Source: Chlorokybus atmophyticus
Taxonomy: Eukaryota; Plantae; Mesostigma and Chlorokybus algae
Assembly (NCBI GenBank): GCA_009103225.1
Contig: RHPI01000008.1
Coordinates: 486,015 to 550,014 of the forward strand
Length of the DNA: 64,000 nt
Direction of reading: 5' to 3'
The notes under the pieces were generated by a model. The model worked only from the letters and a program-made list of their open reading frames with translations, searched no databases and was not told the DNA's origin. Below are positions 1 through 64,000 of the stretch, piece after piece. The translations under genes and the position numbers were made by a program. Within the stretch, counting starts at the first letter, position 1, and each line of letters starts with the position of its first letter.

Positions 1-920
1 ATGTGCACGCTCACGGCACGTCAGCTGGACTGGTGCTGAGGTACGCAGTTCACCATCTCCCTTGATTGTGGAGTGCAATACATCAACTACGATATGGTAC
101 ATAGCGTCTGTCACGTGCAGTTGGCGGACGGACATGGTGGCCATCCCTGAGCCTAGTGAAGCCGCAACAACTTTCTTAGCAGCGGCAGCAGATGAAACTC
201 CGTTTACCACAATGGCAGAGTTGTGCGACACTGCACCAGCCATAACCATCAGCGGCATACTGCATGTGTATGCTGGCAGACACACGCAGGTGAGCCTCGT
301 CACGTGAAGCTGCTACTCCATCCTCCTCTGTTTACTGCTATTCCATCCTCCATGCACTGTGCTTTGCACTGGTGCTGGACTGCAAATCTGTTGGCAGGTG
401 TTGGAAAATGGAGAGGAGATAGGCGCCTTCCTTTTCAGACGAGCGCTTCCGGCAGTTACTCTGGACGTGAACGCAGTGCACATGCTGGTAATGGCATCCT
501 CATGGTTTGGTAGCGCATGGCACACTTCATTGCTCTTGGCTTGGAGAGCTGACTACTATCTTGCTGCACTTGTACCTACAGACTGGCATCTGGCGCAACC
601 GCATCATCACCGCCGACGGCTTTGTTCCATCACCGCTGGTGGAGGCCCTTGTGGCGTGTGGCGCAAAAGCAGTGATTGCACGGACTCATGCGCAGCCGCC
701 AAAGGACTCAACATCTGTTTCGCAAGTCGTGCATGCGGCTGCGGGCGCCAGTGAGTTGACCCCTTCTCCTGGGAAGGATGTTGTGCAATTCTTCACTGCC
801 TTGAACAAGGCGCTGTTCGTGTATGATGAGGATGTCCAGACTGCGTTTGCGGCAGCCATGGATGCAGTGCCAGGTTGCAAACAGTATCGATGTCGTGTAA
901 ATGTTGACTTGAAACAGTAA
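1..920 (+). CDS. PLA1: Patatin-like phospholipase A I, C-terminal exons (5' part outside window)
   Basis: Spliced peptide SWRTDMVAIPEP...LHVYAGRHTQ|VLENGEEIGAFLFRRALP...|TGIWRNRII...CGAKAVI...QYRCRV matches the C-terminus of plant pPLA-I as I recall it (SWRNDVFIVAEP, HRYIGRQT, FMFRRTVP, GAWRDRII, SGAKAVI). GT-AG introns; TAA at 918-920. Confidence 0.85.
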
Positions 921-1313
921 ACTATGTTGTGGACTTGCGTGTAAAGATCTCAGACACTATCGTGCATCAAGTTGGTTGACAGGCGGTAGATTACAACTGG
1001 TTGCTGAGGGTTTGTGCTGTCTGTTTGCGCATGGAAGTTGAGCAAATACAGCAGGACAATCTGGAAGGGGATGTTGCACACTACACCAATTGAGCAGATA
1101 GATTCTTGTTGCAATGATGTCGCATAGGAGCTGCTTAACAAGCAGCCGCTTGTCAAGCAGCTCTTCTGCGAGTTATGTATAGTGCATACTTGTGAAAGCA
1201 AACGAGGAGTAAGCTATGTGTGCTGTCGCATTGCACTGCAAGCTGCATGTAGCGTACAACAAGGAGTGTTTTCCTTCAACAATGATTTTGCTGTTTTGTG
1301 CGCAGACATATGT

Positions 1314-2464
1314 CTATGCATTGGGGTGCTTGGCGTAGTACTCTTCTTCATTCACTATAAGCTCTATTTCACGACCCTCGGGAACCTCCCACGGCTTCCA
1401 CTCTGCCAGACGAGCTTAGCAGACATCAAAACACACCCACACCATGCAAGACCATGGCTCCATCAGGCGCCACAACACGATCAGCCACAGTCACTTCAGC
1501 ACCAACCAACGTTCAACATGACACACATACAGCAACATGTGGCTCCACCACGCGACAACTACGCAACCAATCACCCACCTGCCATCTTGGGAATCAGGCC
1601 GTGCTCGCCCTCAACGCTTCGAACCACCTCCTCTATCTGACCCAGCCCGATGCGGTTTTCAATCTACCCGCGCAGTGCATGAGTAAGTTGGTAGTTGTGT
1701 AGGACATATTCCAATGGCACGCATGCATGCATGTGTTGCCATCACCTCGTTGACGTCCTCCGACTCTTTGCACACTTTTAGGTAATGGTGTGCAAAGCCC
1801 TCTACACTTTTCCTGTATGTAACGTTGACATTGTTAAGTAGGAAAGGTATCAGCCAGGATGGCGATGCACTGTTCATGTTCACGTCAAGATCTGGTACCT
1901 CACCGAGGCATACACATTGGACGACAGAGTGAGCACAACTCGTAGCTTATAAACTGTCAACAGAACTAAAAAACACGATTGCACAGCCCTGACGTAGATG
2001 GTTTTGGCGTTGGACAGCAGCTACATGCAAGCATGCACATCACAATGCAAGTTGTTGAACCCCAACATGCCCCACCAATGCACACTCAAACACGCTCCTG
2101 TCCTGACCCTTGAACACAAGTACTCAACAGGCATAACCTAGCGCTCGCACCTGTACTGCGCGTCCTTGGGTATGTTGTGCGCTTCCAAGAGGTCCAGCGC
2201 TCTGCGGGCGGCGGCAATGAGCGCTCCCCTGCCGTCCTCAAGGACTGGCAGCCCGACGACGCCTGTGCTCTCCTTCACCTACGTACATGCAGAGGAATCA
2301 ATGCAAAGCAGTCATGCAGCTGTAGGACAGAACTTCTGACTTCTTCTTATAGCTCAAGTGGCAATGCAAGCCTGCTTGATGGTCAGCTAATGTCTCCTCA
2401 CCGCCGCCGCTGCTGCGGCCGTCGTGTGCAATCGCCGAGCGGCCGCCGCTGCCAGGCGCAGCAT
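1314..2464 (-). CDS. NDUFA5: NADH dehydrogenase 1 alpha subcomplex subunit 5 (B13), 5 exons
   Basis: Presequence-like MLRLAAAAARRLHTT, then VKESTGVVGLPV..IPKDAQYR|KSVEGFAHHYLKVCKESEDVNE|IENRIGLGQIEEVV..KMA|EWKPWE; TAG at 1314-1316. Confidence 0.92.
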
Positions 2465-2721
2465 GGCGTCCTCCTCCTGTTGCTGCTACTGCTGGCTGCC
2501 AGCAAGGTAGACGGCAATCAGGCCACAGACCAGGCCGCAGCCAGGCCAGAAAAACCCTAAAAAGCCTGGCGTAACGCATCGTATCTTGGTACACGTATCC
2601 GGGTTATCAAGTTACGTAGCTCAGGTTGACCCAGGTATGCGGTGACCCTGGACGGAAACTGTCCACCGCTTTCTGCCATGCGGTGGGCCGGTCACCGGCT
2701 GCCCTTTCAGCGCAGAGTCAA

Positions 2722-5183
2722 ATGCAGCGCTGCACTGCATTGAGGCGGCAGCCTGGCTGTGGGGGTGTCATCGTTGCTGTCCTCGTTGTCCACGTCGGCG
2801 TCGTCACTGACGTCAGGGGTGGGTCGATTATTGTTCCTCATTGCAGTGCCCCCACCCCCACCCCCCACCCATCTTTAAGGAGAGACAATCACTTGGGCCC
2901 AGGGCTGCGCCCCAATTGGGCTCTGATCTGGCCTCCTCCTGCTTGGGAAGTGTACAACCTGACTTGGTCAAAAACATTCACTGCTTCAAAGTGAGGGGCT
3001 ACATTGCGCTTGGATTGGCAACCCCTTGTACAATTGTGAACAATTCGCATCACTTACATCACCCCACACGCAATGGCGCTGCACCTGGTCTTCACCTCCT
3101 CCCGTCCCAGACTCGCATCAACAACAGCTTCAAGCAAGGGGGTGGTGCAGCAGCAGGACAGGACCAGCAGAGGACTGTTAGGAGTCACAGTATCATCACC
3201 TACACTAAGACCCAGCAGCAGGTCCTGGACCCGGCCTGCGAGGTTTGTACAGCGGAGGACTGGGAGTGTGATAGTGGTGGCCTCGTATACTACGGGTGTG
3301 TCGGAGCATGAGCCCGAGGATGAGAAGATACGTGATGGAGGGAACGCGCCTATAAGGGAGCGTGAGGTATGCGTGTGTGAGGTCTGGCTGGTGGTGAGTT
3401 GTTGCAGCTGAGTGTGTTGTGCACAAAGCCGAGTTTCGTACGTGCTGTTGTTGCACACGACGTCCCAGTGTGTGCGCAGCGTCAGATTAGCACATCACGA
3501 GTCAGACATATTAGCACATATGTGCGCACACGCGCGTGCGCAGGAGCGTGTGCACTCTATCGCTTGCAGACCGGCTGGTGAGCGTGCACGCGTGCGTTTA
3601 TGTGTACACGCGCGCACGCGAAGGGGGGGGAGGGGCATGACAATGAGTTGCACACCAAAGAACACGAACACACCCACATGTGCACACTGAGTGCGTCCTG
3701 AAGTTCAAACCATCCGAGTACGCGCTGCATCTCGCACATCTGTTTGCTGGCATACGACCGACCAATCGACTGTGTATGTATCTGCACGTCAGTTGATCAC
3801 GATGAAGGAAGCTGTGCGGTCAGACTGCGCCAACGCCCGCCGCGCCATCCACAACGTCCGCAAGGTGAAGTACACAATACTCTACATCACGCTTGCTTGT
3901 GGTGGGTTCCGTGCGCGTGGGCGTGGGCGTCAGTGTGGGTGCGCGCATAGGCGCGTGTGCGTGTGGGTGCATGTGTGCGCGTGTGTGCGCATGAGTGTGC
4001 ATTTCTATGCGTGCGTGTACGCTGGTACATGTGTATATGTTGTTCACCATACCAACAACACCTCATCGCCAGGTTGTAGACAGCGTATTCGCCGCCTCAG
4101 ACCCCGACATCTCCGACTCCTTCCAAGACTTAATCTTCCACCGTGCTCGCGACCGCAAGCGTCGAGAGGAGTCGTCATTCACGCGTGACAAGCGACTCTC
4201 CCACCTCAAGCAGTTGGTTATAATGAGTGTGGCGTGGGAGGCGGTGATGTGGGGCCTGCGGTCGATATCCGCGCTGTACAGACGGTGTTGGAGTCTGCGG
4301 CAAGGAGGCGGTGGTGTTTGTGATGTGGATGGTGGTGTGGGGGAGGAAGATGATGTTGATGGACATACCACAAGCCCAGCCAAGATGATGCACCAAGTGC
4401 TGCAGCGCGCGGAGATACGGCGCAGCGTGCTCAACCTCATCCAAGAGTTTGCCATCCAGGTGAGATTCAACCTGTTACTTGAACATGCGCGCGCGCGCAT
4501 GCATATCACACACACTCGCGCACTCGTGCGCACGCTTACGCGCGTGCACATACCTGCATGCACAAGCATAAGCACACACGCAATCGTACATGCGCATACT
4601 CGCAATCGTGTTGGTGGTGCATTGTATGACATGAACAACTTCTTTCTCCCTCCAGGGTGAGGACCACAACACGCGGGCCCGCAACCTGCGCAGACTAGCC
4701 AGCGACATGAGTCAGCTGGCGACGCGCAACAGCAGTTACGCTGCTGCGCCCCGCACGGACCCGTTCCTCGACCTGCTGGGGACAAACAACCTCCTCACAC
4801 CCTCGCTACTACCCGACCCCACCATATGGCGCTACTTTGGCCCAGGTAACAATGTTGTGTTGGTGTCACAGCTTTCGATCACGTCATGTGTGACACACCT
4901 TGTGCACATTCACACATGCACATCCATGCCGAGTCGTGTGCACATACTAAAACTACACTGACACACATACGAGCACGCACACGTGCGCGCGCACACACAC
5001 GCATACACACGCACGCACGCACGCACGCACGCCTGATTACAAACAGTCTGTTACTCAACGTGTGGTTTGTCTCTGTGTTCAGATATTGGCACCGAGTTGG
5101 AGGCGTGCGCCGACGAGTTGATGGTTGTTGCCGTCGAGTTGCAGAACGTGTCGCGGATGCCATCGGACTACTTCGAGTATTGA
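2722..5183 (+). CDS. Uncharacterised multi-exon protein, possibly plastid-targeted
   Basis: Six GT-AG-bounded exons (approx. 2722-2990, 3110-3368, 3792-3865, 4073-4459, 4657-4846, 5083-5183) that read as one continuous protein. S/T/R-rich N-terminal region; TGA at 5181-5183. No family recognised and the start codon is uncertain. Confidence 0.6.
3525..5040. repeat. Alternating purine-pyrimidine low-complexity tracts in introns
   Basis: (gc/gt/ac)n runs at about 3525-3620, 3915-4030, 4485-4600 and 4960-5035; also at 28535-28590. Confidence 0.8.
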
Positions 5184-7212
5184 TGCACGCGCGCCATTGC
5201 GCGTGGCAGTGGAGTGGGACACCTATTCTTTCGATTGTTTGTGCCGTGATGTACAGGCACCAGTTGGATGTGGATGTGGATGTGGAGTGTACAATGTACT
5301 TGTAGTGTAATGGGGCCAGCACAAAGCTGGTGTTGTAAGGATAGTGGGGTTCAGTAGTCATACAACGATGATGGACTGCTTTGCTAGCAGATTGTACAGT
5401 ATAGAAGATGCGATTAGATGGCAGGCATGGGATTGATCAAACACTACAACGGGATTGTTCAGTGTGCATACTAGTAAGTGAGAACCTCACTGTTCCTACC
5501 GATTGACCTCACTGAGGTTGCTGCTCAATGCCTGCTTGTACTAACAATTGACTACACGCTTGGCAGCAGCTATGTGTTGCTACTCACGACTGACTGTACG
5601 CTTGATATGCGAAAGTGCGCTTAATGGCAACTTTCTCTCACGTGACAGGTGCGGTGGTTGCTAATTGGAGCATAAAAGGGCTTGCTACCCTTTTATGCTC
5701 CAATTCGTTGAGGAACATGGCGTACTGCTGCTACTGTTAATTTGCTCTTTGCTTGGCTCATGCTACCTTACTGCCACCCACCCCATTCCCATTCCTCCCC
5801 ACCTTGCTGAGCTTGTTGTGGCATGCGTTGTGGTCATGCGCTTGCGGTGTTGCTGTAAGTACAAATGGTACGATCGTTGCTGCTTATGCACAAGATAGTG
5901 CACGAGCAATGCAGTATAGCTGGACACAGTTATCAATCTATACAGACCTGCTAGTTTTGGAGATTTCTGTACATAATCTCTGCAGCAGAGAGGTGGCGAG
6001 GGAGAGAGGGAGAGCAGGGGGGAGGGAGTTGTCATCGTGTGCTGTTAGTCTTTGCCATTGCCATTGCCAACACCGACTGGCAAACAGCCCGTGTGGACAG
6101 GCATTATTGGTATTGTGAGTTGCTTGGAGATCATGCTTGTTAAGGTAGAGGTAAACATACCACACAACCTGGCGGTGATAGGGCAAGCTGTTGTTTTGTT
6201 GATCACTGCATACTGTCAATGTGATGACCATGATGGTAAATGTGCATGTTATGTTCTAGCATGAGATCAAAAAGTGTATGTACAACGCCATGCTAGCATG
6301 CGTAGCTGCCCAGTTCAAATTACCGTACAAGTTTTGCAGGTAAGTTTGCACTAAGAAGTATACAAATACCCAAGGTTGCTGCTGTCAGAACCACCAACAC
6401 AACCGAAATGAGCACAGCAACCACAGTTACACCAACAGCCAAGACAACACCATTGACATTAACAGTCAATACACGTACGCTTGCTATACTATCTGTATGC
6501 TTGCTATACTAGCAAGTTCTGTTGCCAATACGGCAAGGAAGAAGAATGACGCGCAACACAACACAACTGCGCAACAGTGCGGTTGCTAGCAGAAGCTGCT
6601 GCATAGTCAAAAGACAACCTAGTTTATGTATAATGCGCCAACTACAGCACTGACAACGTGATGGTCGATATCAACCAGCAACAAACTAGTGTACAACAGG
6701 GGGAGGTCTGTACGCCAGGGGTTTTGTTATAGCAACTGCTGCCGTATAAAGAGTTGTAAGAGTCAACCGGTCACAACTTGTCCTCCTCACTTCGCTCGAA
6801 TACTATTTAGTGGTGCTGCCATCTTCAACCGCTCAAGGCTGCATCACAACAAGCACAACAGATTTGAGTAACAAGCAGGAAGGCAACTACAACAACAACA
6901 ATAACACTAAGCCATGCATGCATCAGTGAAGTGTTCAGAACACCAGTGAATAGTTGACGATGACGAGGCTGACTACAGAAGCAATGACTGAGGCAAGAAT
7001 CACGACAGCAACAACTACATGCACACAACAATGTGACTGGTATAAGCTAGCTGTAGCCATGCTTGCATGCATCAGTACAAGACTGTAGTGCTTAAGCAAG
7101 TGGCAACGGTAAACGTGTACCACCAGTACGTCTGCATAAGCACAACATGTGCAACTCCACACCTGAAAGGTAGCAGGGGTGGGTTGGAGCCTGAGAGGCA
7201 TGGGGTTGGGCC

Positions 7213-8540
7213 TTAGTTGCGGAAGTGATGGTGATGTGGGAAGTGGAGGTGGTGTGACTGGGCGGGCGGTGAGGCTACCTCCTGAGGTGTGCCTGGCGAC
7301 GGCAGCGGGGAGGAGGGCATGGAAGAGCATGAGGATGCGCAGCACTGCTCGGGGCTGATGGATATCAGCATGTGGGAGTGCCTGCCATAGACACTGTGCT
7401 CGTGGAGGTGAACGCTGCCGCTATCCCTGTCGCTGTCGGCGGAGGTCACCTTCTTGATGCTGTTGTGGGCCACCTGGTCGACCGCAGCCTGCTGCAAGTT
7501 GTTGATGGTCTGCTTCTCAGCTGAGGCGACGACGGCGTCCTGGCCCGAATGGGCTCCATGCAGGTGCATGCCGAACACCATTTGCCTCACAACAACGCCC
7601 ACAACTGCACCCGCACCCACGCACACCAACACACACCACACCAGCAAAGACGCTAACAGCTTCCCTTCTTCTTCTCTCACGACCTCTTCGCCACTACCAC
7701 AAGCGTCTATTGGCCACCTCTAAGGTTGCACGCCTTCCTCAAACACACACAGCAACAGAACAACCCAGAAGCAGACGCTCACACTGAGCCTGTGTCGTTT
7801 CTCTCCCACGTTTATATACCCGGTACACTTATGTACCCGTCTGACTACACTGTATGACAGAGTGACAGCCCCTTGCTTGAAGCAGGCAAAAGCGCGCACC
7901 GCAGCAATGGTACCAAACAAAAGAGGAGCACAGTGATGTGATGTGGGGCAAAGCAGGCAAAACTTTACCGCAAAAGCGCCCATTTGGCCTTTCGGGGGGC
8001 CATGATGCACGCACAAAATTGACACCTCATCGGTCGCACGGGCCCCATCACTGTCCAGAGGCTGGCTGAGCCAGACAATGCGCGCCGCAAGCGCTGACGT
8101 ACTTGCCACAGTGGCGGTGTACTGCCAGCCTTGCTGGCAATAGCACCTGGTACGGTACCAATAGCATGATACGCTTAGGCATGTTTGGTGCACTGCGCGC
8201 CTATACCATGACGTCACAAGCTGCCGCGGAATCGGTACGGTTGCACGCTTGACCGGGTAGAAGCGGCCGTTACGTACACAACATTGCGAAGCTAGGCTAG
8301 CTGCTGGATTTCTGGTGCACTGGCCGGTGCTACTGGTAGTACCCATTTAGTACTACGCAATCTGATCCTGTGTGATACAGGTGATACTTTGGTTTGGCGG
8401 TCTCGTCACTGGGAGGCCATGTCAGTAAGTCTAACGTGTGACATATAATGTATCACACACACCTAGGCCTACCGGCATTGGCCCCGTGGCTGCGGCTCAA
8501 AAAGTGAGCAGCGCAAGCAATGGCGGCATGCGGAATCATT
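7213..8540 (-). CDS. Unresolved gene; only the terminal His/Ser/Pro-rich exon (about 7611-7213) is well supported
   Basis: Acceptor gggtgcag followed by an open GC3-rich frame (DAVVASAEKQTINNLQQAAVDQ...HHLHFPHHHHFRN*). I could not order the upstream exons reliably. Confidence 0.35.
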
Positions 8541-8683
8541 CAGTGGCGGCGGATGATGGGAATCGTTGCGTATTGACGAGTAAATGGCCTCACATTTTGC
8601 TACGGACCTCTGAATGAAGGGCGCGCGGGCCAAATGGGACTTTTTCCCGTTTGTCCGGTTGTGCTGGAACTTCCAGCCCTGTA

Positions 8684-8733
8684 CCAGGCCCTGGTCAAAG
8701 CTGGCTTCCAGCCTGGCTTTGACCAGGGCCTGG
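8684..8733. repeat. TA-flanked 50-bp hairpin; 23-bp perfect inverted repeat when flanks are included (8679-8701 / 8716-8738)
   Basis: ctgtaccaggccctggtcaaagc is the exact reverse complement of gctttgaccagggcctggtacag. Confidence 0.8.
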
Positions 8734-8735
8734 TA

Positions 8736-8911
8736 CAGCCTTCCCTCGTTAAGAGACTTCGGTTTGAAAGAGTAACTCTGTTGAAATCAGAATTGCAAAA
8801 GACTAAATGTCTACAGGCAATTGTTGGTAGTGAAGACAATCTTCTCGTACATAACAAGACCAAAGAAATGGCTCATACTTTCTAGTTGAGCTATCTTATA
8901 ACGAGGGAATG
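8736..8911. mobile_element. Short Tc1/mariner/pogo-like MITE
   Basis: TA|cagccttccctcgttaaga ... tcttataacgagggaatg|TA: imperfect TIRs, TA on both sides, ends similar to the element at 55837. Confidence 0.5.
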
Positions 8912-9873
8912 TATCTTGTTAGCAGCATGCATACTCCAGGATTAATATGATAACATCATCGTTAATTCATGACTATTCGGATAAGTTATGAACATTACAT
9001 GTGCATGTGTACAATCATAGCACATCAGCATGTGATAACGTGAATTGAAGGGTAACAGCAAATACCCTTATTTGTATGATAATTAATCTTATCATACAAA
9101 TACATATTACAAACGGTAGCAAAACTGTTTTCTTAAGCATGTGAAAGGGAAATGAGAAGCTCTGAGATGAATGTGATTCTTATGACGAGAGAAGGTTGTA
9201 CAGTCTAACAGCCTCAGATCTATAGCCTAACAGCTTCAGATCCATGATTTAACAACCGCACACATTTGCGGACGTTGTCAATTCACCTCGGCCAGTGCAT
9301 AAATTTGTTACCAATCACGAATATAAAAAGCCATACAAGCGGCACAATGTACACGACTATGTTATATAAGCAACAGGCACGCTTGAATGTAAGCACGACA
9401 TCTACTCTAATGGGACAGTCTCACGCAATTGGATTCGCGATGCATTAGTGTAAAGTGATGACAAGCGTGCTTGAATTATGTGCAATGTGCGTACGTAATT
9501 ACTTATAAGTGTGACATGTTCGCATGTTGATACACAGCTGCCTAAACATGATCTTATTACATATAGCATGTATATCTCAATACAACCTTTTCTCATGTAC
9601 AGTCATTCTGGCAAACTCAAGGCGAGGACTGTATTGAGACATCAAAATCCCCCTTTCATATCTTAATAGATATGGCAATCACGAATACATAGCAACTGAA
9701 CTTTGCTTGATCATGATATGCAAGTTTTACATAACACCAGCGTCATGTTTTGCGTAAACGTTTCATAGTTTAATAAGCACAAAATTCAACTCTAAAAGAG
9801 TTTTTATTTTTATATTGCAAAACCTTTATTTCAAAACACTATCATGAAAGACATGGATGCGTAGTAAGTTATA

Positions 9874-9998
9874 CTATATATGTGCGAATGGACCTCCCCC
9901 CTCCCTATTACAACAGGCCCCATTGATTGGGGGGGGGGGGCCGAGGGGGGGGCTTTTCAAGCAAATTGTAAAGGGGGGTTGTATTCGCGCGAATATGG
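9874..9998. mobile_element. Degenerate TIR relic (Tc1/mariner-like MITE)
   Basis: Left end ctatatatgtgcgaatggacctcccc and reverse-complemented right end ccatattcgcgcgaatacaacccccc share about 17/25 positions, many differences being C/T. Contains a G12 run. Confidence 0.3.
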
Positions 9999-11374
9999 CA
10001 AACAGTACGAGCGCTATACATAAAAATCTGAACAATTCACATTCACTACACCTATTATGATACAAACTCGATGCAATATGTGTATAGTAAAATACGCACC
10101 CATATGGACACTATATATAGATTGAGCTCGTTTACATGCTTTACTTATATATACAATGGTAATTCAGCATTAGTGAACATAAGACCTAAACTTATGTTTA
10201 CATATAATGTAATTGATTTATGCAGCACTTTATGCACCATGTGTTGTATAAGCTTATGTCTAACATTTCGTGGACATGCCAACATCGTTTTGTGTTTGAC
10301 CTTGCCCCATTTGTTGCACTATGCGTGACGAGGGTACACTGTTGGTTGGTGCACACGAAGGGCCATATTCAAAATACGCATCAACACGACATTATGCGAG
10401 TCGTATGATTAAGTGCGACGCATCAACAGCAAAGAGGTGGTGTTGATGTTAGCCTTCAATTAATGCTGTTTACATAGCATGGCCTATGTTGCGGCTATGC
10501 TTGTGGCACATATGATTTCACAATATACCACGAGCTTAGATCAGCTTATGCATGAGCTTAATACGGCATTGCATTGCACTTGCATTCATGTATTGTAAAG
10601 GAGTGCAAATCTGCACTCTTTTACAATATATATAACACATATGTATATGTATTGGGTTCAACAACATTAATAATACGGTGCTGCTTGTATCTGTGGTTAC
10701 ATGTCGCGTAGCATATCACATCTTTAACCCGAAGGCTTGGGTAAGCTTGTATGCTCTGCGTCACATAGGCCCTGGAATGCAAGCAGATACAAGGCAATAA
10801 TGAACATGTGTGTTGTACCACACACATACACTGCACGCAACCACCAAAGCTCAATTCTTTTTCACAATTCAGACGAACGAGCAAGCATGCGGTTGGCAAC
10901 ATCTACTATGCCTTTCAACACTACTCACACACACTACCACACGTACAAACACCTGATACCATTATTCAAAACTCAACATATGCGGGCGTCCGCCTGGACA
11001 CTCACAACATGCCTCCTAGCGCTACGTCCTTCTCCGTCGTCATAGGCTCAGTGTGTAGGGGTCCATAGCTGGGCATTGCATAAGCTCAAGCTATGCTGCT
11101 TGTGCATTTCAGTCCAATGGCATTGCCTTGTCAGTTCAAGTGGGCACTTGCGCGCTTGCTGATTAATATATCCAAGATGGACACCAACATATAAGACTCC
11201 GTAACACATTGGTTTCCAACATGGTTACGTATGCAGTGCTGTATGGTATCCATAACCGCACATGGATGTCATGTGACATCTTAGACCAAGACAAAGTTCA
11301 TCATTAAGGCTTCGTGGTTTGTCAGAATACTCACCTCCGTTAACATAGGTAGAAACACACAACTTGATGCAAGG

Positions 11375-11413
11375 GGCGTGTCGTGCGATCCGGGGGGACA
11401 ACTCGTGGACGGA
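11375..11413 (+). repeat. Left terminal inverted repeat
   Basis: ggcgtgtcgtgcgatccggggggacaactcgtggacgga, preceded by aagg. Confidence 0.92.
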
Positions 11414-14400
11414 GTTGTTCCCATATCATGTGATGTGATAGCAATCTGCAGACAACTAAACCACTTTGCTGGCCGCTTGACATCAGCAATCGCATGCAAT
11501 ACCAGCATGCAAGCAGGCAATCAGCAATGCATGTAGCTTTGTCTCTTGGATGTTGTTGAGTCTCTTTGCAGCTATTGAATGCCTTCAGGAGTGTAAGCCT
11601 CTCTGTTGTTGGCAAAATAACGTCAACTACTATGCATGAAGCTAGTGCCTCTTTGCAGCTACTTGTAGGCTTTCAGGAGTGTAGCTTCACCATTGTTGGC
11701 CAAGTAAAGCCAACCACAATTCATACAGCTAGGCCTACACTGTGATGATAATGAGCATGCACTCATGTGTGTGTTGGCAAAGTTCTGCCAACAGCTGCTT
11801 GTACAAGCAGATCAGAATTTGCACAAAACATTTATCTTTGTAACAAGGTCACAAGGCAGGGTACAAACTACTCCAAGGGTCAAGGCTGTATATACAGGGC
11901 AAATGCCTTTGTATCAGGGCACTATTCCAACCACTACACGCACATCACAACACGTTTTTTTTTTGCGGTGGGGGTACATCTCTTTTACTCCATGAGTTCT
12001 CCCTGGCTAGGTGTCTCCTGGCTGGCCATCACCGCCAAAGGACCAGAACACTTTCTGCAGCCGCGGTAGTCCTTGCATTTGTCACAGCCCCAAACATTCA
12101 GCGCGCCCTCAGTCTTACCAGCCTTGCGAACCTTGTTCACCCAGCTTTGCTTCAGCTTGTTGTCCTTGTTGGCCTCAACCCAATGATCTGGGCACCGGGC
12201 GTTGCTGCCATCCTTAGTCCCCGAGTAGGCTGTGAAGCAGAGATGATGTAAGCGGCGGAGACAGCCTTCACTGCGACACACCGTTGGGGTCGGATCGTCA
12301 AAACTGATTGGCATGTCGCAAAGCAGACTGGCGCAGTGCGGATGTGTGTCTGCCACTGGCACTTGCACTGGCTGTGGCGCTGGCTTCTCTGGCGTCGCCT
12401 GCGACACCGGCTCTGCATCTTTTTGGGTTGTTATCTCAACGTTGTGCGCAGGTTCTCTAGCTTTGTCGCTGGCTCCCTGATCATCTGTGATGAGCGAAAC
12501 CACCCGCGATGCCGAGTCTGGGTTGACATCCAGCTGAGTGAGCTTCCCTGCTAGCGGATCTGGAGTCGACTGCAATTCCGCTTCAAGCTTTAGGTAATTC
12601 GCACCGATAATATATACGCCCCTCACTTCGGTAAACTTGTCCACTGCGCACATGATCAAGTTAGCGAACATATGTGTGCTACAAACATACACAACACACT
12701 GCGCTTACTGCTTTGGATGTCAGCGCGGCGTTTATCACAGTAGTCCCTGATGTCCTTCAGCGTGTCTTCCTCGTCTTTTAAGATTGCAGCTGTGCCTGGT
12801 TGAGCAACCCAGCGCAGAAGAAACGCCATGTGCTTGACATCGCCGAAGTTCATGCTAGGAAAAAATTTTAGCAGGCGATCTTGCACGACCTCGTCCTTGC
12901 TCTTGATCCATGGCAGGGCAGCGGCTTTATCTTTAGCAGCAGCTGAGCGCAGTGAGCTATGCTTCTCTTGCTGCAACAAAAGGTGTTGCAGTAAAGTGAG
13001 TGATTTAAGTACCTCCAGATAGCATGACGCTGTTGGCAAAATTATACCAACACTCAGTGGCTTACGTAGTGCTTGAGTTCGCTGCAGTAGCCGTAGAAGC
13101 GGTCCTCGAGCTGGCACATGCTGGTGGAATCGTTGTCTACTGCAAAAATGCTATAGCCCAACTTGAGTGCATCGTCGCTCAGACCACCAGCTCCAGCACC
13201 GAGGTCGAGAACCCATATTTCGCTGTTGCTTTTTCTAGCGGGTAGAAAATTTCCGGCCAGGGTGCTGCACAGTCGTTGTTGCCAGCAGATAGGTGGATGA
13301 CCTTCAACACTGAAGAACTTGCTGAGCCACCAGCGCTTCACAGCTCCTGTGGCTGCCTTTATCATGCCTTCTGAAAAGTCAATCTCAGAGGGTGTTGCAG
13401 CAACGACAGCCAACAATTCATCTTCAGTTTCGCCCTCATTCATCTCGTTATCTTCCTCTGCTCCGTGTGAAGAAGACTTCAGCTCCTCCACGTTTGGCGA
13501 CTCTTCCTCGTATGGTCCCAGCTGGCAGAACTTAGGATGCGAGGGATCATGCCAGACAAAGTCATCCTGCTCGCGCAGCTTGAACCAGGTCTTGAGATTG
13601 GTGACCTTTAGAGAGTCGTCGACTTGCTTGTAAAGTGCAATGAGGACTGGCTCAGTCCGGTCTTGGCTCTTGTATAAGCCAGGGAACACTTGCAGCTCTG
13701 CGCAACATAACAGTTTTCAGTACTGTCGCTGTAATACCGAAAGGCAGTAACTGCACAGACACAACTTACTTGTAGCGGCGTGCGTATATGTAGTAAACTC
13801 GACGATATATGCATCGGAGTTTTGCAGGATTCCCTTGACCGCACTCACGTGATGCAAAGGTACAAAGGCTACAAGCGTCCACCACTTCAGTTCGCTGTTT
13901 TGGCGGCACAGTGCATCAGTTATTTCCTGGAAGTCTTCGATGGTGAAGGCCTTGTCGCGGTCATCGTTCTCTTGGAAAGGAACATCAAAGAAGACAAGCA
14001 ACAAGAGTACCCTTCCTTCCGACGGGAAGGAAGGGTACTCCTTGACTTGCAGCTCTCGAACAAATTTTTGCACAATTTGAAAGCGCGGTACGCATCTCTG
14101 TTTGACCGCATGGAACTCCTGGGGGCGATCGCCACTAGCGTGCACAGGAAAACGCCTGCGTAACAAGCATAGAGATATAGTATGGCTGCATTAAGCACCT
14201 GTTGGTAAAATTTGGACAACACAGCTCCATACTTACAAGGGCATAACCACGGCGCCGGGGACGTCGCCGACCTGATGGGGCTCTGGAAGCGGTATCTTGC
14301 CAAGCTGGCAGACTTTGTCCATGATGGCGAATGGGATATTCAGATGCTTGACTGAGTGCTTCGACTCTAAATCAGCTTTGACGCTTGTGAGCTGCTTGAA

Positions 14401-16822
14401 GATGAGGTTATGACCTCCCTTGAGAAGGACCTCAAACAGCTGGTTTCTGGCTGCATACAACTCTGGCGCCTGATCCGCTAAACGACTTTCACACCTGATG
14501 ACAGTGATGACTCTGTTGATACTGGTTACTGCTATACATACCTGCAATGAACAGACATAACTTTGCATGTGCTAGCTTACCCAGATGTTCCAAAGACCTC
14601 GCCTGGTATCACTTTACATGCCAAAAAAGACACAAAGCGTCCTTTGCGTTGCACATTTAGGTGGTAAGGCTTGAACTCACGATGCACGCTGACATCGATG
14701 GTGCCAGCTTCGATGTCATCCAACACCTTCATGATCTGCTCTCCTGATAGATGAGTGAACAGCTCCAAGGTGTGACGAGGCAATGGCTTGTTGATGTCAT
14801 CAACATCATCAAGGACTTGAAAAAAGCGTTCGTACTGCTCCTCAGTCAGTGGCAGTTTGACCGCCAGCCTGCATAGGTTGATGACGATGGCGAGAACAAC
14901 ACAACATTCTGCAGAGTCATAATGTACGCAAACAAAACTTACGCGATTTCAGTTCTATATTCTCTCGAAATCAGTTAGTTTCTGCCTTTCCACTTAATTT
15001 CATTGTCCATGAGCAAGGCCAGATCCAACAAGCAAGCCTTCCAGCCAGCTGAATACTTGTCTGAGCCTGGCCCAACTACTGGCTTGGCGGGTTTTCCGCG
15101 CGTGAAGTACTTGTCACGAAATGTGTCCACCTTGGTCAGAAATGTGGATGGCTTTTTGTGGTCATCTTGCTCGTTGTGCTGTCTAGCGTACAGATGGGCC
15201 TGCTCGTCGGTTAGCCCGGACACTACCTGTGCAGGGAACGAGATTCAGCTTGCTTTTTTTCGTTCAATTTTTGCAATGCAACAAGTGCTATAAGCTAGCA
15301 TACCTCACACCACTCAAACTGTAGCCAGTCATTATTTGGCTGCTCCTTGGCTAGCTTGGACGCGACGATGAACGAATGATTGCCGCCGAGCACCTCATAG
15401 GTGAAGTCTTTTGCGCGGTCGATGTGGTATTTATTGAAATACTCCTCCTTGACAGGCATCTCTCGTCCTTTGTCATTTCTGTAAGCCAGCAGAAGCCATG
15501 GCTTGTGCCCTTTATTGTAGCCGCTCCTCATAGCCTGTTCCAGATAGACCAGCCTGGATTTTTCAATTTTGCGCGCTTGATGTGCCCCCTCTGCTGGACG
15601 CATTCTTGACAGGCTGATTTTGTACGTATGTGTATCGACATTGGAGAACAGGTGCGGCAGTATAATGGGTGGCAGAGCATCGCCTGCACAGTCGGTAAAG
15701 TTTTGTCAACTTGTACATGCAGTGAGGCATTGTGTTCTGAAGACACTGCGTACCTGCTGCACCCTCCGTGTCTGCAGGGATGACCAGTTTAGTCTTTGGT
15801 GCTTTGCCCTTGCCTCTTTTGTTTGGCGACGGCAGCTGAGAGGGATCAGCACTCAAGTTGAGCGTCTTTGCTGTCATTGCTGCAGCAATTGATAAATCGT
15901 CAGGATGTTTTGGAGCGGGGTTTGGTGGGAAGTACAGCACATAGTGAACGTACCTTGCAGAGACTCATACAGATTGACAAGCGATGGTGGATTATTAGCC
16001 TTGATGACGTCCTTGATCATCATGTCGGAAAGATCCTTGCCGTTCTCTAGACTGACCAGCTTTTTCCCGGTGGGTGTCCAATGGGCTTTATTTACCGGCA
16101 AATCAAACAGGAAGGTCTTGCGATCGGTAAGAAACTCGTCATCTGGGTCTGGCACGCTCGATGGGATGACAAGCACTCGGACTTCCTTTGGTGAGAAAGA
16201 CCATGCATATATGAGACGATACTCGGACTGGTGATCGTTCTGCAACAAACAAGGAATTGATCAACTATCTTTGAGAATAGTAAACAACCAGCGTTAACAG
16301 ACGACATGACTGACCTCTTTTGTGACTGTCAGATAGTAACGCACAGTCTTCTGCTTATCTTTGATCTCAGTTTTTTCTTTTGCAGCCTCCCACTTGGCGA
16401 GATTGTGTATTTTTTAAGCAGCTCCTTTGAACAGCTCGCGTAGATCTTCAAGCTCTTCGAACTTCTTCCAGAAGGAGCCATGCCTGACATGGATCGTGTT
16501 CCCTGCAGTTACATGTATTGTTACTAAAAGTTCTGCTACAACTATAGCAGGAAGTCCGTCAACAAAGTTACAGTGGTAGTCTCCTTTGTCCAGAGCTTTG
16601 TCTTCGTCGTTAAGCTCGTCATATTGATCTGACTCATCGCCAGAGTCAAGATCGGGATTGCTCTGTTTGTCGTCCGTCTCAGGTACACTGTCATCGTCGT
16701 TATCGTTATCGGAGACTTCTCTTTGAGGGGCTCGCAACTTATCTTTGAGGGGATCACTGCATTAGCAAGAAGTATAGAACAATTGTTTCAGTAAGTAATT
16801 TTGGCAGCAAAGCCTGAGACCA

Positions 16823-16990
16823 GTTGGCAAAATTTGGCCAACACGCAAGAGCAGGCAGACTAACAGCCCTGCTAGCTGCTCTTGCTCGTTGGCAAAATTT
16901 GGCCAACATGCAAGAGCAGGAAAACCAACAGCTATATGCTGGTTGCTTTTGCTTGTTGGCAAAATTTGGCCAACACGCAAGAGCAGGCAG
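16823..16990. repeat. Three tandem 65-67-bp units in intron 2 of the cargo gene
   Basis: Core gttggcaaaatttggccaacaYgcaagagcagg at 16823, 16888 and 16955; the intervening sequences resemble each other. Confidence 0.9.
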
Positions 16991-17374
16991 ATCAACAGCC
17001 CTGATGGCGGCTCCATTAGAGAACAGCGAGCCCCTCTCGATATAAGAATATTCTGTACACAGCGCTGGCCTTGATACGGTAGATTCTTTTAACAAGTTTG
17101 TAGACCAGCGGTAGCCCAGCAGCAATGCAGCCAGCAGCAATGCAACTGATCAGCATACTTACAAAAAGCCAGCCCGCTTCTTCTTTGCCTCCTTGGCACG
17201 GCTGCTGCTGGCCTCCGCTTTGCGTTTGATGCCGCTCGCCCTTGTGTTTCTGCAGAGCCACAAAATGTTAGTGATTGTCTACTTCAGCTGCAACAACCAT
17301 TAACAACGCGAAAGCATAGTGCAATGCATGAAGACCCCAACACTAACTCGTGCACACAGTCAACTGTTGCACAC

Positions 17375-17805
17375 ATGTTGCGGAATTGCCAGCAGCACCG
17401 CGTGTCCATGCTGTGATGTTGGCAATTCGGCTGCACCACATGCACCAGCAGCTGTATGCAGCTCTGTCTAGCAAAACATATGCGTGCTGCGTGCTTGCGA
17501 CAACATGTACAAAGCATACACCAATCTGAATTTGTCAAGTTGTCAAGCAGCAGCGAACAGGCATGTTGTTAGCAGCAACATGCATGTCCGTGCTGCTGGC
17601 AACTCTGCTGCAATTAATACAACAAGTTGTGAGCAGCAGTGAACAGCAGAAGGGTTCAATTACAAACCAATTACAAACCCAGGCATTGCTACTTGACAAC
17701 TCTGCTGCATTGAACAAGTTGTCAAGCAGCAACGGACATGCATGTTGCCGCAGAATTGCCAGCAGCACGGACATGCATGTTTGTGCTGCTGGCAACTCTG
17801 CTAGA
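17375..17805. repeat. Fold-back repeat cluster in intron 1 of the cargo gene
   Basis: Module gcagaattgccagcagcac(gg)acatgcatgt occurs in both orientations; 19-bp-stem hairpin with one mismatch at 17750-17801. Confidence 0.75.
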
Positions 17806-18099
17806 AGACGTTAGTAGTAGCTGATGCTTTGGAACAGTTGTGCATAGCAACTTCTGCTGTCTAAAGCTGCAACAGCTAACAACCAAGCTGCTACGCAACA
17901 AAGCTAAAAAGCTTAACAACTCACCTTATTGTCGTCGTTTCCTCGGTGGCTTGACTGGCCTCCTTCTGGCTGTCCTTCGCAGCTTTTCGCTTGGGTCGCC
18001 CCATCATTGCTCACCGCCCGCACCTCGCCCCCGTCGCCCACGCCGCCGTCGCCGTCGCCCACGCCGCCGTCGCCGCCGCTGTCACCGACCACAGCACCG

Positions 18100-18640
18100 T
18101 ATTTCTGATGCAATGAAGAGTCTATTTCTCATTTCATGTTATATTAACATCATTTGCACAAGCTGCATGTGACATACCAGGGTGCTACGTAATGACCTTC
18201 GCCAAATACCCCCAAACTTTTGTTCGTAATAACAATTGCATCGGTTGATTATTCTGCATGAGTTTTTTTGCAACGTGCTCCAGCTGCAATAAAGACTTTA
18301 TGTGCCAAGTGTTATGTTAATTGGAACTCATGTGCAAGAGTTTTATATCCTACCCTACGGGTGTTACGCGCAAGCCAAAATTGGGTGCCTACTTGTGTGG
18401 TGCCCAAGTTGCGTGAGGCAGGCATGCAAAGTTGCAAACGTGTGCTGTGAGCTGAGCAATGCATGTGTACTAGTGCGTGTTGCTGCCAGAGGTGTTGAGC
18501 CTTGGGTTGATGGTGTGGGAGGGGTAGCTTGGCATACACGGTGTGCAACAGCGAGTTGGGGAGTGGGGAGGAACCCTAAGCATGCTACCAGCAGCTTCGG
18601 AGCTAGCTGAGCTTCTGCTTGCATGCTAGCTTACTCTGCG
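18100..18640. promoter_or_regulatory. Probable bidirectional promoter of the transposon
   Basis: Lies between the divergent cargo and transposase genes. GC-rich ggcggc/ggcgac leader-like tracts point outward on both sides (18020-18090 on -, 18645-18700 on +). Confidence 0.4.
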
Positions 18641-19811
18641 ACTACGGCGACGGCGGGCGTGGCGGCGGGGGCGGCGGCGAGGGCGGCGGGTCAGCTGGGT
18701 CGTCTTTGCCAGGCTAGAGTAGTGCGTTTCTCCTTTGCTTAGTCACAATGTAGGCGGTGGCGCCACAATGCTGGCTGCTGGCTAGGCGGTTGAGAGAGCT
18801 GGCGCTGGGCTGGTGAGAACTGCATGGATCAGGTGCGTTTTATGCTGCATGAAGGCAGGTCCAGCTGTGTGTGAGAGCTGGTGAGCAACGTGAATGCTAG
18901 CATCCACATACGAACCATATGTCAAGATGTTCAGCTGCTGTACACGTCCGCTGCTTGTGCAGTCATATTATGCTGCTGCGCTTAGGCAGGTCCAGGCAGG
19001 TCCGCTGTTTGTTTGTTGCCAATTGAAAGCAAGGTAGGTGTGAGGTAGGCATGTGTTTTTGCTATGTGTGTGTAGGCTTTGTTGAACGCAATTGCAAGTG
19101 GTGCCGCTACATGCAGTGCTGTAGTGACGCATTGCTGTGTGCGCAGTTGTTGCGTCTACATTTGTGATTTCGAAGGGTGCGACAACAAGCAGCGGAGTAT
19201 GCTATCGTTCAACAACGGCCGCATGGCGGCTGGCTATGGTGCATAGTCAAAGCCAGAGGTATGGCACCACCAGTCTCTTGCACTGTGCATTGCATGCTGT
19301 CTGTGTCCATATATGCGCTAGAAGGTTTCAAAGTTGGCAAAATGGGTCATAACGCATGCTGCAAACAAGGGTTGTGCCATATGTTCTGTGCACGTCAGCG
19401 TCATCAAAGTTGGCAAAATTTACCAACTAGCGTTTTGGCCTACTGGCAAATGTACTAACTTCGCGGACTTGAGCTTAAGGCTTTGATAGAGCGTGCCGCA
19501 AGATGGTGACCCCGTCTTGTTTGGAGTCGATAGCATGGCATAGCCTTTGTTGTTGTTGGATAAACTTTGCCAACAACTGCGATGATACCTGCATCAGCGC
19601 ACAATACAACATCTCCTCTTGCCCGCACTGCCCGTGTTGTTGGATGAATCTAGCCTCAAGTTAGGTCAGCTATTTTGGCGGTCAAACCAGCACAGCCTGT
19701 GTTGTTGGTAAAGTTTTGCCATCTCCTGGCAGGTCCGCGAATAATGGGTCCCAGTCTCAACGCGGACAACAAAGAGCAAAGGAATACCGGGTCAAGCAGT
19801 CAGTTGCCGCC

Positions 19812-22607
19812 ATGCAGGAGGTACTAGAACAGACCTGTCAAGGAGATGACACCATCAAAGCAGACATTCTGAGATCCCTGCTGAAAGCACCCAAGAATGC
19901 AGCAGCCGTCGCTCAAGATAGCTATTTGGAAGTCGTCAAAAGAGCTCCTGCCTACAGAACGATATCCAACATGTTCAAGTCGGCATACAACAGCATCAAC
20001 AGCTCCCGCTCCAATGCGCATAGAACGGCAAGGAATGTTCTGATGAAAGCGGCAAGATCAGCAATTGGCGACAACAGGTCGGTGCGAATTTCGGAGGTTG
20101 CTTCAGTGCTCAAGATACGTCGTCAAAGGTTTTATCAAGAAGTAACGTACCTGCACGACTGGAGCACTCGAGGGCGTCGTGCACGCAAAGACAAGGTGAC
20201 ACCGCAGATATGTCAACAGATCGAGGACTTTTGGATCCTCAACACCAGAGAGTCTGCATGCAAGCGTGATAAGATGTTGTTGCGTATGTCCACTGGTAAA
20301 CGATTAGCTAGCGAGTATGTCACCAAGCATTCTTTAGAAGGCACGACACAAACGGCACTGTACTTGAAGTTCCGAGCTGAGAACCCACTTATCGACGTGC
20401 ATCAACGAGTTTTTAAGAAGGTCAAGCCATACTATGTAGGAGGACGCGACGTTCGGCATGTGTGCGTATGTTCGCAGCATACTGAGATGAAAGAGCTTGT
20501 GATGGCTTTGTCTCAGTTCCGGCAGAGAAAGCACGCGCATTGTAAATGCCCATGCGATGCGTGTCAGGTATGAATGTTACGGTAAGAGCTTGTGTAAATC
20601 AAAGCTATGCATCTGGTAACAGCCGTGCATGTAGGTCAAAAAAGACTGCACTTGCCGACACCGCTGCAGATGTCAACTTTACACCAAGTGCCGTTTGCTG
20701 GACTCACCACTGTCGGGTTCATCGGTCACCGGCCTGCTTGACTGTACTTCTTGCACTAAGGAAACGGACAGCACTTACTACAACCACCTCTGCATCACTG
20801 GAGACTGCCCTCACTGCGGATGGATTAAGTTCCCGACATGTCCATTAGAGCGATCAGAAAAGCATCAGTTGCTACAGCCTAGGCTCTACGTAAAGCGCAT
20901 GCAGCCAGGCAAAGCGGAGAACGGTGAAGCCACCGAGTACGCAAGAGTAGACTTTCTCAAGCAGCCCATGACCTTTGTTGACTTTATCAGCCGCCTGCAG
21001 AAGCAGCTGAAGGACTTCAAGCTCCATTCGTTCTTGTCGCAGTGGCAAGCGGAGCAGCAAAGGCAGTGCTTACAGACCTTCTGTCAAGGCACGATCGTCA
21101 GCATCAGTGATTTCTCCGAAAATTACGCTTTGAAGCCAAACAACGAGCTCATGCAGCAGCATTTTGCAAACCGCTCCGTGGTGATCTTGGTGCAACTCAT
21201 CTACCGTCACGCTGAAGAGCATGTAGATGGTGAGACATCGACAGACGACCAGCCGATGCGCGTCAAAGAGGTACGCTCATAAGCCTGCTTGTTGGCATGG
21301 TTTTACCAACAGATCAACACGATCATCAGCGGCTTACCGGGTTTTACATTGCAGGTTCATTTTTGGATATCGGATGATCTTCAAAAAGACTCCTTCTTTG
21401 TTCACCATTGCTTGAAACGGCTTCTCAGAGACTACAGAGAGAGAGGGATAGACATGCAAAAGGTCATCAGCTGGAGTGACAACTGTGCAGTCCAGTATAA
21501 GTGTGCCAACCATTTTGCGCAAGTTGCTCAATACAGCGCTCCGGCAGCTTATATGACATCCATACATACAGAAGCAAACGAGTTGAACACCGTTCATATG
21601 GAATGGCATTATCCTTGCCCGCAACATGGCAAGGGTGAACATGGCGGTCAAGGAGGGACACTGAAACGGCACCTGGATAGGGCCAGCGAGCAAAGTGCTG
21701 AAATAGTGGATGCTGCAACTATAATTCAGTACGCGCAACAGGTGCTTAGCCGAGGAGCCGAGTCATCATACGCAGCCCGTGAAGAGCAAGACAAAGCTCA
21801 GAAGCGGTTTGTGCATCTTGTTGAGCTCCATGAAGTAGATCATGACAAGACAGGGCGCTCCTATCGCTCAGTACCAGGCACTCAACAATTTCAATGCATA
21901 AAAGGAACCGGAGAAGTTGAACGATTTATCTCGCGAAGGTTTTCATGCTTCTGCAGCAGCTGCCTAGACGAAGATTACAGCCATTGCCTGAACAAGTCTC
22001 ACGTTCCTAGATGGCTACGACAAAAGCTGATTGCAAGCGAGGAAGACGGAGAAGAGATTGAGCAAGATGTGAGTGCTAGGCTTATGCGTTGGGTTGAGCA
22101 TTGTTATCTAACTTGTGCTATGTGCAGTTGCTATACTTAAACCAGGAGGCGCTGGCGCTTTCCTTGAGCGTCGGAGACACATTTGTGGTGGCTGCGGATA
22201 AGAGCTCCGATGAATATGAGGCCTCTGCACCTTATTGGGTTTTGCAATTGACTAAACAAGTCGCCACGAGTAAATCCACGGCTATGCGGCCCGACGCTTA
22301 TGGAGTCATCATACCTGCAGACACACTATACGTCACAGGAGTCTACTTCCGCAGAGTTGATGACTCGATTGTGACAGCGGCAGAATATCCCAGGAGGTAC
22401 CTATGTTTCCTACCGCCTCAGCCACAAAAGCCTGCCAGATTATCGGTTAGCCTGTTGAGGTGCGTAGCACGTTTTCCGATGGAACGAGAGAGCCGAAAGC
22501 AGAAGCAAGAGAGATTCAACTCGTCCAGAATGACATGGAAAAAGATCAAGGAGTCTGTCTTTGTAATTCCCGACAAGTATCATGAGATGATTTTAGATGT
22601 GCTGTAA
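19812..22607 (+). CDS. Sola2-type DDD transposase, about 861 aa, third catalytic Asp apparently mutated to Gly
   Basis: Exons 19812-20567, 20635-21270, 21355-22068, 22128-22607 join in frame. Motifs: CVCSQH, Cys-rich cluster, SDFSENY, SDDLQKD, WSDNCAVQYK, HGKGEHGGQGGTLKR, RRFSCFCSSC. Two extra 5' exons (18824-18832, 19176-19258, joining at about 19732) are possible. Confidence 0.85.
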
Positions 22608-23043
22608 TAGCTTACATGATCACACACAGTGTCAAAAGCACAGTCGAACAGTTGACTAGATTTGTGTGTTTGTTCATTGTGACCTCCACACTGTTGGCTC
22701 ATCGTGGCCAACTACGGCAGCAAGTGCATGTTGCCACTTCCGCGTAAGACATGCCTTTCAAGACATATGAGGCATGATGTTGGCAAAACTTATACAACAT
22801 CACTACTCACACAACCCTCCTTGAACATAAGAAATTGCACCCTTTATGTGCATTAGTTGGCAAGATAATTCCAACTTCACGATTCACACAACCCTTGTTA
22901 GACACGTGCAATTGTAACCTTTATGTGCAGCAGTTGGCAAAGTTTCTGCAACATGTTTGCGCAACTGTTGTCAAACGTTTTCCAACAAGGTGGTACCTGT
23001 TGTCTCAAGAATCAAGAATAACATGCGATGTGTCAACAACATT

Positions 23044-23082
23044 TCCGTCCACGAGTTGTCCCCCCGGATCGTGCGACACGCC
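23044..23082 (-). repeat. Right terminal inverted repeat
   Basis: tccgtccacgagttgtccccccggatcgtgcgacacgcc, followed by aagg. Confidence 0.92.
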
Positions 23083-24780
23083 AAGGCTGTAACTAGTAGT
23101 CAATCTCACTACACGAGCATGCTTGACGCCAAGATTGTATGCACGCATTGCTGTCTACACCCAAACATCCGACCAAATTATCACAGTAGCTGGTAGGTAG
23201 CAGGCGCATGCCCCTACCTTTGTGCAGGTAATCTGGCACATCAATCCTAATTGCCACTGCCTACTTGCACGCACTTAGGTAGCAGCCCCCTAAATGTAGC
23301 TAGCTAGCTGTGTGCTGCGTGTTGTGGTGTGTTATTGCCTTCATTGTTGTTGCCTTGCTGCTGGTTGACATTATTGCCTCTGGCCTCTGTGCTATACCCT
23401 ATGCCTTAGCCCGGTGGTCAAGTTAGTGAGTGGTTGTTGTGGTTGTGCATTGCATACGGTATAGCAAAGGGGCCAATACTATGATACACTAGTATGCAAC
23501 ATCGTCACACCAAGCTACGTACTGTCATCCCTGCCTATTACTGCACAAGCATACTCACACGCATGCCAGCGGCCAATAGTGTAGCACACAGCAACAAGCC
23601 AGCATAACATCGATAAACACCAAGCAACCAGCGAACTAGCTTAACATAGCTACGGGGGCTGGACCTATGTGCTCAGCAAGGCTTACAATGCCAACCAACA
23701 AATTGAACGGAGAAGCAGCAGCAGCAGCGCAGCGCATTTACCTACACAGCACGGGGGAGACAAGCAGAGGGAGAAGGAGAGAAGTCAGCCCTTGACCTAC
23801 ACCAGTGTAGACAGGACCGACGTGCTCGACCAGGCCCCAGCCGCCACAGTGCGCCACTATGGTTTCTTATACCCTCCTGCTGTAAGGAGTCACAATACGG
23901 CTGTTGGCATTGCCGGTGCCAATGTATTCGTGGCGAGCAGAGCATGTCACAGCCATATGCATACATCACACAACTCACAACAGCCAGCGAACGAGACCTA
24001 ATACATGTGGGCATGTGAAGCTGTATGCTCCCCACCGTTTACACGTTGTGCGTGATTACAGCAGTTGCAATACAATGATACCAATGCCTGCATGTATCAT
24101 CAAATACATAACCTGGTCGTGTCCACATGACCGAGCGTAATCTTGATTGTAGTGGCCTGCGCTGGTACCTCATGGCTTGCATGTCAAGCAACAAGGAATG
24201 ACCTCAGTCGCGAAATCGTGCATGTGGACGCAGATTTGCATGTACGAATTCCGCCTTGCATGTTTTGCACACCACATCACACAACGCAATGCAGCCGTCT
24301 CCGCAAAGCGGACATCTATGCGAGGGCTGCGTCCGCTTCTGTGGTCGGGGGGCCGATAGTTGATGGCAATATCATGGAAGAGACATACCCGAACAACAAA
24401 CATACTAAGCAACACAGCCGCGCTGCAGCTTTTTGCATGGAACTACTAGATGTTTGATTAGACAATAATGCACACTAGCTTGTAAGAACAGCATCTGCAC
24501 TGCCTGTCACACTATCAACCACGACCACCAACTGCAGCCCTTGACATACAAATCTCTAAAATAGCACAGTATGCGTCTCTATACTGCACCTGTGCAAGCT
24601 AACACGCCAACTGGAACCTTCGCTTTCAATGTGTTAGCAACTGCATGGAAAATGCCTGGTGACATGGTATAAATGAGCACTACGCTATGCATGATACTAA
24701 CCCCTTAGTCAGAATCTATGCACAGGTGATTTGTACAAGAAGGAGCCCTATCCTTCATGGTTTTATATAAGCCGCTCTCA

Positions 24781-26975
24781 TCAGGCCGTAGAAAAGAGTC
24801 CATCACCTGATCATTGCATGTCATGTAATGTCAGTTGGCATACACATAGTTGTGTGCGCTCACCTGCGCATGCTAACCCACCAAACAGAAGCGATCGAAT
24901 CATAAGAGCATACCTGCTTCTTCCTTGGGTTGTGGCGTGGGCGAGTTTTTCCTTGACAGGTTATGAATGACAGCAGAAGAAAATACCGAGTTGGGAACAA
25001 ACACAGGGACGTTGTCGTCCTTAATTATGCGCGTGTGATATATGCCAATGTTTTCAACAACTCCGCAAAGGGACCCGTTATTGATTTCAATCCTGTCACA
25101 AGGAATCATGACACTAATCAATCGCTGTGTTACGCAATTATGCATGTACACAAGCATGCATGGGCGTAAAGGTTTCCGCACGCGCGCACTAAAATGCACA
25201 TGCGCATCTCTGAGCACGGGTGTGACACGCAAACGCCTGCACACGCACACGCAAAAGCTGTACCTTTCGCTCTCGAGGAAAGGTCTGGTGATGAGCATCA
25301 TCAGTCCGGAGACCAGGTTGGACACAACGCTCTGCGAGGCGAGGCCGATGGCCAGGCCGCCCACGCCGCCAAATGCGAGGAGGGCACGCGTCTCGACGCC
25401 GAGCAAATCCATTGCCACGAGCGTCGAAATGACATATGTGGTATATGTCCCCAGCTTCAATAGCAGCCGCCGCGTTGATTGCTGCGTTATAAACTGCGAG
25501 TGACCGCCCAACGCCGCCTGCACATGACCACAAAACCAAGTCACGCTCTCTGTCGCTCTGCCAGTGTTGAAGCAAGTACACGTTGTGTTGATCATCTCTC
25601 ACCTTTTGCACGCGTATGCTTATCCATGCGAAGCATGCCACAGCGGCAACTTGGCAGGCTTTGACTGTGACTGCTTGCAGTTGCAATGCCTGCAAGCAAG
25701 TGCATAAGTGGCATTGTTGTTAGCACCGGCATGGCAAGCAACACAATGACTTACAACTGTTACCTCTGCTCGGTCGGCCCACGGCAACATGTGCACGACG
25801 TGCTCCCCGAGGATGTTTATGCCCTTCACCGCGCCCACGACCCACACCAACACCGAAAGCGGCACCCTCAAAGCCTCTGCCAATGCCATATGCGTATGTC
25901 AGCAGAGAAGCTCAGTTTGAACTTGCATGCAGAATGCGTTTCATCACAAAACTCGTGTCGTTCTGTGCAATCAAAGACCCAACATGCGTGCGTACCAACA
26001 AAGTCGTCCACGCCACCGGGTTTGCCGTCCTCGAGCCTTCGAGCGATGGTGTCGAGGACGCGCTCGGTGAGAATCGCAAAGAGCCCCGCCACCACGACCT
26101 CCAGCGCCATACTCGCCAGCGGGATAGCCCACGCCAACTCGGGGTACTGTAACTTACACTCAGTAAGTTGGTGACCGTGACGGTGATGGTGGTCGAAGAT
26201 TATATGTGCGCATGCACATGTGCATATACACATGGGCATACACGCTTGCATGCGCGTGTATGCAAAGTCTTCAAGCACACGCAGATGGGTGGGTATGAAT
26301 GCAAGTGTAGCAGGTGCATTGTTTTACGCGAGGCAGCCCTGTGAGGGTGGCGGTGTTGTTTTACTGTCTGTCTTGCACGTCAGTACGCCAGCTGTCACAT
26401 ACAACCGTGTGGTTGCACAACCAGGCTGTTTGCAACAGTCCACATGCATGTTAGAGGGTTCAATAGTGCTGCAGGGTTTTCTGACGCACAGAACCATGGG
26501 TGACCAACATGAAGCTAAGTGTACTGCGCGGGTGCATGAACATCCCGTGCCGAACATGCACGCTCAACTTGTGAAGACTTGAACTGTTGTCTTGCTGCTG
26601 CAAGCTGCACCATCCGAACCGACAAGCACATGCAAAGCAGGGAGGACACTGCCACTGCCGGAAGCTCACCTTGCGCATGAAGTCAGCCACGGGTCTATAC
26701 AAGATCCCCGGCGTGAAGCTGCCCGCAGCCGCCACCTGCGCAATGCAACCCGAGGCGGAGGCGGAGGCGGAGGCAGAAAAGGAGGGTGAGGCGACAGGCT
26801 GCCTCCGCCGCCTGAAGGCGCTGCTGCTGTTGCTTCCGAGCCATTCCTGCCGCAGCACCAGCTTCCCACGCTCAGCAGCCGTACACGGCGGCAAGAACCG
26901 ACTGCCTGAACGTGACAGACTGCATGAACCAGGCGACGGTAAGGACACCGCCGCCGCCGCCAACGACACCGCCAT
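24781..26975 (-). CDS. MSL: MscS-like mechanosensitive ion channel with organellar transit peptide
   Basis: Ser/Arg-rich N-terminus, several TM exons, and MscS core LLAFGGVGGLAIGLASQSVVSNLVSGLMMLITRPF...GVVENIGIYHTRI..VFVPNSVF..IHNLSR. Last exon GDGLFSTA* with TGA at 24781-24783. Confidence 0.85.
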
Positions 26976-27561
26976 GCTGGACTACACTCCAGCCTTTTGT
27001 CGCCTTGCTGAAGTTTGCCACAAACCAAGAGATATTTTGATTCACCAGATACTGTACCAGAGATACGGTCGACTGCCCGGAGACGCGACGGCCGGTTACG
27101 GCTGGATACGCCGCTAGGAGGAGGCTAGGCTAGCGGATTACTCTCTCCTGGCCCAGAAGACGGTGCGTGACGCCGTTACGTGTGGGTGCGTACCAGCGTG
27201 TGTTTCATCGATCACGTGATGTGACAGACTTGGTTTTAGTGGGAGTGTCCGTCAGTGAATGGAGTGAGGGGGGGAGAGCGCAAGGGTGGGGTGAAGTGGA
27301 CGTCGCTGGACCTGGGAAGTCACGCTTGATGTGACATGGGTGCTTTGCTATAATGTGTGGCATGGCGGCGCTTCAGGCAGCATGCAGCAAGGAAGGGATG
27401 GTGGAGAACAAGTCAAAGCTCAAGGTGGCAGGGACTGGGTGGGATGTGTGCTCCTCTCCAGCCAGTTGTCGCTTTCGAGGCTCAAGCATAGCTGCAGCGA
27501 TGCTCAAGCCTGCTCAGCAGCCAGCATAACGCTGGAGAGAAAGGCGTCAGAGCGCAGCAGC

Positions 27562-29903
27562 ATGGGTGCATGGCTCAAACACTCTGCCAGCAGGCGCAGG
27601 ATGAGCAGCAAGATGCACCGGACAGCCACGTCCGCCTTAACGACATCATGGCTGCTGTTGCTGTGTCTCGCCACCTCCATCTCAGCCACACCACTCTCCT
27701 CCACCCTCTCCTCCTCTCCCTCCTCCTTGTCGGCTTGCAAGGCGTTGCAAGCTACGCTAGCTGAGCCATCCGACCTTCAGTGCGATCGCGACCCCCCCGC
27801 GCCGTGCATGCTGATGGGCGCCATGCATGACAACGCGTCGGTGCACGACTACGCGCGGTGCAGAGTGACGCCTGAAGTCAGAGACTGGTGGTGAGTGTTG
27901 GGGGGTGACTCTGTCTATCACATCATATGGGTGTCGCATCGTTTAGTGTGAGACTGCTTGATGCAGTAATACGAGACCCAAGTGTCGGTGTAGCCATACT
28001 CGATCAGCATGAGTCGGTGCAGCTGCATCTGCCAAGGGTATGGCTGTGGGTGTGGGTGGGAGGGTGGGTATAAGGGTGGGAGAACTTGATTTGGATGAGG
28101 AGCCGGTGCATGCAGGGGTGGGTGCGTTGCGCTTGCTGTCTTCCATGCAGCATTAGATACTTTGTTGTGGTCGCACAGCACATGCAAGCTGCCAGAAAGT
28201 CCATGCAACCCGCTGATATCCAACATGCAATCACATGAACCTACCTACCCTCTAGACCCACGCTTGAAGTAGGCGAGTGCTGGCGGTGAGGACGACAATG
28301 TAGGCAGCATCCGCTGCGCTCAGTGTGATTCAGTGTGTGGTGGGATGTGATGACGTGTGTGCGTGCGGTGGTGGCGTGCCGTGGGAGCACAGTGACATGA
28401 TGGTGCGGTGTGTGGTAGCGAGCAACCAAGGCAGCATCATATCAATGTACATGTGCTTTTGTAGTACAGTCCTCTAAACCCATATGCCTGCGCCAAAGCA
28501 CAAGATACTGCCTGTCCTTAAGTGCTCACTGTATGTGTGCACACGCGCGCGCGCATGCGTGCACGCGTGTGTGTGCGCGTGCGTGTTTTGCACCTCATCG
28601 CTTACTACTGCACTCTGCATGGTGAGTCCCTAGGCCTGTGAGGGATTCGCATGTGACCGAGGAGGATGATGCTGTTGGAGATCGCGTGGGTGCAATGAAG
28701 CGAGTAGCTGCGCTCGTCGGAAATCACACTGTTGTATTTGTTGGCGACAGCATTTCATATCAGGTAAACATGTCGAGCAGTGAGCATGACGCATTGAAAA
28801 TATTTGCGCGTGCAATCTGCATCGTCACGGATGTGCAGAACTATTACTCGCTAATGTGCGGGCTCGCGCGTGCCGGAGACATGGCATACCCCAGCCAGCT
28901 GACAGATGCAGCTCGAAAGGCAAAGACCTTGGTTTATGAAGCTGGTGCAGCATTTGCTCAGGTGACACCTATGAGCCTTGCCTGCAAGTTCATGGAAACG
29001 ATTCTTGCATAGCTGATATATGACAGGTTTGTGTTGAACATGCAGTTGCAAGTGTCAGCACAGTATGGCACTATTTTCCTGTTTGGGCGGGAGTCAGTGT
29101 ATGACAAGGAGAAGATGGCCAAGTACATGGCGCTTGCGGACGTGTTGGTTGTGAACTTTGGGCTGCACTACAACGAGAATCGTGCGAGGGAGTTCTACGA
29201 TGCGGTGGCCTCCCTCAAGGAACAGCTGTTGGACTTCGTGCTCGGCGGGAACGGCACAAAGGTGGCAATAGTGAGGGAGGTGAGCGCGCAGCACTTCCCG
29301 CACTCAGGCACTTACAACGCCTCGGACACGTCTCACCAGGCCACCGGCTGCACGTGCGAGCGCATGCGGGAAGACATAGCTTTTAACAACCATGTCACGC
29401 GCCAGAATGAGGCCCTCAGGAGTATGGTTGCCAACATAAAAAACCCTCGCCTACAGCTGCTGCCCTTCTACAATCTCACCAATGCTGGCCACGATATGCA
29501 CGTGCAGGACTGCAGCAAAGACCGCATCGCCGACGGGGGTGGCTGCTGCGACTGTACGCACTACTGCTACACGCCAGAGTTCTGGGACTTGGTTGCCGCG
29601 GAGCTGTACAGCAAGCTTGCATCCGCACTGAGTGTTGGGAATGTCACTAGCAAAGCTGCTGAGGCACCTGCTGAGTTATCAACAAGAGGGGTATCAACAC
29701 CGGGAGCCGAGACACCTGCTGAGATGATGTCATCGTTGCCTGCTGCTCAGGCACCTGCTGAGGTATTACCACCAGCTCAGGCTCTGCTTAGGGCAGAGTC
29801 CCCGGCTGATGGTTTAAAGAAGGTTGTGGACCACTTTGAGGAGCGGCGGCGGGCTGCAAGGTCGAGGCTTTACGCTAGCGGATTCTTTCATACCAAGTCG
29901 TAG
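27562..29903 (+). CDS. TBL/PC-esterase (SGNH-like) polysaccharide O-acyltransferase-like protein
   Basis: N-terminal hydrophobic anchor (SWLLLLCLATSISA), VVFVGDS motif, VVNFGLHY and terminal DCTHYC (DxxH). Internal exons at 27900-28400 are not fully resolved. Confidence 0.75.
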
Positions 29904-30344
29904 CAGCAGAGGTGTGGAAACAGCATTGGTACCCGCAATAGAACCGTCGCGGCTCCATAAGCTTGTCCGGATAGTGTGTGCGTGTTCTGAATGTCTATCA
30001 TTGCAAGACATTTGTGTGTACATCTAATCGCAAATGAACAAGTGTTGACTAGGACAATGACCTCAACACTTGGTGTATTGTACACAGATTGTACACAGAT
30101 TCACTAAGTGACAACCACACTGGCACATGAATGTCTTGCAAGAGAAAACACTGAGCTGCCGCCACTCTGCAACTGCCAGCAAGCCGTTGGTGTTGCCCAT
30201 TTGCATACAACAGGGTTGTACAAGGGAACGACCACTCCTGGCAGAAAGCGGGTATCAGTCATCATTTGCGCTCAACATTGCGGCCAAGTGCCTGTGCCTT
30301 CACAATACCATACCTTGTATCGTATATCTTTAGCGTTAGTGTAC

Positions 30345-33300
30345 TCACTGAGCTGTTTGAGAAGCCTCACAATCCTTCACGCTGGAGGCCCAGAAGTAAT
30401 CAAGGCGGGAAGGGGTCCTTCGGACCTGTCCCTGTAGCAGACAAAGTGCACCAATGATCCGTCCGGTTGCACGGCAAACACGCTCGTCCCGATGCGCTGC
30501 AGCACACAGAGTCATCAGCCAGTGCAACCATTCCACAGCAAGTGCGAAGAAGCACATCCAGAAGGCTGCCTAGCAGCAATGGCATTGCCGATGTTTATAA
30601 AATTAGGCTGATAAGGATTGGGAACAGCAGACTGGTAATGCTTAGTACCTTAAAACAGACGATACATGTCTTGTCTGGCTGGACAGTGACGGAGCGTCGT
30701 CGGCACTTTATCAGCGCTTCACGCACCTGCGCAGTGGCTGGCATGTTCAACATGCATCCACAATGCAAAGCGGTAACAAGAATTACCAACACTGAACCTG
30801 CAAGTTCTCGCTTCGCCTCAAACTGCGCACGACGGTACAGAACCGATGCCTTTCACTGCCTTCCTTCAACACTGACTCGATAAATGGCAACAATACCTGC
30901 AAAGCGTTGGGGTGCAGTGACATAGCCACTAGAAACGCTTACACACAACGATGACACCAGGGATGACATTGCCTAACCTGAAGTGTTATGTTAGCGGGTA
31001 GCAGCGACAGTGCCATTGTCGCATCAATCTTGTCATGCTGCGATTGTAGCAGTGCAAATGCTTCATCAAGCATGGGGCTGTTGCCAACAGGCGCACGCTT
31101 TGTGCTGCTTTGACCGCTGCTCACTCCAAGATAAGCCTTGAGCAGCAGCAGGAAGACTTGCTTTTTGTCAGGGTCTTCTTCTTCAGATACTGTGCTGTCA
31201 TTGTACACGCGCAAGCAGTACTCTTGCGCCAGTTTTGGTTTGTTCAGCTTGCGCGCATAAATGTCCAAAGCCTGTTTAAGACACATGTTGAAACAGCTGC
31301 AGTGTAGTGTGCGTGATGCACGCCCAACTGCAGGGCTTACTTGCGAGTGCTGGCGGATTTTTTCCAGCAGCAAGCACCTTTCTTCATACAGTGTATCAGC
31401 TGGGAACTTTGTCAGCATGCGTTCGGGAATGTAGTGCCTAGACTTCTGAAGAAAAGACAAAAGGCGCTCCCTTGTCGCGCTTTGCGACGCACCAGTACCG
31501 GACTTCTGCTTTTGCTCCTTCAACACCTGTGCAAACATGCATCAGGTGTCTAAGTAGTAGACCAAACGAATACTAAGCTGCATGACCCCCCCACAGCTCT
31601 ATGAGCCATTGACGTTGTCAACAACTACGCATTAACTCTGCTTGCACCTCTTCCAGATACAACTCTGCAAGTTCATTGTGATGGTCAGGGGAATCCGACA
31701 GCGGCTCCTCTCTCTGCACGAGCACGCTTTCCAGGTACTCCAGCCGCATCTGTGGTGCATATTTGCGCAGCTGCGGCATCACCAACTTGGGCGGGACAGC
31801 CGGCACAACTTCTGTAAAGACTTCCAGTGCTGCCGCGGGATGCTCTTGCACAAGCCATGCGCAATGATCCACGATGAACTGTGGACCCATCTCGCCCATC
31901 TGTTTCAGATAATCCGCGGTAGCGAACGAACCGACCAAGCTGGAGGACTTTCCGGGTTTATCACTCTGCTTTTGCTGGCCCAGGTCCTGCAGTAGCTTCA
32001 GAGCCTAACACACCAAGGGCAGGTAAGACTACACCACAGAAGCTACGGGGACGCACGCGCACACACATAGCACAAGCCGCGTACGCGGTACCTCATGGTG
32101 GCGGCGATTGAGTTTATACAAAGTCACCAGGTCTTTCCACCTTTCTGCCTGTCGCAGGGACTCTGCTGATATCGTCAGATCAAGCTGGTTCTCGCCTTCA
32201 ACTAGGGTGGAAACAGCTTCCTATCAATTACATGTCAGTGCGCTGCTACTAGTCATAACTCAAAGCAACAAACTTGAGGGGATTATACCGGGTCAGTGGC
32301 AAGGTAGGTTTTGAGCAAGGCGGTGTCAACAAGGCATGCAAGGCTGCGGTCATCCGTGGCAGACTGCTTGTTCCGCAAGTCCTCATGGATCTCCTTAAGA
32401 TAGCCACCGAGAGCCTTGAGTGCCTTGCTGAGATTTGCACCCTTCGGCTCCAAGCAATTAGGAAGCTCTTGAGAGTCAGGCTGCGACTCAGTGAGAGTTG
32501 GAAGAGGTTGCAGTGAAGGAAACAGCGAAAGGACGACTGATGCATGCTTTGCGGCCAGCATGAACTGCTGCATGGCACCAGCGTAGTCGGCTCGCTCAAA
32601 CAATTGGCACTGCACATCAAGGCAATAAGTGTACGGATGAGTTGAGCAGGTGAGCACTTGCTGCAACCAGCAAACTGCATGTTGCTGTTGGTACCGCATA
32701 GCGAGTTCGGATGGCTTCTTCTTCTTTCATACGGCTACTTTCTGGTAGAAGTTCACACAGCGCGATGGCCTCACCATAGCTGCCGGCGGCTGCAAGAGCT
32801 TCCGCCTGTACATCCACCAGTGTGAAACAACAAAAATCACACTGTGTGCACAACCGCAAGCACGGTAGGTTCACGCTGCCAACATACTATGCACCTGTGC
32901 ACTCAGCATCACGGGAGTCAGCCTGTGCACGGAGTTGGTGGCCCTGACGAGTACAGCGGCTACTGATTCGTCGCTGCATACAATGCCCTGCCATGTCGTG
33001 CACAGATGTTAGAACCACTAGCTGGCTGCCACCGCCGTAAGTACCAATACTCCGATAAACAATTGCAAACAATTGCAAATTGGTTGGCAAATCCACCCCT
33101 TTAAGCAGTGCATGCAACCCCGCACCTTTGTATCCCGAAGAGGAATGGTCTGAACTAGCATGTATGGCGGTTGAAGAGAGCGCACCTGCAAATAACAGCA
33201 ACACAGCTTGGCCACGATGCTGATAGTCAAGCACTACATCACAGGTAGTTTGGTGACTGTCAAACACCTCCACATAGCGAGACAACAAGGCCAGGACATA

Positions 33301-35241
33301 CGGCATCGACTGCGCCGTTGCAATCGGCGGCTCTGACCTGCGCCACAGGTGTCAGACAGCAGCCATGAAAAGACGATGTAAATAATGCAGTTAGAGAAGC
33401 ACCGTCCAGCTTACCAGCTGAGACCATGTTTTCGGCTAGGTCTGCCCTCATGATTTAAGAACATGCCAATGTTGTCCTACAAGACAACAGGGGTGGTTTG
33501 TAATGCACCGTTTTACTGTTGGCATCTGGCAATTGTAGCAAAGCAAACAATGAATGAGGTGGCAAGTCCCCAGCACACATTACATCTACCTTGCTCAGTA
33601 GCAACTCGTTGTTGGGCAAAGCAAGCACTGAGGCTTCTCCTGTCCGACCGACAGGAAACACCTGCACACATGAGATGCCTTAAGGATGGCAAAGTCCGGC
33701 AATGTGTGGGCAGACGTGTTCATACGATATATTGCTGTTTGTGGGGCACACAAGACCCACCTCCGTTATGGCACCTGTGTTTACGTTGACAAGCGAGTAC
33801 TCTTTCTTCAATGCAAGGCACAGAGACTGGCCGCACCATACCATTGAGCGAATCGCATCCGGTGCGCTCAACTCCTTCACCTGACAGAGTGTACAACCCA
33901 GAAAAGGACAAATTGTGTCAAAACGGTTTGTTGCGTTACCACAACAATGCTGCACTAGTGTTAAACTTGTAGCCTATGGCGCGTACCTCAACAAAGTCCT
34001 TGCCATCAAAGTGATAAAGCAATAGCCGTCGCTTCATTGCTGCACACAGCATGCCCCTTTCTTCGTCCCAAGCCATTGCACTGCTTACAACAGCACATTG
34101 CGTTGCGTATGCAAAAGCAAGCCATGCAACATTGCACTTTTTATATGGGCACAACGCACCTGCAGCCTCGCGTGTGCACCAACTGCGACACTGCATCCAA
34201 CTCTGGTAACTGAGAACATCAGTGAGGTTGCGTTCACAACTACTTACACGCATTCCTGGTCAATATTCACGTGTACAAAACCACCAAACGCACCGCATGC
34301 ACGCTGACACCCTCTCCTTCAGATAAGCTCAGGAGGAGACCCCGATCAGCAGTCACCACAAGCTGCATGTTGGCGAAGGGCTTGTCAATGTAACAGCACA
34401 TGCCACGGACAGCAAAAACTTCTGAGAGGAGAGTGTGTTGGTGACGCATAGCTCCCAACCTGAACAATGGGCTTTTTGGCTGGCATCTTCTTTGAGGATA
34501 GTGCAACATACTTAGGTGACACCTGCTCAGCCTCTGTGGCTGCTAAACACAAAACGATTGGCGAAGCGTCAAGCAAGGTGTGCGCAATTGCAACAGCAGC
34601 TGACTAGTATTGTGCGGGACTAGACGAACATACGCAAACGTATGGAAAGCTGCTGCCATAGCATGCCAGTTCAGCCTGCAAGCCTCCCTCATGCAACGGT
34701 TAAGGCAGCAAATTGAGCCGTCATGACAGAACTGGAGCAACCTGACTGCCGTTCAATTTTAACAACGTGAGGACAAAGCATATTCACGCTGTCGCACGCA
34801 ATGACTGGCTTTCTCAACTGAGACTACTTGAGAAGGCCGAAGCACACCAGCTTTCGCATTCCTACCCCTGACGTACGATTGAATGTATTTCAAACACAAA
34901 GAGAACACTTGATAGCTCGCAGGTGTAGGCATTTGGTTCCATGCATGGTGCTGCAACACCGTGATCCCCTGGTGATTACTATGAGCACATGCAGCAGCAT
35001 GTCTGGTAGCAAGTACTGCTTAGAATGCAGTTATCGCACATGCTGAAGGTTTTGCACGTTGTTTCATCTATCTGTTGTCTACGCACGCACGCACGCACGC
35101 ACCAGGATCACGCCCCATGAGGAAGAGCGCTCCTTCAACTGTCCCGATCACCAGCCTGGTGGAGCCCCATGCCGCCAGGCTAGCAATGGAGAGCGGAAAG
35201 TCCTCCACGCACGGGGTACTCTCAAAAGCCACATGCACCAT
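30345..35241 (-). CDS. VPS39: Vacuolar sorting protein 39 (Vam6)
   Basis: Starts MVHVAFES..LVIGTVEG. CNH-type exons (MCWCGQSLCLALKKEYSLVN, IEVRSL..QPPYMLVQTIPL), clathrin-repeat region (HHNELAELYLEEV, LLSFLQKSRHY, LYEERCLLLEKIRQHSQ) and C-terminal CIVCFK RIGTSVFAVQPDGSLVHFVC. Confidence 0.9.
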
Positions 35242-35828
35242 CTTGACCACGCCTCCTCCTCGACCGCCGCCTCCGCCACTGCTGCGGAGGCCCAGCGGAC
35301 CAAAACACTTGTGGCACCTGCTCCAAACTATTCGAATGCCATAGACTGCCTTTAGGACCACTCAAGACTCATTTTGGGACTCTCGCTGCCTCAGTATCAA
35401 TGCAGACGTCGATATCCAAGCAGCTTTCAATATTGCGCCGGCCTTCCCGCTGATCCGCAACGGGAATCGGTTGGTTATCATCGGTTGCCAGCCGGCCAAT
35501 CGGACGGTTGGCGAGGCAGGATTCCACCAGGGTCAGCACACCGCGCGCTGTAATCTGCCGGGCGAAGCAGCACCCGGGCAGCGCTCCCGCTCGTCTCAGC
35601 GTCAGCACACACGCAGCGGATCCTAGCACAGTCAACCAACTTAGAAGCAGTCAATCTGAGCACTTTACGCAAGCCTCAACCATGAATTCAAGTGACATGG
35701 GATTATTGTAACCAGGTTGTCCCAGTTAGCGATGTTGAGACTGCGGTTTGGGTTAGTTGTTCCGGTGCCAACTAGCCACGTGAGATTCAGTAGCGCTGCT
35801 GAGGTGGCGTGGCGGGCACAAGGCGGGC

Positions 35829-38323
35829 ATGGCGGTGGTGTGGGCGGGGCCGGCGGCGGTAGCGGTGTGCTCCTCTGCTCTTGCCCGGCGACCTTTGAAA
35901 CAGGTCGTAGAGGCTGCTACAGGACAATTCACTTTGCGTCCTCGCCAGCCCACCCTTTTGCAGCCCACCCTGTTGCCAGCAGCACGGCACCAGCTCAAGG
36001 CAAGCCACTGCGCAATTGCCGTGCCTTCTGCTTGGTTCTTGTGTTCGCCTTACGTTGCTGCGGCAATTCTGTGATGCTTGTTGCTGTTAGTGGCGTGGTT
36101 GATGGTGCATCTCTTAAAGCTGCACTTGCAAATGACAAAGGCTTGCTGACTGTAGCTGCTATTTGTGCTTGAGCTTTCGTTTTCTGGTAGCATTGTCAGA
36201 GCACCTCCTGCCTCAGGCTTGCTGTATGTGCACGAAAAATCTTTTGAACTTGCATTCAGCCATGGTCACCAACCAAGTGATATGCAATCATGGCAGGCTG
36301 CGTCACATCGCGGCGGAGCCATTGTCCGCTGCGAGCACCAGATTGATCGCAACCAATTCATCAGGGCTCAAGAGGTAGGACAGTTGAAGGCAGTTCAGCA
36401 GTTTGCTGCTTTCTGCAGCAATTGACAGCCTCGCTTGTCTCGCATGGCCTGATACTGGCTTGGCGCTCTCTTTTGTTCCATGCAGTTGCGCGTGCTGCTC
36501 GCCTCTCTGCTTCTGAGTGGAGCAGCTGTCGCAGCACCTGTAGTTGCGCAAGGGTTCATCGGTGTGGGACCCATCCCAGACTGGAGCTTAGTGTCTCTGG
36601 CACAACGCATCGACCAAACCAGCCATATACTCATCCCCATTGCAAAATACATATTTGTGTCGAGCCCCGTGCTCGTCTACTTTGGTTTCCTCCTGTACCG
36701 GTGAGTTGGGCTATGGTGGTTGCTCGTAATGGCAATCACACTGAAGAAAAATCAGCTGACTGTATGATGTGGATGCCTGGAGAGCGCTTGCAAGCTGGGT
36801 TGCTGATTGCGTGTCGGGCTCTGCAGGCAGCATATCAACCAAAAGGCTGATTTTCGAGAGCTTGTGGCGTTGCTGTCTGCACTTGTTTGCACAGCAGCAC
36901 TGTGCAAAGATCTTGGCTTGTTACATTTTCATTAGGAGTTCAAGCAGAGCAGTAGTAGGTAGTCAGTCAGCACTAGCATGCACAGCATATTGTACACATG
37001 TCACTCATTGGTCCGCACAACAGCATCTCTACATAGATGTAAGCTTGTACATAGGCCAGTAAGAATTCCGAAGCAGCGCCAATTTGGCACCTCTATTAGC
37101 TGCAGTATGCAGTGTCCTTCCGGAGCAGAGTGTGGCAATGGTTATTGTGAGTACTCGCACAAGACCGCTGCTGAACAAGCTCTAGCCCTGCAAGGTCGCC
37201 AAGGTGATTGTGCCTGTCAGTTCAATGCGTGTATTCTACCACTGGTTGTATATTGTCCTTCCTGAAAATGGAAGACGCAGCGAGCATCTCATGGTGGCCT
37301 TTGTTTGTTTTTAGGGCCAAACAAGCTGGTAATCTGTGCTGGCCCCGAACGGTCAGGTTCAACTTGGTTGTTCAATGCCGTGCGTCTGATGTTGCTTCAA
37401 GCTGGGGAGCCAATGGACAGCTACTGGATCAACTCGATCACCAAGGAGAAGCTGGCAAAGCGAGGTGTTGGTCGAGAGAACGCCAACCATGTCCTGGTGA
37501 AGGTACTTCCGCAATGCCATTTGGATGGCAATTTGTGGTGTAGGCCTGCTATCAACTGATGACTGTAGCATAGAGTCTGCTACTTACTCGGACTGTACCA
37601 GACGCACGAATGGTCAAGTGAGTGGGATTCTTCTCAAGCAAACTGTACCTTTTTAACACATCGGGATGTCTGCGGGGTGATCTCATCTTATGTGCGCGTG
37701 GGCTGGTGGCCCCATTCCATGCCAGTCATCCTCAAGGTATAAGTTTGATTTCATCACTATTGCAAGCTTTACACTGCTAGTAGACTGTTTCTTGAGGTAG
37801 AACTTTGACTTCATTAATATTGCTATGGAAACTTGATGTCGTTGATAGACCCCTTTTTTCTGGGTGAACATGATCTTTTTTGGCAGAGGCTTGATGGTTA
37901 CGTTGACGATCACATGCGCTGGCATGATGTCGCAACCCATGAGGTGCCATTTGCGGCGATTGTTGATCCGGAACAGGCAGTTGAGCAGTTGAGTATCATC
38001 GCCTCACACTTGAAGTTGCAAGATGTAGACGTCAAGCAGGTTGCAGCGGACGTGAAGGCGCTCCCAATCCCAACAGGTCAGTTCCAGACATGCATCGAGT
38101 GTCATGCTGCCAATCAGTGCGCATAGCGATTCAAGTAGCTCAGCATGCTATTGCTTACTCTACTGCTTTATCTGCAGGCTCTGGTCCAGATGCGATCACC
38201 AAGTTATGGCCTGCACACATGAGCAAAAAGGACACAAAGTCCCGCCTGACCGAAGCAGAGTGCAGCCAGATTCGGCAGCATTGCAGGACCTTCCAAGCAC
38301 TGTATGGCTATCCCACTGCATGA
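35829..38323 (+). CDS. Sulfotransferase-fold protein with N-terminal CCCH finger (copy 1; core 37107-38323, possible upstream targeting/TM exons)
   Basis: CPSGAECGNGYCEYSH; LVICAGPERSGSTWLFN (5'-PSB-like loop); THRDVCGVISSY (3'-PB-like); TGA at 38321-38323. Exon 36488-36700 is in phase with the core. Confidence 0.7.
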
Positions 38324-39593
38324 CAGAAACAAACGAACAGGTTGTACTTGATGCTTGAAATCATTGACTGTGACTATGAGCACATTGCATGAGTGCAACA
38401 ACTGGTTATGCACAAGCTTGAGTTGCATATATCATCGTATTACCACCTCTTCTGATACATCGGTCAAGATGGGATTGCTCCCTGACCAGATGCCACAATG
38501 CACCCTATTGCGTGTCCAGAGTATCAGATGATGTGCAGTGCACAAGACACTAGAGTACAGGCAGGTCCCTTGAACACAATATCTGCCAACAGTTGTAGTG
38601 GCCGGAAACTTGCACATGTAAAGCATATTTCAGTATTGATTTCTCAACGTTAATCAACTGGGGTTTGATATGTAGTGTACAGAATATGCAAGTGACGTAT
38701 GCAATGTGATACATAAGCAAAACTGAGTGTCGTTAAACAGCAGTTCGGCGGCTTGCACAATATTCAGATCGTATGTGCAATTGTGAGAGCTCCTAGACAA
38801 CACATATGGGGTATTGATGAGGAAAAAAAAGGCAATGCCTTGAATAAGCACTACTCATACATGACCTGAGCATGATGAGCACATAGACAGATGTGCGCAT
38901 GATATACGGATTTCGCCGTCAATTTCAACAACATATAATATGTGCTGTTGAATTTGTATTGATCATGATAACACATAACATCATAAGAAAACATATGTAA
39001 AGTAGCGGGGCTGTTGTTGTGGACACGTGTTTGCATTGCACTGACATAGCTTCATTTCACTCCACACGCTACAAGTACAACAGCTTATCATGTGACATGC
39101 GATGAAATGTTGTATGCAACACGTATATCAACGTGTGTAAGACACAACGACCGAAGAGCCGTGAGCTAGGGCAAGATAGATGGGATTACACACAGCAGGG
39201 CAAAGGCAGCAAACCACACAGCAGCAACAACACGGAATGGGCCCTCTATGCTATCTATGTGCGCTATGTCTCTCGTAAGCACGACGTAGTCACATTTGCA
39301 GCATAATTGTATCTCTTTGTGTTACGCACAAAATATGAAAATTGAGTTAACCGTGGAAAGAGTTACGCAAGAAAAGCATTGGCTTCATCAACACTTATAT
39401 CCATTGTGAATACTATGCATGCCAAGTTGTAAGACATTTGCAATTCAATTGCATGAAGACATTTATCATGTTTTTTACATCAATCTTGTTGACTTATCAT
39501 ACCGTATTGATCGAAACATTGTATTCAATAAGCAACAGTTCATTGTTTGACCCATTTAGAACTATTTCTTGTACGGGGGAAAGGGGGGGAAAG

Positions 39594-39865
39594 NNNNNNN
39601 NNNNNNNNNNNNNNNNNNNNNNNNNNNNNNNNNNNNNNNNNNNNNNNNNNNNNNNNNNNNNNNNNNNNNNNNNNNNNNNNNNNNNNNNNNNNNNNNNNNN
39701 NNNNNNNNNNNNNNNNNNNNNNNNNNNNNNNNNNNNNNNNNNNNNNNNNNNNNNNNNNNNNNNNNNNNNNNNNNNNNNNNNNNNNNNNNNNNNNNNNNNN
39801 NNNNNNNNNNNNNNNNNNNNNNNNNNNNNNNNNNNNNNNNNNNNNNNNNNNNNNNNNNNNNNNNN
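39594..39865. other. Assembly gap (N run) followed by (GA)n microsatellite at 39866-39898
   Basis: 272 N; a G-rich purine tract precedes it and a GA repeat follows it. Confidence 0.98.
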
Positions 39866-39900
<35 letters not shown>

Positions 39901-40080
39901 GTCATAGCTTGAACTACCGGTAGCCCATAATGCAAGCATGTGTTAATTTGCCGATAGTGCCGCGTGTGCTCACGCGTGGTCATGCGCGGAACTTTGAGTG
40001 ACCGTGCCGTAACAGCCAGCGGGTAGTGCACCAGAGACAACACCGCGGCGGAGGCAGAGGCTGCAAGGAGGAGGGCGGCA

Positions 40081-41642
40081 ATGGAGTGTCCCGCGGGCAG
40101 CGACTGCACCGATAACGTCTGCGAGCTGCTGCACAAGTCGGACGCTGAGCGTTCGGCTGACTTCAAGCCTCTAAATGGCAAGTGTAATCCTTTCAGAAGT
40201 CCTTTGCTGTAGCTTAATGCTGACTGCCGCTGAGGCTGATGTGTGCCGCGCAGCATGCGCCTTAACTGCAATGCGGCTTTGAGCAGCTGTTGACATGCTT
40301 GAGGCATGCTACCTACAGCGTTCTTACGACAGTTTCCTGTGTGTGGGCGCACAGGGCCAGGCATGCTGATTGTCTGCGCTGGGCCAGAAAGATCAGGTGC
40401 GTGTTGCTGTTGTTGTCGTGGTTGTTGTGGTTGTGGTTGCTCGGCTGGTGCTACCCTTAAGGCATTGGCCGAGTGCGTCATTTTTCGTTTGCTGTCACGC
40501 TTGAGTGCCTTTCTGAGTACGCTCGCCATTGCAATGTGGTTGATGGTTGTTTGCATTGCGATGAGGCAGGCTCGACGTGGCTGTTCAACGCGGTGCGCCT
40601 CATGCTTTTTGCCGCAAGCCAGCCGACAGACAGCTACTGGCTCAACGCCGTCAAGAAGGACAAGCTTGCTGAGCGCGGTTTCGGCAAAGCCGGTTCCAGT
40701 CATCTACTCATAAAGGTTAGTCTTGCTACTCACTGACACTGAATCACCCTCATGTGACACTACACTGCCTGATTAGGGCACATATGACTGTGCAGATGAC
40801 CAGAGAGAGTGTGGGAAGAGAGAGAGGGAGAGCGTGCTTGGGAGAATATGAAAACATCAAGCTGTGCATGAGTGCATTGCATGGGCGTATGCTGAGCGCA
40901 TGAGTGTGTTCTGCTGTGCTGCTGACCAGACACATGAGTGGTCGGAGGACTGGGACCCACAAGCCGCCCAAGCCGTTATCCTTACTCACCGTGAGCTAAC
41001 CGGCGTGGCTTCTTCTTATGTGCGCATGGGTTGGTGGCCCAACTCTCTCCCTACCATCCTCGAGGTATGGACATGCATCATTATCATCATCTTCAATGTT
41101 GTCATTGTCATTGCACAGCGACATTTTCACCAAGTGTGTAAGAATCCATATGAACACTGTCATGTGCGTGTGCAGAAGCTGCAGCACTATGTTGAGGGCC
41201 ACAAGCACTGGCACGCCGTGGCCTCGCATGAGGTGCCTTTCACTAGTCTGTCGGACAAAGCAAAAACCCGTGAGCAGTTGGAGGAGATTGCTTCGCTGCT
41301 TAACATCACCGGCGTAGACTTTGACAAGTTGGCGGATGACCTCAACAACCTGCCCTCACCCAAGGGTGAGATGTACATTACAAACACAATACAAGCACCA
41401 GCGCTGTTAATGTTGTGTACATACCGTTGACAGTGGACTCATGCTGTGGTGTATTGTCATTGTCTTGTTGCTCTGGGTTTGGCGTAGGTTCTGCACCGGA
41501 TCCCATCACGAAGATGTGGCCCGGTCACGCCGGTGGCAAGGGAGGAGGCGGTGGCGGAGGCAAGTTGTCCGATGAGGACTGCGCAGCCATCCGGCGGGAA
41601 TGCAAGGAGTTTCAAGCCGAGTATGGTTACCCCACAGAGTAA
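40081..41642 (+). CDS. Sulfotransferase-fold protein with N-terminal CCCH finger (copy 2, tandem paralog)
   Basis: MECPAGSDCTDNVCELLH; LIVCAGPERS|GSTWLFNAVRLML; THEWS; SSYVRMGWWP; PDPITKMWPGH; YGYPTE*. Colinear with copy 1. Confidence 0.8.
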
Positions 41643-42399
41643 GTATAGTGGCTAGAGATATAACACGGAGAGGTATAACATGGAAAAGGCGTCTAACGCT
41701 CTCGTAACACTCCTTTGTGAGTGCATAATGACCACTAACTTGTAACTTGTCTTTCTGCATGGGGTTGGACTTTGCACGCCATGCTATGTACATGCTGTGT
41801 CGGTGTGGACACCGGATCACAGTTAAGTATTCACGCTACAGCTCAGCCTAAATCAGTGCTGTGATTTCCAAGTCGCAAGCAGCATGCACAGTTGTGCCCC
41901 ATGCCAAGTTGTGGTGATGCTAGTAACTCTACTCATTAGCAACAATCAAGCTTGTTGAAGTCATCTAAACAACTTGGCTCGGAATGCTTTAGCACCACAA
42001 TGACTGCTGATGCGCACAGCGCATGTCACTCAACAACTGTACAGCTCAAAGTACATAGTGATGGTCTGATCGAATAATCTTGACTGGGAGAGAACGTGAG
42101 TGCTGGCGCTCAGCCTCGCCGGCGACCGCATCTGCTCCACGACATGCAATGTGCAACGATGCCCCAGCACAGAGCAGGTGTGTAAACCGCAGTGCCGCTT
42201 GCGCTAGCAACGGCAAGCTTTGCTACACGCGCATGTATGTCACCAGGAGCAAAGTTGTCAACTGTTAGGCCTCCAGCATGCTCATGGGTGCAGCCGCTAG
42301 CCTCCTGCTGCGCATTGTGTCGAAGGCATTGCATGTGAGTATCACTGGAGAGCTGCTTTGGGTGGTGCTCGCCCTTGTCAACACCACTTGCACTGCAGG

Positions 42400-43314
42400 G
42401 ACTAAGTTTGTTGCCTCACTCCTCACCAGAACATGCGCGCCTTGTTAGAGACCCACCCAAACGCAAAGATGCTGTGGAGTGACTGTCCACCGCACCTGTG
42501 CATGTCAACCGGTGAGTTCGTCATGCAATTCAGGACATGAGCAAACTGGTGGCACATGCAGGTGACATCCAAAACAAGCATGCATGTACAGGCAAAGCTG
42601 AATATGTATGCAAAAGGTTTACCACACAATGCGGTCATGAATACTGTCGGCAGCATGCTCCCCTGACATGGTCCGAACAACAACGCATGCCTATGGCACT
42701 CACGCTGGCCTTGTGCGCATCAACAAGGCGTACCATCACATGTAGGACTGCAGCATATGTTGTTAGCGCCACCTGTCTTGGCGCTTGGGCATGACCTTGC
42801 AGGCAAGCTCCAGGGCGCAGTCACTTCTGTGCGAAGTTGTACTGCGAGGTTTCAAGCACACAGCGCTAGCCACAGCCCCAGCAGCACCGCCGTGAGCAGG
42901 GCTTCTGCTGTCTGCAGTGTGGTTCTGGGCCTCCTCAGCAACCGGCTCAGCGCTGCGGACATCACCATCATCTCGGCCGCCGTCGCCACCACCCTGACCG
43001 CCTGCATGCTTCTGGCCATGCCGGAGGAATGCCTCCTCCGCCAAGCAACGTGCAGGTGATATGTGCAGCCCAAGAGTGATGGGACAACACGTGAACAAAG
43101 GCATCACATCAGCGGCTATGGATGGAGCTGTATCCGAGAATGTCACATGATGTGACACTCCCATCACGTAACCGGGCGCCGACAGAACCGTGACAACGTT
43201 CGCACTTGTGGTTGCGGTGGTTCCAGTGATGCCTGCACAGTTTGGGCCTCTGGATAAAACCTCTGGAGGTTGGCCTGCCATGGATGGTAATCCCCACTCA
43301 ATAAGACCAACCAA
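42400..43314 (-). other. Possible coding fragment, unresolved
   Basis: GC-rich open segment at 42763-43100 with splice-like borders. Frame and family are unclear, and an assembly gap lies nearby. Confidence 0.2.
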
Positions 43315-43698
43315 ATCCGTGACAACTAGGATAGCCGCTGTGGATTGCAGTTATTGTTGGCAGCGTTGCGTAGGTTATCAAGGTGCTGCTTACGCATACA
43401 CGACGGCTGCCACACAGGTAGTGCGTCGTTTGCTGCTATTTTGTCGTCAATGTCGTCGTCAGTTGACGCCGCCCCTGCTGCCGCTGCTTGCACTTAATTT
43501 GCATTAGGCCCTTAGCCAGCCCTCTGGTGTATATAGTTATGTATTTATTGCTATTGCTTGTTTGCTGGCTTGGTTTGGGTGTGCAACTGCATCAGCATTG
43601 TTGCAAATGTGTGGCACAGCCTAGTAGGCCAATACAATCAGGCACCGCAGTGAGCATATCGAGAGTTAAAGCAGCTAGCTACCGCCATCCCCTCCCCC

Positions 43699-44196
43699 NN
43701 NNNNNNNNNNNNNNNNNNNNNNNNNNNNNNNNNNNNNNNNNNNNNNNNNNNNNNNNNNNNNNNNNNNNNNNNNNNNNNNNNNNNNNNNNNNNNNNNNNNN
43801 NNNNNNNNNNNNNNNNNNNNNNNNNNNNNNNNNNNNNNNNNNNNNNNNNNNNNNNNNNNNNNNNNNNNNNNNNNNNNNNNNNNNNNNNNNNNNNNNNNNN
43901 NNNNNNNNNNNNNNNNNNNNNNNNNNNNNNNNNNNNNNNNNNNNNNNNNNNNNNNNNNNNNNNNNNNNNNNNNNNNNNNNNNNNNNNNNNNNNNNNNNNN
44001 NNNNNNNNNNNNNNNNNNNNNNNNNNNNNNNNNNNNNNNNNNNNNNNNNNNNNNNNNNNNNNNNNNNNNNNNNNNNNNNNNNNNNNNNNNNNNNNNNNNN
44101 NNNNNNNNNNNNNNNNNNNNNNNNNNNNNNNNNNNNNNNNNNNNNNNNNNNNNNNNNNNNNNNNNNNNNNNNNNNNNNNNNNNNNNNNNNNNNNNN
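43699..44196. other. Assembly gap (N run)
   Basis: 498 N. Confidence 0.98.
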
Positions 44197-44939
44197 CATG
44201 CGGCACACGCCCACCTCCATGCCCTCGCGGCGGGGCAAGCGGGAACAAGATAACATGTCTCTAGTTCCCTGCTCCTATATGCAAGTTGCCTGATGACACA
44301 ATCAGCTTACCTCATCAGCTTCCCACAGCAGGTAGCATGCACATGTATTTAGCAAAGTACATATGCCATACCTCGTATGGTGATCATTGGAATTGCTGCG
44401 CATGCACTATCCCACCGCGCTTAACCGTTTCATCATCGCTGATCACCTTACTTGAAGCGAGCACAGGCTGCCGCAAAGCTGGCACTTATGGGCTGCATGT
44501 CATTCTTAACTTTGACTAGCACGGCTGCATTGACCTTAGCTTGGCTGACCCGCAAACCTTCCACCTCTAATGAATGATTGTGTGGTGTCGAAGTGATAGG
44601 TGGGTGTGCGTGCCTCTGCGACCCTTGACTGCTGTGCCTACTGTATCACATTCGCACTAGCTGGCCTTAAACCAACTTGCTCCATGTCTTTGACTGCCAA
44701 CGCCTCTGCATATGCTGTCACGGGCCAGAGGTGCATAGTAGGCAGCCTGGTCGCAACGCACAACTCAGCATGCGCACACTTCCCATTGCCCTGAAGCTAA
44801 AAGTGGCAGCTAGAGTTCCAATGCACCGAGCTTTTCATTCCAGTGCTTCAACAACGTACTGTAGGGTTTATACATACGTTTCAGGTACCATCAAGGCTTA
44901 TGGGATGTCCAAAACAGGCTACAAAGACTTTAGCAGGTA

Positions 44940-47333
44940 TCACAAGGCCCAGTGCTGTCGTTCCATCCACGGCTGCGGATCTACACATTCTCCATTGACA
45001 AATAGGCCCCTGAAAATGAAGCCAACGATAAACACCGAGCAACTGCATCACAACTGCTCGATGCCACCAAATCTCGCACCCACAGCAGAGCTGACTATGG
45101 TGCTTACCAGTGCAAATGCGGGCCGGTCGCAACGCCTGTCTCCCCAACAGTTCCCAGTCTATCACCTGGTTTAACGAAATCCCCTTCCCTGTGGTCGTGA
45201 GAACAAGGCTCAAGTCAACGTCGACAGCTCCCTCGTGGAACAGTCTCAAGGGCATGAGACAAACAAGTACCTGACCGAGATCTCATCAAGGTGCATCATA
45301 ATGGATGTGACACCGTGACCATGGTCGACGCCGACGCAGTTACCGTGCACTTCAAACCCCTCAGACTCCTTTCCAACCAACACAACCTGCCCTGCTTGCG
45401 GTGCAACAACAGGATCTCCCTGGTCAGATCCATAATCCACTCCGCGATGATAGTAACTGTTCACAAATAGCAATAAACATCACAGCGGGCTATAGGCATG
45501 CCGCACGCAATGATGATACAGGACTGCATTCAACATGCTGCCATCATCTGTGCTTACTTCTCAGCAAAGACGCCATTGTAGAAGCGCTGTAGACCGTACT
45601 GCGTGGTAATGACTCCGTTATTTGGCTGGATGAAAGACCCTATCCAGTGCTGCTTAGGCGTGCGCGTTGCTCGCAGGGCCAGCACACGCTCCCATTCATG
45701 AGAAGTCCCTGCCCGCCCTGACTTGTTTTCAGTGAGCCATATGTGCTGAAGTGGAAAGGTTCTGGGCAGAACCTCTACTTGTGTCGTGAGTGGCCGATGC
45801 CTACCGTCTTCAACCCTGACCTGCAAGCGCATCCTGGTGATCCAAAAATATGGTCGACATTGCCATCACAACAACACACATACACGCACACTGCCACGTC
45901 TGTACTATTTTCATGTTGCCTGTGACTTGAGGTCACATATGCAACATGAAAACAGTACAGGTGTATGAACTACGTTCACGACGTACACGACACAACTACT
46001 ACTTGCCGTCAGGTAGCGGATGCCGGGCACGTCTAGCGGGCTGGTGGGCAGAAGTGCGCGCCAAGTATTGGCTTGTGCCGTCTTGTAGATGGGAACTTCC
46101 GTCGCGCCGAATGTTAAGCGCACCTCCATTTTTGCTTTCAGCAGGTCACTGGCACCTCATCACACATGCTTACTGTCCGCCAGATAGACACGAGCATTGG
46201 GCCTGCAAGCTCTGTAACTTGCACGCACCTACCGCAACCACTGATGGAGAGAGTCCATTACGCCCCGGGGTGGCTGAGGCCACACCAGCACAGCAAGCGT
46301 GTCACCTTGGCGCGGCCGTGCTGATGACAGCTTTACTTCTGGCTGGACTTGTGACAGACCCAAAGCGCCCACCAGCCATTGCATCGGGCTGTCTTTGGCC
46401 TGCATGCACCAATGCAAGTCTTAGCTAGCTTGACCTTGAGCTTGCTTGTTTGCAGTTCATTGTTGTATGTGCCTGGTGACACTCAGTTGACGCGCTCCAC
46501 AAGAGGTGATTGCCAAGAAACCTTACAGTGTGTGTGTGTGTCTGCAGAACATGCAACGCTTGCCTGGCCAGTATTCAATGCAGTCGATATAGTTGCAAAG
46601 TCCAGACCAAACCGTGCCCTTCTCTGCAACCCCTGCCATATGCGCGCATCACAAGTTAATGCTGGAAGCCAAAAGCTGAATGAGCTGCATTGAGTTGGAT
46701 GCTTGCCCCACGTACTAACACTGCACACTTGTTGGCCGTAAACAATGCATGTATGCACTTTAAAACAGGTGCATATATACTGCCTGCTCTATCTCCACCA
46801 TCACAAAGCATGCAACCATGCATCAAGGATGAAGGACATAAGGGTTTGTGTCAGGATAGCGGAGGTTGAAGCTATCATAAGCCAGCCTCTCACTCAACAC
46901 GTGCCTAAGACTGGTGGTTCTCCCAAGGTTCGCTGAGACAGGACAGGGGACTTCGGTTGTTTCCAAGGGTGGCCTCAGGAAACAGAAAACCCCTGAGATC
47001 ACCTCTGAGAAGCCGCTCATTCGTTATGGTTGAGAAAGCAGGTCACACTCACATGCATGCCCAAAGTATGTTTGCAAAGACATGGACTCTCCTACAGCGA
47101 GCTACCTTCGTTTGGTTACTGTGACGGATGTTCAGCACATGTCTACGGTCTAGAATGACCGTCGACGGTGCCGCCGCCACCGCCGCCAGAAGTTGGGCAG
47201 TGTGCCGCAACTTGTCCGCATTGCCCCAATGCAGCTGACGCTGCTCCTGACGCTCCCGCACGGACACCGTAGGCACCGTTGCGGTCATCGCCACCGCCGC
47301 CGATGACGACCGCAACTCTCCGCGCCTTCCCAT
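44940..47333 (-). CDS. M23-family zinc metallopeptidase of cyanobacterial type (5' exons uncertain)
   Basis: ITTQYGLQRFYNGVFA, YYHRGVDY (HxxxD), HGNCVGVDHGHGVTSIMMHL, EGDFVKPGDRLGTVGETGVATGPHLHW (HxH), GLFVNGECVDP; TGA at 44940-44942. Confidence 0.85.
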
Positions 47334-47489
47334 GCCAACCAGCCCTATCCAGCAATTGCCTAAGCCAGCCTCATCACACTGCCGCTCTCACCGCCACCGC
47401 CACCGCCACTGACCACAATGATGACGACAGCGACAGCAGGGACCCTGAATTTGGGTTCTCTTGCCCCAACTTAGGCTCTCTGCCTTGAT

Positions 47490-47548
47490 GGGGACCTACC
47501 ATTGGGACCTGGACCTAGACCTCAAACCCTAGCCCTAAAAAACCCTGC
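47490..47548 (+). promoter_or_regulatory. Telo-box-like motifs (aaaccctag/ccctaaaaaaccct) plus repeated ggacct units upstream of SF3A3
   Basis: AAACCCTA lies about 50 bp before the ATG of a splicing-factor gene, a known plant promoter element. A similar aaaccctaa is at about 2553 near NDUFA5. Confidence 0.45.
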
Positions 47549-47574
47549 GGGTTGGTTGGGCGGCGGCGGTGGCC

Positions 47575-50240
47575 ATGGCGGCGACGTTGCTGGAGCAGGC
47601 TCGGCAGCTGCATGAGGATCTTGAGCGCGGAGAGAAACTTGCTTCGCGAGTCCAGCAGGTAACTTGTCGCAGTTGCAGTGCTTGCGCGCTGCAACAGTCT
47701 CGCTGTGCTGTGAGCTTTGCGTTGTTTGCGGTGACCGCAAACAATGCAACTGCATACTATGTGGAGTATGCCTTTCTGTATGCGTTTTGAGGCACTGCAT
47801 TAGCACTGCATCGGCACATTGCAAGCAGGCGTCGTTTGTGCTACCAACTTCGTGAAATCATTTGTATTTTGCATGCATGCGCTGTATGGCCGCTTCCTCT
47901 GATGACAATATATGTTAACGTGCAATTGCAAGCAGCTCTGGTCAATGCCATTGAAAACTCTGTGTGTTGTTTAGACGCCGCCAAAGCTGCACAAAGACGC
48001 TCTGCTGCAAAAGCACAAGGTTGCTCGTCTTGTGGCGTTGGCGCAAGAGCGAGCCGCAAGGTTGGCGACGTATTACGAAGACAAGGACAATGCGAGGTCG
48101 GAGGAGATTGCTGCATTGGGAGGCGCCAATGCTTACTCACAGTTCTACGATCGGCTCAAAGAGGTGGGTGTATAGCGTGATCTGTTGTTTGTCATAATTC
48201 TGTGCTTTTGCTTGTTGTCCTGTTGTTTTGAATGTCTTTCCTGCTTGTTTCATATCAGATATCACATTAGTGACTCTAACTTCTTCCTCTTTTTAAAAAT
48301 TTGACAGTTGTCCGAATTCAACGAATTGCATGTTCAGCCCTAATGTATACTGCTTTGCAGGTGAGGGACTACCATCGGCGGTACCCAAGTGCTGAGCTCG
48401 TGACGCCGGAAGAAGAGGCGAGTGAGCTGTTGAAGATAGAGCCGGTTGTGGAGTTTGCCGGAGAGGAGATGGTCGGGCGGTATCTTGACCTGCAGACTTT
48501 TCACAGCAAGTTTGTTAACGCACGCTTTGGCCGGTCCGTGGACTACATAGCTTACTTGGAAGAGTTCACAGCTTTTGACGACATTCCCCGCAACACTAAG
48601 GACAAGGCTTACAAGGCCTATCTCGAGGAGCTGCTCGTGTACCTCACGTCCTTCTTTGAACGCACGCAACCGCTTGAAGACGTGCACAAGCTTTTGAAAC
48701 AGGTTAGTGCCAACTTGCTGACCCTGATCTCGTGTTTGTCTAGATTGTATCAGGTGTGGACTTGACCAGATTGCAGGCTTCATCCACTTTGAGTGGCTTA
48801 CAAGTTTTGTTGTTAGGCAGATGAAGACTTTGAGCAGAGGTGGGAGGAGGGTAGAGCGATAGGTTGGGCAGACAAAGGAGCCGGCACTAGTCAGCCGGAA
48901 GCGAAGCCGATAATTGACTTGAACGATTTTGACACGGTTGAGAAGCTGGTCGCGTTGGGACCAGACAACTTGAAAGAGGTATGCACGCTTGTTGCGGCAA
49001 TTGATTGTTTGGTATGAGCTCAACGTTGGCAGGTAGCGCATTCCTTGCCTATGCATTGTGATGGTGATCACGCAGCTATGCTCTTCACTGCGTGTTGTTA
49101 TTCGAGTGCAACTCAATTTTGTCAGCCACCTCTAGGCCACTGCCACTGTATCTAGGTGTTGAGCATCAGATTCAACTATGGACGAGTTGCAGTTCAGGCA
49201 AATGCTGTTGCACAGGCACTTGCGGTTCTGGGGCTCAAAGCTGGCGGCACGCTTCAAGAGAGAGCGCAAAGGTTACTACTAACAAAAGGAGTCCCTCTCA
49301 GCTCGCTGGACCGCAAGCATTTTGCAAAGGGCGCTGCGCCACCAAAAGCAGTCGATCCCGATGATCCCGCGGCTGCTAAGCAGTTGGCTGCCAACAAAGC
49401 TATTGCCGCCCTTGAACACCGAACCCGCAAGTTGGCTCAAACCATGTCTGATGTGAGTACTCGAGCTGCTGGAGTTAATCAGCATCTTAGTAACATCATT
49501 TCATGTGTCTTTGTTACGGTGCGGTTCAACCAATCTGCACATGTACTGAATTGCTGGCTCGCAGGTGGTCAGTAATACGAGGGCGAATGTAGAGAAGAAG
49601 CAGACGCAAACATTTGAAGAGATGGAGGCAGAGCTTGCTGCTGCGGAAGAGGAAGCTGCGCCAAATCAGGCGTCGGACTCCGATGACGAAGATGAGACTA
49701 TCTACAACCCGTTGAAGCTGCCGCTGGGTCCTGATGGGAAGCCCATCCCGTACTGGCTGTATAAGCTGCACGGGTTGAATCAGGAGTTCAAGTGTGAAAT
49801 ATGCGGGAATCAGAGCTACTGGGGGCGGCGCGCCTTTGAGCGGCATTTTAAAGAGTTCCGGCATCAGCACGGCATGCGCTGCCTCGGTATACCAAACACG
49901 AAGGCCTTCTTTGAAGTCACGCAGGTACATGAGCTACTATGCTGTAGCTCTTGATCTAATCTGCAAGGATGCTTAGGGTATCACATTCCCAGAGTCATCT
50001 CACGCAATCACAGCTGCGAGACATACTCTGTCTTGAATCAGAAGTAGTAGTTCGTGTATTCTGGTTCTGAGGCTCTCAATTTGGCAGATTTCTGACGCGC
50101 AAGCGCTGTGGGAGCGCATCAAGTCATCAAGCCAGGTCACCAGCTGGAAACCGGACTTGGAAGAAGAGTATGAGGACAGGGAAGGAAACGTGTACAATAA
50201 GAAGACGTATACAGATCTACAGCGTCAAGGACTGATATGA
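47575..50240 (+). CDS. SF3A3: Splicing factor 3A subunit 3 (Prp9/SF3a60)
   Basis: MAATLLEQARQLHEDLER; FAGEEMVGRYLDL; GLKAGGTLQERAQRL; IYNPLKLPLGPDGKPIPYWLYKLHGLNQEFKCEICGN..AFERHFKEFRHQHGMRCLGIPN; EEYEDREGNVYNKKTYTDLQRQGLI*. Confidence 0.97.
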
Positions 50241-53200
50241 AATGCGCATTCTTACCCACAGGCAATTGCTGGGGCTTGGGCTAAGCATGCGACCAAGGGC
50301 CACTAGCTGTGGTCGGCATTTGTGGAACCAAGACATGTGCACAGATGCCTCATGTATGCACATATGCACGAGAAAACATGCTTTCACCACCTCTGCTCTT
50401 ATGTTGAATGCTTTCATGCAAGCATGCAAGTTAGCAACACATGAGTGCATGCAGAATGGTCAGCAGCACATCGCCTACAAATGGCACCAAGTGCTTGGAT
50501 TGATATGGGTCGTTAACATATACTTCAGATACCCGGATCACGGTGACCTCGAAGCGGAGGACCGCAGTGACAAGAACTCTATGTGCATTGACTTGCAGCC
50601 AGATTGTGACCTCGAAGTTCGGTTGTCAATCCAACTCAGCTACAAGTCTTTGTTGATGAAGGCATAGGCAAACACAAGCGCGGCAGTCCCAACCAACCAG
50701 CATAGCAACAATAAATACACATGTTGCACTCGCTTCATCTTACTTTGCCTAATACAATTCTACACCACGCACCACGCCCTGCCTGCAGGTACCAACCGGT
50801 CTTGCTGGCTGTACGTCGTCGATGCTGTCGTCGTTCCCTTGAACTTAGCTAGAAACATTAGGCCCCTAGCTAAGCCCTCTGGTGAATAAAGCTCTGGGTG
50901 GGTGGGTGGCTGTGCGTGGGACTGTAGTTTGCCATGTGTGCTTTTGCATGTGTGGCATAGCGTGCAGTGCATGAATGCAGCACTTTATTGGATTTGTGCA
51001 GCTGGCCCGCCAGCGCATGGTCTGTGCGTTGCATCGTGCGCGCAGGCGCTGATCGTCATGGAGCGAGGCGCTGCGGCCGCTCAGGCTGCCATAGCAGGAT
51101 GAGCTCTGGTGTCCGCAGGCCCACCGACGACGGAGGTGGCCACTACCCTGGCAATGGAGTGAGGAGTGCTAGTGATGGCGCTCTACTTGAGCGCGTAGTA
51201 CACAGTTGTGGCGATGGGAGTACTGTGTGCTCGCATGCATATCGTGTGTACATAAAATGCGCAATTGGAGCGAACATGCATAGAACATACATGAGCAACC
51301 TAGCATCACACGCTCACCGTCAACAAATCTATTACTTGTCAACCACCGGGCTACCACTATACTACGCATATTGTGTGCATATCCGTCCGAAGGATTGCAG
51401 CATGCACTGAGTGCTGTGCGTGTGTGGTGTGGGGCAAGTGAACTGGACATGCAGTACCGACGTTCAAATTTGGTATATGCGCTCTCTGTTCTCTCTCTCT
51501 GTATATATTACGACACGCATGCAACTATTCGATTGACGTCTACTGCCATGCCTAACCATGCATGACAGCCGCACACACAACTTGACTATGCTACCCCGGG
51601 TGACCGTGTGTATACGTTGAAGGTGGTAATGGTTGGAATGCATGACTGCCCCTTTGACGTGTTTGCGCATGCTGGCTTGTGCGCATCACTCGTTTTGTAC
51701 ATATATATGGACTAGGTTTTTACGTAGTGGTGGTCCAAACTGAGCTCAGCATTTGTACCAAGCTGTATTGCAAGCAGGAGCTCTGGGCCTACAGCGGCGT
51801 ACCAAGACAGCGCGCGCCGTTGCCAGCGTCATATTTGCCACGCTCTGTGAAGCTGGGCGTGGTGGAATCGCAACATGCAAAGGTTTACACGAAATTGCAA
51901 GCGAATGGCCATCCGCTGAAACGCCTGCTCGCGACTTTGCGTTACAAGATGGTGGTCAACAACGCATATGCATACTCCACCACCTTTGTTGTTCAAGCTG
52001 GCACTTTGCAGCCGTGTCGAAGCAACGCAGCAACTGCGCAGCAGCGGCATCAACTGCACGGGGAGTAGGCTATCCGGTAATGCAGCTTGCCCGTGCTCGT
52101 GAAGGGCCACCCAACCCCACCCAACCTCACCGACAGCACCTAACTGTCAGCTCCCGCACAACGGGGCTGCGCTGTGCAGTGCTGACGTTCGCACTGCACA
52201 GCGAGGGTTAGGGTAGCGAGGGAGAACAGAGCGGGGACTCTGCGGAAGAGAGTGGCGGGGAGGAGGGGAAGAGCAGGAGGGAGGCAGACGTCGTCTGTGC
52301 TGCTAGTAGCCTTGCCATTGTCAACATCGACTGATTGTACATCCGTGTGGGCAGGTGATTACTCTATAATATGCATGCTGGTGTGAACTAACGGGGTAGG
52401 GGTTAGTGCGTTAGGTAGAGTTGAGAGCAGCCCGGTGGTATGAGGTATTAACATGCCATTGCGTGTGCCTTGCACTGAGTGTGGTATATCGCAATGCAAG
52501 TGCGTGACACCTTGCGTACTACTTATGTAGCATAATGTAGCATACTATCCCTTGTATACATGCTGCATGCGGCTATGGCTTTTATTACTGATGTACGCCA
52601 AGCTCATGCCCTCAGCCGCAGGTCCAGCACATCAGGTTGGTTACTCCCACATCACATGTCAGCAGCATATATAATGTGACCACCTTGCAATGCTTGCGTC
52701 AATCAACTGGTCGGGTAAACACGACATGGCAACTGGAATTGTACACTCTGATTACAAGTTCAAGCCTTGGCTGATAGCGCTACTGAAAAACACAGCAAGG
52801 CTGAAACTCTCAGCCGTTGCTGTGATATGAAGAGAAGGCCTGACTAGAAAAGCTGGCCAGCTGTGCTGGAAGGACATGCCAGCTTGAACTACAGCTGTAC
52901 TGTACAAGACAATGCTGCTGGCAGTGCCTGAGAGCTAACTAGTCAAACAAAGCTTCACCCAGGAGCAGACCACCCAGGCCTGCAAGAAGCATTGAGCCAC
53001 CACCAAAGTTGGACTTGTGCTTTGGCTGCTTGTATTTGTGGCCCTGCTGCTGGTAGCTGGCGTACTGATGGCCTCCATTGGGTGGCACCAGCACTACAGG
53101 GCTAGTTGCAGGTGCGTACCCTACACAACAAATAATAATAGTTAGCCACTCACGCTTGGTTGAGAAATTAACTACGCTGCAGAATTGAACCCACCCGTTG

Positions 53201-53368
53201 GAGGGTGCCCAGCTTGTGGGTATCCGGCAGGTTTAGGTAGAGCCGGGGATGCTTGCCCATAGTAACCTGTAGGAGGGCACTTGAGTACAGGCAAGATGGG
53301 CACCAATGCATGCTTAACGCACGTGCATATGCATACTCAAGCAACTGTATTAGAGTACGTCGTGTGCA

Positions 53369-54771
53369 TTAGTGGAATGCACCTGTTGGTTGATAGGGTG
53401 GGGGTGGTGGATAGCTCTGTGAACTGCTCGCTGGAGGGTAGGCAGAGGCTGCGGGGGGGTAGCCGTAGCCACCGTATGCACCTGGCTGCTGAGCCGATGG
53501 AGGAGGCGGAGGGTAAGGAGTTGAAGAGGGTGGTTGACTGATGCTGGATGGATAGCCACTAGCAGGGGCGAGGGGCTTGCCAGTGAACGGGTCAAATTTC
53601 GCCTGTGGCATGCCGGGTGCCGGGTATCCCTGCTGAGCTGCCTGCGGGTATGGCGCTGCAGGATACTGCTGTTGTTGAGCACCATAGACCTGTGGAGACT
53701 ACTATAAGTCAGGTGACGAACGACCAAATGTACGCAGCCAGGGCCACTAATGCGTGATTGCAAGGTAGCAACAAGCTAGTCAGCCGCATGACCACTTGCA
53801 AACTGTAGTGTACCTGAGTGTAAGCTGGTGGGTTTTTTATTGGTGCTGGCGTTCCAGTGTAAGCTCCGGCGTGTTGTGTGTTGACCTGGAGGGGGCAGCG
53901 TAAGTACACTGAACTATGGCTCAACTCGTTCATAATAATGACCTGTCCAGGTACATACCGCTGGTGTGAATTTAAGTGATGCATTCAGAACGCCATGCTG
54001 CTTTCCCGACTTCCTAAACACTGGATATGCGCTTGTGTCACTCATGGAGTTGAATGCTTTCAACAGCGGTATCCTGCATCATAACTGTCAGTTCCTAACA
54101 ATCAACAAGCTGAAACTGTTACCATGAGCTGAATCTCACCCCCTCGATGTTGTTACCTTGCAGAACCAATAAAATCGTCATTGAGGATGTTGGCATTGTA
54201 AATGTCTACAACGACTTCGTGCACACCCTCTGTGACTTGAAAGGTAAACTTCTCGTTCCATACTGGTCGAGTGCCTTGATCTGCAAGGCAGGGCGGAATC
54301 AGGCCACTCACGCTCGTGCTCTACCTTAATATGCGCTCACCAAAATGGCACCGCACGCACCTGTTGCTGTCCGTGTCCGAAACCTTGTCTTGTTGAGGGC
54401 GACTATAGCATATGGGTCTTGGCGACCTGATCAAAGCAAGGCATCAGTTACATGCAGAGTGCAATCGACGGCAACAGCAGGACCTAGCTCACATATCAGC
54501 AGCAGTCGCAGAACAGTCACTCACCAAGTGTCTCCGTATCCTTCAGCCCATTGGCAGAGTGCACTGTGGCAAACCAGAGAAAAAACAGATTAGTAACAAA
54601 TGTCAAGCCCAAATAGCCATGAAGCAGACGCTCTTAACATAGTGCACTCTGTGCGAACAGGCGCACAAGGCTGCCTGTTCTTTCCCCGTACAACTGCCTG
54701 CTTGCGACGAAGCAGTGACAGCAGTCATCTGCACAAGGCTTACATGTGACTTCAAGCGTGCCGGCCGGCAT
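53369..54771 (-). CDS. C2-domain protein with Pro/Tyr/Gly/Gln-rich tail (SRC2/elicitor-responsive-like)
   Basis: MPAGTLEVT|VHSANGLKDTETL|GRQDPYAIV..FRTRT|DQGTRPVWNEKFTF..DIYNANILNDDFIGSA|RIPL..; tail YPPPPP/GGYGYP; TAA at 53369-53371. Confidence 0.88.
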
Positions 54772-55836
54772 GCTGTGCTTGCGTGCTTGTCCTCTCCTGC
54801 TGTTCAGCCCAAGGGCTTGATGCCAACCAACGCTCCTGTGTACCTGACACTGCCTTTTCACTGCTCCCTGACAGGAAGGCCTGCAACAAACCATCATTGG
54901 ATGTCAAACGTCACCTAACGCTCTTTCATGGTGACTAACGCCAAAGGCGAGAGCATCAACCGCAAACTACATCGCCGACGTGAACAAGCATGGACCGCAA
55001 ACAAGCATGGACCGCAAACAACACGTAGCAGTCACAACAACGCACACCAACATACCAACAAGAACCCCTGCCCCCCACCCACCCCCCACCCCCACCCACC
55101 CCGCGCGTCAGAAAGCACGCTGGCACTCACCGTACCTCAATATGAAGCACTCCTCGCTTCAGCTAGCACTCAAACTCCCCACGACAGACGTTTCCTTGCC
55201 TCGGAAGCTTACTCCCAAACAAGCCCGCCCAGGCTACAACACCACCGCCGACACCGCCAACAGCAACACCGCCGCCACTCACACCGCCTTTGATCACAGC
55301 AACCTGCTGCAAATTATGCGCCGTAAGCTTGCTCGCAACCTTTGGCGCACAGCGCTCCGTTGATGGTCCGGACAGGGCGTAGAGCGCCCATTTCATAGGG
55401 GAGCACCATACCCTAAGTAGGGGCTTAGAGTCATCATTGCTGAAGCGAGCGGTTCGGTACACGCGGCGCGTATGCGAAAGCCTGCATCAACGGTTCAGAG
55501 CGCTTAGCAAGCCGGGTAGTCGCGACGTTTCCGGGCGTTACGGCCGTTGGATCGGGATCAGGCTGATGCGGTGTGCACAGACTGAACCTGGCACGGAAAT
55601 CTAGCGCGCGGACTGAACGATGATGTCGTCGGCGGCTGAGGAGTGTGCGCGCTGATGTGGATTCACTTCCGTTTGCGCATAACCATGAGTAAGCAAACGA
55701 TCGTGGTTGTCGTGGTGCGCCGCAATGCTACAATTCAACACTGTATAAGCATATTGGTCGTGTGCTCGCGTCGCAGATGGCCCGCTATTGGACGTTCCCA
55801 GTGAGTGGGGACCCCCCCCCCCCCCAAACACTCATA

Positions 55837-56282
55837 CAGTCTACCCCCGTTATAGGAATCACACTTTACTATCCTTCCACTTTACATTCCATTCACGGGG
55901 TTATTTTCTGGCGCTTATAAGAATAAGTACCTTTGTACTGTTAAGATATATATTCCACTCCCATGGGTATTGCCGGAAAAGCTCAAGCCACGTTATCATA
56001 TGCTAACGTGGCACAAAAACTAATATTTAATGATTTAATGTTATTAACATAATATTATATTTGAGGCAACGACATGCTTATTTCACATAACAATAAAGTA
56101 AGCATGCTGTTATCGAGGTATTCTCCATTACAAGACCAAGCCCATTTAACATTTCAAGTCGTCGCTTTATTTTATTACGTACAAGACTATTTCACTAACC
56201 GATGATATTTACCTGCATAATGATCCCTCTTTGACATCTATGACCTTAACGGGGTTAAAGGTCTTTTAACGGAGGTAGACTA
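55837..56282. mobile_element. Tc1/mariner/pogo-like MITE, 446 bp
   Basis: TA|cagtctacccccgtta ... taacggaggtagacta|TA: 16-bp TIR with 2 mismatches, TA on both sides, AT-rich non-coding interior. Confidence 0.65.
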
Positions 56283-57110
56283 TACCGCCCCTCTGTGCAA
56301 GGTGTGATTATAGTTGCTGAATGATGCATAATGTGTGGCATGGTAGGTGAAACTAGGTACTTGCATATTGAATATATGATTCTGCATTAACGTTTACGTT
56401 TACGCTATGGCTGAAGCTTGAAGTATATGACATGAATAGTACTTAAGCTAAATCAGCAAGAGCGATTCATTGTACTTTGGGAACCCGCTAGACTCGAGGG
56501 TAGTTACAAAATATGCAACCAATCCGTTAAAAAGCCAATTATTTGCCATCCACATGACATGTCACTTGGATTGCAAATGTTGAAGTTCATCAATTTGTCG
56601 TATTGTACAATTGGTAATCGTTACCAAGAATACACAAAACTCACTTGCGGTCATTGTGTATTTTGTATATGTACACAATTCATACAAAAATTGTGCATCA
56701 CCCCTCCTCAAACCCACTCGGTCTCCGTAAATTCACGTATTACTCAGTTTTGCTATCGCCTTATCTTGTAGCAAATACTTGCACAAAACTTTTATAAGAA
56801 AATACGTGCCTCACCAAGTACACAAACATGTAAAAAACTTTGGTCCAATAGCGACAAACACGAGCTCTCGGCACCAAACATCACACTTTGTAAACAAAAG
56901 ACTGCACGCGCCCATGCACCTCTGAGCTAGAGGCTGCAATCATGTAAAGGCCCCCCATTAAAGATTGGTCAAGCACATCAGAAATACTGGCAGAAGTCAA
57001 TGATTGCGTATGAAGCCATGGTCACGAACCGTATGGTTAGCAAACACTAGTCGCTGCCACTGCGAGTCTACCGGGCAACGCTGCTCTGCAGCAGATTGCC
57101 ACCTACAGTA

Positions 57111-58539
57111 CTAGTATGCAGTCCCCAAGTACTCCACGTCGAAGATGAGATCCGAGTTTGGAGGAATCAGACACTTGCCTGTCAACGAAACTTGCCATTG
57201 GTCCGTGCACAAGCTAATGCTGTACGCAACGACCAACACTGCAACATGATACAGGCAAGCTCTCCAAGCTCACCTCCTCTGCAACCAGCTCCACGAGCGC
57301 CGTAGGCAAGCTCAGACGGGATTCGCAGAGTCCGCTTGCCACCTGCAGTTACGCATACGTCTCAGCAAGTATCAAACCAATGTACAGGGCTCCATGGCAT
57401 ACACCAGCCATGTCCTACCCTGCCGCATGGGTGGGATACTGTCGTTACCAAGGATGCCTATGTCCCAACCTTGGATTACCTGGGGGACACCAACACTTAT
57501 TCGGGCTGGGTCAGCAAAGGGTGAGTTATTCATGCCAAGCTTAGGTTTAACAAAGAGCAGCGCATTGAACCTGTCCAGCTCCAACTTTGAAACTGAAAGG
57601 CTTGCCGCGGTTGTAGCTGGAGTCAAAAACTGTGCCGTTGAGCAACTTGCCAGTGTAATGCGCCTGCAGCATGGACAGCACCGCAAATGTGCAGTGGATG
57701 AGCCAAGCACTGATCTCGTATGATGTGCCAACAAGGTTGCATTAAGTTGCACACAGTGCAACTTGCAGATAAAATGTACTGTGCTGAGCGAGATTGTTTG
57801 TTGCAGGTGACGATCACCAGAAGCGACTGACCTTGATCAATGTACCAGACTTGGCTTGCGACCCGCTCCCCTCAACGGTGTCGCAGTATGTCAGCCCAGT
57901 GGCTGAGTCCTTGACTTCAGAGCACTGCTGGGTTACCGCAAGCGCAGGTGCAGATGCAGCCACAAAGGCAAGCAAAGCCCTGGTGCACAGCACCTTCAGT
58001 TGACTGGCCGTGCGCCAGTTGTACAATGCATGTATGCACCAAACACAGCAGGGTGCATGCACTTTGGTGGTGCATGCACGCACATGCGTGCAGGGCGAGT
58101 CAACCAGCTAACAGCACAAACAACACGGAGCTATGCCAGATGGCCGGCAGTTGTGACTAGACCACAAATAGTAGTCACAGAAACAGCCGTGCAAGCTGTC
58201 AAGTAACACAAGCACGTACAACCGTCGCAGCGAAGGACGCAATTGCAAACACAACTCCAAGTGCATGCACTCCAAGGTGACCACGGCGCACAAGCATACA
58301 ACCTCTCCTGCGCGTTACCCGCCCAGGACTTCGCGGCGAAGAACAGCCTCCTCCGCCTTGATTGCTGCATGAGACGCTTTGGCAGCTTGGCAGCGCACAG
58401 AGCCAGCCCTTGTGGCTGAGCTGTTGCACTTCTGGTGTTGTGAGCGGGAACGCAGCGCCGTGCCGCCTGCAGAGCTTCTTCCCAAGCAGCAGGACGCCGT
58501 CAGCAGCAAGCTGCAACACCCTGCCGTCGCCGTCATCAT
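57111..58539 (-). CDS. FKBP13: Thylakoid-lumen FKBP-type peptidyl-prolyl isomerase FKBP13
   Basis: Bipartite transit peptide (LRRE..ASAPALA); CSEVKDSATGLTYCDTVEG; AHYTGKLLNGTVFDSSYNRGKP; VIQGWDIGILG..IPPM; GGKRTLRIPSELAYGARGAGCRG GKCLIPPNSDLIFDVEYLG. Confidence 0.92.
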
Positions 58540-58767
58540 CCTCGCCGCGCCCAACGACCTCCGCACGGATAAGGTAGCAGTGCACTCAGTGCCTTAACGC
58601 AGGCAGGTTGCATTCAGTGTCTTAATGTCACTGTAGGAAACTTGCGCTGAAGCAGCGCCGCTAATCACGTCGTTAGGGCATTGCTTGCATTGCGTTACCA
58701 AAGCGGCGGCGGCGGCCAAGGCGAAGGCGGTGGCCGCGGGGTTGTGGGCACAGTTTGGCGTGGCGTC

Positions 58768-61700
58768 ATGGACAGTTCAGTTTTGACGGCCTCGGTGTCA
58801 AGTTCAGCATGGAATGTGACGGAATTGCCTGCAGCTGCAGCAGGAGCTGCTATGCTTCCCCGGCTTAGCCGCAAGGCCAGGCGGTGCCTTGCTTTCAGGG
58901 TCAAGCGTGTCGGGAGGACTGATAGTACGCGCTGTCATAGGCTGGAGTGTAGTGCGACTGCTGCTCCTGCCGATGCGACACGCAAGCTGACAACGAAGTC
59001 CGCAGTTGCAAGGATGAAAGTGCCGCAACTTAAAGGTGAGTCGCTGGAGTACACAGTGACACTGGGGAACAAAAACAGCAGGGGCAGCTCTGACGTGAAC
59101 TGGACCAGCACGTCGCAATTGTACTTGTGCAACTGCCATGGTGTTGACCTACTTAGTGACGGCCAACACGTGCAGCAGTCGCATAGCAACATGGTTGTCA
59201 TGTGTACACGTCTAAGAGCGTTGCAACACTTCGTTTTATTATAGTCGGCCGGAGTAGTGCTCTCGAACAATTTGCAGGCATCAGCATCGGTGGAGTCTGC
59301 CTTTGATGGTAAGACATGCTTACATGGCTTTATGTCTTGTCTTTTGTCATTGATGTCCCGTTTGTGTTGTTGCATATTCCAAGGGTGCCTGCACAACTCA
59401 GCCACAATTCAGTTCAATGGTAATGGCCACAGTGCGCTTCATGTAGGATGCTGCACAGCAACGAGCGAGTCTTTGCTACTGCTACCGCCTTTCTGAACGC
59501 TGGAAACCACCGTTCAGAAAGGCTTTGTAGGCATCGTGTTGGCTGCGCTGGTGTTGCCGAGCATGCTGTCTCTTGTCAGCCCTGTCAGTTGTTGTGTCGT
59601 ATGGTTCTGATGAACTTATTTGATTGGTTTGGTTTGTTGCATTCTCAACTCAGCAGCTGAAAAACGTTTACTTGGGATGGCCATACCATCAAAATTTGCC
59701 AAGTAATTTGCTTATTACCGTTTTGGGTTGTGGTTGCATGTGGGGGGTGGGGGTCGGGTGGTGACAAACATTGAATCAGCAATTATCGCTCATGCAGACG
59801 AATTGGATATACGAGGATTGAGTACGGAGGGCTTGAAACCAGATCTTGTGGAAAGGCTGTGGGAGTCAATGCAGAGCGGCAATGTAAGTGGGCTATAAAC
59901 AGTGACGACATGCAGGCTGGCCATTGCTCAGTTGTGCCGATCTTTGTGTGGCTGATGTATGCATACGCTACTTAGCTTTCGCACTGCTATGCATGCAGGG
60001 TGGCTTTGTTATGGATTTTGAACAGCCAGGTCCAGCAAATGACTCACCCCCTGCAGAGGTAATTTGAAGTGAGGGTTTTGAAATCAGACATGCATTCAAT
60101 TTCGTGCTGCTTTGGTCATCATTACAAATGCTTGTGATTGCAGGAGCTTGCTGCCGACAATTTGCCATCGAGTTCAGATCAAGAGGGCTCTCTTAGTGAA
60201 GATTATGGGGAGGACAATGCGACCGGCTTTGAGTTGGTCTTCTTGGGGACAAGCTCTGGTGTGCCTACCATTGCTCGAAACACGCAAGCAATTGCCTTAC
60301 GGTTGGACAAATGGTTGTGGCTTCTTGATTGCGGTGAAGCAACACAGGTCAGAGCATGCATGTTGCTGGCCTCTGAGTTTGTTGTTGACAATGTTGTGTT
60401 GACATGCCATAGATTGCATGTCTGGCATCGCTAGCATTGAACTGCCCGTTGTCTGCAGCATCGCATGCTCCGATCTCGAATTTTAAAACCGGGCAAGATA
60501 CAGCGGATATTTATCACACACATGCACGGCGATCACATCTTTGGTCTTCCCGGGGTACTTTGCTCCATCCTCAACTCCCGCGTGCACTCTCGCGTTTTGG
60601 CTGCGTCACCTATCTATGTGTATGGACCCCCAGGAATCAGTCAATATGTCCGCATGGCTATGGAGCTCTCCGCAACCAACCTTTCCACACCAATCTATGT
60701 CTTCGACCTCGTTGAGGTATTGGTTGACGTGCCAGCATCATTGACACATGTTGTCCGCTGGCATAGTTGTGTCCCAGCATCAATTTATGCGGCACAGTGA
60801 CTGGAGGTGCTGTTGTCATGGCATCAGCAAGCAATGAAACCACGCAGCTTCTCCTCCCCACATATTGCCTGAAAATAATGTGTTTGTGTGCTTGTGCAGT
60901 CTGTCACCATGGTGCAGCCCATTGCAGTAGACAAGCAGAACCGGCTGTTTGTCGGACAGATTGGGCCAGATGGGTCAGGCAGCACACCCCCATCCAGCAC
61001 TTCCTTAAACGGTCGAGCTCAAACCAACCCTGACTCACGCGACTTCAGGTTAAAGCCGAGAGCAGCAGCACCCCAACGCAACAGTTACAGCCAGGCCTCG
61101 GCTGAAGGGGGTCCAACGTGGACAATTGTCAAGGAGGATGGCATGACCGTGACTGCGGCACCACTGCGACATAGAGTCCGGTGCTTCGGATACGTGTTTG
61201 ACGAAGAAGATTCGCCCAGGCAGATGCTTGTTGACAAGGCGGTTTCAATGGGGTTGCCACCCGGTCCCTTGTACAAGCAACTGAAGGTGACGCAAACTCG
61301 CGGAACAACAGTTTGCAGGCTCAAACATGTGCGCTTGCCGTTCAGGCTTGTTATTGCTATATATTGCTTACAAGTTGTCGTCCTGTGTGTTGATGTGCAG
61401 GCAGGAAAGTCTGTTAAAACTCCTGCTGGGAACACGATACACCCGGATCAGGTGCTCGGACCTGGGCGGAAGGGGCGCAAAGTGGTTTTGTTGGGTGACA
61501 CCAGGGACTCGTCTGCGATTGCCGCAGCTGCCCATGGTGCAGACTTGATAGTTCACGAGGCGACATTTGAGAATGAACTCTATGACAAGGCTCTGATCGC
61601 TGGGCATTCCACCGCTGGCATGGCGGGCAAGTTTGCCAGCAGGATTGCGGCCAGGCAGCTGGTCCTCACTCACTTTAGCGCCCGCTATGAGGCGTACAGA

Positions 61701-61901
61701 ACAAGTGGCGATGGTGAGGATGTTGAGATGCGATTCGCGGACGACAGCCGCGCGGTTGAGCTGTTGATACGGCAGGCTCAGGCAGCGTTTCCGGACGGGA
61801 AAGTGAGCGCAGCACGCGACTACCTCCGCATTCCTGTGCCCCGCTATGATCATGGAACTGCCGAACAGCAGCCTGTGACCACGAATAAGTTTGACATCTA
61901 G
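58768..61901 (+). CDS. rnz: Bacterial-type short tRNase Z with N-terminal SAP-like motif
   Basis: [35 protein letters not shown] (HxHxDH), exosite [44 protein letters not shown]; upstream exon [20 protein letters not shown]. The 5' exons are uncertain. Confidence 0.9.
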
Positions 61902-62942
61902 ATGACGGCCACTGCACGCTGGGCACCAATGCTTTGCGCTGGTCGGCAGTTTGGCTCTTTGGCAGTGCCACGTGTACCACTAATTGCAAGGCACGTTGAT
62001 ACAGTGTTGCAAGTCACAAGAGCCCAGGCACCTTAGATTAACACTGTACAGCTATTACCAGCTGGATAGGCTACAGTTATCTTTTAACGGTGAGCGCACG
62101 CCATGGTTGCAGGCCAAGCCCACATGGCAGGTAGCATAGCATAGTCATAAGTAGTGTATGGCGCGACCTGAGGTGGTTGAGGGCAGACAGGGTGCTGGAG
62201 TCAGCATTCTAGCACAGCAAGGTGGGAGGTTGGAAGGAGGGGCCTCAACAAGCCATTTTGCACATACACCCTATGCATGCGGACTACCTAGCATACTATC
62301 TCTTGTACACCTTGTGCATGCCGCTAGTTGTGCCGTAGATCTTTATACACACCGACAGAAGAATTGCACGCTGCAGAAGAGTTGCAGTGCACATATCTTG
62401 CACGCACTTGCTTGTGTCTCAAGCACTTGCGGGCTGACATTGACTGATTGCGTCCTGCTGCGCTACAAGTTATAACAATGGATGGAACTCGAATAGCTTG
62501 TTGTTGAAGGTGTAAGCTGCCTCATTTGATCTTGCAGTATGGTGCAATGGTTCATGTTGTGTCCAAAATATTGACCTTGTGCAAATGCAGTCACTGAGGT
62601 CTTCGTGATTTATGTATGTACACAAGTACATGGTCTACAAGACAAGCTGAGAGAAAGTGCTTCGTGTAGTATAAGTTCGTATGCTGTTGGACAAACACTC
62701 ATTGCAGGGCATTTTCGGTTCAGGGCAGCGCTAGCTAGCCTAGATTGTGGTACACACCGTGCACTACTCAACCGCAGCCACTGCAGGCGCTCTAGAGCTG
62801 CATATGTTTCAAACCACGGCATGCAGTTGGCACGGGTCTTGCGTCAGTGAAGACAAGCCGCGGACTGGACCCGACAAGCACACAAAGCAAGCCTTGTGAA
62901 CAACACCGCTATCGCAACGCAGGCATCCCACGCATGTGCATA

Positions 62943-64000
62943 TTACGGGAACTCTATAGCCTGAACGTCGTGTTCTTTCTCATCACTCAAGTCGGCAGCC
63001 TCAGGAAACAACGTAAACTCGCCGTCGCTCCAGCGCGCTTCGGGTACTATAATTGACGTGGCCATCTCAATCCCAAACAACCTCTGCAGACACCACAACC
63101 AGAGTCATGATGGGCACAGCAATGCACCGCAAACCCTCCGCCAGAGGAAGTTTAATGCACAGCCCCTTGTTGATCACAACAGCGCGGCAATAGTATCAAC
63201 TCACCAGCAACTTGGCAGCCTCTGGCGACAACGGCTGGCCCTCTCGACACACCGTGTAATCCGATACCAACTCCACAACTCCTGCGAGTGCACGCAATGT
63301 GTTACACAAAGTGCTTCAAGCCTGGATGCGTGCGCATGCCCACATCCGAGAAGGCTGTCAACCGGTAAATGAGGAGTAAAATGGCATGAAGTGGGTGCAT
63401 GCCTTTGTTCAGTCGCGTCGGCAACCCCTGTTGCCGCAAAAAAGCTTCCTGATCGTGCGCAAACATATCGAGCGAGCCTGCTGGATACTCAATCTGTAAC
63501 AGGGGCAAACCCAACGCACAATCAATAACCAATGTACATACAACAATCACGATCTATACCCTATGCAAACAAGGCTTAGCTAACACAGCAGGAGCCCTCC
63601 CATTACCGCACCGTTTCTCTTGCAATGAAACCGGGACGCGCAAACTCGCTTGCTTCAAAATTGTGAAACACGGTCCTGACCTCCTCTTCCGGAAGGTTTG
63701 TGAAGAACAGCCCTCGGTTGCCCACAACCCTCTGCGCCAAGTCACAAACGGCAAACCCACAAGGTTGAGCAAACAGTAAACCTATGGTAGTACTACGTAC
63801 TAGGAGAGCAAGCCACCCACCTCACTGGCTTTATGTAGGCTGGGTTGTGGCTCGTCCGCTGGGGACCGCCCCAATGCAATTTGCAAGACCTTGTTTGAAC
63901 CGAGGAAAAACCTGCGGCCATGGGATTGAATGAGTAACAACCGCCACAACCACCGCCATTAATACCACCACCACACCAACAACAACAAGCACAGGCCTAG
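62943..64000 (-). CDS. MRT4: Ribosome assembly factor Mrt4, 3' exons (5' part outside window)
   Basis: QIALGRSPADE; GNRGLFFTNLPEEEV..FARPGFIARET; AGSLDMFAHDQEAFLRQQGLPTRLNK; GVVELVSDYTVCREGQPLSPEAAKLL; RLFGIEMA; TAA at 62943-62945. Confidence 0.93.

Follow-up and report, generated by a model that had tools for sequence, protein, structure and literature searches.

Large DNA transposons that carry accessory genes have already been described in algae and in the Sola groups, and the element analysed here, which occupies positions 11375-23082 of the window (the whole 64-kb stretch of DNA, to which all coordinates refer), adds to this known pattern. The first-pass annotation had set the element apart from Sola elements in general, most of which are described as carrying the transposase alone, but Sola2 elements with Fanzor1 and a Sola1 element with an opposite-strand ParB-methyltransferase gene are both in the literature. 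Sola2-1_Ec32, an entry of a curated Ectocarpus transposable element library, is 4.6 kb long and has GGCGG..CCGCC termini and a 4-bp target-site duplication (TSD) (PMC12477816). The window element shares with it the 4-bp TSD, imperfect terminal inverted repeats (TIRs) of tens of bp, similar termini (GGCGTG..CACGCC in the window) and the corresponding transposase blocks (TDGCAKQYK and HFKGSHDG in Ec32 versus SDNCAVQYK and HGKGEHGG in the window). However, Sola2-1_Ec32 keeps the third Asp and has no reported accessory gene, whereas the window element is 11.7 kb long with a second gene of 6 kb. Sola1-1_Ec32, also from Ectocarpus, is 21.5 kb long and encodes on the opposite strand a ParB-like protein with an N4C/N6A methyltransferase, which its authors proposed to bind and mark the element's own DNA (PMC12477816). 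Both it and the window element are giant Sola-group TIR elements with an accessory gene of >1000 aa opposite the transposase that combines ParB-like and methyltransferase-type parts, putative ones in the window element, the accessory proteins being likened by description. Unlike the window element, Sola1-1_Ec32 belongs to another superfamily (motifs DGANQ / DN..ENKN / HTH..IDQ) and has 282-bp TIRs with AACCG termini, and no PHD-like finger is mentioned for it.

In dictyostelids, the chimeric Sola2-Fanzor1 elements DFa-1/2/3 and PPa-1/4/5 have been reported (Bao and Jurka 2013, PMC3627910). They resemble the window element in their Sola2 transposase (MDFKEN / WSDGAKHFK / HGKSDVD), their 4-bp TSD and their second large gene within 10-15 kb, but they carry a TnpB-like Fanzor1 nuclease as cargo, their TIRs measure 12-22 bp and their TSDs are AT-rich. 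In the red alga Bostrychia, giant Plavaka transposons carry the accessory genes PAG2 and PAG3, whose proteins combine chromatin-type domains with either a ParB-like N-terminal part or an N6-adenine methylase, and inverted-repeat arrays adjoining the ParB-like gene have been proposed as its binding sites (bioRxiv 10.1101/2025.02.11.637652). These features recall the window element; on the other hand, the transposase there is of the Plavaka/CACTA type, and two separate genes encode a fusion of ParB with a 2OG oxygenase and one of the methylase with SET. Fungal DUF3723 proteins, which are accessory genes of the Starships (bioRxiv 10.1101/2021.12.13.472469; PMC9156397), likewise giant eukaryotic transposons, are among the nearest language-model neighbours of exon 7 of the window cargo (0.94, 178 features), although the cargo has no sequence-level PF12520 match and Starships use a tyrosine recombinase instead of a DDD transposase. 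Finally, ParB-methyltransferase fusions (PF02195+PF01555) have been reported in phages, certain chlorophytes and chytrids (Iyer et al. 2016, PMC4738411). The window cargo would show the same succession of an N-terminal ParB-type module and a putative amino-methyltransferase part, but none of its exons has detectable similarity to phage genomes, Pfam ParB_N or N6_N4_Mtase. Against this background, the window element would represent a green-lineage Sola2 example of the giant algal DNA transposons with ParB-like and methyltransferase-type accessory genes, a recently recognised pattern. By itself the single copy is of modest interest because it is defective; its value lies in the family.

Boundaries, transposase and Sola2 assignment

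The element is a genuine TIR-bounded cut-and-paste transposon of the Sola2 kind, 11.7 kb in length, with a second, many-exon gene. The same four bases, AAGG, directly flank both termini (11371-11374 and 23083-23086). The left TIR (11375-11419, plus strand) starts with GGCGTG and pairs with the right TIR (23038-23082, minus strand), which ends with CACGCC; the repeats are 39 bp long with 2 mismatches, both among the first 38 nt, and 45 nt pair with 91% complementarity. An A follows the right terminus where a longer TIR would need C, which makes the boundary unambiguous. Only these two copies of the terminus, and no third, were found in the 64-kb window (0 expected by chance), nor does the window hold a second copy of the element or an empty site. 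Within this single TIR pair lie two divergent multi-exon genes, the transposase on the plus strand with 4 exons and the cargo on the minus strand with 14, all junctions being GT-AG. The 39-bp TIRs, the 4-bp duplication and the divergent gene pair were thus correctly annotated at first pass. The description of the element as 'complete' stands for its structure but not for its function, since one catalytic Asp of the transposase, the third, is lost and a premature stop interrupts the cargo model.

The transposase gene spans 19812-22607 (exons 19812-20567, 20635-21270, 21355-22068 and 22128-22607; introns of 59-84 nt) and has no internal stop, and its spliced product has exactly the 861 aa given in the annotation. 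The model is validated by an intronless homologue, which aligns with residues 125-823 (E 9e-67) unbroken across the exon 2/3 junction; altogether, 619 homologues were found at E<0.001. The protein contains the motifs DFSENY, SWSDNCAVQYK and HGKGEHGGQGG, so that two of the three patterns first quoted, DFxENY and SDxCxxQYK, are present, while the third, HGKGxxDGxGG, has lost its Asp. The catalytic triad is therefore incomplete: D411 and D506 are kept, and the third position is Gly561 (codon GGC, 21643-21645, plus strand), in a column that shows Asp in 142 of 144 aligned homologues. This substitution bears on the activity of the present copy, not on its descent.

Judged by its motifs, its 4-bp TSD and its GGCG termini, the transposase belongs with the published Sola2 transposases. 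When compared by eye with the references Sola2_DFa-2, Sola2-1_Ec32 and Sola1-1_Ec32, the blocks DFxEN, HFxxxSDxL...H.[IL]K, [ST]DxxxxQ/H[YF]K and HGK[GS]xxD appear in the same order as in the two Sola2 references, and the set DFxEN / [ST]DxCxxQ[YF]K / HGKxxxD is common to these two and the window transposase family. The window transposase does not match the Sola1 reference, Sola1-1_Ec32, which has a different motif set. A TSD of 4 bp, as formed by AAGG on both sides, has been reported both for Sola2 (PMC3627910) and for Sola2-1_Ec32 (PMC12477816), and the TIR of 39-45 bp starts with GGCGTG, compared with GGCGG in the curated Sola2-1_Ec32. Hence, the Sola2 identity proposed earlier is upheld by these features, the motif part by eye; the GGC..GCC termini, at first regarded as unusual for Sola2, are not odd given those of the curated entry.

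The accessory gene and the element-specific palindromes

The cargo gene (11985-18007, minus strand) was modelled with 14 exons and 1334 codons (exons 18007-17925, 17249-17163, 16756-16489, 16392-16315, 16239-15954, 15879-15754, 15593-15304, 15226-14943, 14868-14581, 14512-14237, 14155-13770, 13697-13066, 12970-12709 and 12643-11985). The model comprises 4005 nt in frame with one internal stop, and 10 of its 13 introns are 65-96 nt long, similar to those of the transposase gene. The exons should be regarded as models, above all exons 1-4 and the 9/10 junction, because the sole public run examined was DNA-like and showed no splice joints.

A 20-bp palindrome (TGTTGGCAAAnTTTnnCCAACA) has 17 matches in the window, 16 of them inside the element, compared with 2.75 expected for the whole window. 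These ~16 copies all fall in non-coding parts, i.e. both subterminal regions, the intergenic region and introns of both genes. The left subterminal region (11562-11793) contains two 87-bp tandem units (11562-11736) and three GTTGG-N10-CCAAC palindromes (11608, 11695 and 11773); the right one (22693-22986) has five (22693, 22779, 22856, 22933 and 22967) in ~77-bp repeats. Three more palindromes (19409, 19555 and 19704) lie in the divergent intergenic region (18008-19811), together with GC-rich inverted repeats (18030-18075 / 18645-18690), and cargo intron 2 holds an array of 2.8 units of 67 bp (16823-17003), each with the palindrome TGTTGGCAAAATTTGGCCAACA. The palindromes probably serve the transposase and/or the ParB-like protein as binding sites, and the 20-bp sequence offers a concrete candidate motif for assays of protein binding and of local 6mA/4mC.

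The accessory gene lies within the TIRs, opposite the transposase, and can be assigned to the element, as annotated, because it sits inside one TIR pair and shares the element-specific palindrome, which is common to the cargo introns, the transposase intron and both subterminal regions. It could alternatively be a host gene that happens to lie between two unconnected elements, or one that was captured a single time, and it is true that sequence searches found no cargo homologue and that none adjoins the transposase at 80 metagenomic Sola2-like loci or two further look-up loci; the cargo is therefore not general in the Sola2 superfamily. With no internal termini and with the palindrome spread over both genes and both ends, however, such an origin is hardly credible.

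Evidence on the domains of the cargo protein, whose exons were searched against profiles one by one, is uneven. A ParB-N-like / DUF3723-like domain in exon 7 (15304-15593, minus strand; YEVLGGNHSF at 15399-15370) is moderately supported by its protein-language-model neighbours, namely an unnamed eukaryotic cluster (0.95/185 shared features), DUF3723 (0.94/178) and ParB_N (0.89/132). The structure neighbours of a DUF3723 representative include ParB_N proteins (TM 0.46-0.50), and exon 7 itself had no match in Pfam (including PF12520 and ParB_N), NCBIfam, PHROG or PADLOC. Exons 11-12 (13066-14155, minus strand) form a methyltransferase-like region, with a beta-alpha-beta stretch containing VFFDVPF (13995-13975) and, downstream, the putative SAM-binding motif VLDLGAGAGG (13212-13183) and FAVDND (13146-13129). 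Residues 154-200 of exon 12 gave sub-threshold matches to Methyltransf_25 (E 0.005) and to Erm, PrmA and type II MTase profiles (E 0.01-0.2), and exon 11 gave nothing beyond chance-level Cas2 matches. Towards the C-terminus, a PHD/RING-like Cys/His cross-brace finger (C-x4-C-x13-C-x4-C-x4-H-x2-C-x14-C-x2-H; 12180-12338, minus strand) is weakly suggested by the pattern read from the model and by matches below cut-off (zf-RING-like, E 0.0065; PHD_NSD, E 0.18), and is followed by a second knuckle, C-x2-C-x5-C-x2-C (12092-12048, minus strand). Single-sequence AlphaFold models of the cargo were unusable (pLDDT 47 and 31).

The passenger had been called a 'DNA-modifying enzyme', which overstates what a SAM-binding motif below threshold and sequence patterns recognised by eye can show; its enzymatic role is putative. 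Alternatively, the protein may be no DNA methyltransferase: its substrate could be protein, RNA or a small molecule, or its Rossmann domain could be degenerate and bind only SAM or DNA, a possibility that we take seriously without preferring it. The profile matches are restricted to the generic class I motif I-II (Methyltransf_25, Erm, PrmA, UbiG), the candidate catalytic motif reads DVPF instead of the (D/N/S)PP(Y/F) of N6A/N4C methyltransferases, PF01555 (N6_N4_Mtase) had no match on the separate cargo exons, and searches of these exons against DNA-methyltransferase profiles, phage proteins, solved structures and PHROGs were likewise negative. On the other hand, the order seen by eye, i.e. 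a beta4-like strand with DVPF, alpha/beta repeats, an insert and then motif I at the C-terminal side, is the permuted order of those phage N6A/N4C methylases that form fusions with ParB; in a weak PADLOC match to a type II MTase, motif I falls on profile positions 231-276 of 302, and Ectocarpus Sola1-1 carries a ParB-methylase fusion (PMC12477816).

Probable decay of the present copy

An in-frame TAA (14975-14977, minus strand) at codon 490 of the cargo model would cut the product off after the ParB-like part. In the contig of the public run, 3 extra bases at this site abolish the stop, but a different one interrupts that copy at codon 484 (14995). The two copies differ by 11 non-synonymous and 3 synonymous substitutions, a ratio that fits neutral decay. 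From Gly561 and the cargo stop together it follows that the present copy is probably non-autonomous and decaying. An autonomous, active copy, in which Gly561 is tolerated or an assembly error and the stop is skipped, would agree with the well-kept TIRs and TSD, the otherwise open frames, the canonical splice sites and a phase-compatible upstream donor (GAC AA|GTATTC, ~15043) that would bypass the stop. However, that donor would give an intron of 175 nt, outside the 65-96 nt of most cargo introns, whereas the normal donor (14942) is a consensus GTAAGT giving 74 nt; Asp is nearly invariant at the Gly561 column, the differences between copies look neutral, and neither an intact active site nor, in the window, a second copy or empty site speaks for recent movement. 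We thus regard autonomy as unlikely. Still less probable is domestication of the locus, in which the host would have co-opted a transposase without catalytic activity together with a chromatin-type gene, and the element would have ceased to be a transposon. Domesticated transposases typically lose a catalytic residue while their frame otherwise stays open, as in this 861-aa protein, and the finger and methyltransferase-like parts suggest a function in chromatin, but both TIRs and the TSD have been preserved, a premature stop interrupts the partner gene and the substitutions relative to the second copy are mostly non-synonymous.

We consider it probable that the locus is a structurally complete but decayed Sola2 copy with an opposite-strand ParB-N-like/SAM-motif/finger gene and palindromic candidate binding sites. 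In this family, a long accessory gene opposite the transposase would encode a domain of DNA-binding or nuclease type that resembles ParB-N and DUF3723, a SAM-motif methyltransferase-like region and a PHD/RING-like zinc finger, and the palindromes, which occur near both ends, in the promoter region that the genes share and in introns of each, would probably be bound by the transposase and/or the ParB-like protein. The present copy would have inserted at an AAGG site and decayed afterwards. With Gly as the third catalytic residue and an interrupted accessory gene, it could move only if another copy supplied the transposase. More speculatively, and rather doubtful as it stands, the ~16 palindromes might be docking sites for the ParB-like domain of an intact accessory protein, which would methylate the transposon DNA (6mA or 4mC) or use its PHD-like finger to read the chromatin there. 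The transposon would in this way set an epigenetic mark of its own, either regulating its expression or evading silencing by the host, a strategy that the unrelated Sola1, Sola2 and Plavaka superfamilies would have gained independently in brown, green-lineage and red algae.

Exon 11 contains a perfect 16+16-nt hairpin (14005-14040) immediately ahead of the VFFDVPF strand, and the 24 nt adjoining it (from 13999) are missing from the public-run contig.

Boundaries and superfamily of the element

The 11.7-kb element (11375-23082) is bounded by inverted terminal repeats (TIRs) in which positions 11375-11419 pair with 23038-23082 over 45 nt at 91%, the first 38 nt differing between left and right at two adjacent positions. 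Both ends are directly bordered by AAGG (11371-11374 and 23083-23086), and since the base 3' of the right terminus is A, the 4-bp target site duplication (TSD) is unambiguous and the TIR cannot be extended. The inverted repeats and AAGG duplication of the first-pass annotation are thus borne out. The terminus occurs only twice in the whole window, even when up to 3 mismatches are allowed (0 expected by chance), and the flanks are unique within these 64 kb, where neither a second copy nor an empty site is present. The inner part of the TIR (11375-11419) also contains a small palindrome, ACAACTC-N7-GAGTTGT.

The transposase gene consists of four plus-strand exons (19812-20567, 20635-21270, 21355-22068 and 22128-22607), which are joined at GT-AG junctions into an open 861-aa frame; the model starts with GCCGCCATG. 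An intronless homologue of 721 aa aligns with residues 125-823 at E 9e-67, free of gaps over the exon 2/3 junction. When exon 3 was searched exhaustively with HMMER, 619 proteins scored E<0.001 (best 38% identity), among them 'uncharacterized' proteins of sea urchins and a transcript from Klebsormidium; none of the 619 carries a family name, and a Pfam search found no model for the transposase. The superfamily was assigned by setting the protein beside published references by eye, on motif blocks only. The window transposase reads SDFSENY, VHFWISDDL..HHCLK, WSDNCAVQYK and HGKGEHGG; the corresponding blocks are MDFKEN, HFDVFSDVL..H.IK, WSDGAKHFK and HGKSDVD in Sola2_DFa-2 (PMC3627910 supplement), and VDFIEKF, TDGCAKQYK and HFKGSHDG in Sola2-1_Ec32 (PMC12477816 supplement). 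In this comparison by eye the motifs follow in equal order and at similar spacing, whereas the Sola1 reference from the library of Sola2-1_Ec32 has the unrelated motifs DGANQ, DN..ENKN and HTH..IDQ (PMC12477816). The GGC..GCC ends had initially been contrasted with the GRG usually quoted for Sola2, but Sola2-1_Ec32 is listed with GGCGG..CCGCC termini, alongside an imperfect TIR of 26 bp and a TSD of 4 bp (PMC12477816), so that the GGCGTG..CACGCC termini seen here are normal for the superfamily. On motif set, TSD and termini, the original assignment to Sola2 holds.

Lesions in the two genes

A MAFFT alignment of the catalytic core with 144 homologues shows D411 and D506 of the transposase to be conserved. 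At residue 561, the position of the third catalytic Asp, 142 of the 144 homologues have Asp, one has Ala and one a gap; the window sequence has Gly, encoded by GGC at 21643-21645, and reads HGKGEHGG where its nearest homologues read HGKGEHDS or HGKGEHDG. The DFxENY and SDxCxxQYK motifs first quoted for this protein are confirmed, but the Asp of HGKGxxDGxGG is not there. The predicted transposase has an intact frame and lacks its third catalytic residue. Around the exon 1/2 junction, a Cys-rich insert, HCKCPCDACQVKKDCTCRHRCRCQ, occupies residues of about 245-275 (20544-20700). It is missing from the closest intronless homologue, and part of it may therefore be intronic, or it may be a lineage-specific zinc-binding insert.

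The accessory (cargo) gene is predicted as 14 minus-strand exons running from 18007 to 11985, GT-AG joined and in frame throughout its 4005 nt. Ten of its 13 introns measure 65-96 nt, a size similar to that of the introns in the transposase gene (59-84 nt). Its 1334 codons would specify a protein that opens with a basic N-terminus and an acidic stretch. Next would come a domain containing YEVLGGNHSF and, after it, SGLTDEQAHLYARQHNEQ, an extended middle portion, a beta-alpha-beta region that includes VFFDVPF, an insert of acidic character, the sequence VLDLGAGAGG...FAVDND and, at the C-terminus, a Cys/His cross-brace finger. The model contains a single internal stop, TAA at 14977-14975 (codon 490). 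Truncation of the product is likely, not certain, because a weaker upstream donor could skip this stop. The contigs of one public sequencing run were short, DNA-like and free of splice joints. The copy represented by these contigs has three extra bases that abolish the TAA of codon 490 and a stop of its own six codons upstream (14995); within the cargo exons, 11 of the substitutions between it and the window are non-synonymous and 3 are synonymous. Judged from these differences and from the 24-nt gap described below, the two are what independently decaying copies look like. The element, which had been described as complete, is so in structure only, given the missing catalytic residue and the stop in the cargo model.

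Exon 11 of the cargo gene contains a perfect 16+16-nt hairpin with a 4-nt loop (14005-14040), which translates as 'EYPSFPSEGRVL', directly ahead of the VFFDVPF strand. The public-run copy is without 24 nt adjoining the hairpin (from 13999), and for this reason the hairpin looks like a palindromic duplication that only some copies possess.

What the cargo gene encodes

The best supported part of the putative product is the ParB-like exon 7, for which a language-model search returned a recognised signal, with an unnamed eukaryotic cluster (score 0.95, 185 shared features) and the DUF3723 cluster (0.94, 178 shared features) as the nearest clusters. Starship transposons of fungi also carry DUF3723 as an accessory gene (bioRxiv 10.1101/2021.12.13.472469; PMC9156397). 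ParB_N families stood lower in the same list and recurred in the structural neighbours, where phage fusions of ParB_N with N6_N4_Mtase were also seen.

The methyltransferase reading of exons 11-12 is weak. Its profile matches all fall on one 45-residue span (SAM-binding motif I-II) and are all sub-threshold, and searches of single cargo exons against Pfam, PHROGs, NCBIfam and PADLOC gave nothing above threshold. Exon 11, with the DVPF motif, had no match in PDB sequence, profile, phage or language-model searches, the last being uninformative (best score 0.58). With exons 11 and 12, the PDB sequence search produced chance-level matches only and tblastn against 50,697 phage records produced none; viral contigs scanned with the cargo exons, and with the alignment of the transposase, yielded nothing. 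A word-indexed protein search with transposase exon 3 and cargo exons 7 and 12 was blank, which says little since full-length relatives lay outside its length filter. AlphaFold models of exons 11 and 12 taken singly were unusable (pLDDT 47 and 31), and the C-terminal finger had only sub-threshold matches to zf-RING-like and PHD_NSD. By eye, a DVPF strand is followed by alternating helices and strands and an insert, with motif I last, an order that would fit the permuted arrangement of N6A/N4C methylases. The second gene inside the element, described earlier, stands; its identity as a DNA-modifying enzyme, for which there are the sub-threshold SAM-motif matches and motifs read by eye, we treat as a hypothesis.

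Integration and spread of the cargo

With one mismatch at most, GTTGG-N10-CCAAC occurs 17 times in the window, compared with 2.75 expected, and the element, with 18% of the window's length, accounts for 16 of them. These 16 (11608-22986) are located in the left (three) and right (five) subterminal regions, the shared promoter region (two, and a further one whose spacer is 9 bases long), transposase intron 2 (one) and the cargo introns (five, including a 67-bp tandem array), and none is in any exon of the element. The 20-bp palindrome, TGTTGGCAAAnTTTnnCCAACA, is thus limited to non-coding parts. Since this element-specific motif recurs in the two genes and at either end, and the element has a single TIR pair, it can be argued that the cargo gene has long been an integral component. 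At the TGTTGGCAAAnTTTnnCCAACA sites the GGCAAA half is always on the plus strand, both ends included, not the usual arrangement of subterminal transposase sites. The TIR palindrome has the same CAAC/GTTG half-sites in the opposite arrangement. Furthermore, GC-rich imperfect inverted repeats of CGG/GCC-type short repeats (18030-18075 and 18645-18690; 46 nt, 80%) flank a stretch of some 570 bp in the divergent promoter region that separates the two genes.

Three nearby open reading frames (ORFs) are of ordinary host type: an MscS-like mechanosensitive channel about 1.8 kb from the element (24903-25595, minus strand; E 2e-11), a PC-esterase-like ORF (29031-29900, plus; sub-threshold E 3e-4) and a metallo-beta-lactamase fold (60888-61898, plus; E 3e-7). 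Together with the Klebsormidium hit, the MscS-like and PC-esterase-like neighbours are in keeping with an alga of the green lineage. AT-rich islands occur at 39001-40000, 43001-45000 and 56001-57000 (GC 0.32-0.41, about 0.5 elsewhere). At the first two lie ORFs of 387 aa (39543-40703, minus) and 258 aa (43488-44261, plus), and another 258-aa ORF lies at 48343-49116 (minus); none of the three has a Pfam match.

Cargo-carrying transposons comparable to this element are already published. Sola2 elements with a large second gene, Fanzor1, are known in dictyostelids (PMC3627910), and the 21.5-kb Sola1-1_Ec32 of Ectocarpus has a 1104-aa ParB-like and N4C/N6A methyltransferase gene on the strand opposite to its transposase (PMC12477816). 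Plavaka elements of Bostrychia encode a ParB-like and oxygenase gene, which inverted-repeat arrays adjoin, and an N6A-methylase and SET gene (bioRxiv 10.1101/2025.02.11.637652); ParB-fused Dam-type methylases are listed for some chlorophytes and chytrids (Iyer et al., PMC4738411). No cargo-like sequence was seen in the flanks of 80 metagenomic transposase relatives (22-33% identity; most contigs just 3-10 kb) or at two look-up loci, the contexts of two close homologues being too short to show a cargo; we therefore regard the cargo as lineage-specific, and not as a Sola2 trait. Among the metagenome contigs of JGI and ENA, Sola2-like transposases are themselves common, with at least 383 confirmed stretches, many of which, among the matches listed, come from a few projects (Ga0181537, Ga0233334 to Ga0233351 and OFE* records).

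Follow-up and report, generated by a model that had tools for sequence, protein, structure and literature searches.

The 64-kb window, by which we mean the whole stretch of Chlorokybus DNA that was analyzed, harbors a complete Sola2-type DNA transposon of 11.7 kb spanning positions 11375-23082. The element is bounded by TIRs and flanked by the TSD AAGG, and its transposase gene (plus strand) and intron-rich cargo gene (minus strand) are divergently arranged. Its main features are the following:

11371-11374 and 23083-23086: 4-bp TSD AAGG, read directly from the flanks
11375-11419, plus strand: left TIR, beginning with GGCG; inverted-repeat search gave 45 nt with 91% complementarity
23038-23082, minus strand: right TIR, the 45-nt pair of the left TIR
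19716-22607, plus strand: transposase gene of the Sola2 type, made up of four ORF pieces, with the motifs DFSENY, SDNCAVQYK and HGKGEHGGQGG
11985-18007, minus strand: cargo gene of 13 exons, obtained by minus-strand reading and scripted exon assembly
11608-22986, unstranded: 20-bp palindrome GTTGGCAAAATTTTGCCAAC, present 17 times with up to 5 mismatches, in subterminal, intronic and intergenic positions

The TIRs, the 4-bp TSD and the transposase motifs place the element, as far as can be judged from sequence, in Sola2. The motif blocks resemble those of the Sola2-1_Ec32 transposase in a by-eye comparison with the published sequence, made without statistical alignment, and no Pfam model matched the transposase ORFs.

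The exons of the cargo gene, all on the minus strand, were assigned as follows:

Exons 1-5: 18007-17925, 17249-17163, 16756-16315, 16239-15954 and 15879-15754
Exons 6-10: 15683-15304, 15226-14943, 14868-14581, 14494-14237 and 14155-13770
Exons 11-13: 13697-13066, 12970-12709 and 12643-11985

All 12 introns have a GT donor and a CAG acceptor and are phase-consistent, and the predicted spliced gene comprises 4173 nt, or 1390 codons (1373 if a weak alternative exon-7 donor is used). The first-pass annotation of this DNA, made from the letters alone, was right about an intron-rich gene with phase-consistent exons; its count of 14 exons and its length of about 1367 codons have to be amended to the values given here. 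The motif positions that it reported were exact, namely GGNH of YEVLGGNH at 15387-15376, DVPF at 13986-13975, and WVLDLGAGAGG..AVDND approximately 232 aa after the latter.

The copy in the window is broken by two premature in-frame TAA stops (16416-16414 and 14977-14975), where a random 4.2-kb reading would be expected to contain approximately 64. A second copy, recovered from contigs of the public run X1, is open at one of these sites, as 3 additional nt at 14974-14975 turn TAA into TAT CAG. This copy also carries a 24-nt in-frame deletion in exon 10, and its sole 1-nt indel is intronic; since the exonic indels are in frame and the 1-nt indel falls in an intron, the exon model fits the second copy as well. 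The two copies differ by 3 synonymous, 12 non-synonymous and 1 intronic substitutions, an about neutral ratio that gives no sign of purifying selection. Homologues of the cargo protein were found neither in 1.84 billion representatives nor in the other collections searched.

Within the translated cargo gene, the following segments were distinguished, all on the minus strand:

17163-18007: basic N-terminus, exons 1-2, with PKRKAAK and KRKAEASSSRAKEAKKKR, from the translation
14943-15683: ParB/Srx-like segment, exons 6-7, with QARKIEK.., YEVLGGNH and LTDEQAHLYARQHN
13770-14155: alpha/beta-patterned segment, exon 10, with FFDVPF (DVPF at 13986-13975)
13366-13602: acidic linker of 79 aa (21 D/E, 5 K/R) joining the DVPF segment to the SAM core
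13066-13356: class I methyltransferase, its SAM-binding half, in the C-terminal part of exon 11, with a GHPP helix, VLDLGAGAGG and FAVDND
12560-12970: candidate remainder of the classical methyltransferase fold, exon 12 and the start of exon 13, with LLKFFPSMNF.., LLRWVAQPGTAAIL and VRGVYIIGANYLKLE, recognized by eye only
11988-12200: cross-brace finger of the C4HC2H pattern (PHD/RING-like), with a C-x2-C-x5-C-x2-C knuckle after it

The basic N-terminus looks like a nuclear localisation signal and may function as one. Exons 6-7 provide a lead towards a ParB/Srx-like module akin to DUF3723: language-model features (Atlas) placed the segment at 0.94 to DUF3723, with 182 shared features, and at 0.90 to the ParB_N and DUF6551 clusters, and the structural neighbours of the DUF3723 model are ParB_N, DndB and DUF1015. 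The cargo protein matched no ParB (PF02195) profile in Pfam, NCBIfam, PADLOC or PHROGs and no DUF3723 model in Pfam, hhalign against a WO-type ParB profile returned nothing, and the AF2 single-sequence model of the segment reached a pLDDT of 34. Additionally, the GxxR arginine of the nucleotide-binding P motif is absent, the site reading GGNHS (15387-15373), so that no CTP clamp of the ParB kind is predicted (PMC12704722). The ParB/Srx assignment proposed in the first-pass annotation thus has feature likeness in its favor, but neither profile matches nor the arginine.

At the other end of the protein, a Cys/His finger is present where it had been proposed, at codons 1275-1325 (C-x4-C-x13-C-x4-C-x4-H-x2-C-x14-C-x2-H, the first pair being spaced x4). 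For its identity, Pfam gave two matches, both below the cut-off (zf-RING-like, E=0.0065; PHD_NSD, E=0.18); a PDB search with the finger returned no PHD finger, and the AF2 model had a pLDDT of 44. The exon-10 segment gave no match in any profile library searched. Exon 10 also contains a 36-nt palindrome, located just upstream of the FFDVPF motif.

The most solid of the sequence assignments is the SAM-binding methyltransferase core, with its GxGxG SAM loop and acidic strand-2 end. Alignment by hhalign with eight classical E. coli methyltransferases gave a Prob of 94.4% and a P of 8.9e-8 over 61 columns (z=21.6 against shuffles), which bears out the methyltransferase part of the earlier proposal. 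Pairwise matches to PrmA, TehB and UbiG had P<=0.01, Methyltransf_25 was matched with E=0.005 (17.9 bits, the Pfam cut-off being 27 bits), and NCBIfam gave weak Erm and PrmA matches; a weak PADLOC match at motif I points the same way. The core looks like those of classical class I enzymes of the PrmA, UbiG, CmoB and Methyltransf_25 type, scoring 52.5 against the classical profile and 19.3 against a beta-class profile, to which true beta-class cores score 69-148 in a leave-one-out calibration. The fold can be detected over its first half only, and adding either flank does not raise the score; the downstream 123 aa have the right size for strands 3-7 and a '..LkPGG..' likeness by eye, and they brought no gain over shuffles (z=-0.6).

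These results bear directly on the claim that the gene encodes a beta-class N4C/N6A DNA-methyltransferase. In that model, the protein would be a circularly permuted N6_N4 (PF01555-like) amino-methyltransferase writing 6mA or 4mC on element DNA, with motif IV (DVPF) and strands 4-7 in exon 10 and motifs X-I-II in exon 11. The hhalign mapping is indeed collinear, pairing DVPF with DPPY, TEPVLIAL with yEpIL, GHPP with HPTqKP, VLDLGAGAGG with VLDPFaGSGTT and AVDND with GiEid, true phage members include D-hydrophobic-P-aromatic variants (DLPY), and PADLOC MTase_II matched at the position of a C-terminal motif I (E=0.03). ParB + N6_N4 fusions are, moreover, common in phages and have been reported in Ectocarpus Sola1 (PMC12477816). 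However, the hhalign scores fall short of significance (z about 2, P 0.03-0.1), HMMER searches of the spliced region with our own HMM and with phmmer found no match, and PF01555 turned up in none of the profile libraries searched, with no exon matching it in Pfam at E<=10. The alignment of FFDVPF to DPPY has a local P of about 0.1, and shuffling the DVPF half did not lower the score; by our estimate, amino-acid frequencies alone would give approximately 0.2 chance occurrences of a D/N/S-hydrophobic-P-aromatic tetrapeptide in a protein this long. The 79-aa acidic linker occupies the place where a DNA-recognition domain would be expected, and an FxGSGTT-type motif I with HPxxKP ahead of it was not found; HPP is present, but PrmA also has HPTT. 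The nearest matches of the core are instead RNA, protein and small-molecule methyltransferases, an outcome that the first-pass annotation had itself listed as speaking against its reading. We therefore regard the beta-class model as unlikely.

The expected chemistry needs to be corrected, as the enzyme cannot be recognized as a 6mA/4mC writer of the bacterial type. Given the classical core and the lack of a downstream (D/N)PP(Y/F), a protein (histone), RNA or other target would be at least as likely as DNA 6mA/4mC, and looking only for DNA base modification could therefore miss the real target.

The distribution of the 20-bp palindrome may connect the cargo protein with the element. All 17 copies, against 0-1 in shuffles, lie inside the element, with none in cargo-gene exons and none elsewhere in the 64 kb; seven are subterminal, approximately 77-87 bp apart, and ten lie in the cargo-gene introns and the divergent intergenic region. 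This confinement to the non-coding parts of the element suggests self-tethering. Our best explanation, which we consider about evenly poised as a whole, is that a Sola2-type DNA transposon inserted recently and that the cargo gene is its accessory gene, encoding a multidomain methyltransferase protein. The predicted product would be a nuclear protein of approximately 1390 aa that runs from a basic N-terminus through an acidic region, the ParB/Srx-like module, the alpha/beta segment, the acidic linker and the class I SAM methyltransferase to the Cys/His cross-brace finger with its zinc knuckle. In the most likely mechanism, the ParB-like and adjoining helical parts would tether the protein to the 17 element-specific palindromes, the methyltransferase would modify a target there, and the finger may add a chromatin contact; the element could in this way place a mark on its own chromatin or control its expression or transposition.

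Alternatively, the Sola2 transposase could be what binds the palindromes, both near the ends and internally, as happens in many TIR elements, the function of the cargo protein being independent of element DNA. The seven subterminal copies and their spacing favor this, as such an arrangement is typical of transposase-binding repeats. Against it stand the ten copies in the cargo-gene introns and the divergent intergenic region, as well as the inverted-repeat arrays that lie beside the ParB-bearing gene in red-algal elements (bioRxiv 10.1101/2025.02.11.637652); on balance, we find this account somewhat improbable. Further down the scale, and quite improbable in our judgement, is that the gene family is decaying baggage whose methyltransferase is dead or a truncated SAM-binding remnant, serving at most as a scaffold. 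The two stops, the neutral ratio between the copies, the half-detectable fold and the lack of homologues outside the Chlorokybus genome in the collections searched favor this reading, but the 13 exons are still in phase with canonical splice sites, and the exonic indels of the second copy are in frame. A wider form of the tethering explanation, which we offer tentatively and consider somewhat doubtful, is a self-addressing transposon, in which the ParB-like/helical module would read the element's own palindromes and recruit a classical-type methyltransferase together with a finger that reads histones or DNA. The mark then written on element chromatin would be on a histone or other protein, or an unusual one on DNA, in place of bacterial-type 6mA/4mC, and different element families of the genome would pair different palindromes with co-diverged ParB-like modules.

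Several known systems share parts of this architecture. Phage and prophage fusions of ParB with an N6_N4 methyltransferase, for example in Wolbachia phage WO (survey PMC12704722), have the same order of a ParB-like N-terminus followed by a methyltransferase and the same tie to mobile DNA; these proteins are about 410 aa long, with strong PF02195 and PF01555 matches, DPPY and FxGSGTT, whereas the Chlorokybus protein matches neither profile. Classical class I enzymes (PrmA, UbiG, TehB, CmoB; Pfam Methyltransf_25/11) match significantly over a helix, the GxGxG loop, a helix, the acidic strand-2 end and helix B, but the second half of their fold is undetectable in the cargo protein, and its ParB-like, finger and transposon context is unparalleled among them. 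DUF3723, whose feature clusters are nearest to the exon-6 segment, is a conserved cargo gene of the giant Starship transposons of fungi; Starships, however, are mobilized by a tyrosine recombinase, and no methyltransferase is known from DUF3723 proteins.

Closer parallels come from algae, where ParB-bearing modifier genes of giant transposons were described in 2025, by annotation only. PAG2 and PAG3 are accessory proteins of red-algal Plavaka, Zisupton and Mutator elements (Petroll et al. 2025, bioRxiv 10.1101/2025.02.11.637652) and resemble the Chlorokybus system in joining a ParB-like N-terminus to a nucleic-acid- or chromatin-modifying enzyme and in the inverted-repeat arrays beside the ParB-bearing gene. 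PAG3, however, combines ParB with a 2OG oxygenase, and PAG2, a separate protein, an N6A methylase with SET, whereas the Chlorokybus protein carries the ParB-like part and the methyltransferase on a single chain, and the palindromes of its element are scattered over introns and element ends. The accessory gene of Ectocarpus Sola1-1_Ec32 encodes ParB with an N4C/N6A methyltransferase (Dinatale, Craig et al., Genome Biol 2025, PMC12477816), so the statement in the first-pass annotation that it knew of no such architecture in a Sola element is outdated. The concept of ParB + DNA-methyltransferase accessory genes is already published for Ectocarpus Sola1 and for red and green algal transposons, and on its sequence features the Chlorokybus gene appears to belong with these modifier genes of algal giant DNA transposons, its ParB-like part being a lead. 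Both the Ectocarpus and Chlorokybus elements are large Sola-type transposons with the accessory gene on the strand opposite the transposase (PMC12477816). Sola1-1_Ec32 is a Sola1 element of 21.5 kb with 282-bp TIRs, whereas the Chlorokybus element is Sola2-like, 11.7 kb long, with 45-bp TIRs and GGCG termini. The methyltransferases, set against each other by description only, are of the N4C/N6A type in Sola1-1_Ec32 and a classical SAM core without PF01555 in Chlorokybus, and the Chlorokybus gene has the Cys/His finger as an extra module.

The cargo gene is genuine: it is an accessory gene carried by a Sola2-type transposon, one of the ParB-bearing modifier genes that have recently been recognised in giant DNA transposons. 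It sits within a complete DNA transposon, bordered on either side by the identical four bases AAGG and composed of the following parts:

11375-11419 and 23038-23082, terminal inverted repeats of 45 nt each, 91% complementary
19716-22607, plus strand, transposase gene in four ORF pieces, with motifs DFSENY, SDNCAVQYK and HGKGEHGGQGG
18007-11985, minus strand, cargo gene (ParB-like exons 6-7, DVPF segment in exon 10, SAM core in exon 11, finger in exon 13)

The element was accepted as Sola2-type on a comparison of the transposase that was visual only, in which the three motifs looked like DFIEKF, DGCAKQYK and HFKGSHDGIGA, three blocks in the transposase of Sola2-1_Ec32 (sequence taken from a paper supplement). 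Its ends begin with GGCG, similar to the GGCGG that begins the ends of the Sola2-1_Ec32 family. The transposase is not covered by any Pfam model, and further copies of the cargo gene were not found in the 64-kb window.

The cargo gene was modelled by reading the minus strand and joining exons by script, and the motif coordinates of the first-pass annotation proved exact in this reading. The model predicts 13 exons with an ATG at 18007, a stop at 11987-11985 and a coding length of 4173 nt (1390 codons); all 12 introns are of the GT..CAG form and all phases are consistent. The window copy of the gene is broken, with an in-frame TAA at 16416-16414 and a second one at 14977-14975 if exon 7 is taken as far as the strong donor at 14943 (GC|GTAAGT). 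A second copy is contained in contigs of a public sequencing run, X1, where three extra bases at 14974-14975 give the reading AAC TAT CAG CTG, so that the X1 copy is open at the second-TAA site. The remaining exonic indel between the copies removes 24 nt from the X1 copy and keeps the frame, and the lone 1-nt indel is intronic, a pattern that supports the exon model. The two copies also differ by 3 synonymous, 12 non-synonymous and 1 intronic substitutions, which is about neutral. Among public runs, X1 was the only one containing the locus and no RNA run with it was found; as the X1 contigs cover introns and intron edges without splice joints, X1 looks like DNA.

The class of the methyltransferase was assessed with a classical profile built from eight E. 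coli class I enzymes (RsmA, UbiG, UbiE, CmoA, CmoB, BioC, TehB and PrmA) and a beta-class profile built from YhdJ, eleven phage N6_N4 methyltransferases and phage-type ParB-methyltransferases. The SAM core, 50-60 residues around VLDLGAGAGG..FAVDND, scored 52-54 against the classical profile (P 2e-9 to 9e-8; probability 94%, z=21.6), and PrmA, TehB and UbiG each matched it pairwise at P<=0.01. These matches solidly support a predicted class I SAM methyltransferase in the cargo gene. For calibration, true cores of both classes were scored, leave-one-out against their own profile.

Scores of methyltransferase cores against the two profiles
True beta-class cores: beta-class profile 69-148; classical profile 13-42
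True classical cores: beta-class profile 10-50; classical profile 24-74
Cargo-gene core: beta-class profile 19; classical profile 52

By these scores, the cargo-gene core resembles CmoB or BioC and differs from every beta-class member, which goes against the PF01555-type DNA amino-methyltransferase of the first-pass annotation (19 versus 69-148 for true members). The collinear motif order that had been imagined for the spliced exon 10-12 region was indeed obtained in an alignment to the beta-class profile, pairing DVPF with DPPY, TEPVLIAL with yEpIL, GHPP with HPTqKP and motif I with motif I, but its score lay only about 2 standard deviations over shuffles (P 0.03-0.1). Shuffling the upstream DVPF half alone or the downstream 123 residues alone changed neither profile score, and no beta-class match of the spliced region was returned by HMMER or BLAST. 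PrmA too has an HP motif ahead of motif I. An ungapped block-PSSM order test found only 3 of 7 core blocks at expected places (8 scanned) and was dropped as evidence. Altogether, the proposal that the gene encodes a 6mA/4mC writer fails the tests run here and appears unlikely. On sequence alone, either flank could complete the fold of the classical-type core. No (D/N)PP(Y/F) lies downstream of the SAM core, and upstream an acidic linker of 79 residues (21 D/E) separates it from the DVPF segment, an odd location for a DNA-recognition domain. Exon 10 was also considered as PD-(D/E)xK or Cas2-like, for which the only match (PADLOC Cas2, E=0.011) was too weak.

Exons 6-7 are probably ParB/Srx-like. 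The ESM Atlas feature search related this segment to DUF3723 clusters (0.94, with 182 of 256 features shared) and to clusters with ParB_N and DUF6551 (0.90); the DUF3723 model has the ParB_N, DndB and DUF1015 families as its structural neighbours, and DUF3723 is a conserved cargo gene in fungal Starship transposons. ParB boxes could be read by eye in order (QAR.., YEVLGGNH.., LTDEQAHLYARQHN), and the GxxR arginine, which ParB needs for nucleotide binding (PMC12704722), is absent from the segment as read. Exons 6-7 matched nothing in any profile library searched, nor by hhalign in a profile built from 108 ParB-methyltransferase proteins of the phage type, and the single-sequence AlphaFold (AF2) model of the ParB-like exon was too poor for fold search (pLDDT 34).

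The C-terminal finger reads C-x4-C-x13-C-x4-C-x4-H-x2-C-x14-C-x2-H, then C-x2-C-x5-C-x2-C, and is plausibly a cross-brace zinc finger. Its Pfam matches were sub-threshold (zf-RING-like, E=0.0065; PHD_NSD, E=0.18), a PDB search gave no PHD match, and its single-sequence AF2 model (pLDDT 44) was likewise too poor for fold search.

For none of the exons did a homologue turn up in the material covered, which comprised large collections of proteins, metagenomes, viral contigs, phages and plasmids. Exon 11 was compared by phmmer with 1.84 billion representatives and exon 10 through a word index; locus scans covered metagenomes and viral contigs, tblastn covered phages and plasmids, and exact products were looked up. 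The one exon 11 match was spurious, with the peptide TWFKLREQDDFVWHDPSH (about 13560-13590) resembling a repeat, W-T-K..EQDD-L-I-W-H, that occurs in GBS Bsp-like wall proteins of bacteria.

The concept of a ParB-bearing modifier gene on an algal transposon is already published: in red-algal Plavaka and other elements, PAG3 combines ParB with a 2OG oxygenase, with inverted-repeat arrays adjoining, and PAG2 combines an N6A methylase with SET (bioRxiv 10.1101/2025.02.11.637652). Compared with known ParB-bearing modifier genes, the cargo gene differs in its host superfamily and added finger and, mainly, in its classical-type methyltransferase core.

A 20-bp palindrome, GTTGGCAAAATTTTGCCAAC, occurs in 17 copies with <=5 mismatches, all between 11608 and 22986, with none in the rest of the 64 kb and 0-1 in each of 20 shuffles. 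All 17 fall in subterminal, intergenic or intronic sequence, and the cargo exons are free of them. As the most economical mechanism, we infer that the cargo protein may tether itself to these palindromes of its own element.

The element's densest array of this palindrome is in intron 2 (16805-16999), where three tandem units of 63-67 bp carry one near-perfect copy each. Distinct from the 20-bp palindrome, intron 1 (17526-17787) holds 43-nt repeat units (..AGCAGCACGGACATGCATGTT..) in direct orientation and in inverted orientation (91%). Exon 10 contains a 36-nt perfect-stem palindrome (13990-14030, minus strand; GAGTACCCTTCCTTCC CGTC GGAAGGAAGGGTACTC) within coding sequence (EYPSFPSEGRVL), directly ahead of FFDVPF. 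The X1 copy is without 24 nt of it, frame kept, and the palindrome has the look of a footprint left within the exon by hairpin-type insertion or excision.

Weak inverted-repeat pairing between GC/AC-rich simple repeats (GCGCGCACACACGCA..) at 4985-5030 and 28537-28582, 23.5 kb apart, probably reflects chance low-complexity matches. The host ORFs of the window gave generic Pfam matches only: MscS mechanosensitive-channel domains directly right of the element (24900-25595, minus strand; E 2e-11), a weak and sub-threshold PC-Esterase match at 29031-29903, and Lactamase_B_2 at 60888-61901.

Follow-up and report, generated by a model that had tools for sequence, protein, structure and literature searches.

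A palindrome repeated through the non-coding DNA of a Sola2-type transposon in Chlorokybus atmophyticus

How does a transposon with ends 11.7 kb apart recognize its own DNA? For Sola2 transposons the mode of self-recognition is, to our knowledge, wholly unknown. Here the question is raised by an 11.7-kb element on contig RHPI01000008.1 of the streptophyte alga Chlorokybus atmophyticus, which carries about 19 copies of a 20-bp palindrome and was analysed within a 64-kb stretch of the contig (the window). Both ends of the element are flanked by AAGG, a 4-bp target-site duplication (TSD), and a TSD of this length is known for Sola2 (PMC3627910). A search with the transposase exon against 1.84 billion representatives returned nothing above 38% identity, the nearest proteins (≤38%) including sea-urchin and Klebsormidium sequences. 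The element thus appears to be of Sola2 type, an assignment set by the TSD and these distant relatives rather than by a named Sola2 reference sequence. No look-alike of the element was found elsewhere in the 64-kb window. The transposase gene is homologous to intronless relatives across its exon junctions, and its first in-frame ATG lies at 19812. The model of the second, cargo gene is ab initio; as exons chained automatically come out too long toward the 5′ end of this gene, exon overlaps were judged on a hand-curated version. In this copy the cargo reading frame contains in-frame stops at 16416–16414 and 14977–14975.

The palindrome has the consensus (T)GTTGG-CAAA-N2-TTTG-CCAAC(A). Scanning the 64-kb window with up to three mismatches gave 13 matches where 0.07 would be expected, and every match lies in the interval 11773–22986. 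A symmetrised 22-nt position weight matrix (PWM) recovered 16 sites with scores of 21–35 bits, every one of them inside the element, and the best score in the remaining 52 kb was 9.8 bits; in 50 random 64-kb sequences, the best score averaged 12.9 bits and reached 19.1 at most. These PWM scores are partly circular, as the matrix was trained on the same sites that it scores. The motif also came first in the window when gapped 6-mer palindromes were counted without bias, a test independent of the PWM, and the exact form GTTGG-N10-CCAAC occurs 10–11 times in the 11.7 kb. Consensus and PWM scans alike found the palindrome absent from the 52 kb of the window outside the element, and there were zero PWM matches within the terminal inverted repeats (TIRs). 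The claims of the earlier note that the motif is unrelated to the TIRs and does not occur beyond them are thus borne out. Its count of about 17 copies needs revision: every coordinate that it gave holds a copy, but the total is nearer 19 when additional or weaker copies are counted. These are 22967, 22693 (weak, 12 bits), 19409 (the 19-bp variant that it mentioned), 19333, with an intact left half only, and the degenerate 19639. The sequence logo shows invariant outer GTTGG and CCAAC, weaker inner CAAA and TTTG and an A/T-rich centre, with flanks that are not conserved between copies. Exact left halves outnumber exact right halves by 10 to 1, but this apparent strand bias was dropped, as half scores compared site by site (10 versus 4) were not significant. 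The coordinates are collected in Table 1.

Table 1 Features of the element, in window coordinates.
Feature	Position	Strand	Details
Left TIR	11375..11419		45-nt arms, 91% complementary; preceded by TSD AAGG
Left subterminal array	11608..11792		copies at 11608, 11695 and 11773 (23.4, 21.2 and 31.0 bits)
Many-exon cargo gene	11985..18007	-	frame translations and ab initio model
Single palindrome, cargo intron 13065-12971	13032..13051		32.4 bits; GTAAGC...TTGCAG; flanking exons switch frame
Single palindrome, cargo intron starting at 14236	14201..14220		29.7 bits; exon frame has stops on both sides of the site
Single palindrome, cargo intron 15753-15684	15691..15710		22.7 bits; GTACGC...TGTGCAG; frame switch
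Triplet of identical palindromes, cargo intron 2 (406 nt)	16823..16974		30.6-34.6 bits
Array upstream of transposase start	19333..19723		19333 (half site), 19409 (19-bp), 19555, 19639 (degenerate), 19704
Sola2-type DDE transposase gene	19812..22607	+	861 aa in 4 exons; reading frame open in this copy
Single palindrome, transposase intron 2 (21271-21354)	21291..21310		27.5 bits
Right subterminal array	22693..22986		22693 (weak), 22779, 22856, 22933, 22967; 12-27.7 bits
Right TIR	23038..23082		pairs with left TIR; followed by AAGG

The copies are placed in a distinctive way. None of the 19 overlaps a modelled exon in an element that is 57% coding (P ~1e-3, calculated on 8 clusters), which agrees with the earlier description of intronic copies in both genes and none in a confident exon. 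Transposase intron 2 is the only intron with alignment backing, which comes from the intronless relatives: its 84-nt segment is missing from relative P0001, the sequence of which runs on across the junction. Several copies lie within a few hundred base pairs of each end, three at the left (233–417 bp from the element end) and five at the right (96–389 bp); the earlier note had reported three on either side, and its right-hand copies at 22779, 22856 and 22933 are all present. The motif is not confined to the ends, as around 11 copies are internal: singles in four introns, one intronic triplet and four or five upstream of the transposase. This last group, described before as four copies, spans five positions if the half site and the degenerate copy are included, and lies 90–480 bp before the first in-frame ATG. 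The eight sites or arrays are 1.1–2.4 kb apart, a spacing more even than chance by a post hoc test (P ~2e-4 to 5e-4).

Could these copies be without a function of their own, either leftovers of repeat expansion or host-factor sites tolerated solely outside exons? The motif-bearing units form four separate tandem arrays (87 bp x 2, 67 bp x 2.8, 77 bp x 2 and units of 65–87 bp). The left subterminal copies sit in 78–87-bp units (Tandem Repeats Finder, TRF: 87-bp period x 2), the right ones in units of about 77 bp (77-nt units 73% alike) and the intron-2 triplet in units of 65–67 bp (TRF: 67-bp period x 2.8), with each copy of the triplet nested in a longer palindrome of 43–44 nt. In the subterminal arrays the motif, by our reading of the sequence, is conserved no better than the flanking parts of its repeat unit; coding constraint alone, moreover, would yield the exclusion from exons. 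Against this, the units of the four arrays differ in sequence and share only the motif, and single 20-bp copies with unrelated flanks in four short introns make local repeat expansion impossible as their source. The motif is also missing from 52 kb of host DNA, and its spacing is even. We therefore consider the lack of any function improbable.

A palindrome may equally act as a nucleic-acid hairpin, whether as an intronic hairpin RNA giving rise to small RNAs or as a cruciform. In favour are the RNA fold of the intron-2 array, much stronger than that of its shuffles (z = −6.6), sub-threshold matches of generic miRNA-hairpin models at this array and a motif length of about 22 nt. However, pairing of each half with its own partner (6.9) was no better than pairing across sites (7.1), so that there is no covariation, and a selected hairpin was rejected by this test. 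Single sites retain just 6–8 of 10 pairs, half of the copies are subterminal, where transcription is presumably irrelevant, and every Rfam match fell far under the gathering score. Hairpin function is accordingly the least probable of the explanations considered here and very unlikely. Halves that decay independently and without compensatory change fit the binding site of a dimeric protein. Together, the restriction to the element, the non-coding and arrayed placement and the halves kept to the consensus without covariation leave the earlier proposal, sites for an element-encoded dimer, as the best reading.

Which protein would bind them? Judged from sequence, the palindromes would be sites for a symmetric dimer, most likely of the Sola2-type transposase acting through its helical, HTH-like N-terminal region; we give this assignment about an even chance. 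The HTH-like stretch of the transposase N-terminus can be aligned with relatives, and the N-terminus is predicted to be helical; its model (pLDDT 68) gave no DNA-binding match in a Foldseek search of the PDB, with none at E ≤0.001. Transposases that act as sequence-specific regulators of cognate copies have been reported (bioRxiv 10.64898/2026.08.24.746577). Distantly related transposases on contigs of 4.5–5.2 kb, with no cargo gene in view, have arrays of motifs of their own beside the open reading frame (ORF) and none inside it. One relative (L010) carries three and six copies with a period of about 60 bp on the two sides of the transposase ORF, a second (L006) has seven alternating upstream copies containing GTTGGCA and three core copies downstream, and a third (L002) has about seven copies upstream; calling these arrays subterminal is an assumption for the relatives. 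As arrays of the same style accompany the transposase where no cargo gene is visible, the transposase is favoured over the cargo protein as the binder. Several points stand against it, besides the blank fold search. Internal copies are unneeded for cutting and atypical of transposase sites, the best-kept copies are inside the cargo gene, and the PWM scores of the subterminal copies, whose motif is no better conserved than its flanks, are below those of the internal ones. A distribution over introns, intergenic DNA, termini and tandem repeats, moreover, matches that of the sites bound by VANC, an accessory protein (PMC5735166).

If the transposase is the binder, the subterminal arrays could flag the two ends to be recognized and paired, and the array upstream of the transposase gene would couple binding to that gene's own expression. 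The singles in introns, together with the triplet of intron 2, would then supply one site per 1.1–2.4 kb, such that bound protein might bridge or mark the entire 11.7-kb body and help the distant ends to meet or keep the element transcriptionally open. In a broader form of the proposal, the evenly spaced copies in introns would be points from which self-recognition nucleates. An element protein, be it the transposase or the cargo with its ParB-like, methylase-like and PHD-like parts, would dock at this interval and would coat, compact or chemically mark the transposon as a whole, keeping it open against host silencing or joining its ends. Such a system would have arisen by convergence with VANDAL/VANC, in a streptophyte that diverged early and in another superfamily. 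We put this forward tentatively and consider it possible but on the unlikely side. The earlier suggestion that a protein coats the entire element draws some support from the even spacing. Giant transposons with cargo have to cope both with host silencing and with the pairing of distant ends, and evenly spaced intronic self-sites would solve either problem in a compact way. The motif offers a concrete 22-bp candidate site for Sola2 self-recognition.

The closest precedents are the VANDAL/VANC motifs and ordinary subterminal repeats. TIR transposons such as Ac/Ds (AAACGG) and En/Spm (a 12-bp TnpA motif) carry subterminal repeats. TnpA is treated in bioRxiv 10.64898/2026.08.24.746577. As in our element, these repeats occur in several copies near both ends, are distinct from the TIR and overlap the promoter, whereas here about half of the copies are deep internal, in introns, and the sites are palindromic. 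In VANDAL21 of Arabidopsis, a two-gene transposon of the Mutator superfamily (PMC5735166), an element-specific short motif is likewise present in introns, intergenic and terminal DNA. VANC motifs are concentrated in the non-coding DNA of their own element and rare elsewhere, as is our motif within the 64-kb window, and often lie within tandem repeats, which is also the case here. Their binder is encoded by the element and acts along all of it; the binder of the palindromes is putative and, unlike that of VANDAL21, possibly the transposase. Further differences are the Sola2 superfamily, the streptophyte algal host, a 20-bp palindrome in place of the VANDAL 9-mer and an even kilobase spacing that the VANDAL literature does not describe. 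If the likeness is true, arrangements of the VANDAL type have more than one origin; should the palindromes be only ordinary subterminal repeats with a few strays, they are routine transposon anatomy. The internal activation sequence of phage Mu is bound by the transposase N-terminus and has two roles, as an aid to assembly of the transposition complex and as an operator. That system is bacterial and has a single enhancer, in contrast to the spaced series found here.

An alternative is that the cargo protein, with ParB-like, methylase-like and PHD-like parts recognized by eye, binds the sites and thereby labels or modifies the element over its full length, in a self-directed anti-silencing or self-marking role like that of VANC or the one proposed for PAG3. 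The anatomy of VANC21 sites (PMC5735166) speaks for this reading, as do the even spacing and the three best copies being in the cargo 5′ intron. A further parallel is Plavaka of the red alga Bostrychia (bioRxiv 10.1101/2025.02.11.637652), a giant DNA transposon in which tandem inverted repeats lie beside or inside the accessory gene for PAG3, a weakly ParB-like protein, and self-binding is proposed. There, however, the transposase belongs to another superfamily and the partner domain is a 2OG oxygenase rather than methylase-like; our motif, unlike those repeats, also fills the termini and transposase introns, and binding is hypothetical in both. Language-model (Atlas) features placed one cargo exon near DUF3723 (0.94) and ParB_N (0.90). 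Pfam gave weak Methyltransf_25 and RING-like matches only, with no VANC-like domain in the cargo exons; Pfam, PDB sequence and homologue searches for a ParB fold were blank, the single-sequence AF2 model (pLDDT 34) was unusable, and hhalign against true ParB_N-methylases gave a probability below 1%. The two in-frame stops in this copy and the same-style arrays of relatives without a visible cargo gene also count against the cargo protein, which we regard as a rather unlikely binder, though a better candidate than a hairpin or a functionless repeat.

The variant of this alternative put forward in the earlier note, parS-like loading or methylation-target sites for a ParB-methylase, is not supported. 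Bacterial ParB–parS systems also have palindromic sites in or beside a ParB-like gene, and share the idea of loading and spreading. Here, by comparison, there is no confirmed ParB domain or HTH call, the position of the arginine-rich CTP motif reads GGNHS, only two genes with no ParA-type partner were found between the TIRs, and the palindrome is 20 bp rather than 16 bp long. A look-alike locus in phages bears on the same point. Pattern scans for two tandem motif copies gave no viral matches and one match in metagenomes, the phage contig L001, which shows no homology to the element. About ten GTTGGCA half sites lie there 1.3 kb upstream of a gene with ParB_N and N6_N4 methylase domains, whose profile found no match in the cargo exons. 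Among 160 related phage and prophage loci, the palindrome cluster follows a subtype of the AAA_25 replication protein (21/21 versus 2/55) and not the identity of the ParB-methylase (17/31 versus 6/45), which argues against the cargo protein, and L001 was rejected as support for the ParB reading. Its cluster most likely represents iterons of a replication origin and resembles the transposon palindromes in half site and spacing by chance.

The element that carries the palindromes is 11,708 bp long, is enclosed by 45-nt inverted repeats (91% complementary) and holds two divergent genes (table). Homology of the plus-strand gene to intronless proteins from sea urchin, Klebsormidium and metagenomes spans three exons and, together with 4-bp AAGG flanks that match the 4-bp target-site duplication of Sola2 (PMC3627910), suggests that its predicted product fits a Sola2-type transposase. 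Two in-frame TAA stops (minus strand, 16414–16416 and 14975–14977) interrupt otherwise open exons of the cargo gene, so in this copy of the element the cargo gene is probably broken; the transposase gene is open. A contig from X1, a sequencing run containing this DNA at low depth, has three additional bases at 14974–14975 that would turn the second stop into sense codons. The window also contains an assembly gap (run of N, 39594 to ~40350).

Features of the element and groups of palindromes along it
Feature	Position	Strand	Remarks
Left inverted repeat	11375–11419		AAGG outside
Palindrome group			left subterminal array
Palindrome groups (three)			single intronic sites, cargo gene
Palindrome group			triplet, second intron of cargo gene
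Cargo gene	18007–11985	−	many exons
Palindrome group			array 90–480 bp upstream of transposase start
Transposase gene	19812–22607	+	4 exons, 861 aa, open
Palindrome group			one site, transposase intron 2
Palindrome group			right subterminal array
Right inverted repeat	23038–23082		AAGG outside

The main palindrome, (T)GTTGG-CAAA-N2-TTTG-CCAAC(A), ranked first in the window in an unbiased count of gapped palindromes. With up to 3 mismatches its consensus was matched 13 times, against 0.07 expected, and 13 of 13 matches lay within the element. A PWM scan recovered 16 sites at 21–35 bits, where the maximum in random sequence was 19.1 bits and the other 52 kb of the window gave at most 9.8 bits; three further copies, at 19409 (19 bp long), 19333 (half site) and 22693 (weak), bring the total to ~19. 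These results confirm, and slightly extend, the ~17 element-confined copies reported in the earlier note, and its restriction of them to non-coding parts also holds: under hand-curated exons, which give the element a coding share of 57%, all copies lie clear of exon sequence. The logo shows invariant outer parts (GTTGG/CCAAC), weaker inner parts (CAAA/TTTG) and an A/T-rich centre, with T and A beside the core. The palindromes GTACCAT-N4-ATGGTAC and GGACCA-N4-TGGTYC were not found in the window.

The copies fall into eight groups, four of which lie within tandem units of 65–87 bp whose sequences are unlike except for the motif. Gaps between groups are 1240, 1150, 1471, 1113, 2359, 1568 and 1383 bp; in a post hoc test, a minimum gap so large had P = 5e-4 when groups were placed uniformly, or 1.7e-4 when placement was limited to non-coding positions. 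The single intronic sites shared no flanking similarity when compared, indicating that they were not made by local repeat growth. The arrays at subterminal and promoter positions are commonplace among DNA transposons; what is unusual is the evenly spaced intronic copies, which resemble only VANDAL.

Halves of a site pair no better with their own partner (6.9 pairs) than with halves of other sites (7.1), indicating that they are kept to the consensus and not to each other, as would be expected for a dimeric protein site. This counts against a hairpin role, which the strong fold of the cargo intron-2 triplet (z = −6.6) might suggest; any palindrome array would give such a fold, and an Rfam search returned just generic hairpin matches, all sub-threshold. 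We regard a hairpin role as highly improbable, and a lack of any function as improbable. The best reading is still that of the earlier note, namely that a dimeric DNA-binding protein encoded by the element would recognise these sites.

For the transposase as that protein we see roughly an even chance. DNA was fetched around distant transposase relatives on three contigs. L010 carries its own 30-nt motif in 3 + 6 copies that flank the ORF and recur every ~60 bp (41–400, 3943–4390), L006 its own 19-nt motif in seven alternating copies upstream and three core copies downstream (650–1060, 4620–5020), and L002 ~seven motif copies upstream of the transposase ORF. Periods beside the distant Sola2-type genes from metagenomes (L010, L006) range from 60 bp to 185 bp, and the L006 arrays are constructed as long palindromes. 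On none of the three contigs did a motif copy fall inside the ORF or was a cargo gene seen. Arrays of this style are thus a trait of the transposase's clade, and the sole protein shared is the transposase. Its N-terminus aligns with relatives across a helix-turn-helix-like stretch and is helical by prediction; a structural search gave no match to it.

Those arrays, on contigs that show no cargo gene, speak against the cargo protein as binder, which we consider rather unlikely although two precedents favour it. Arabidopsis VANC21 binds motifs that lie in the non-coding DNA of VANDAL21, whether intronic, intergenic or terminal, and often within tandem repeats (PMC5735166), a site anatomy identical in kind to that seen here, and in red algal Plavaka transposons tandem inverted repeats adjoin a weakly ParB-like accessory gene, for which self-binding has been proposed (bioRxiv 10.1101/2025.02.11.637652). 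The ParB-like call for the cargo protein came from language-model features alone (DUF3723 0.94, ParB_N 0.90); Pfam, PDB sequence search, homologue search and folding gave it no support. By those features the ParB-like exon (15304–15681, minus strand) is closest to DUF3723, an accessory gene family of fungal Starship giant transposons.

The proposal that the palindromes are loading or methylation sites for a ParB-methylase was not borne out. Among metagenome contigs scanned for two tandem motif copies, L001 alone matched. Its ~ten GTTGGCA half sites (4930–5085), which include one perfect copy of the 20-bp consensus, directly follow an AAA_25 gene and precede a true ParB_N + N6_N4 methylase gene by 1.3 kb. 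As this looked strongly supportive, 160 related phage/prophage loci were fetched. All 21 loci with an AAA_25 protein sharing 66% or more identity with the L001 protein had the cluster, compared with 2 of the 55 in which AAA_25 was more divergent; beside methylases 74–85% identical to the L001 methylase it was often missing. L001 was accordingly rejected as support, since the cluster tracks AAA_25 subtype and not the methylase, and the phage methylase profile did not match the cargo exons. The prophage palindrome most likely belongs with the AAA_25 replication protein, as putative origin iterons, and we treat the half site and spacing common to L001 and the element as chance, given very many palindromic site families. 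Within this set (L001, L011–L170), a family of Burkholderiales-type prophages has an AT-rich stretch surrounded by ~10 GTTGGCA/TGCCAAC half sites directly 3′ of AAA_25, followed by DUF6362 and ParB_N-N6_N4 methylase genes.

Other repeats were observed in the element. Cargo intron 1 has a cluster of long inverted repeats (17380–17801), among them a 52-nt near-perfect palindrome (17750–17801). Another repeated motif there, around GAATTGCCAGCAGCAC, has TTGCCA in common with the main palindrome but does not score as a copy of it. In the region between the divergent genes, GC-rich short tandem repeats at 18016–18084 and 18645–18690 lie in inverted orientation, with 46-nt arms (80% complementary) on either side of the region's 570-bp centre.
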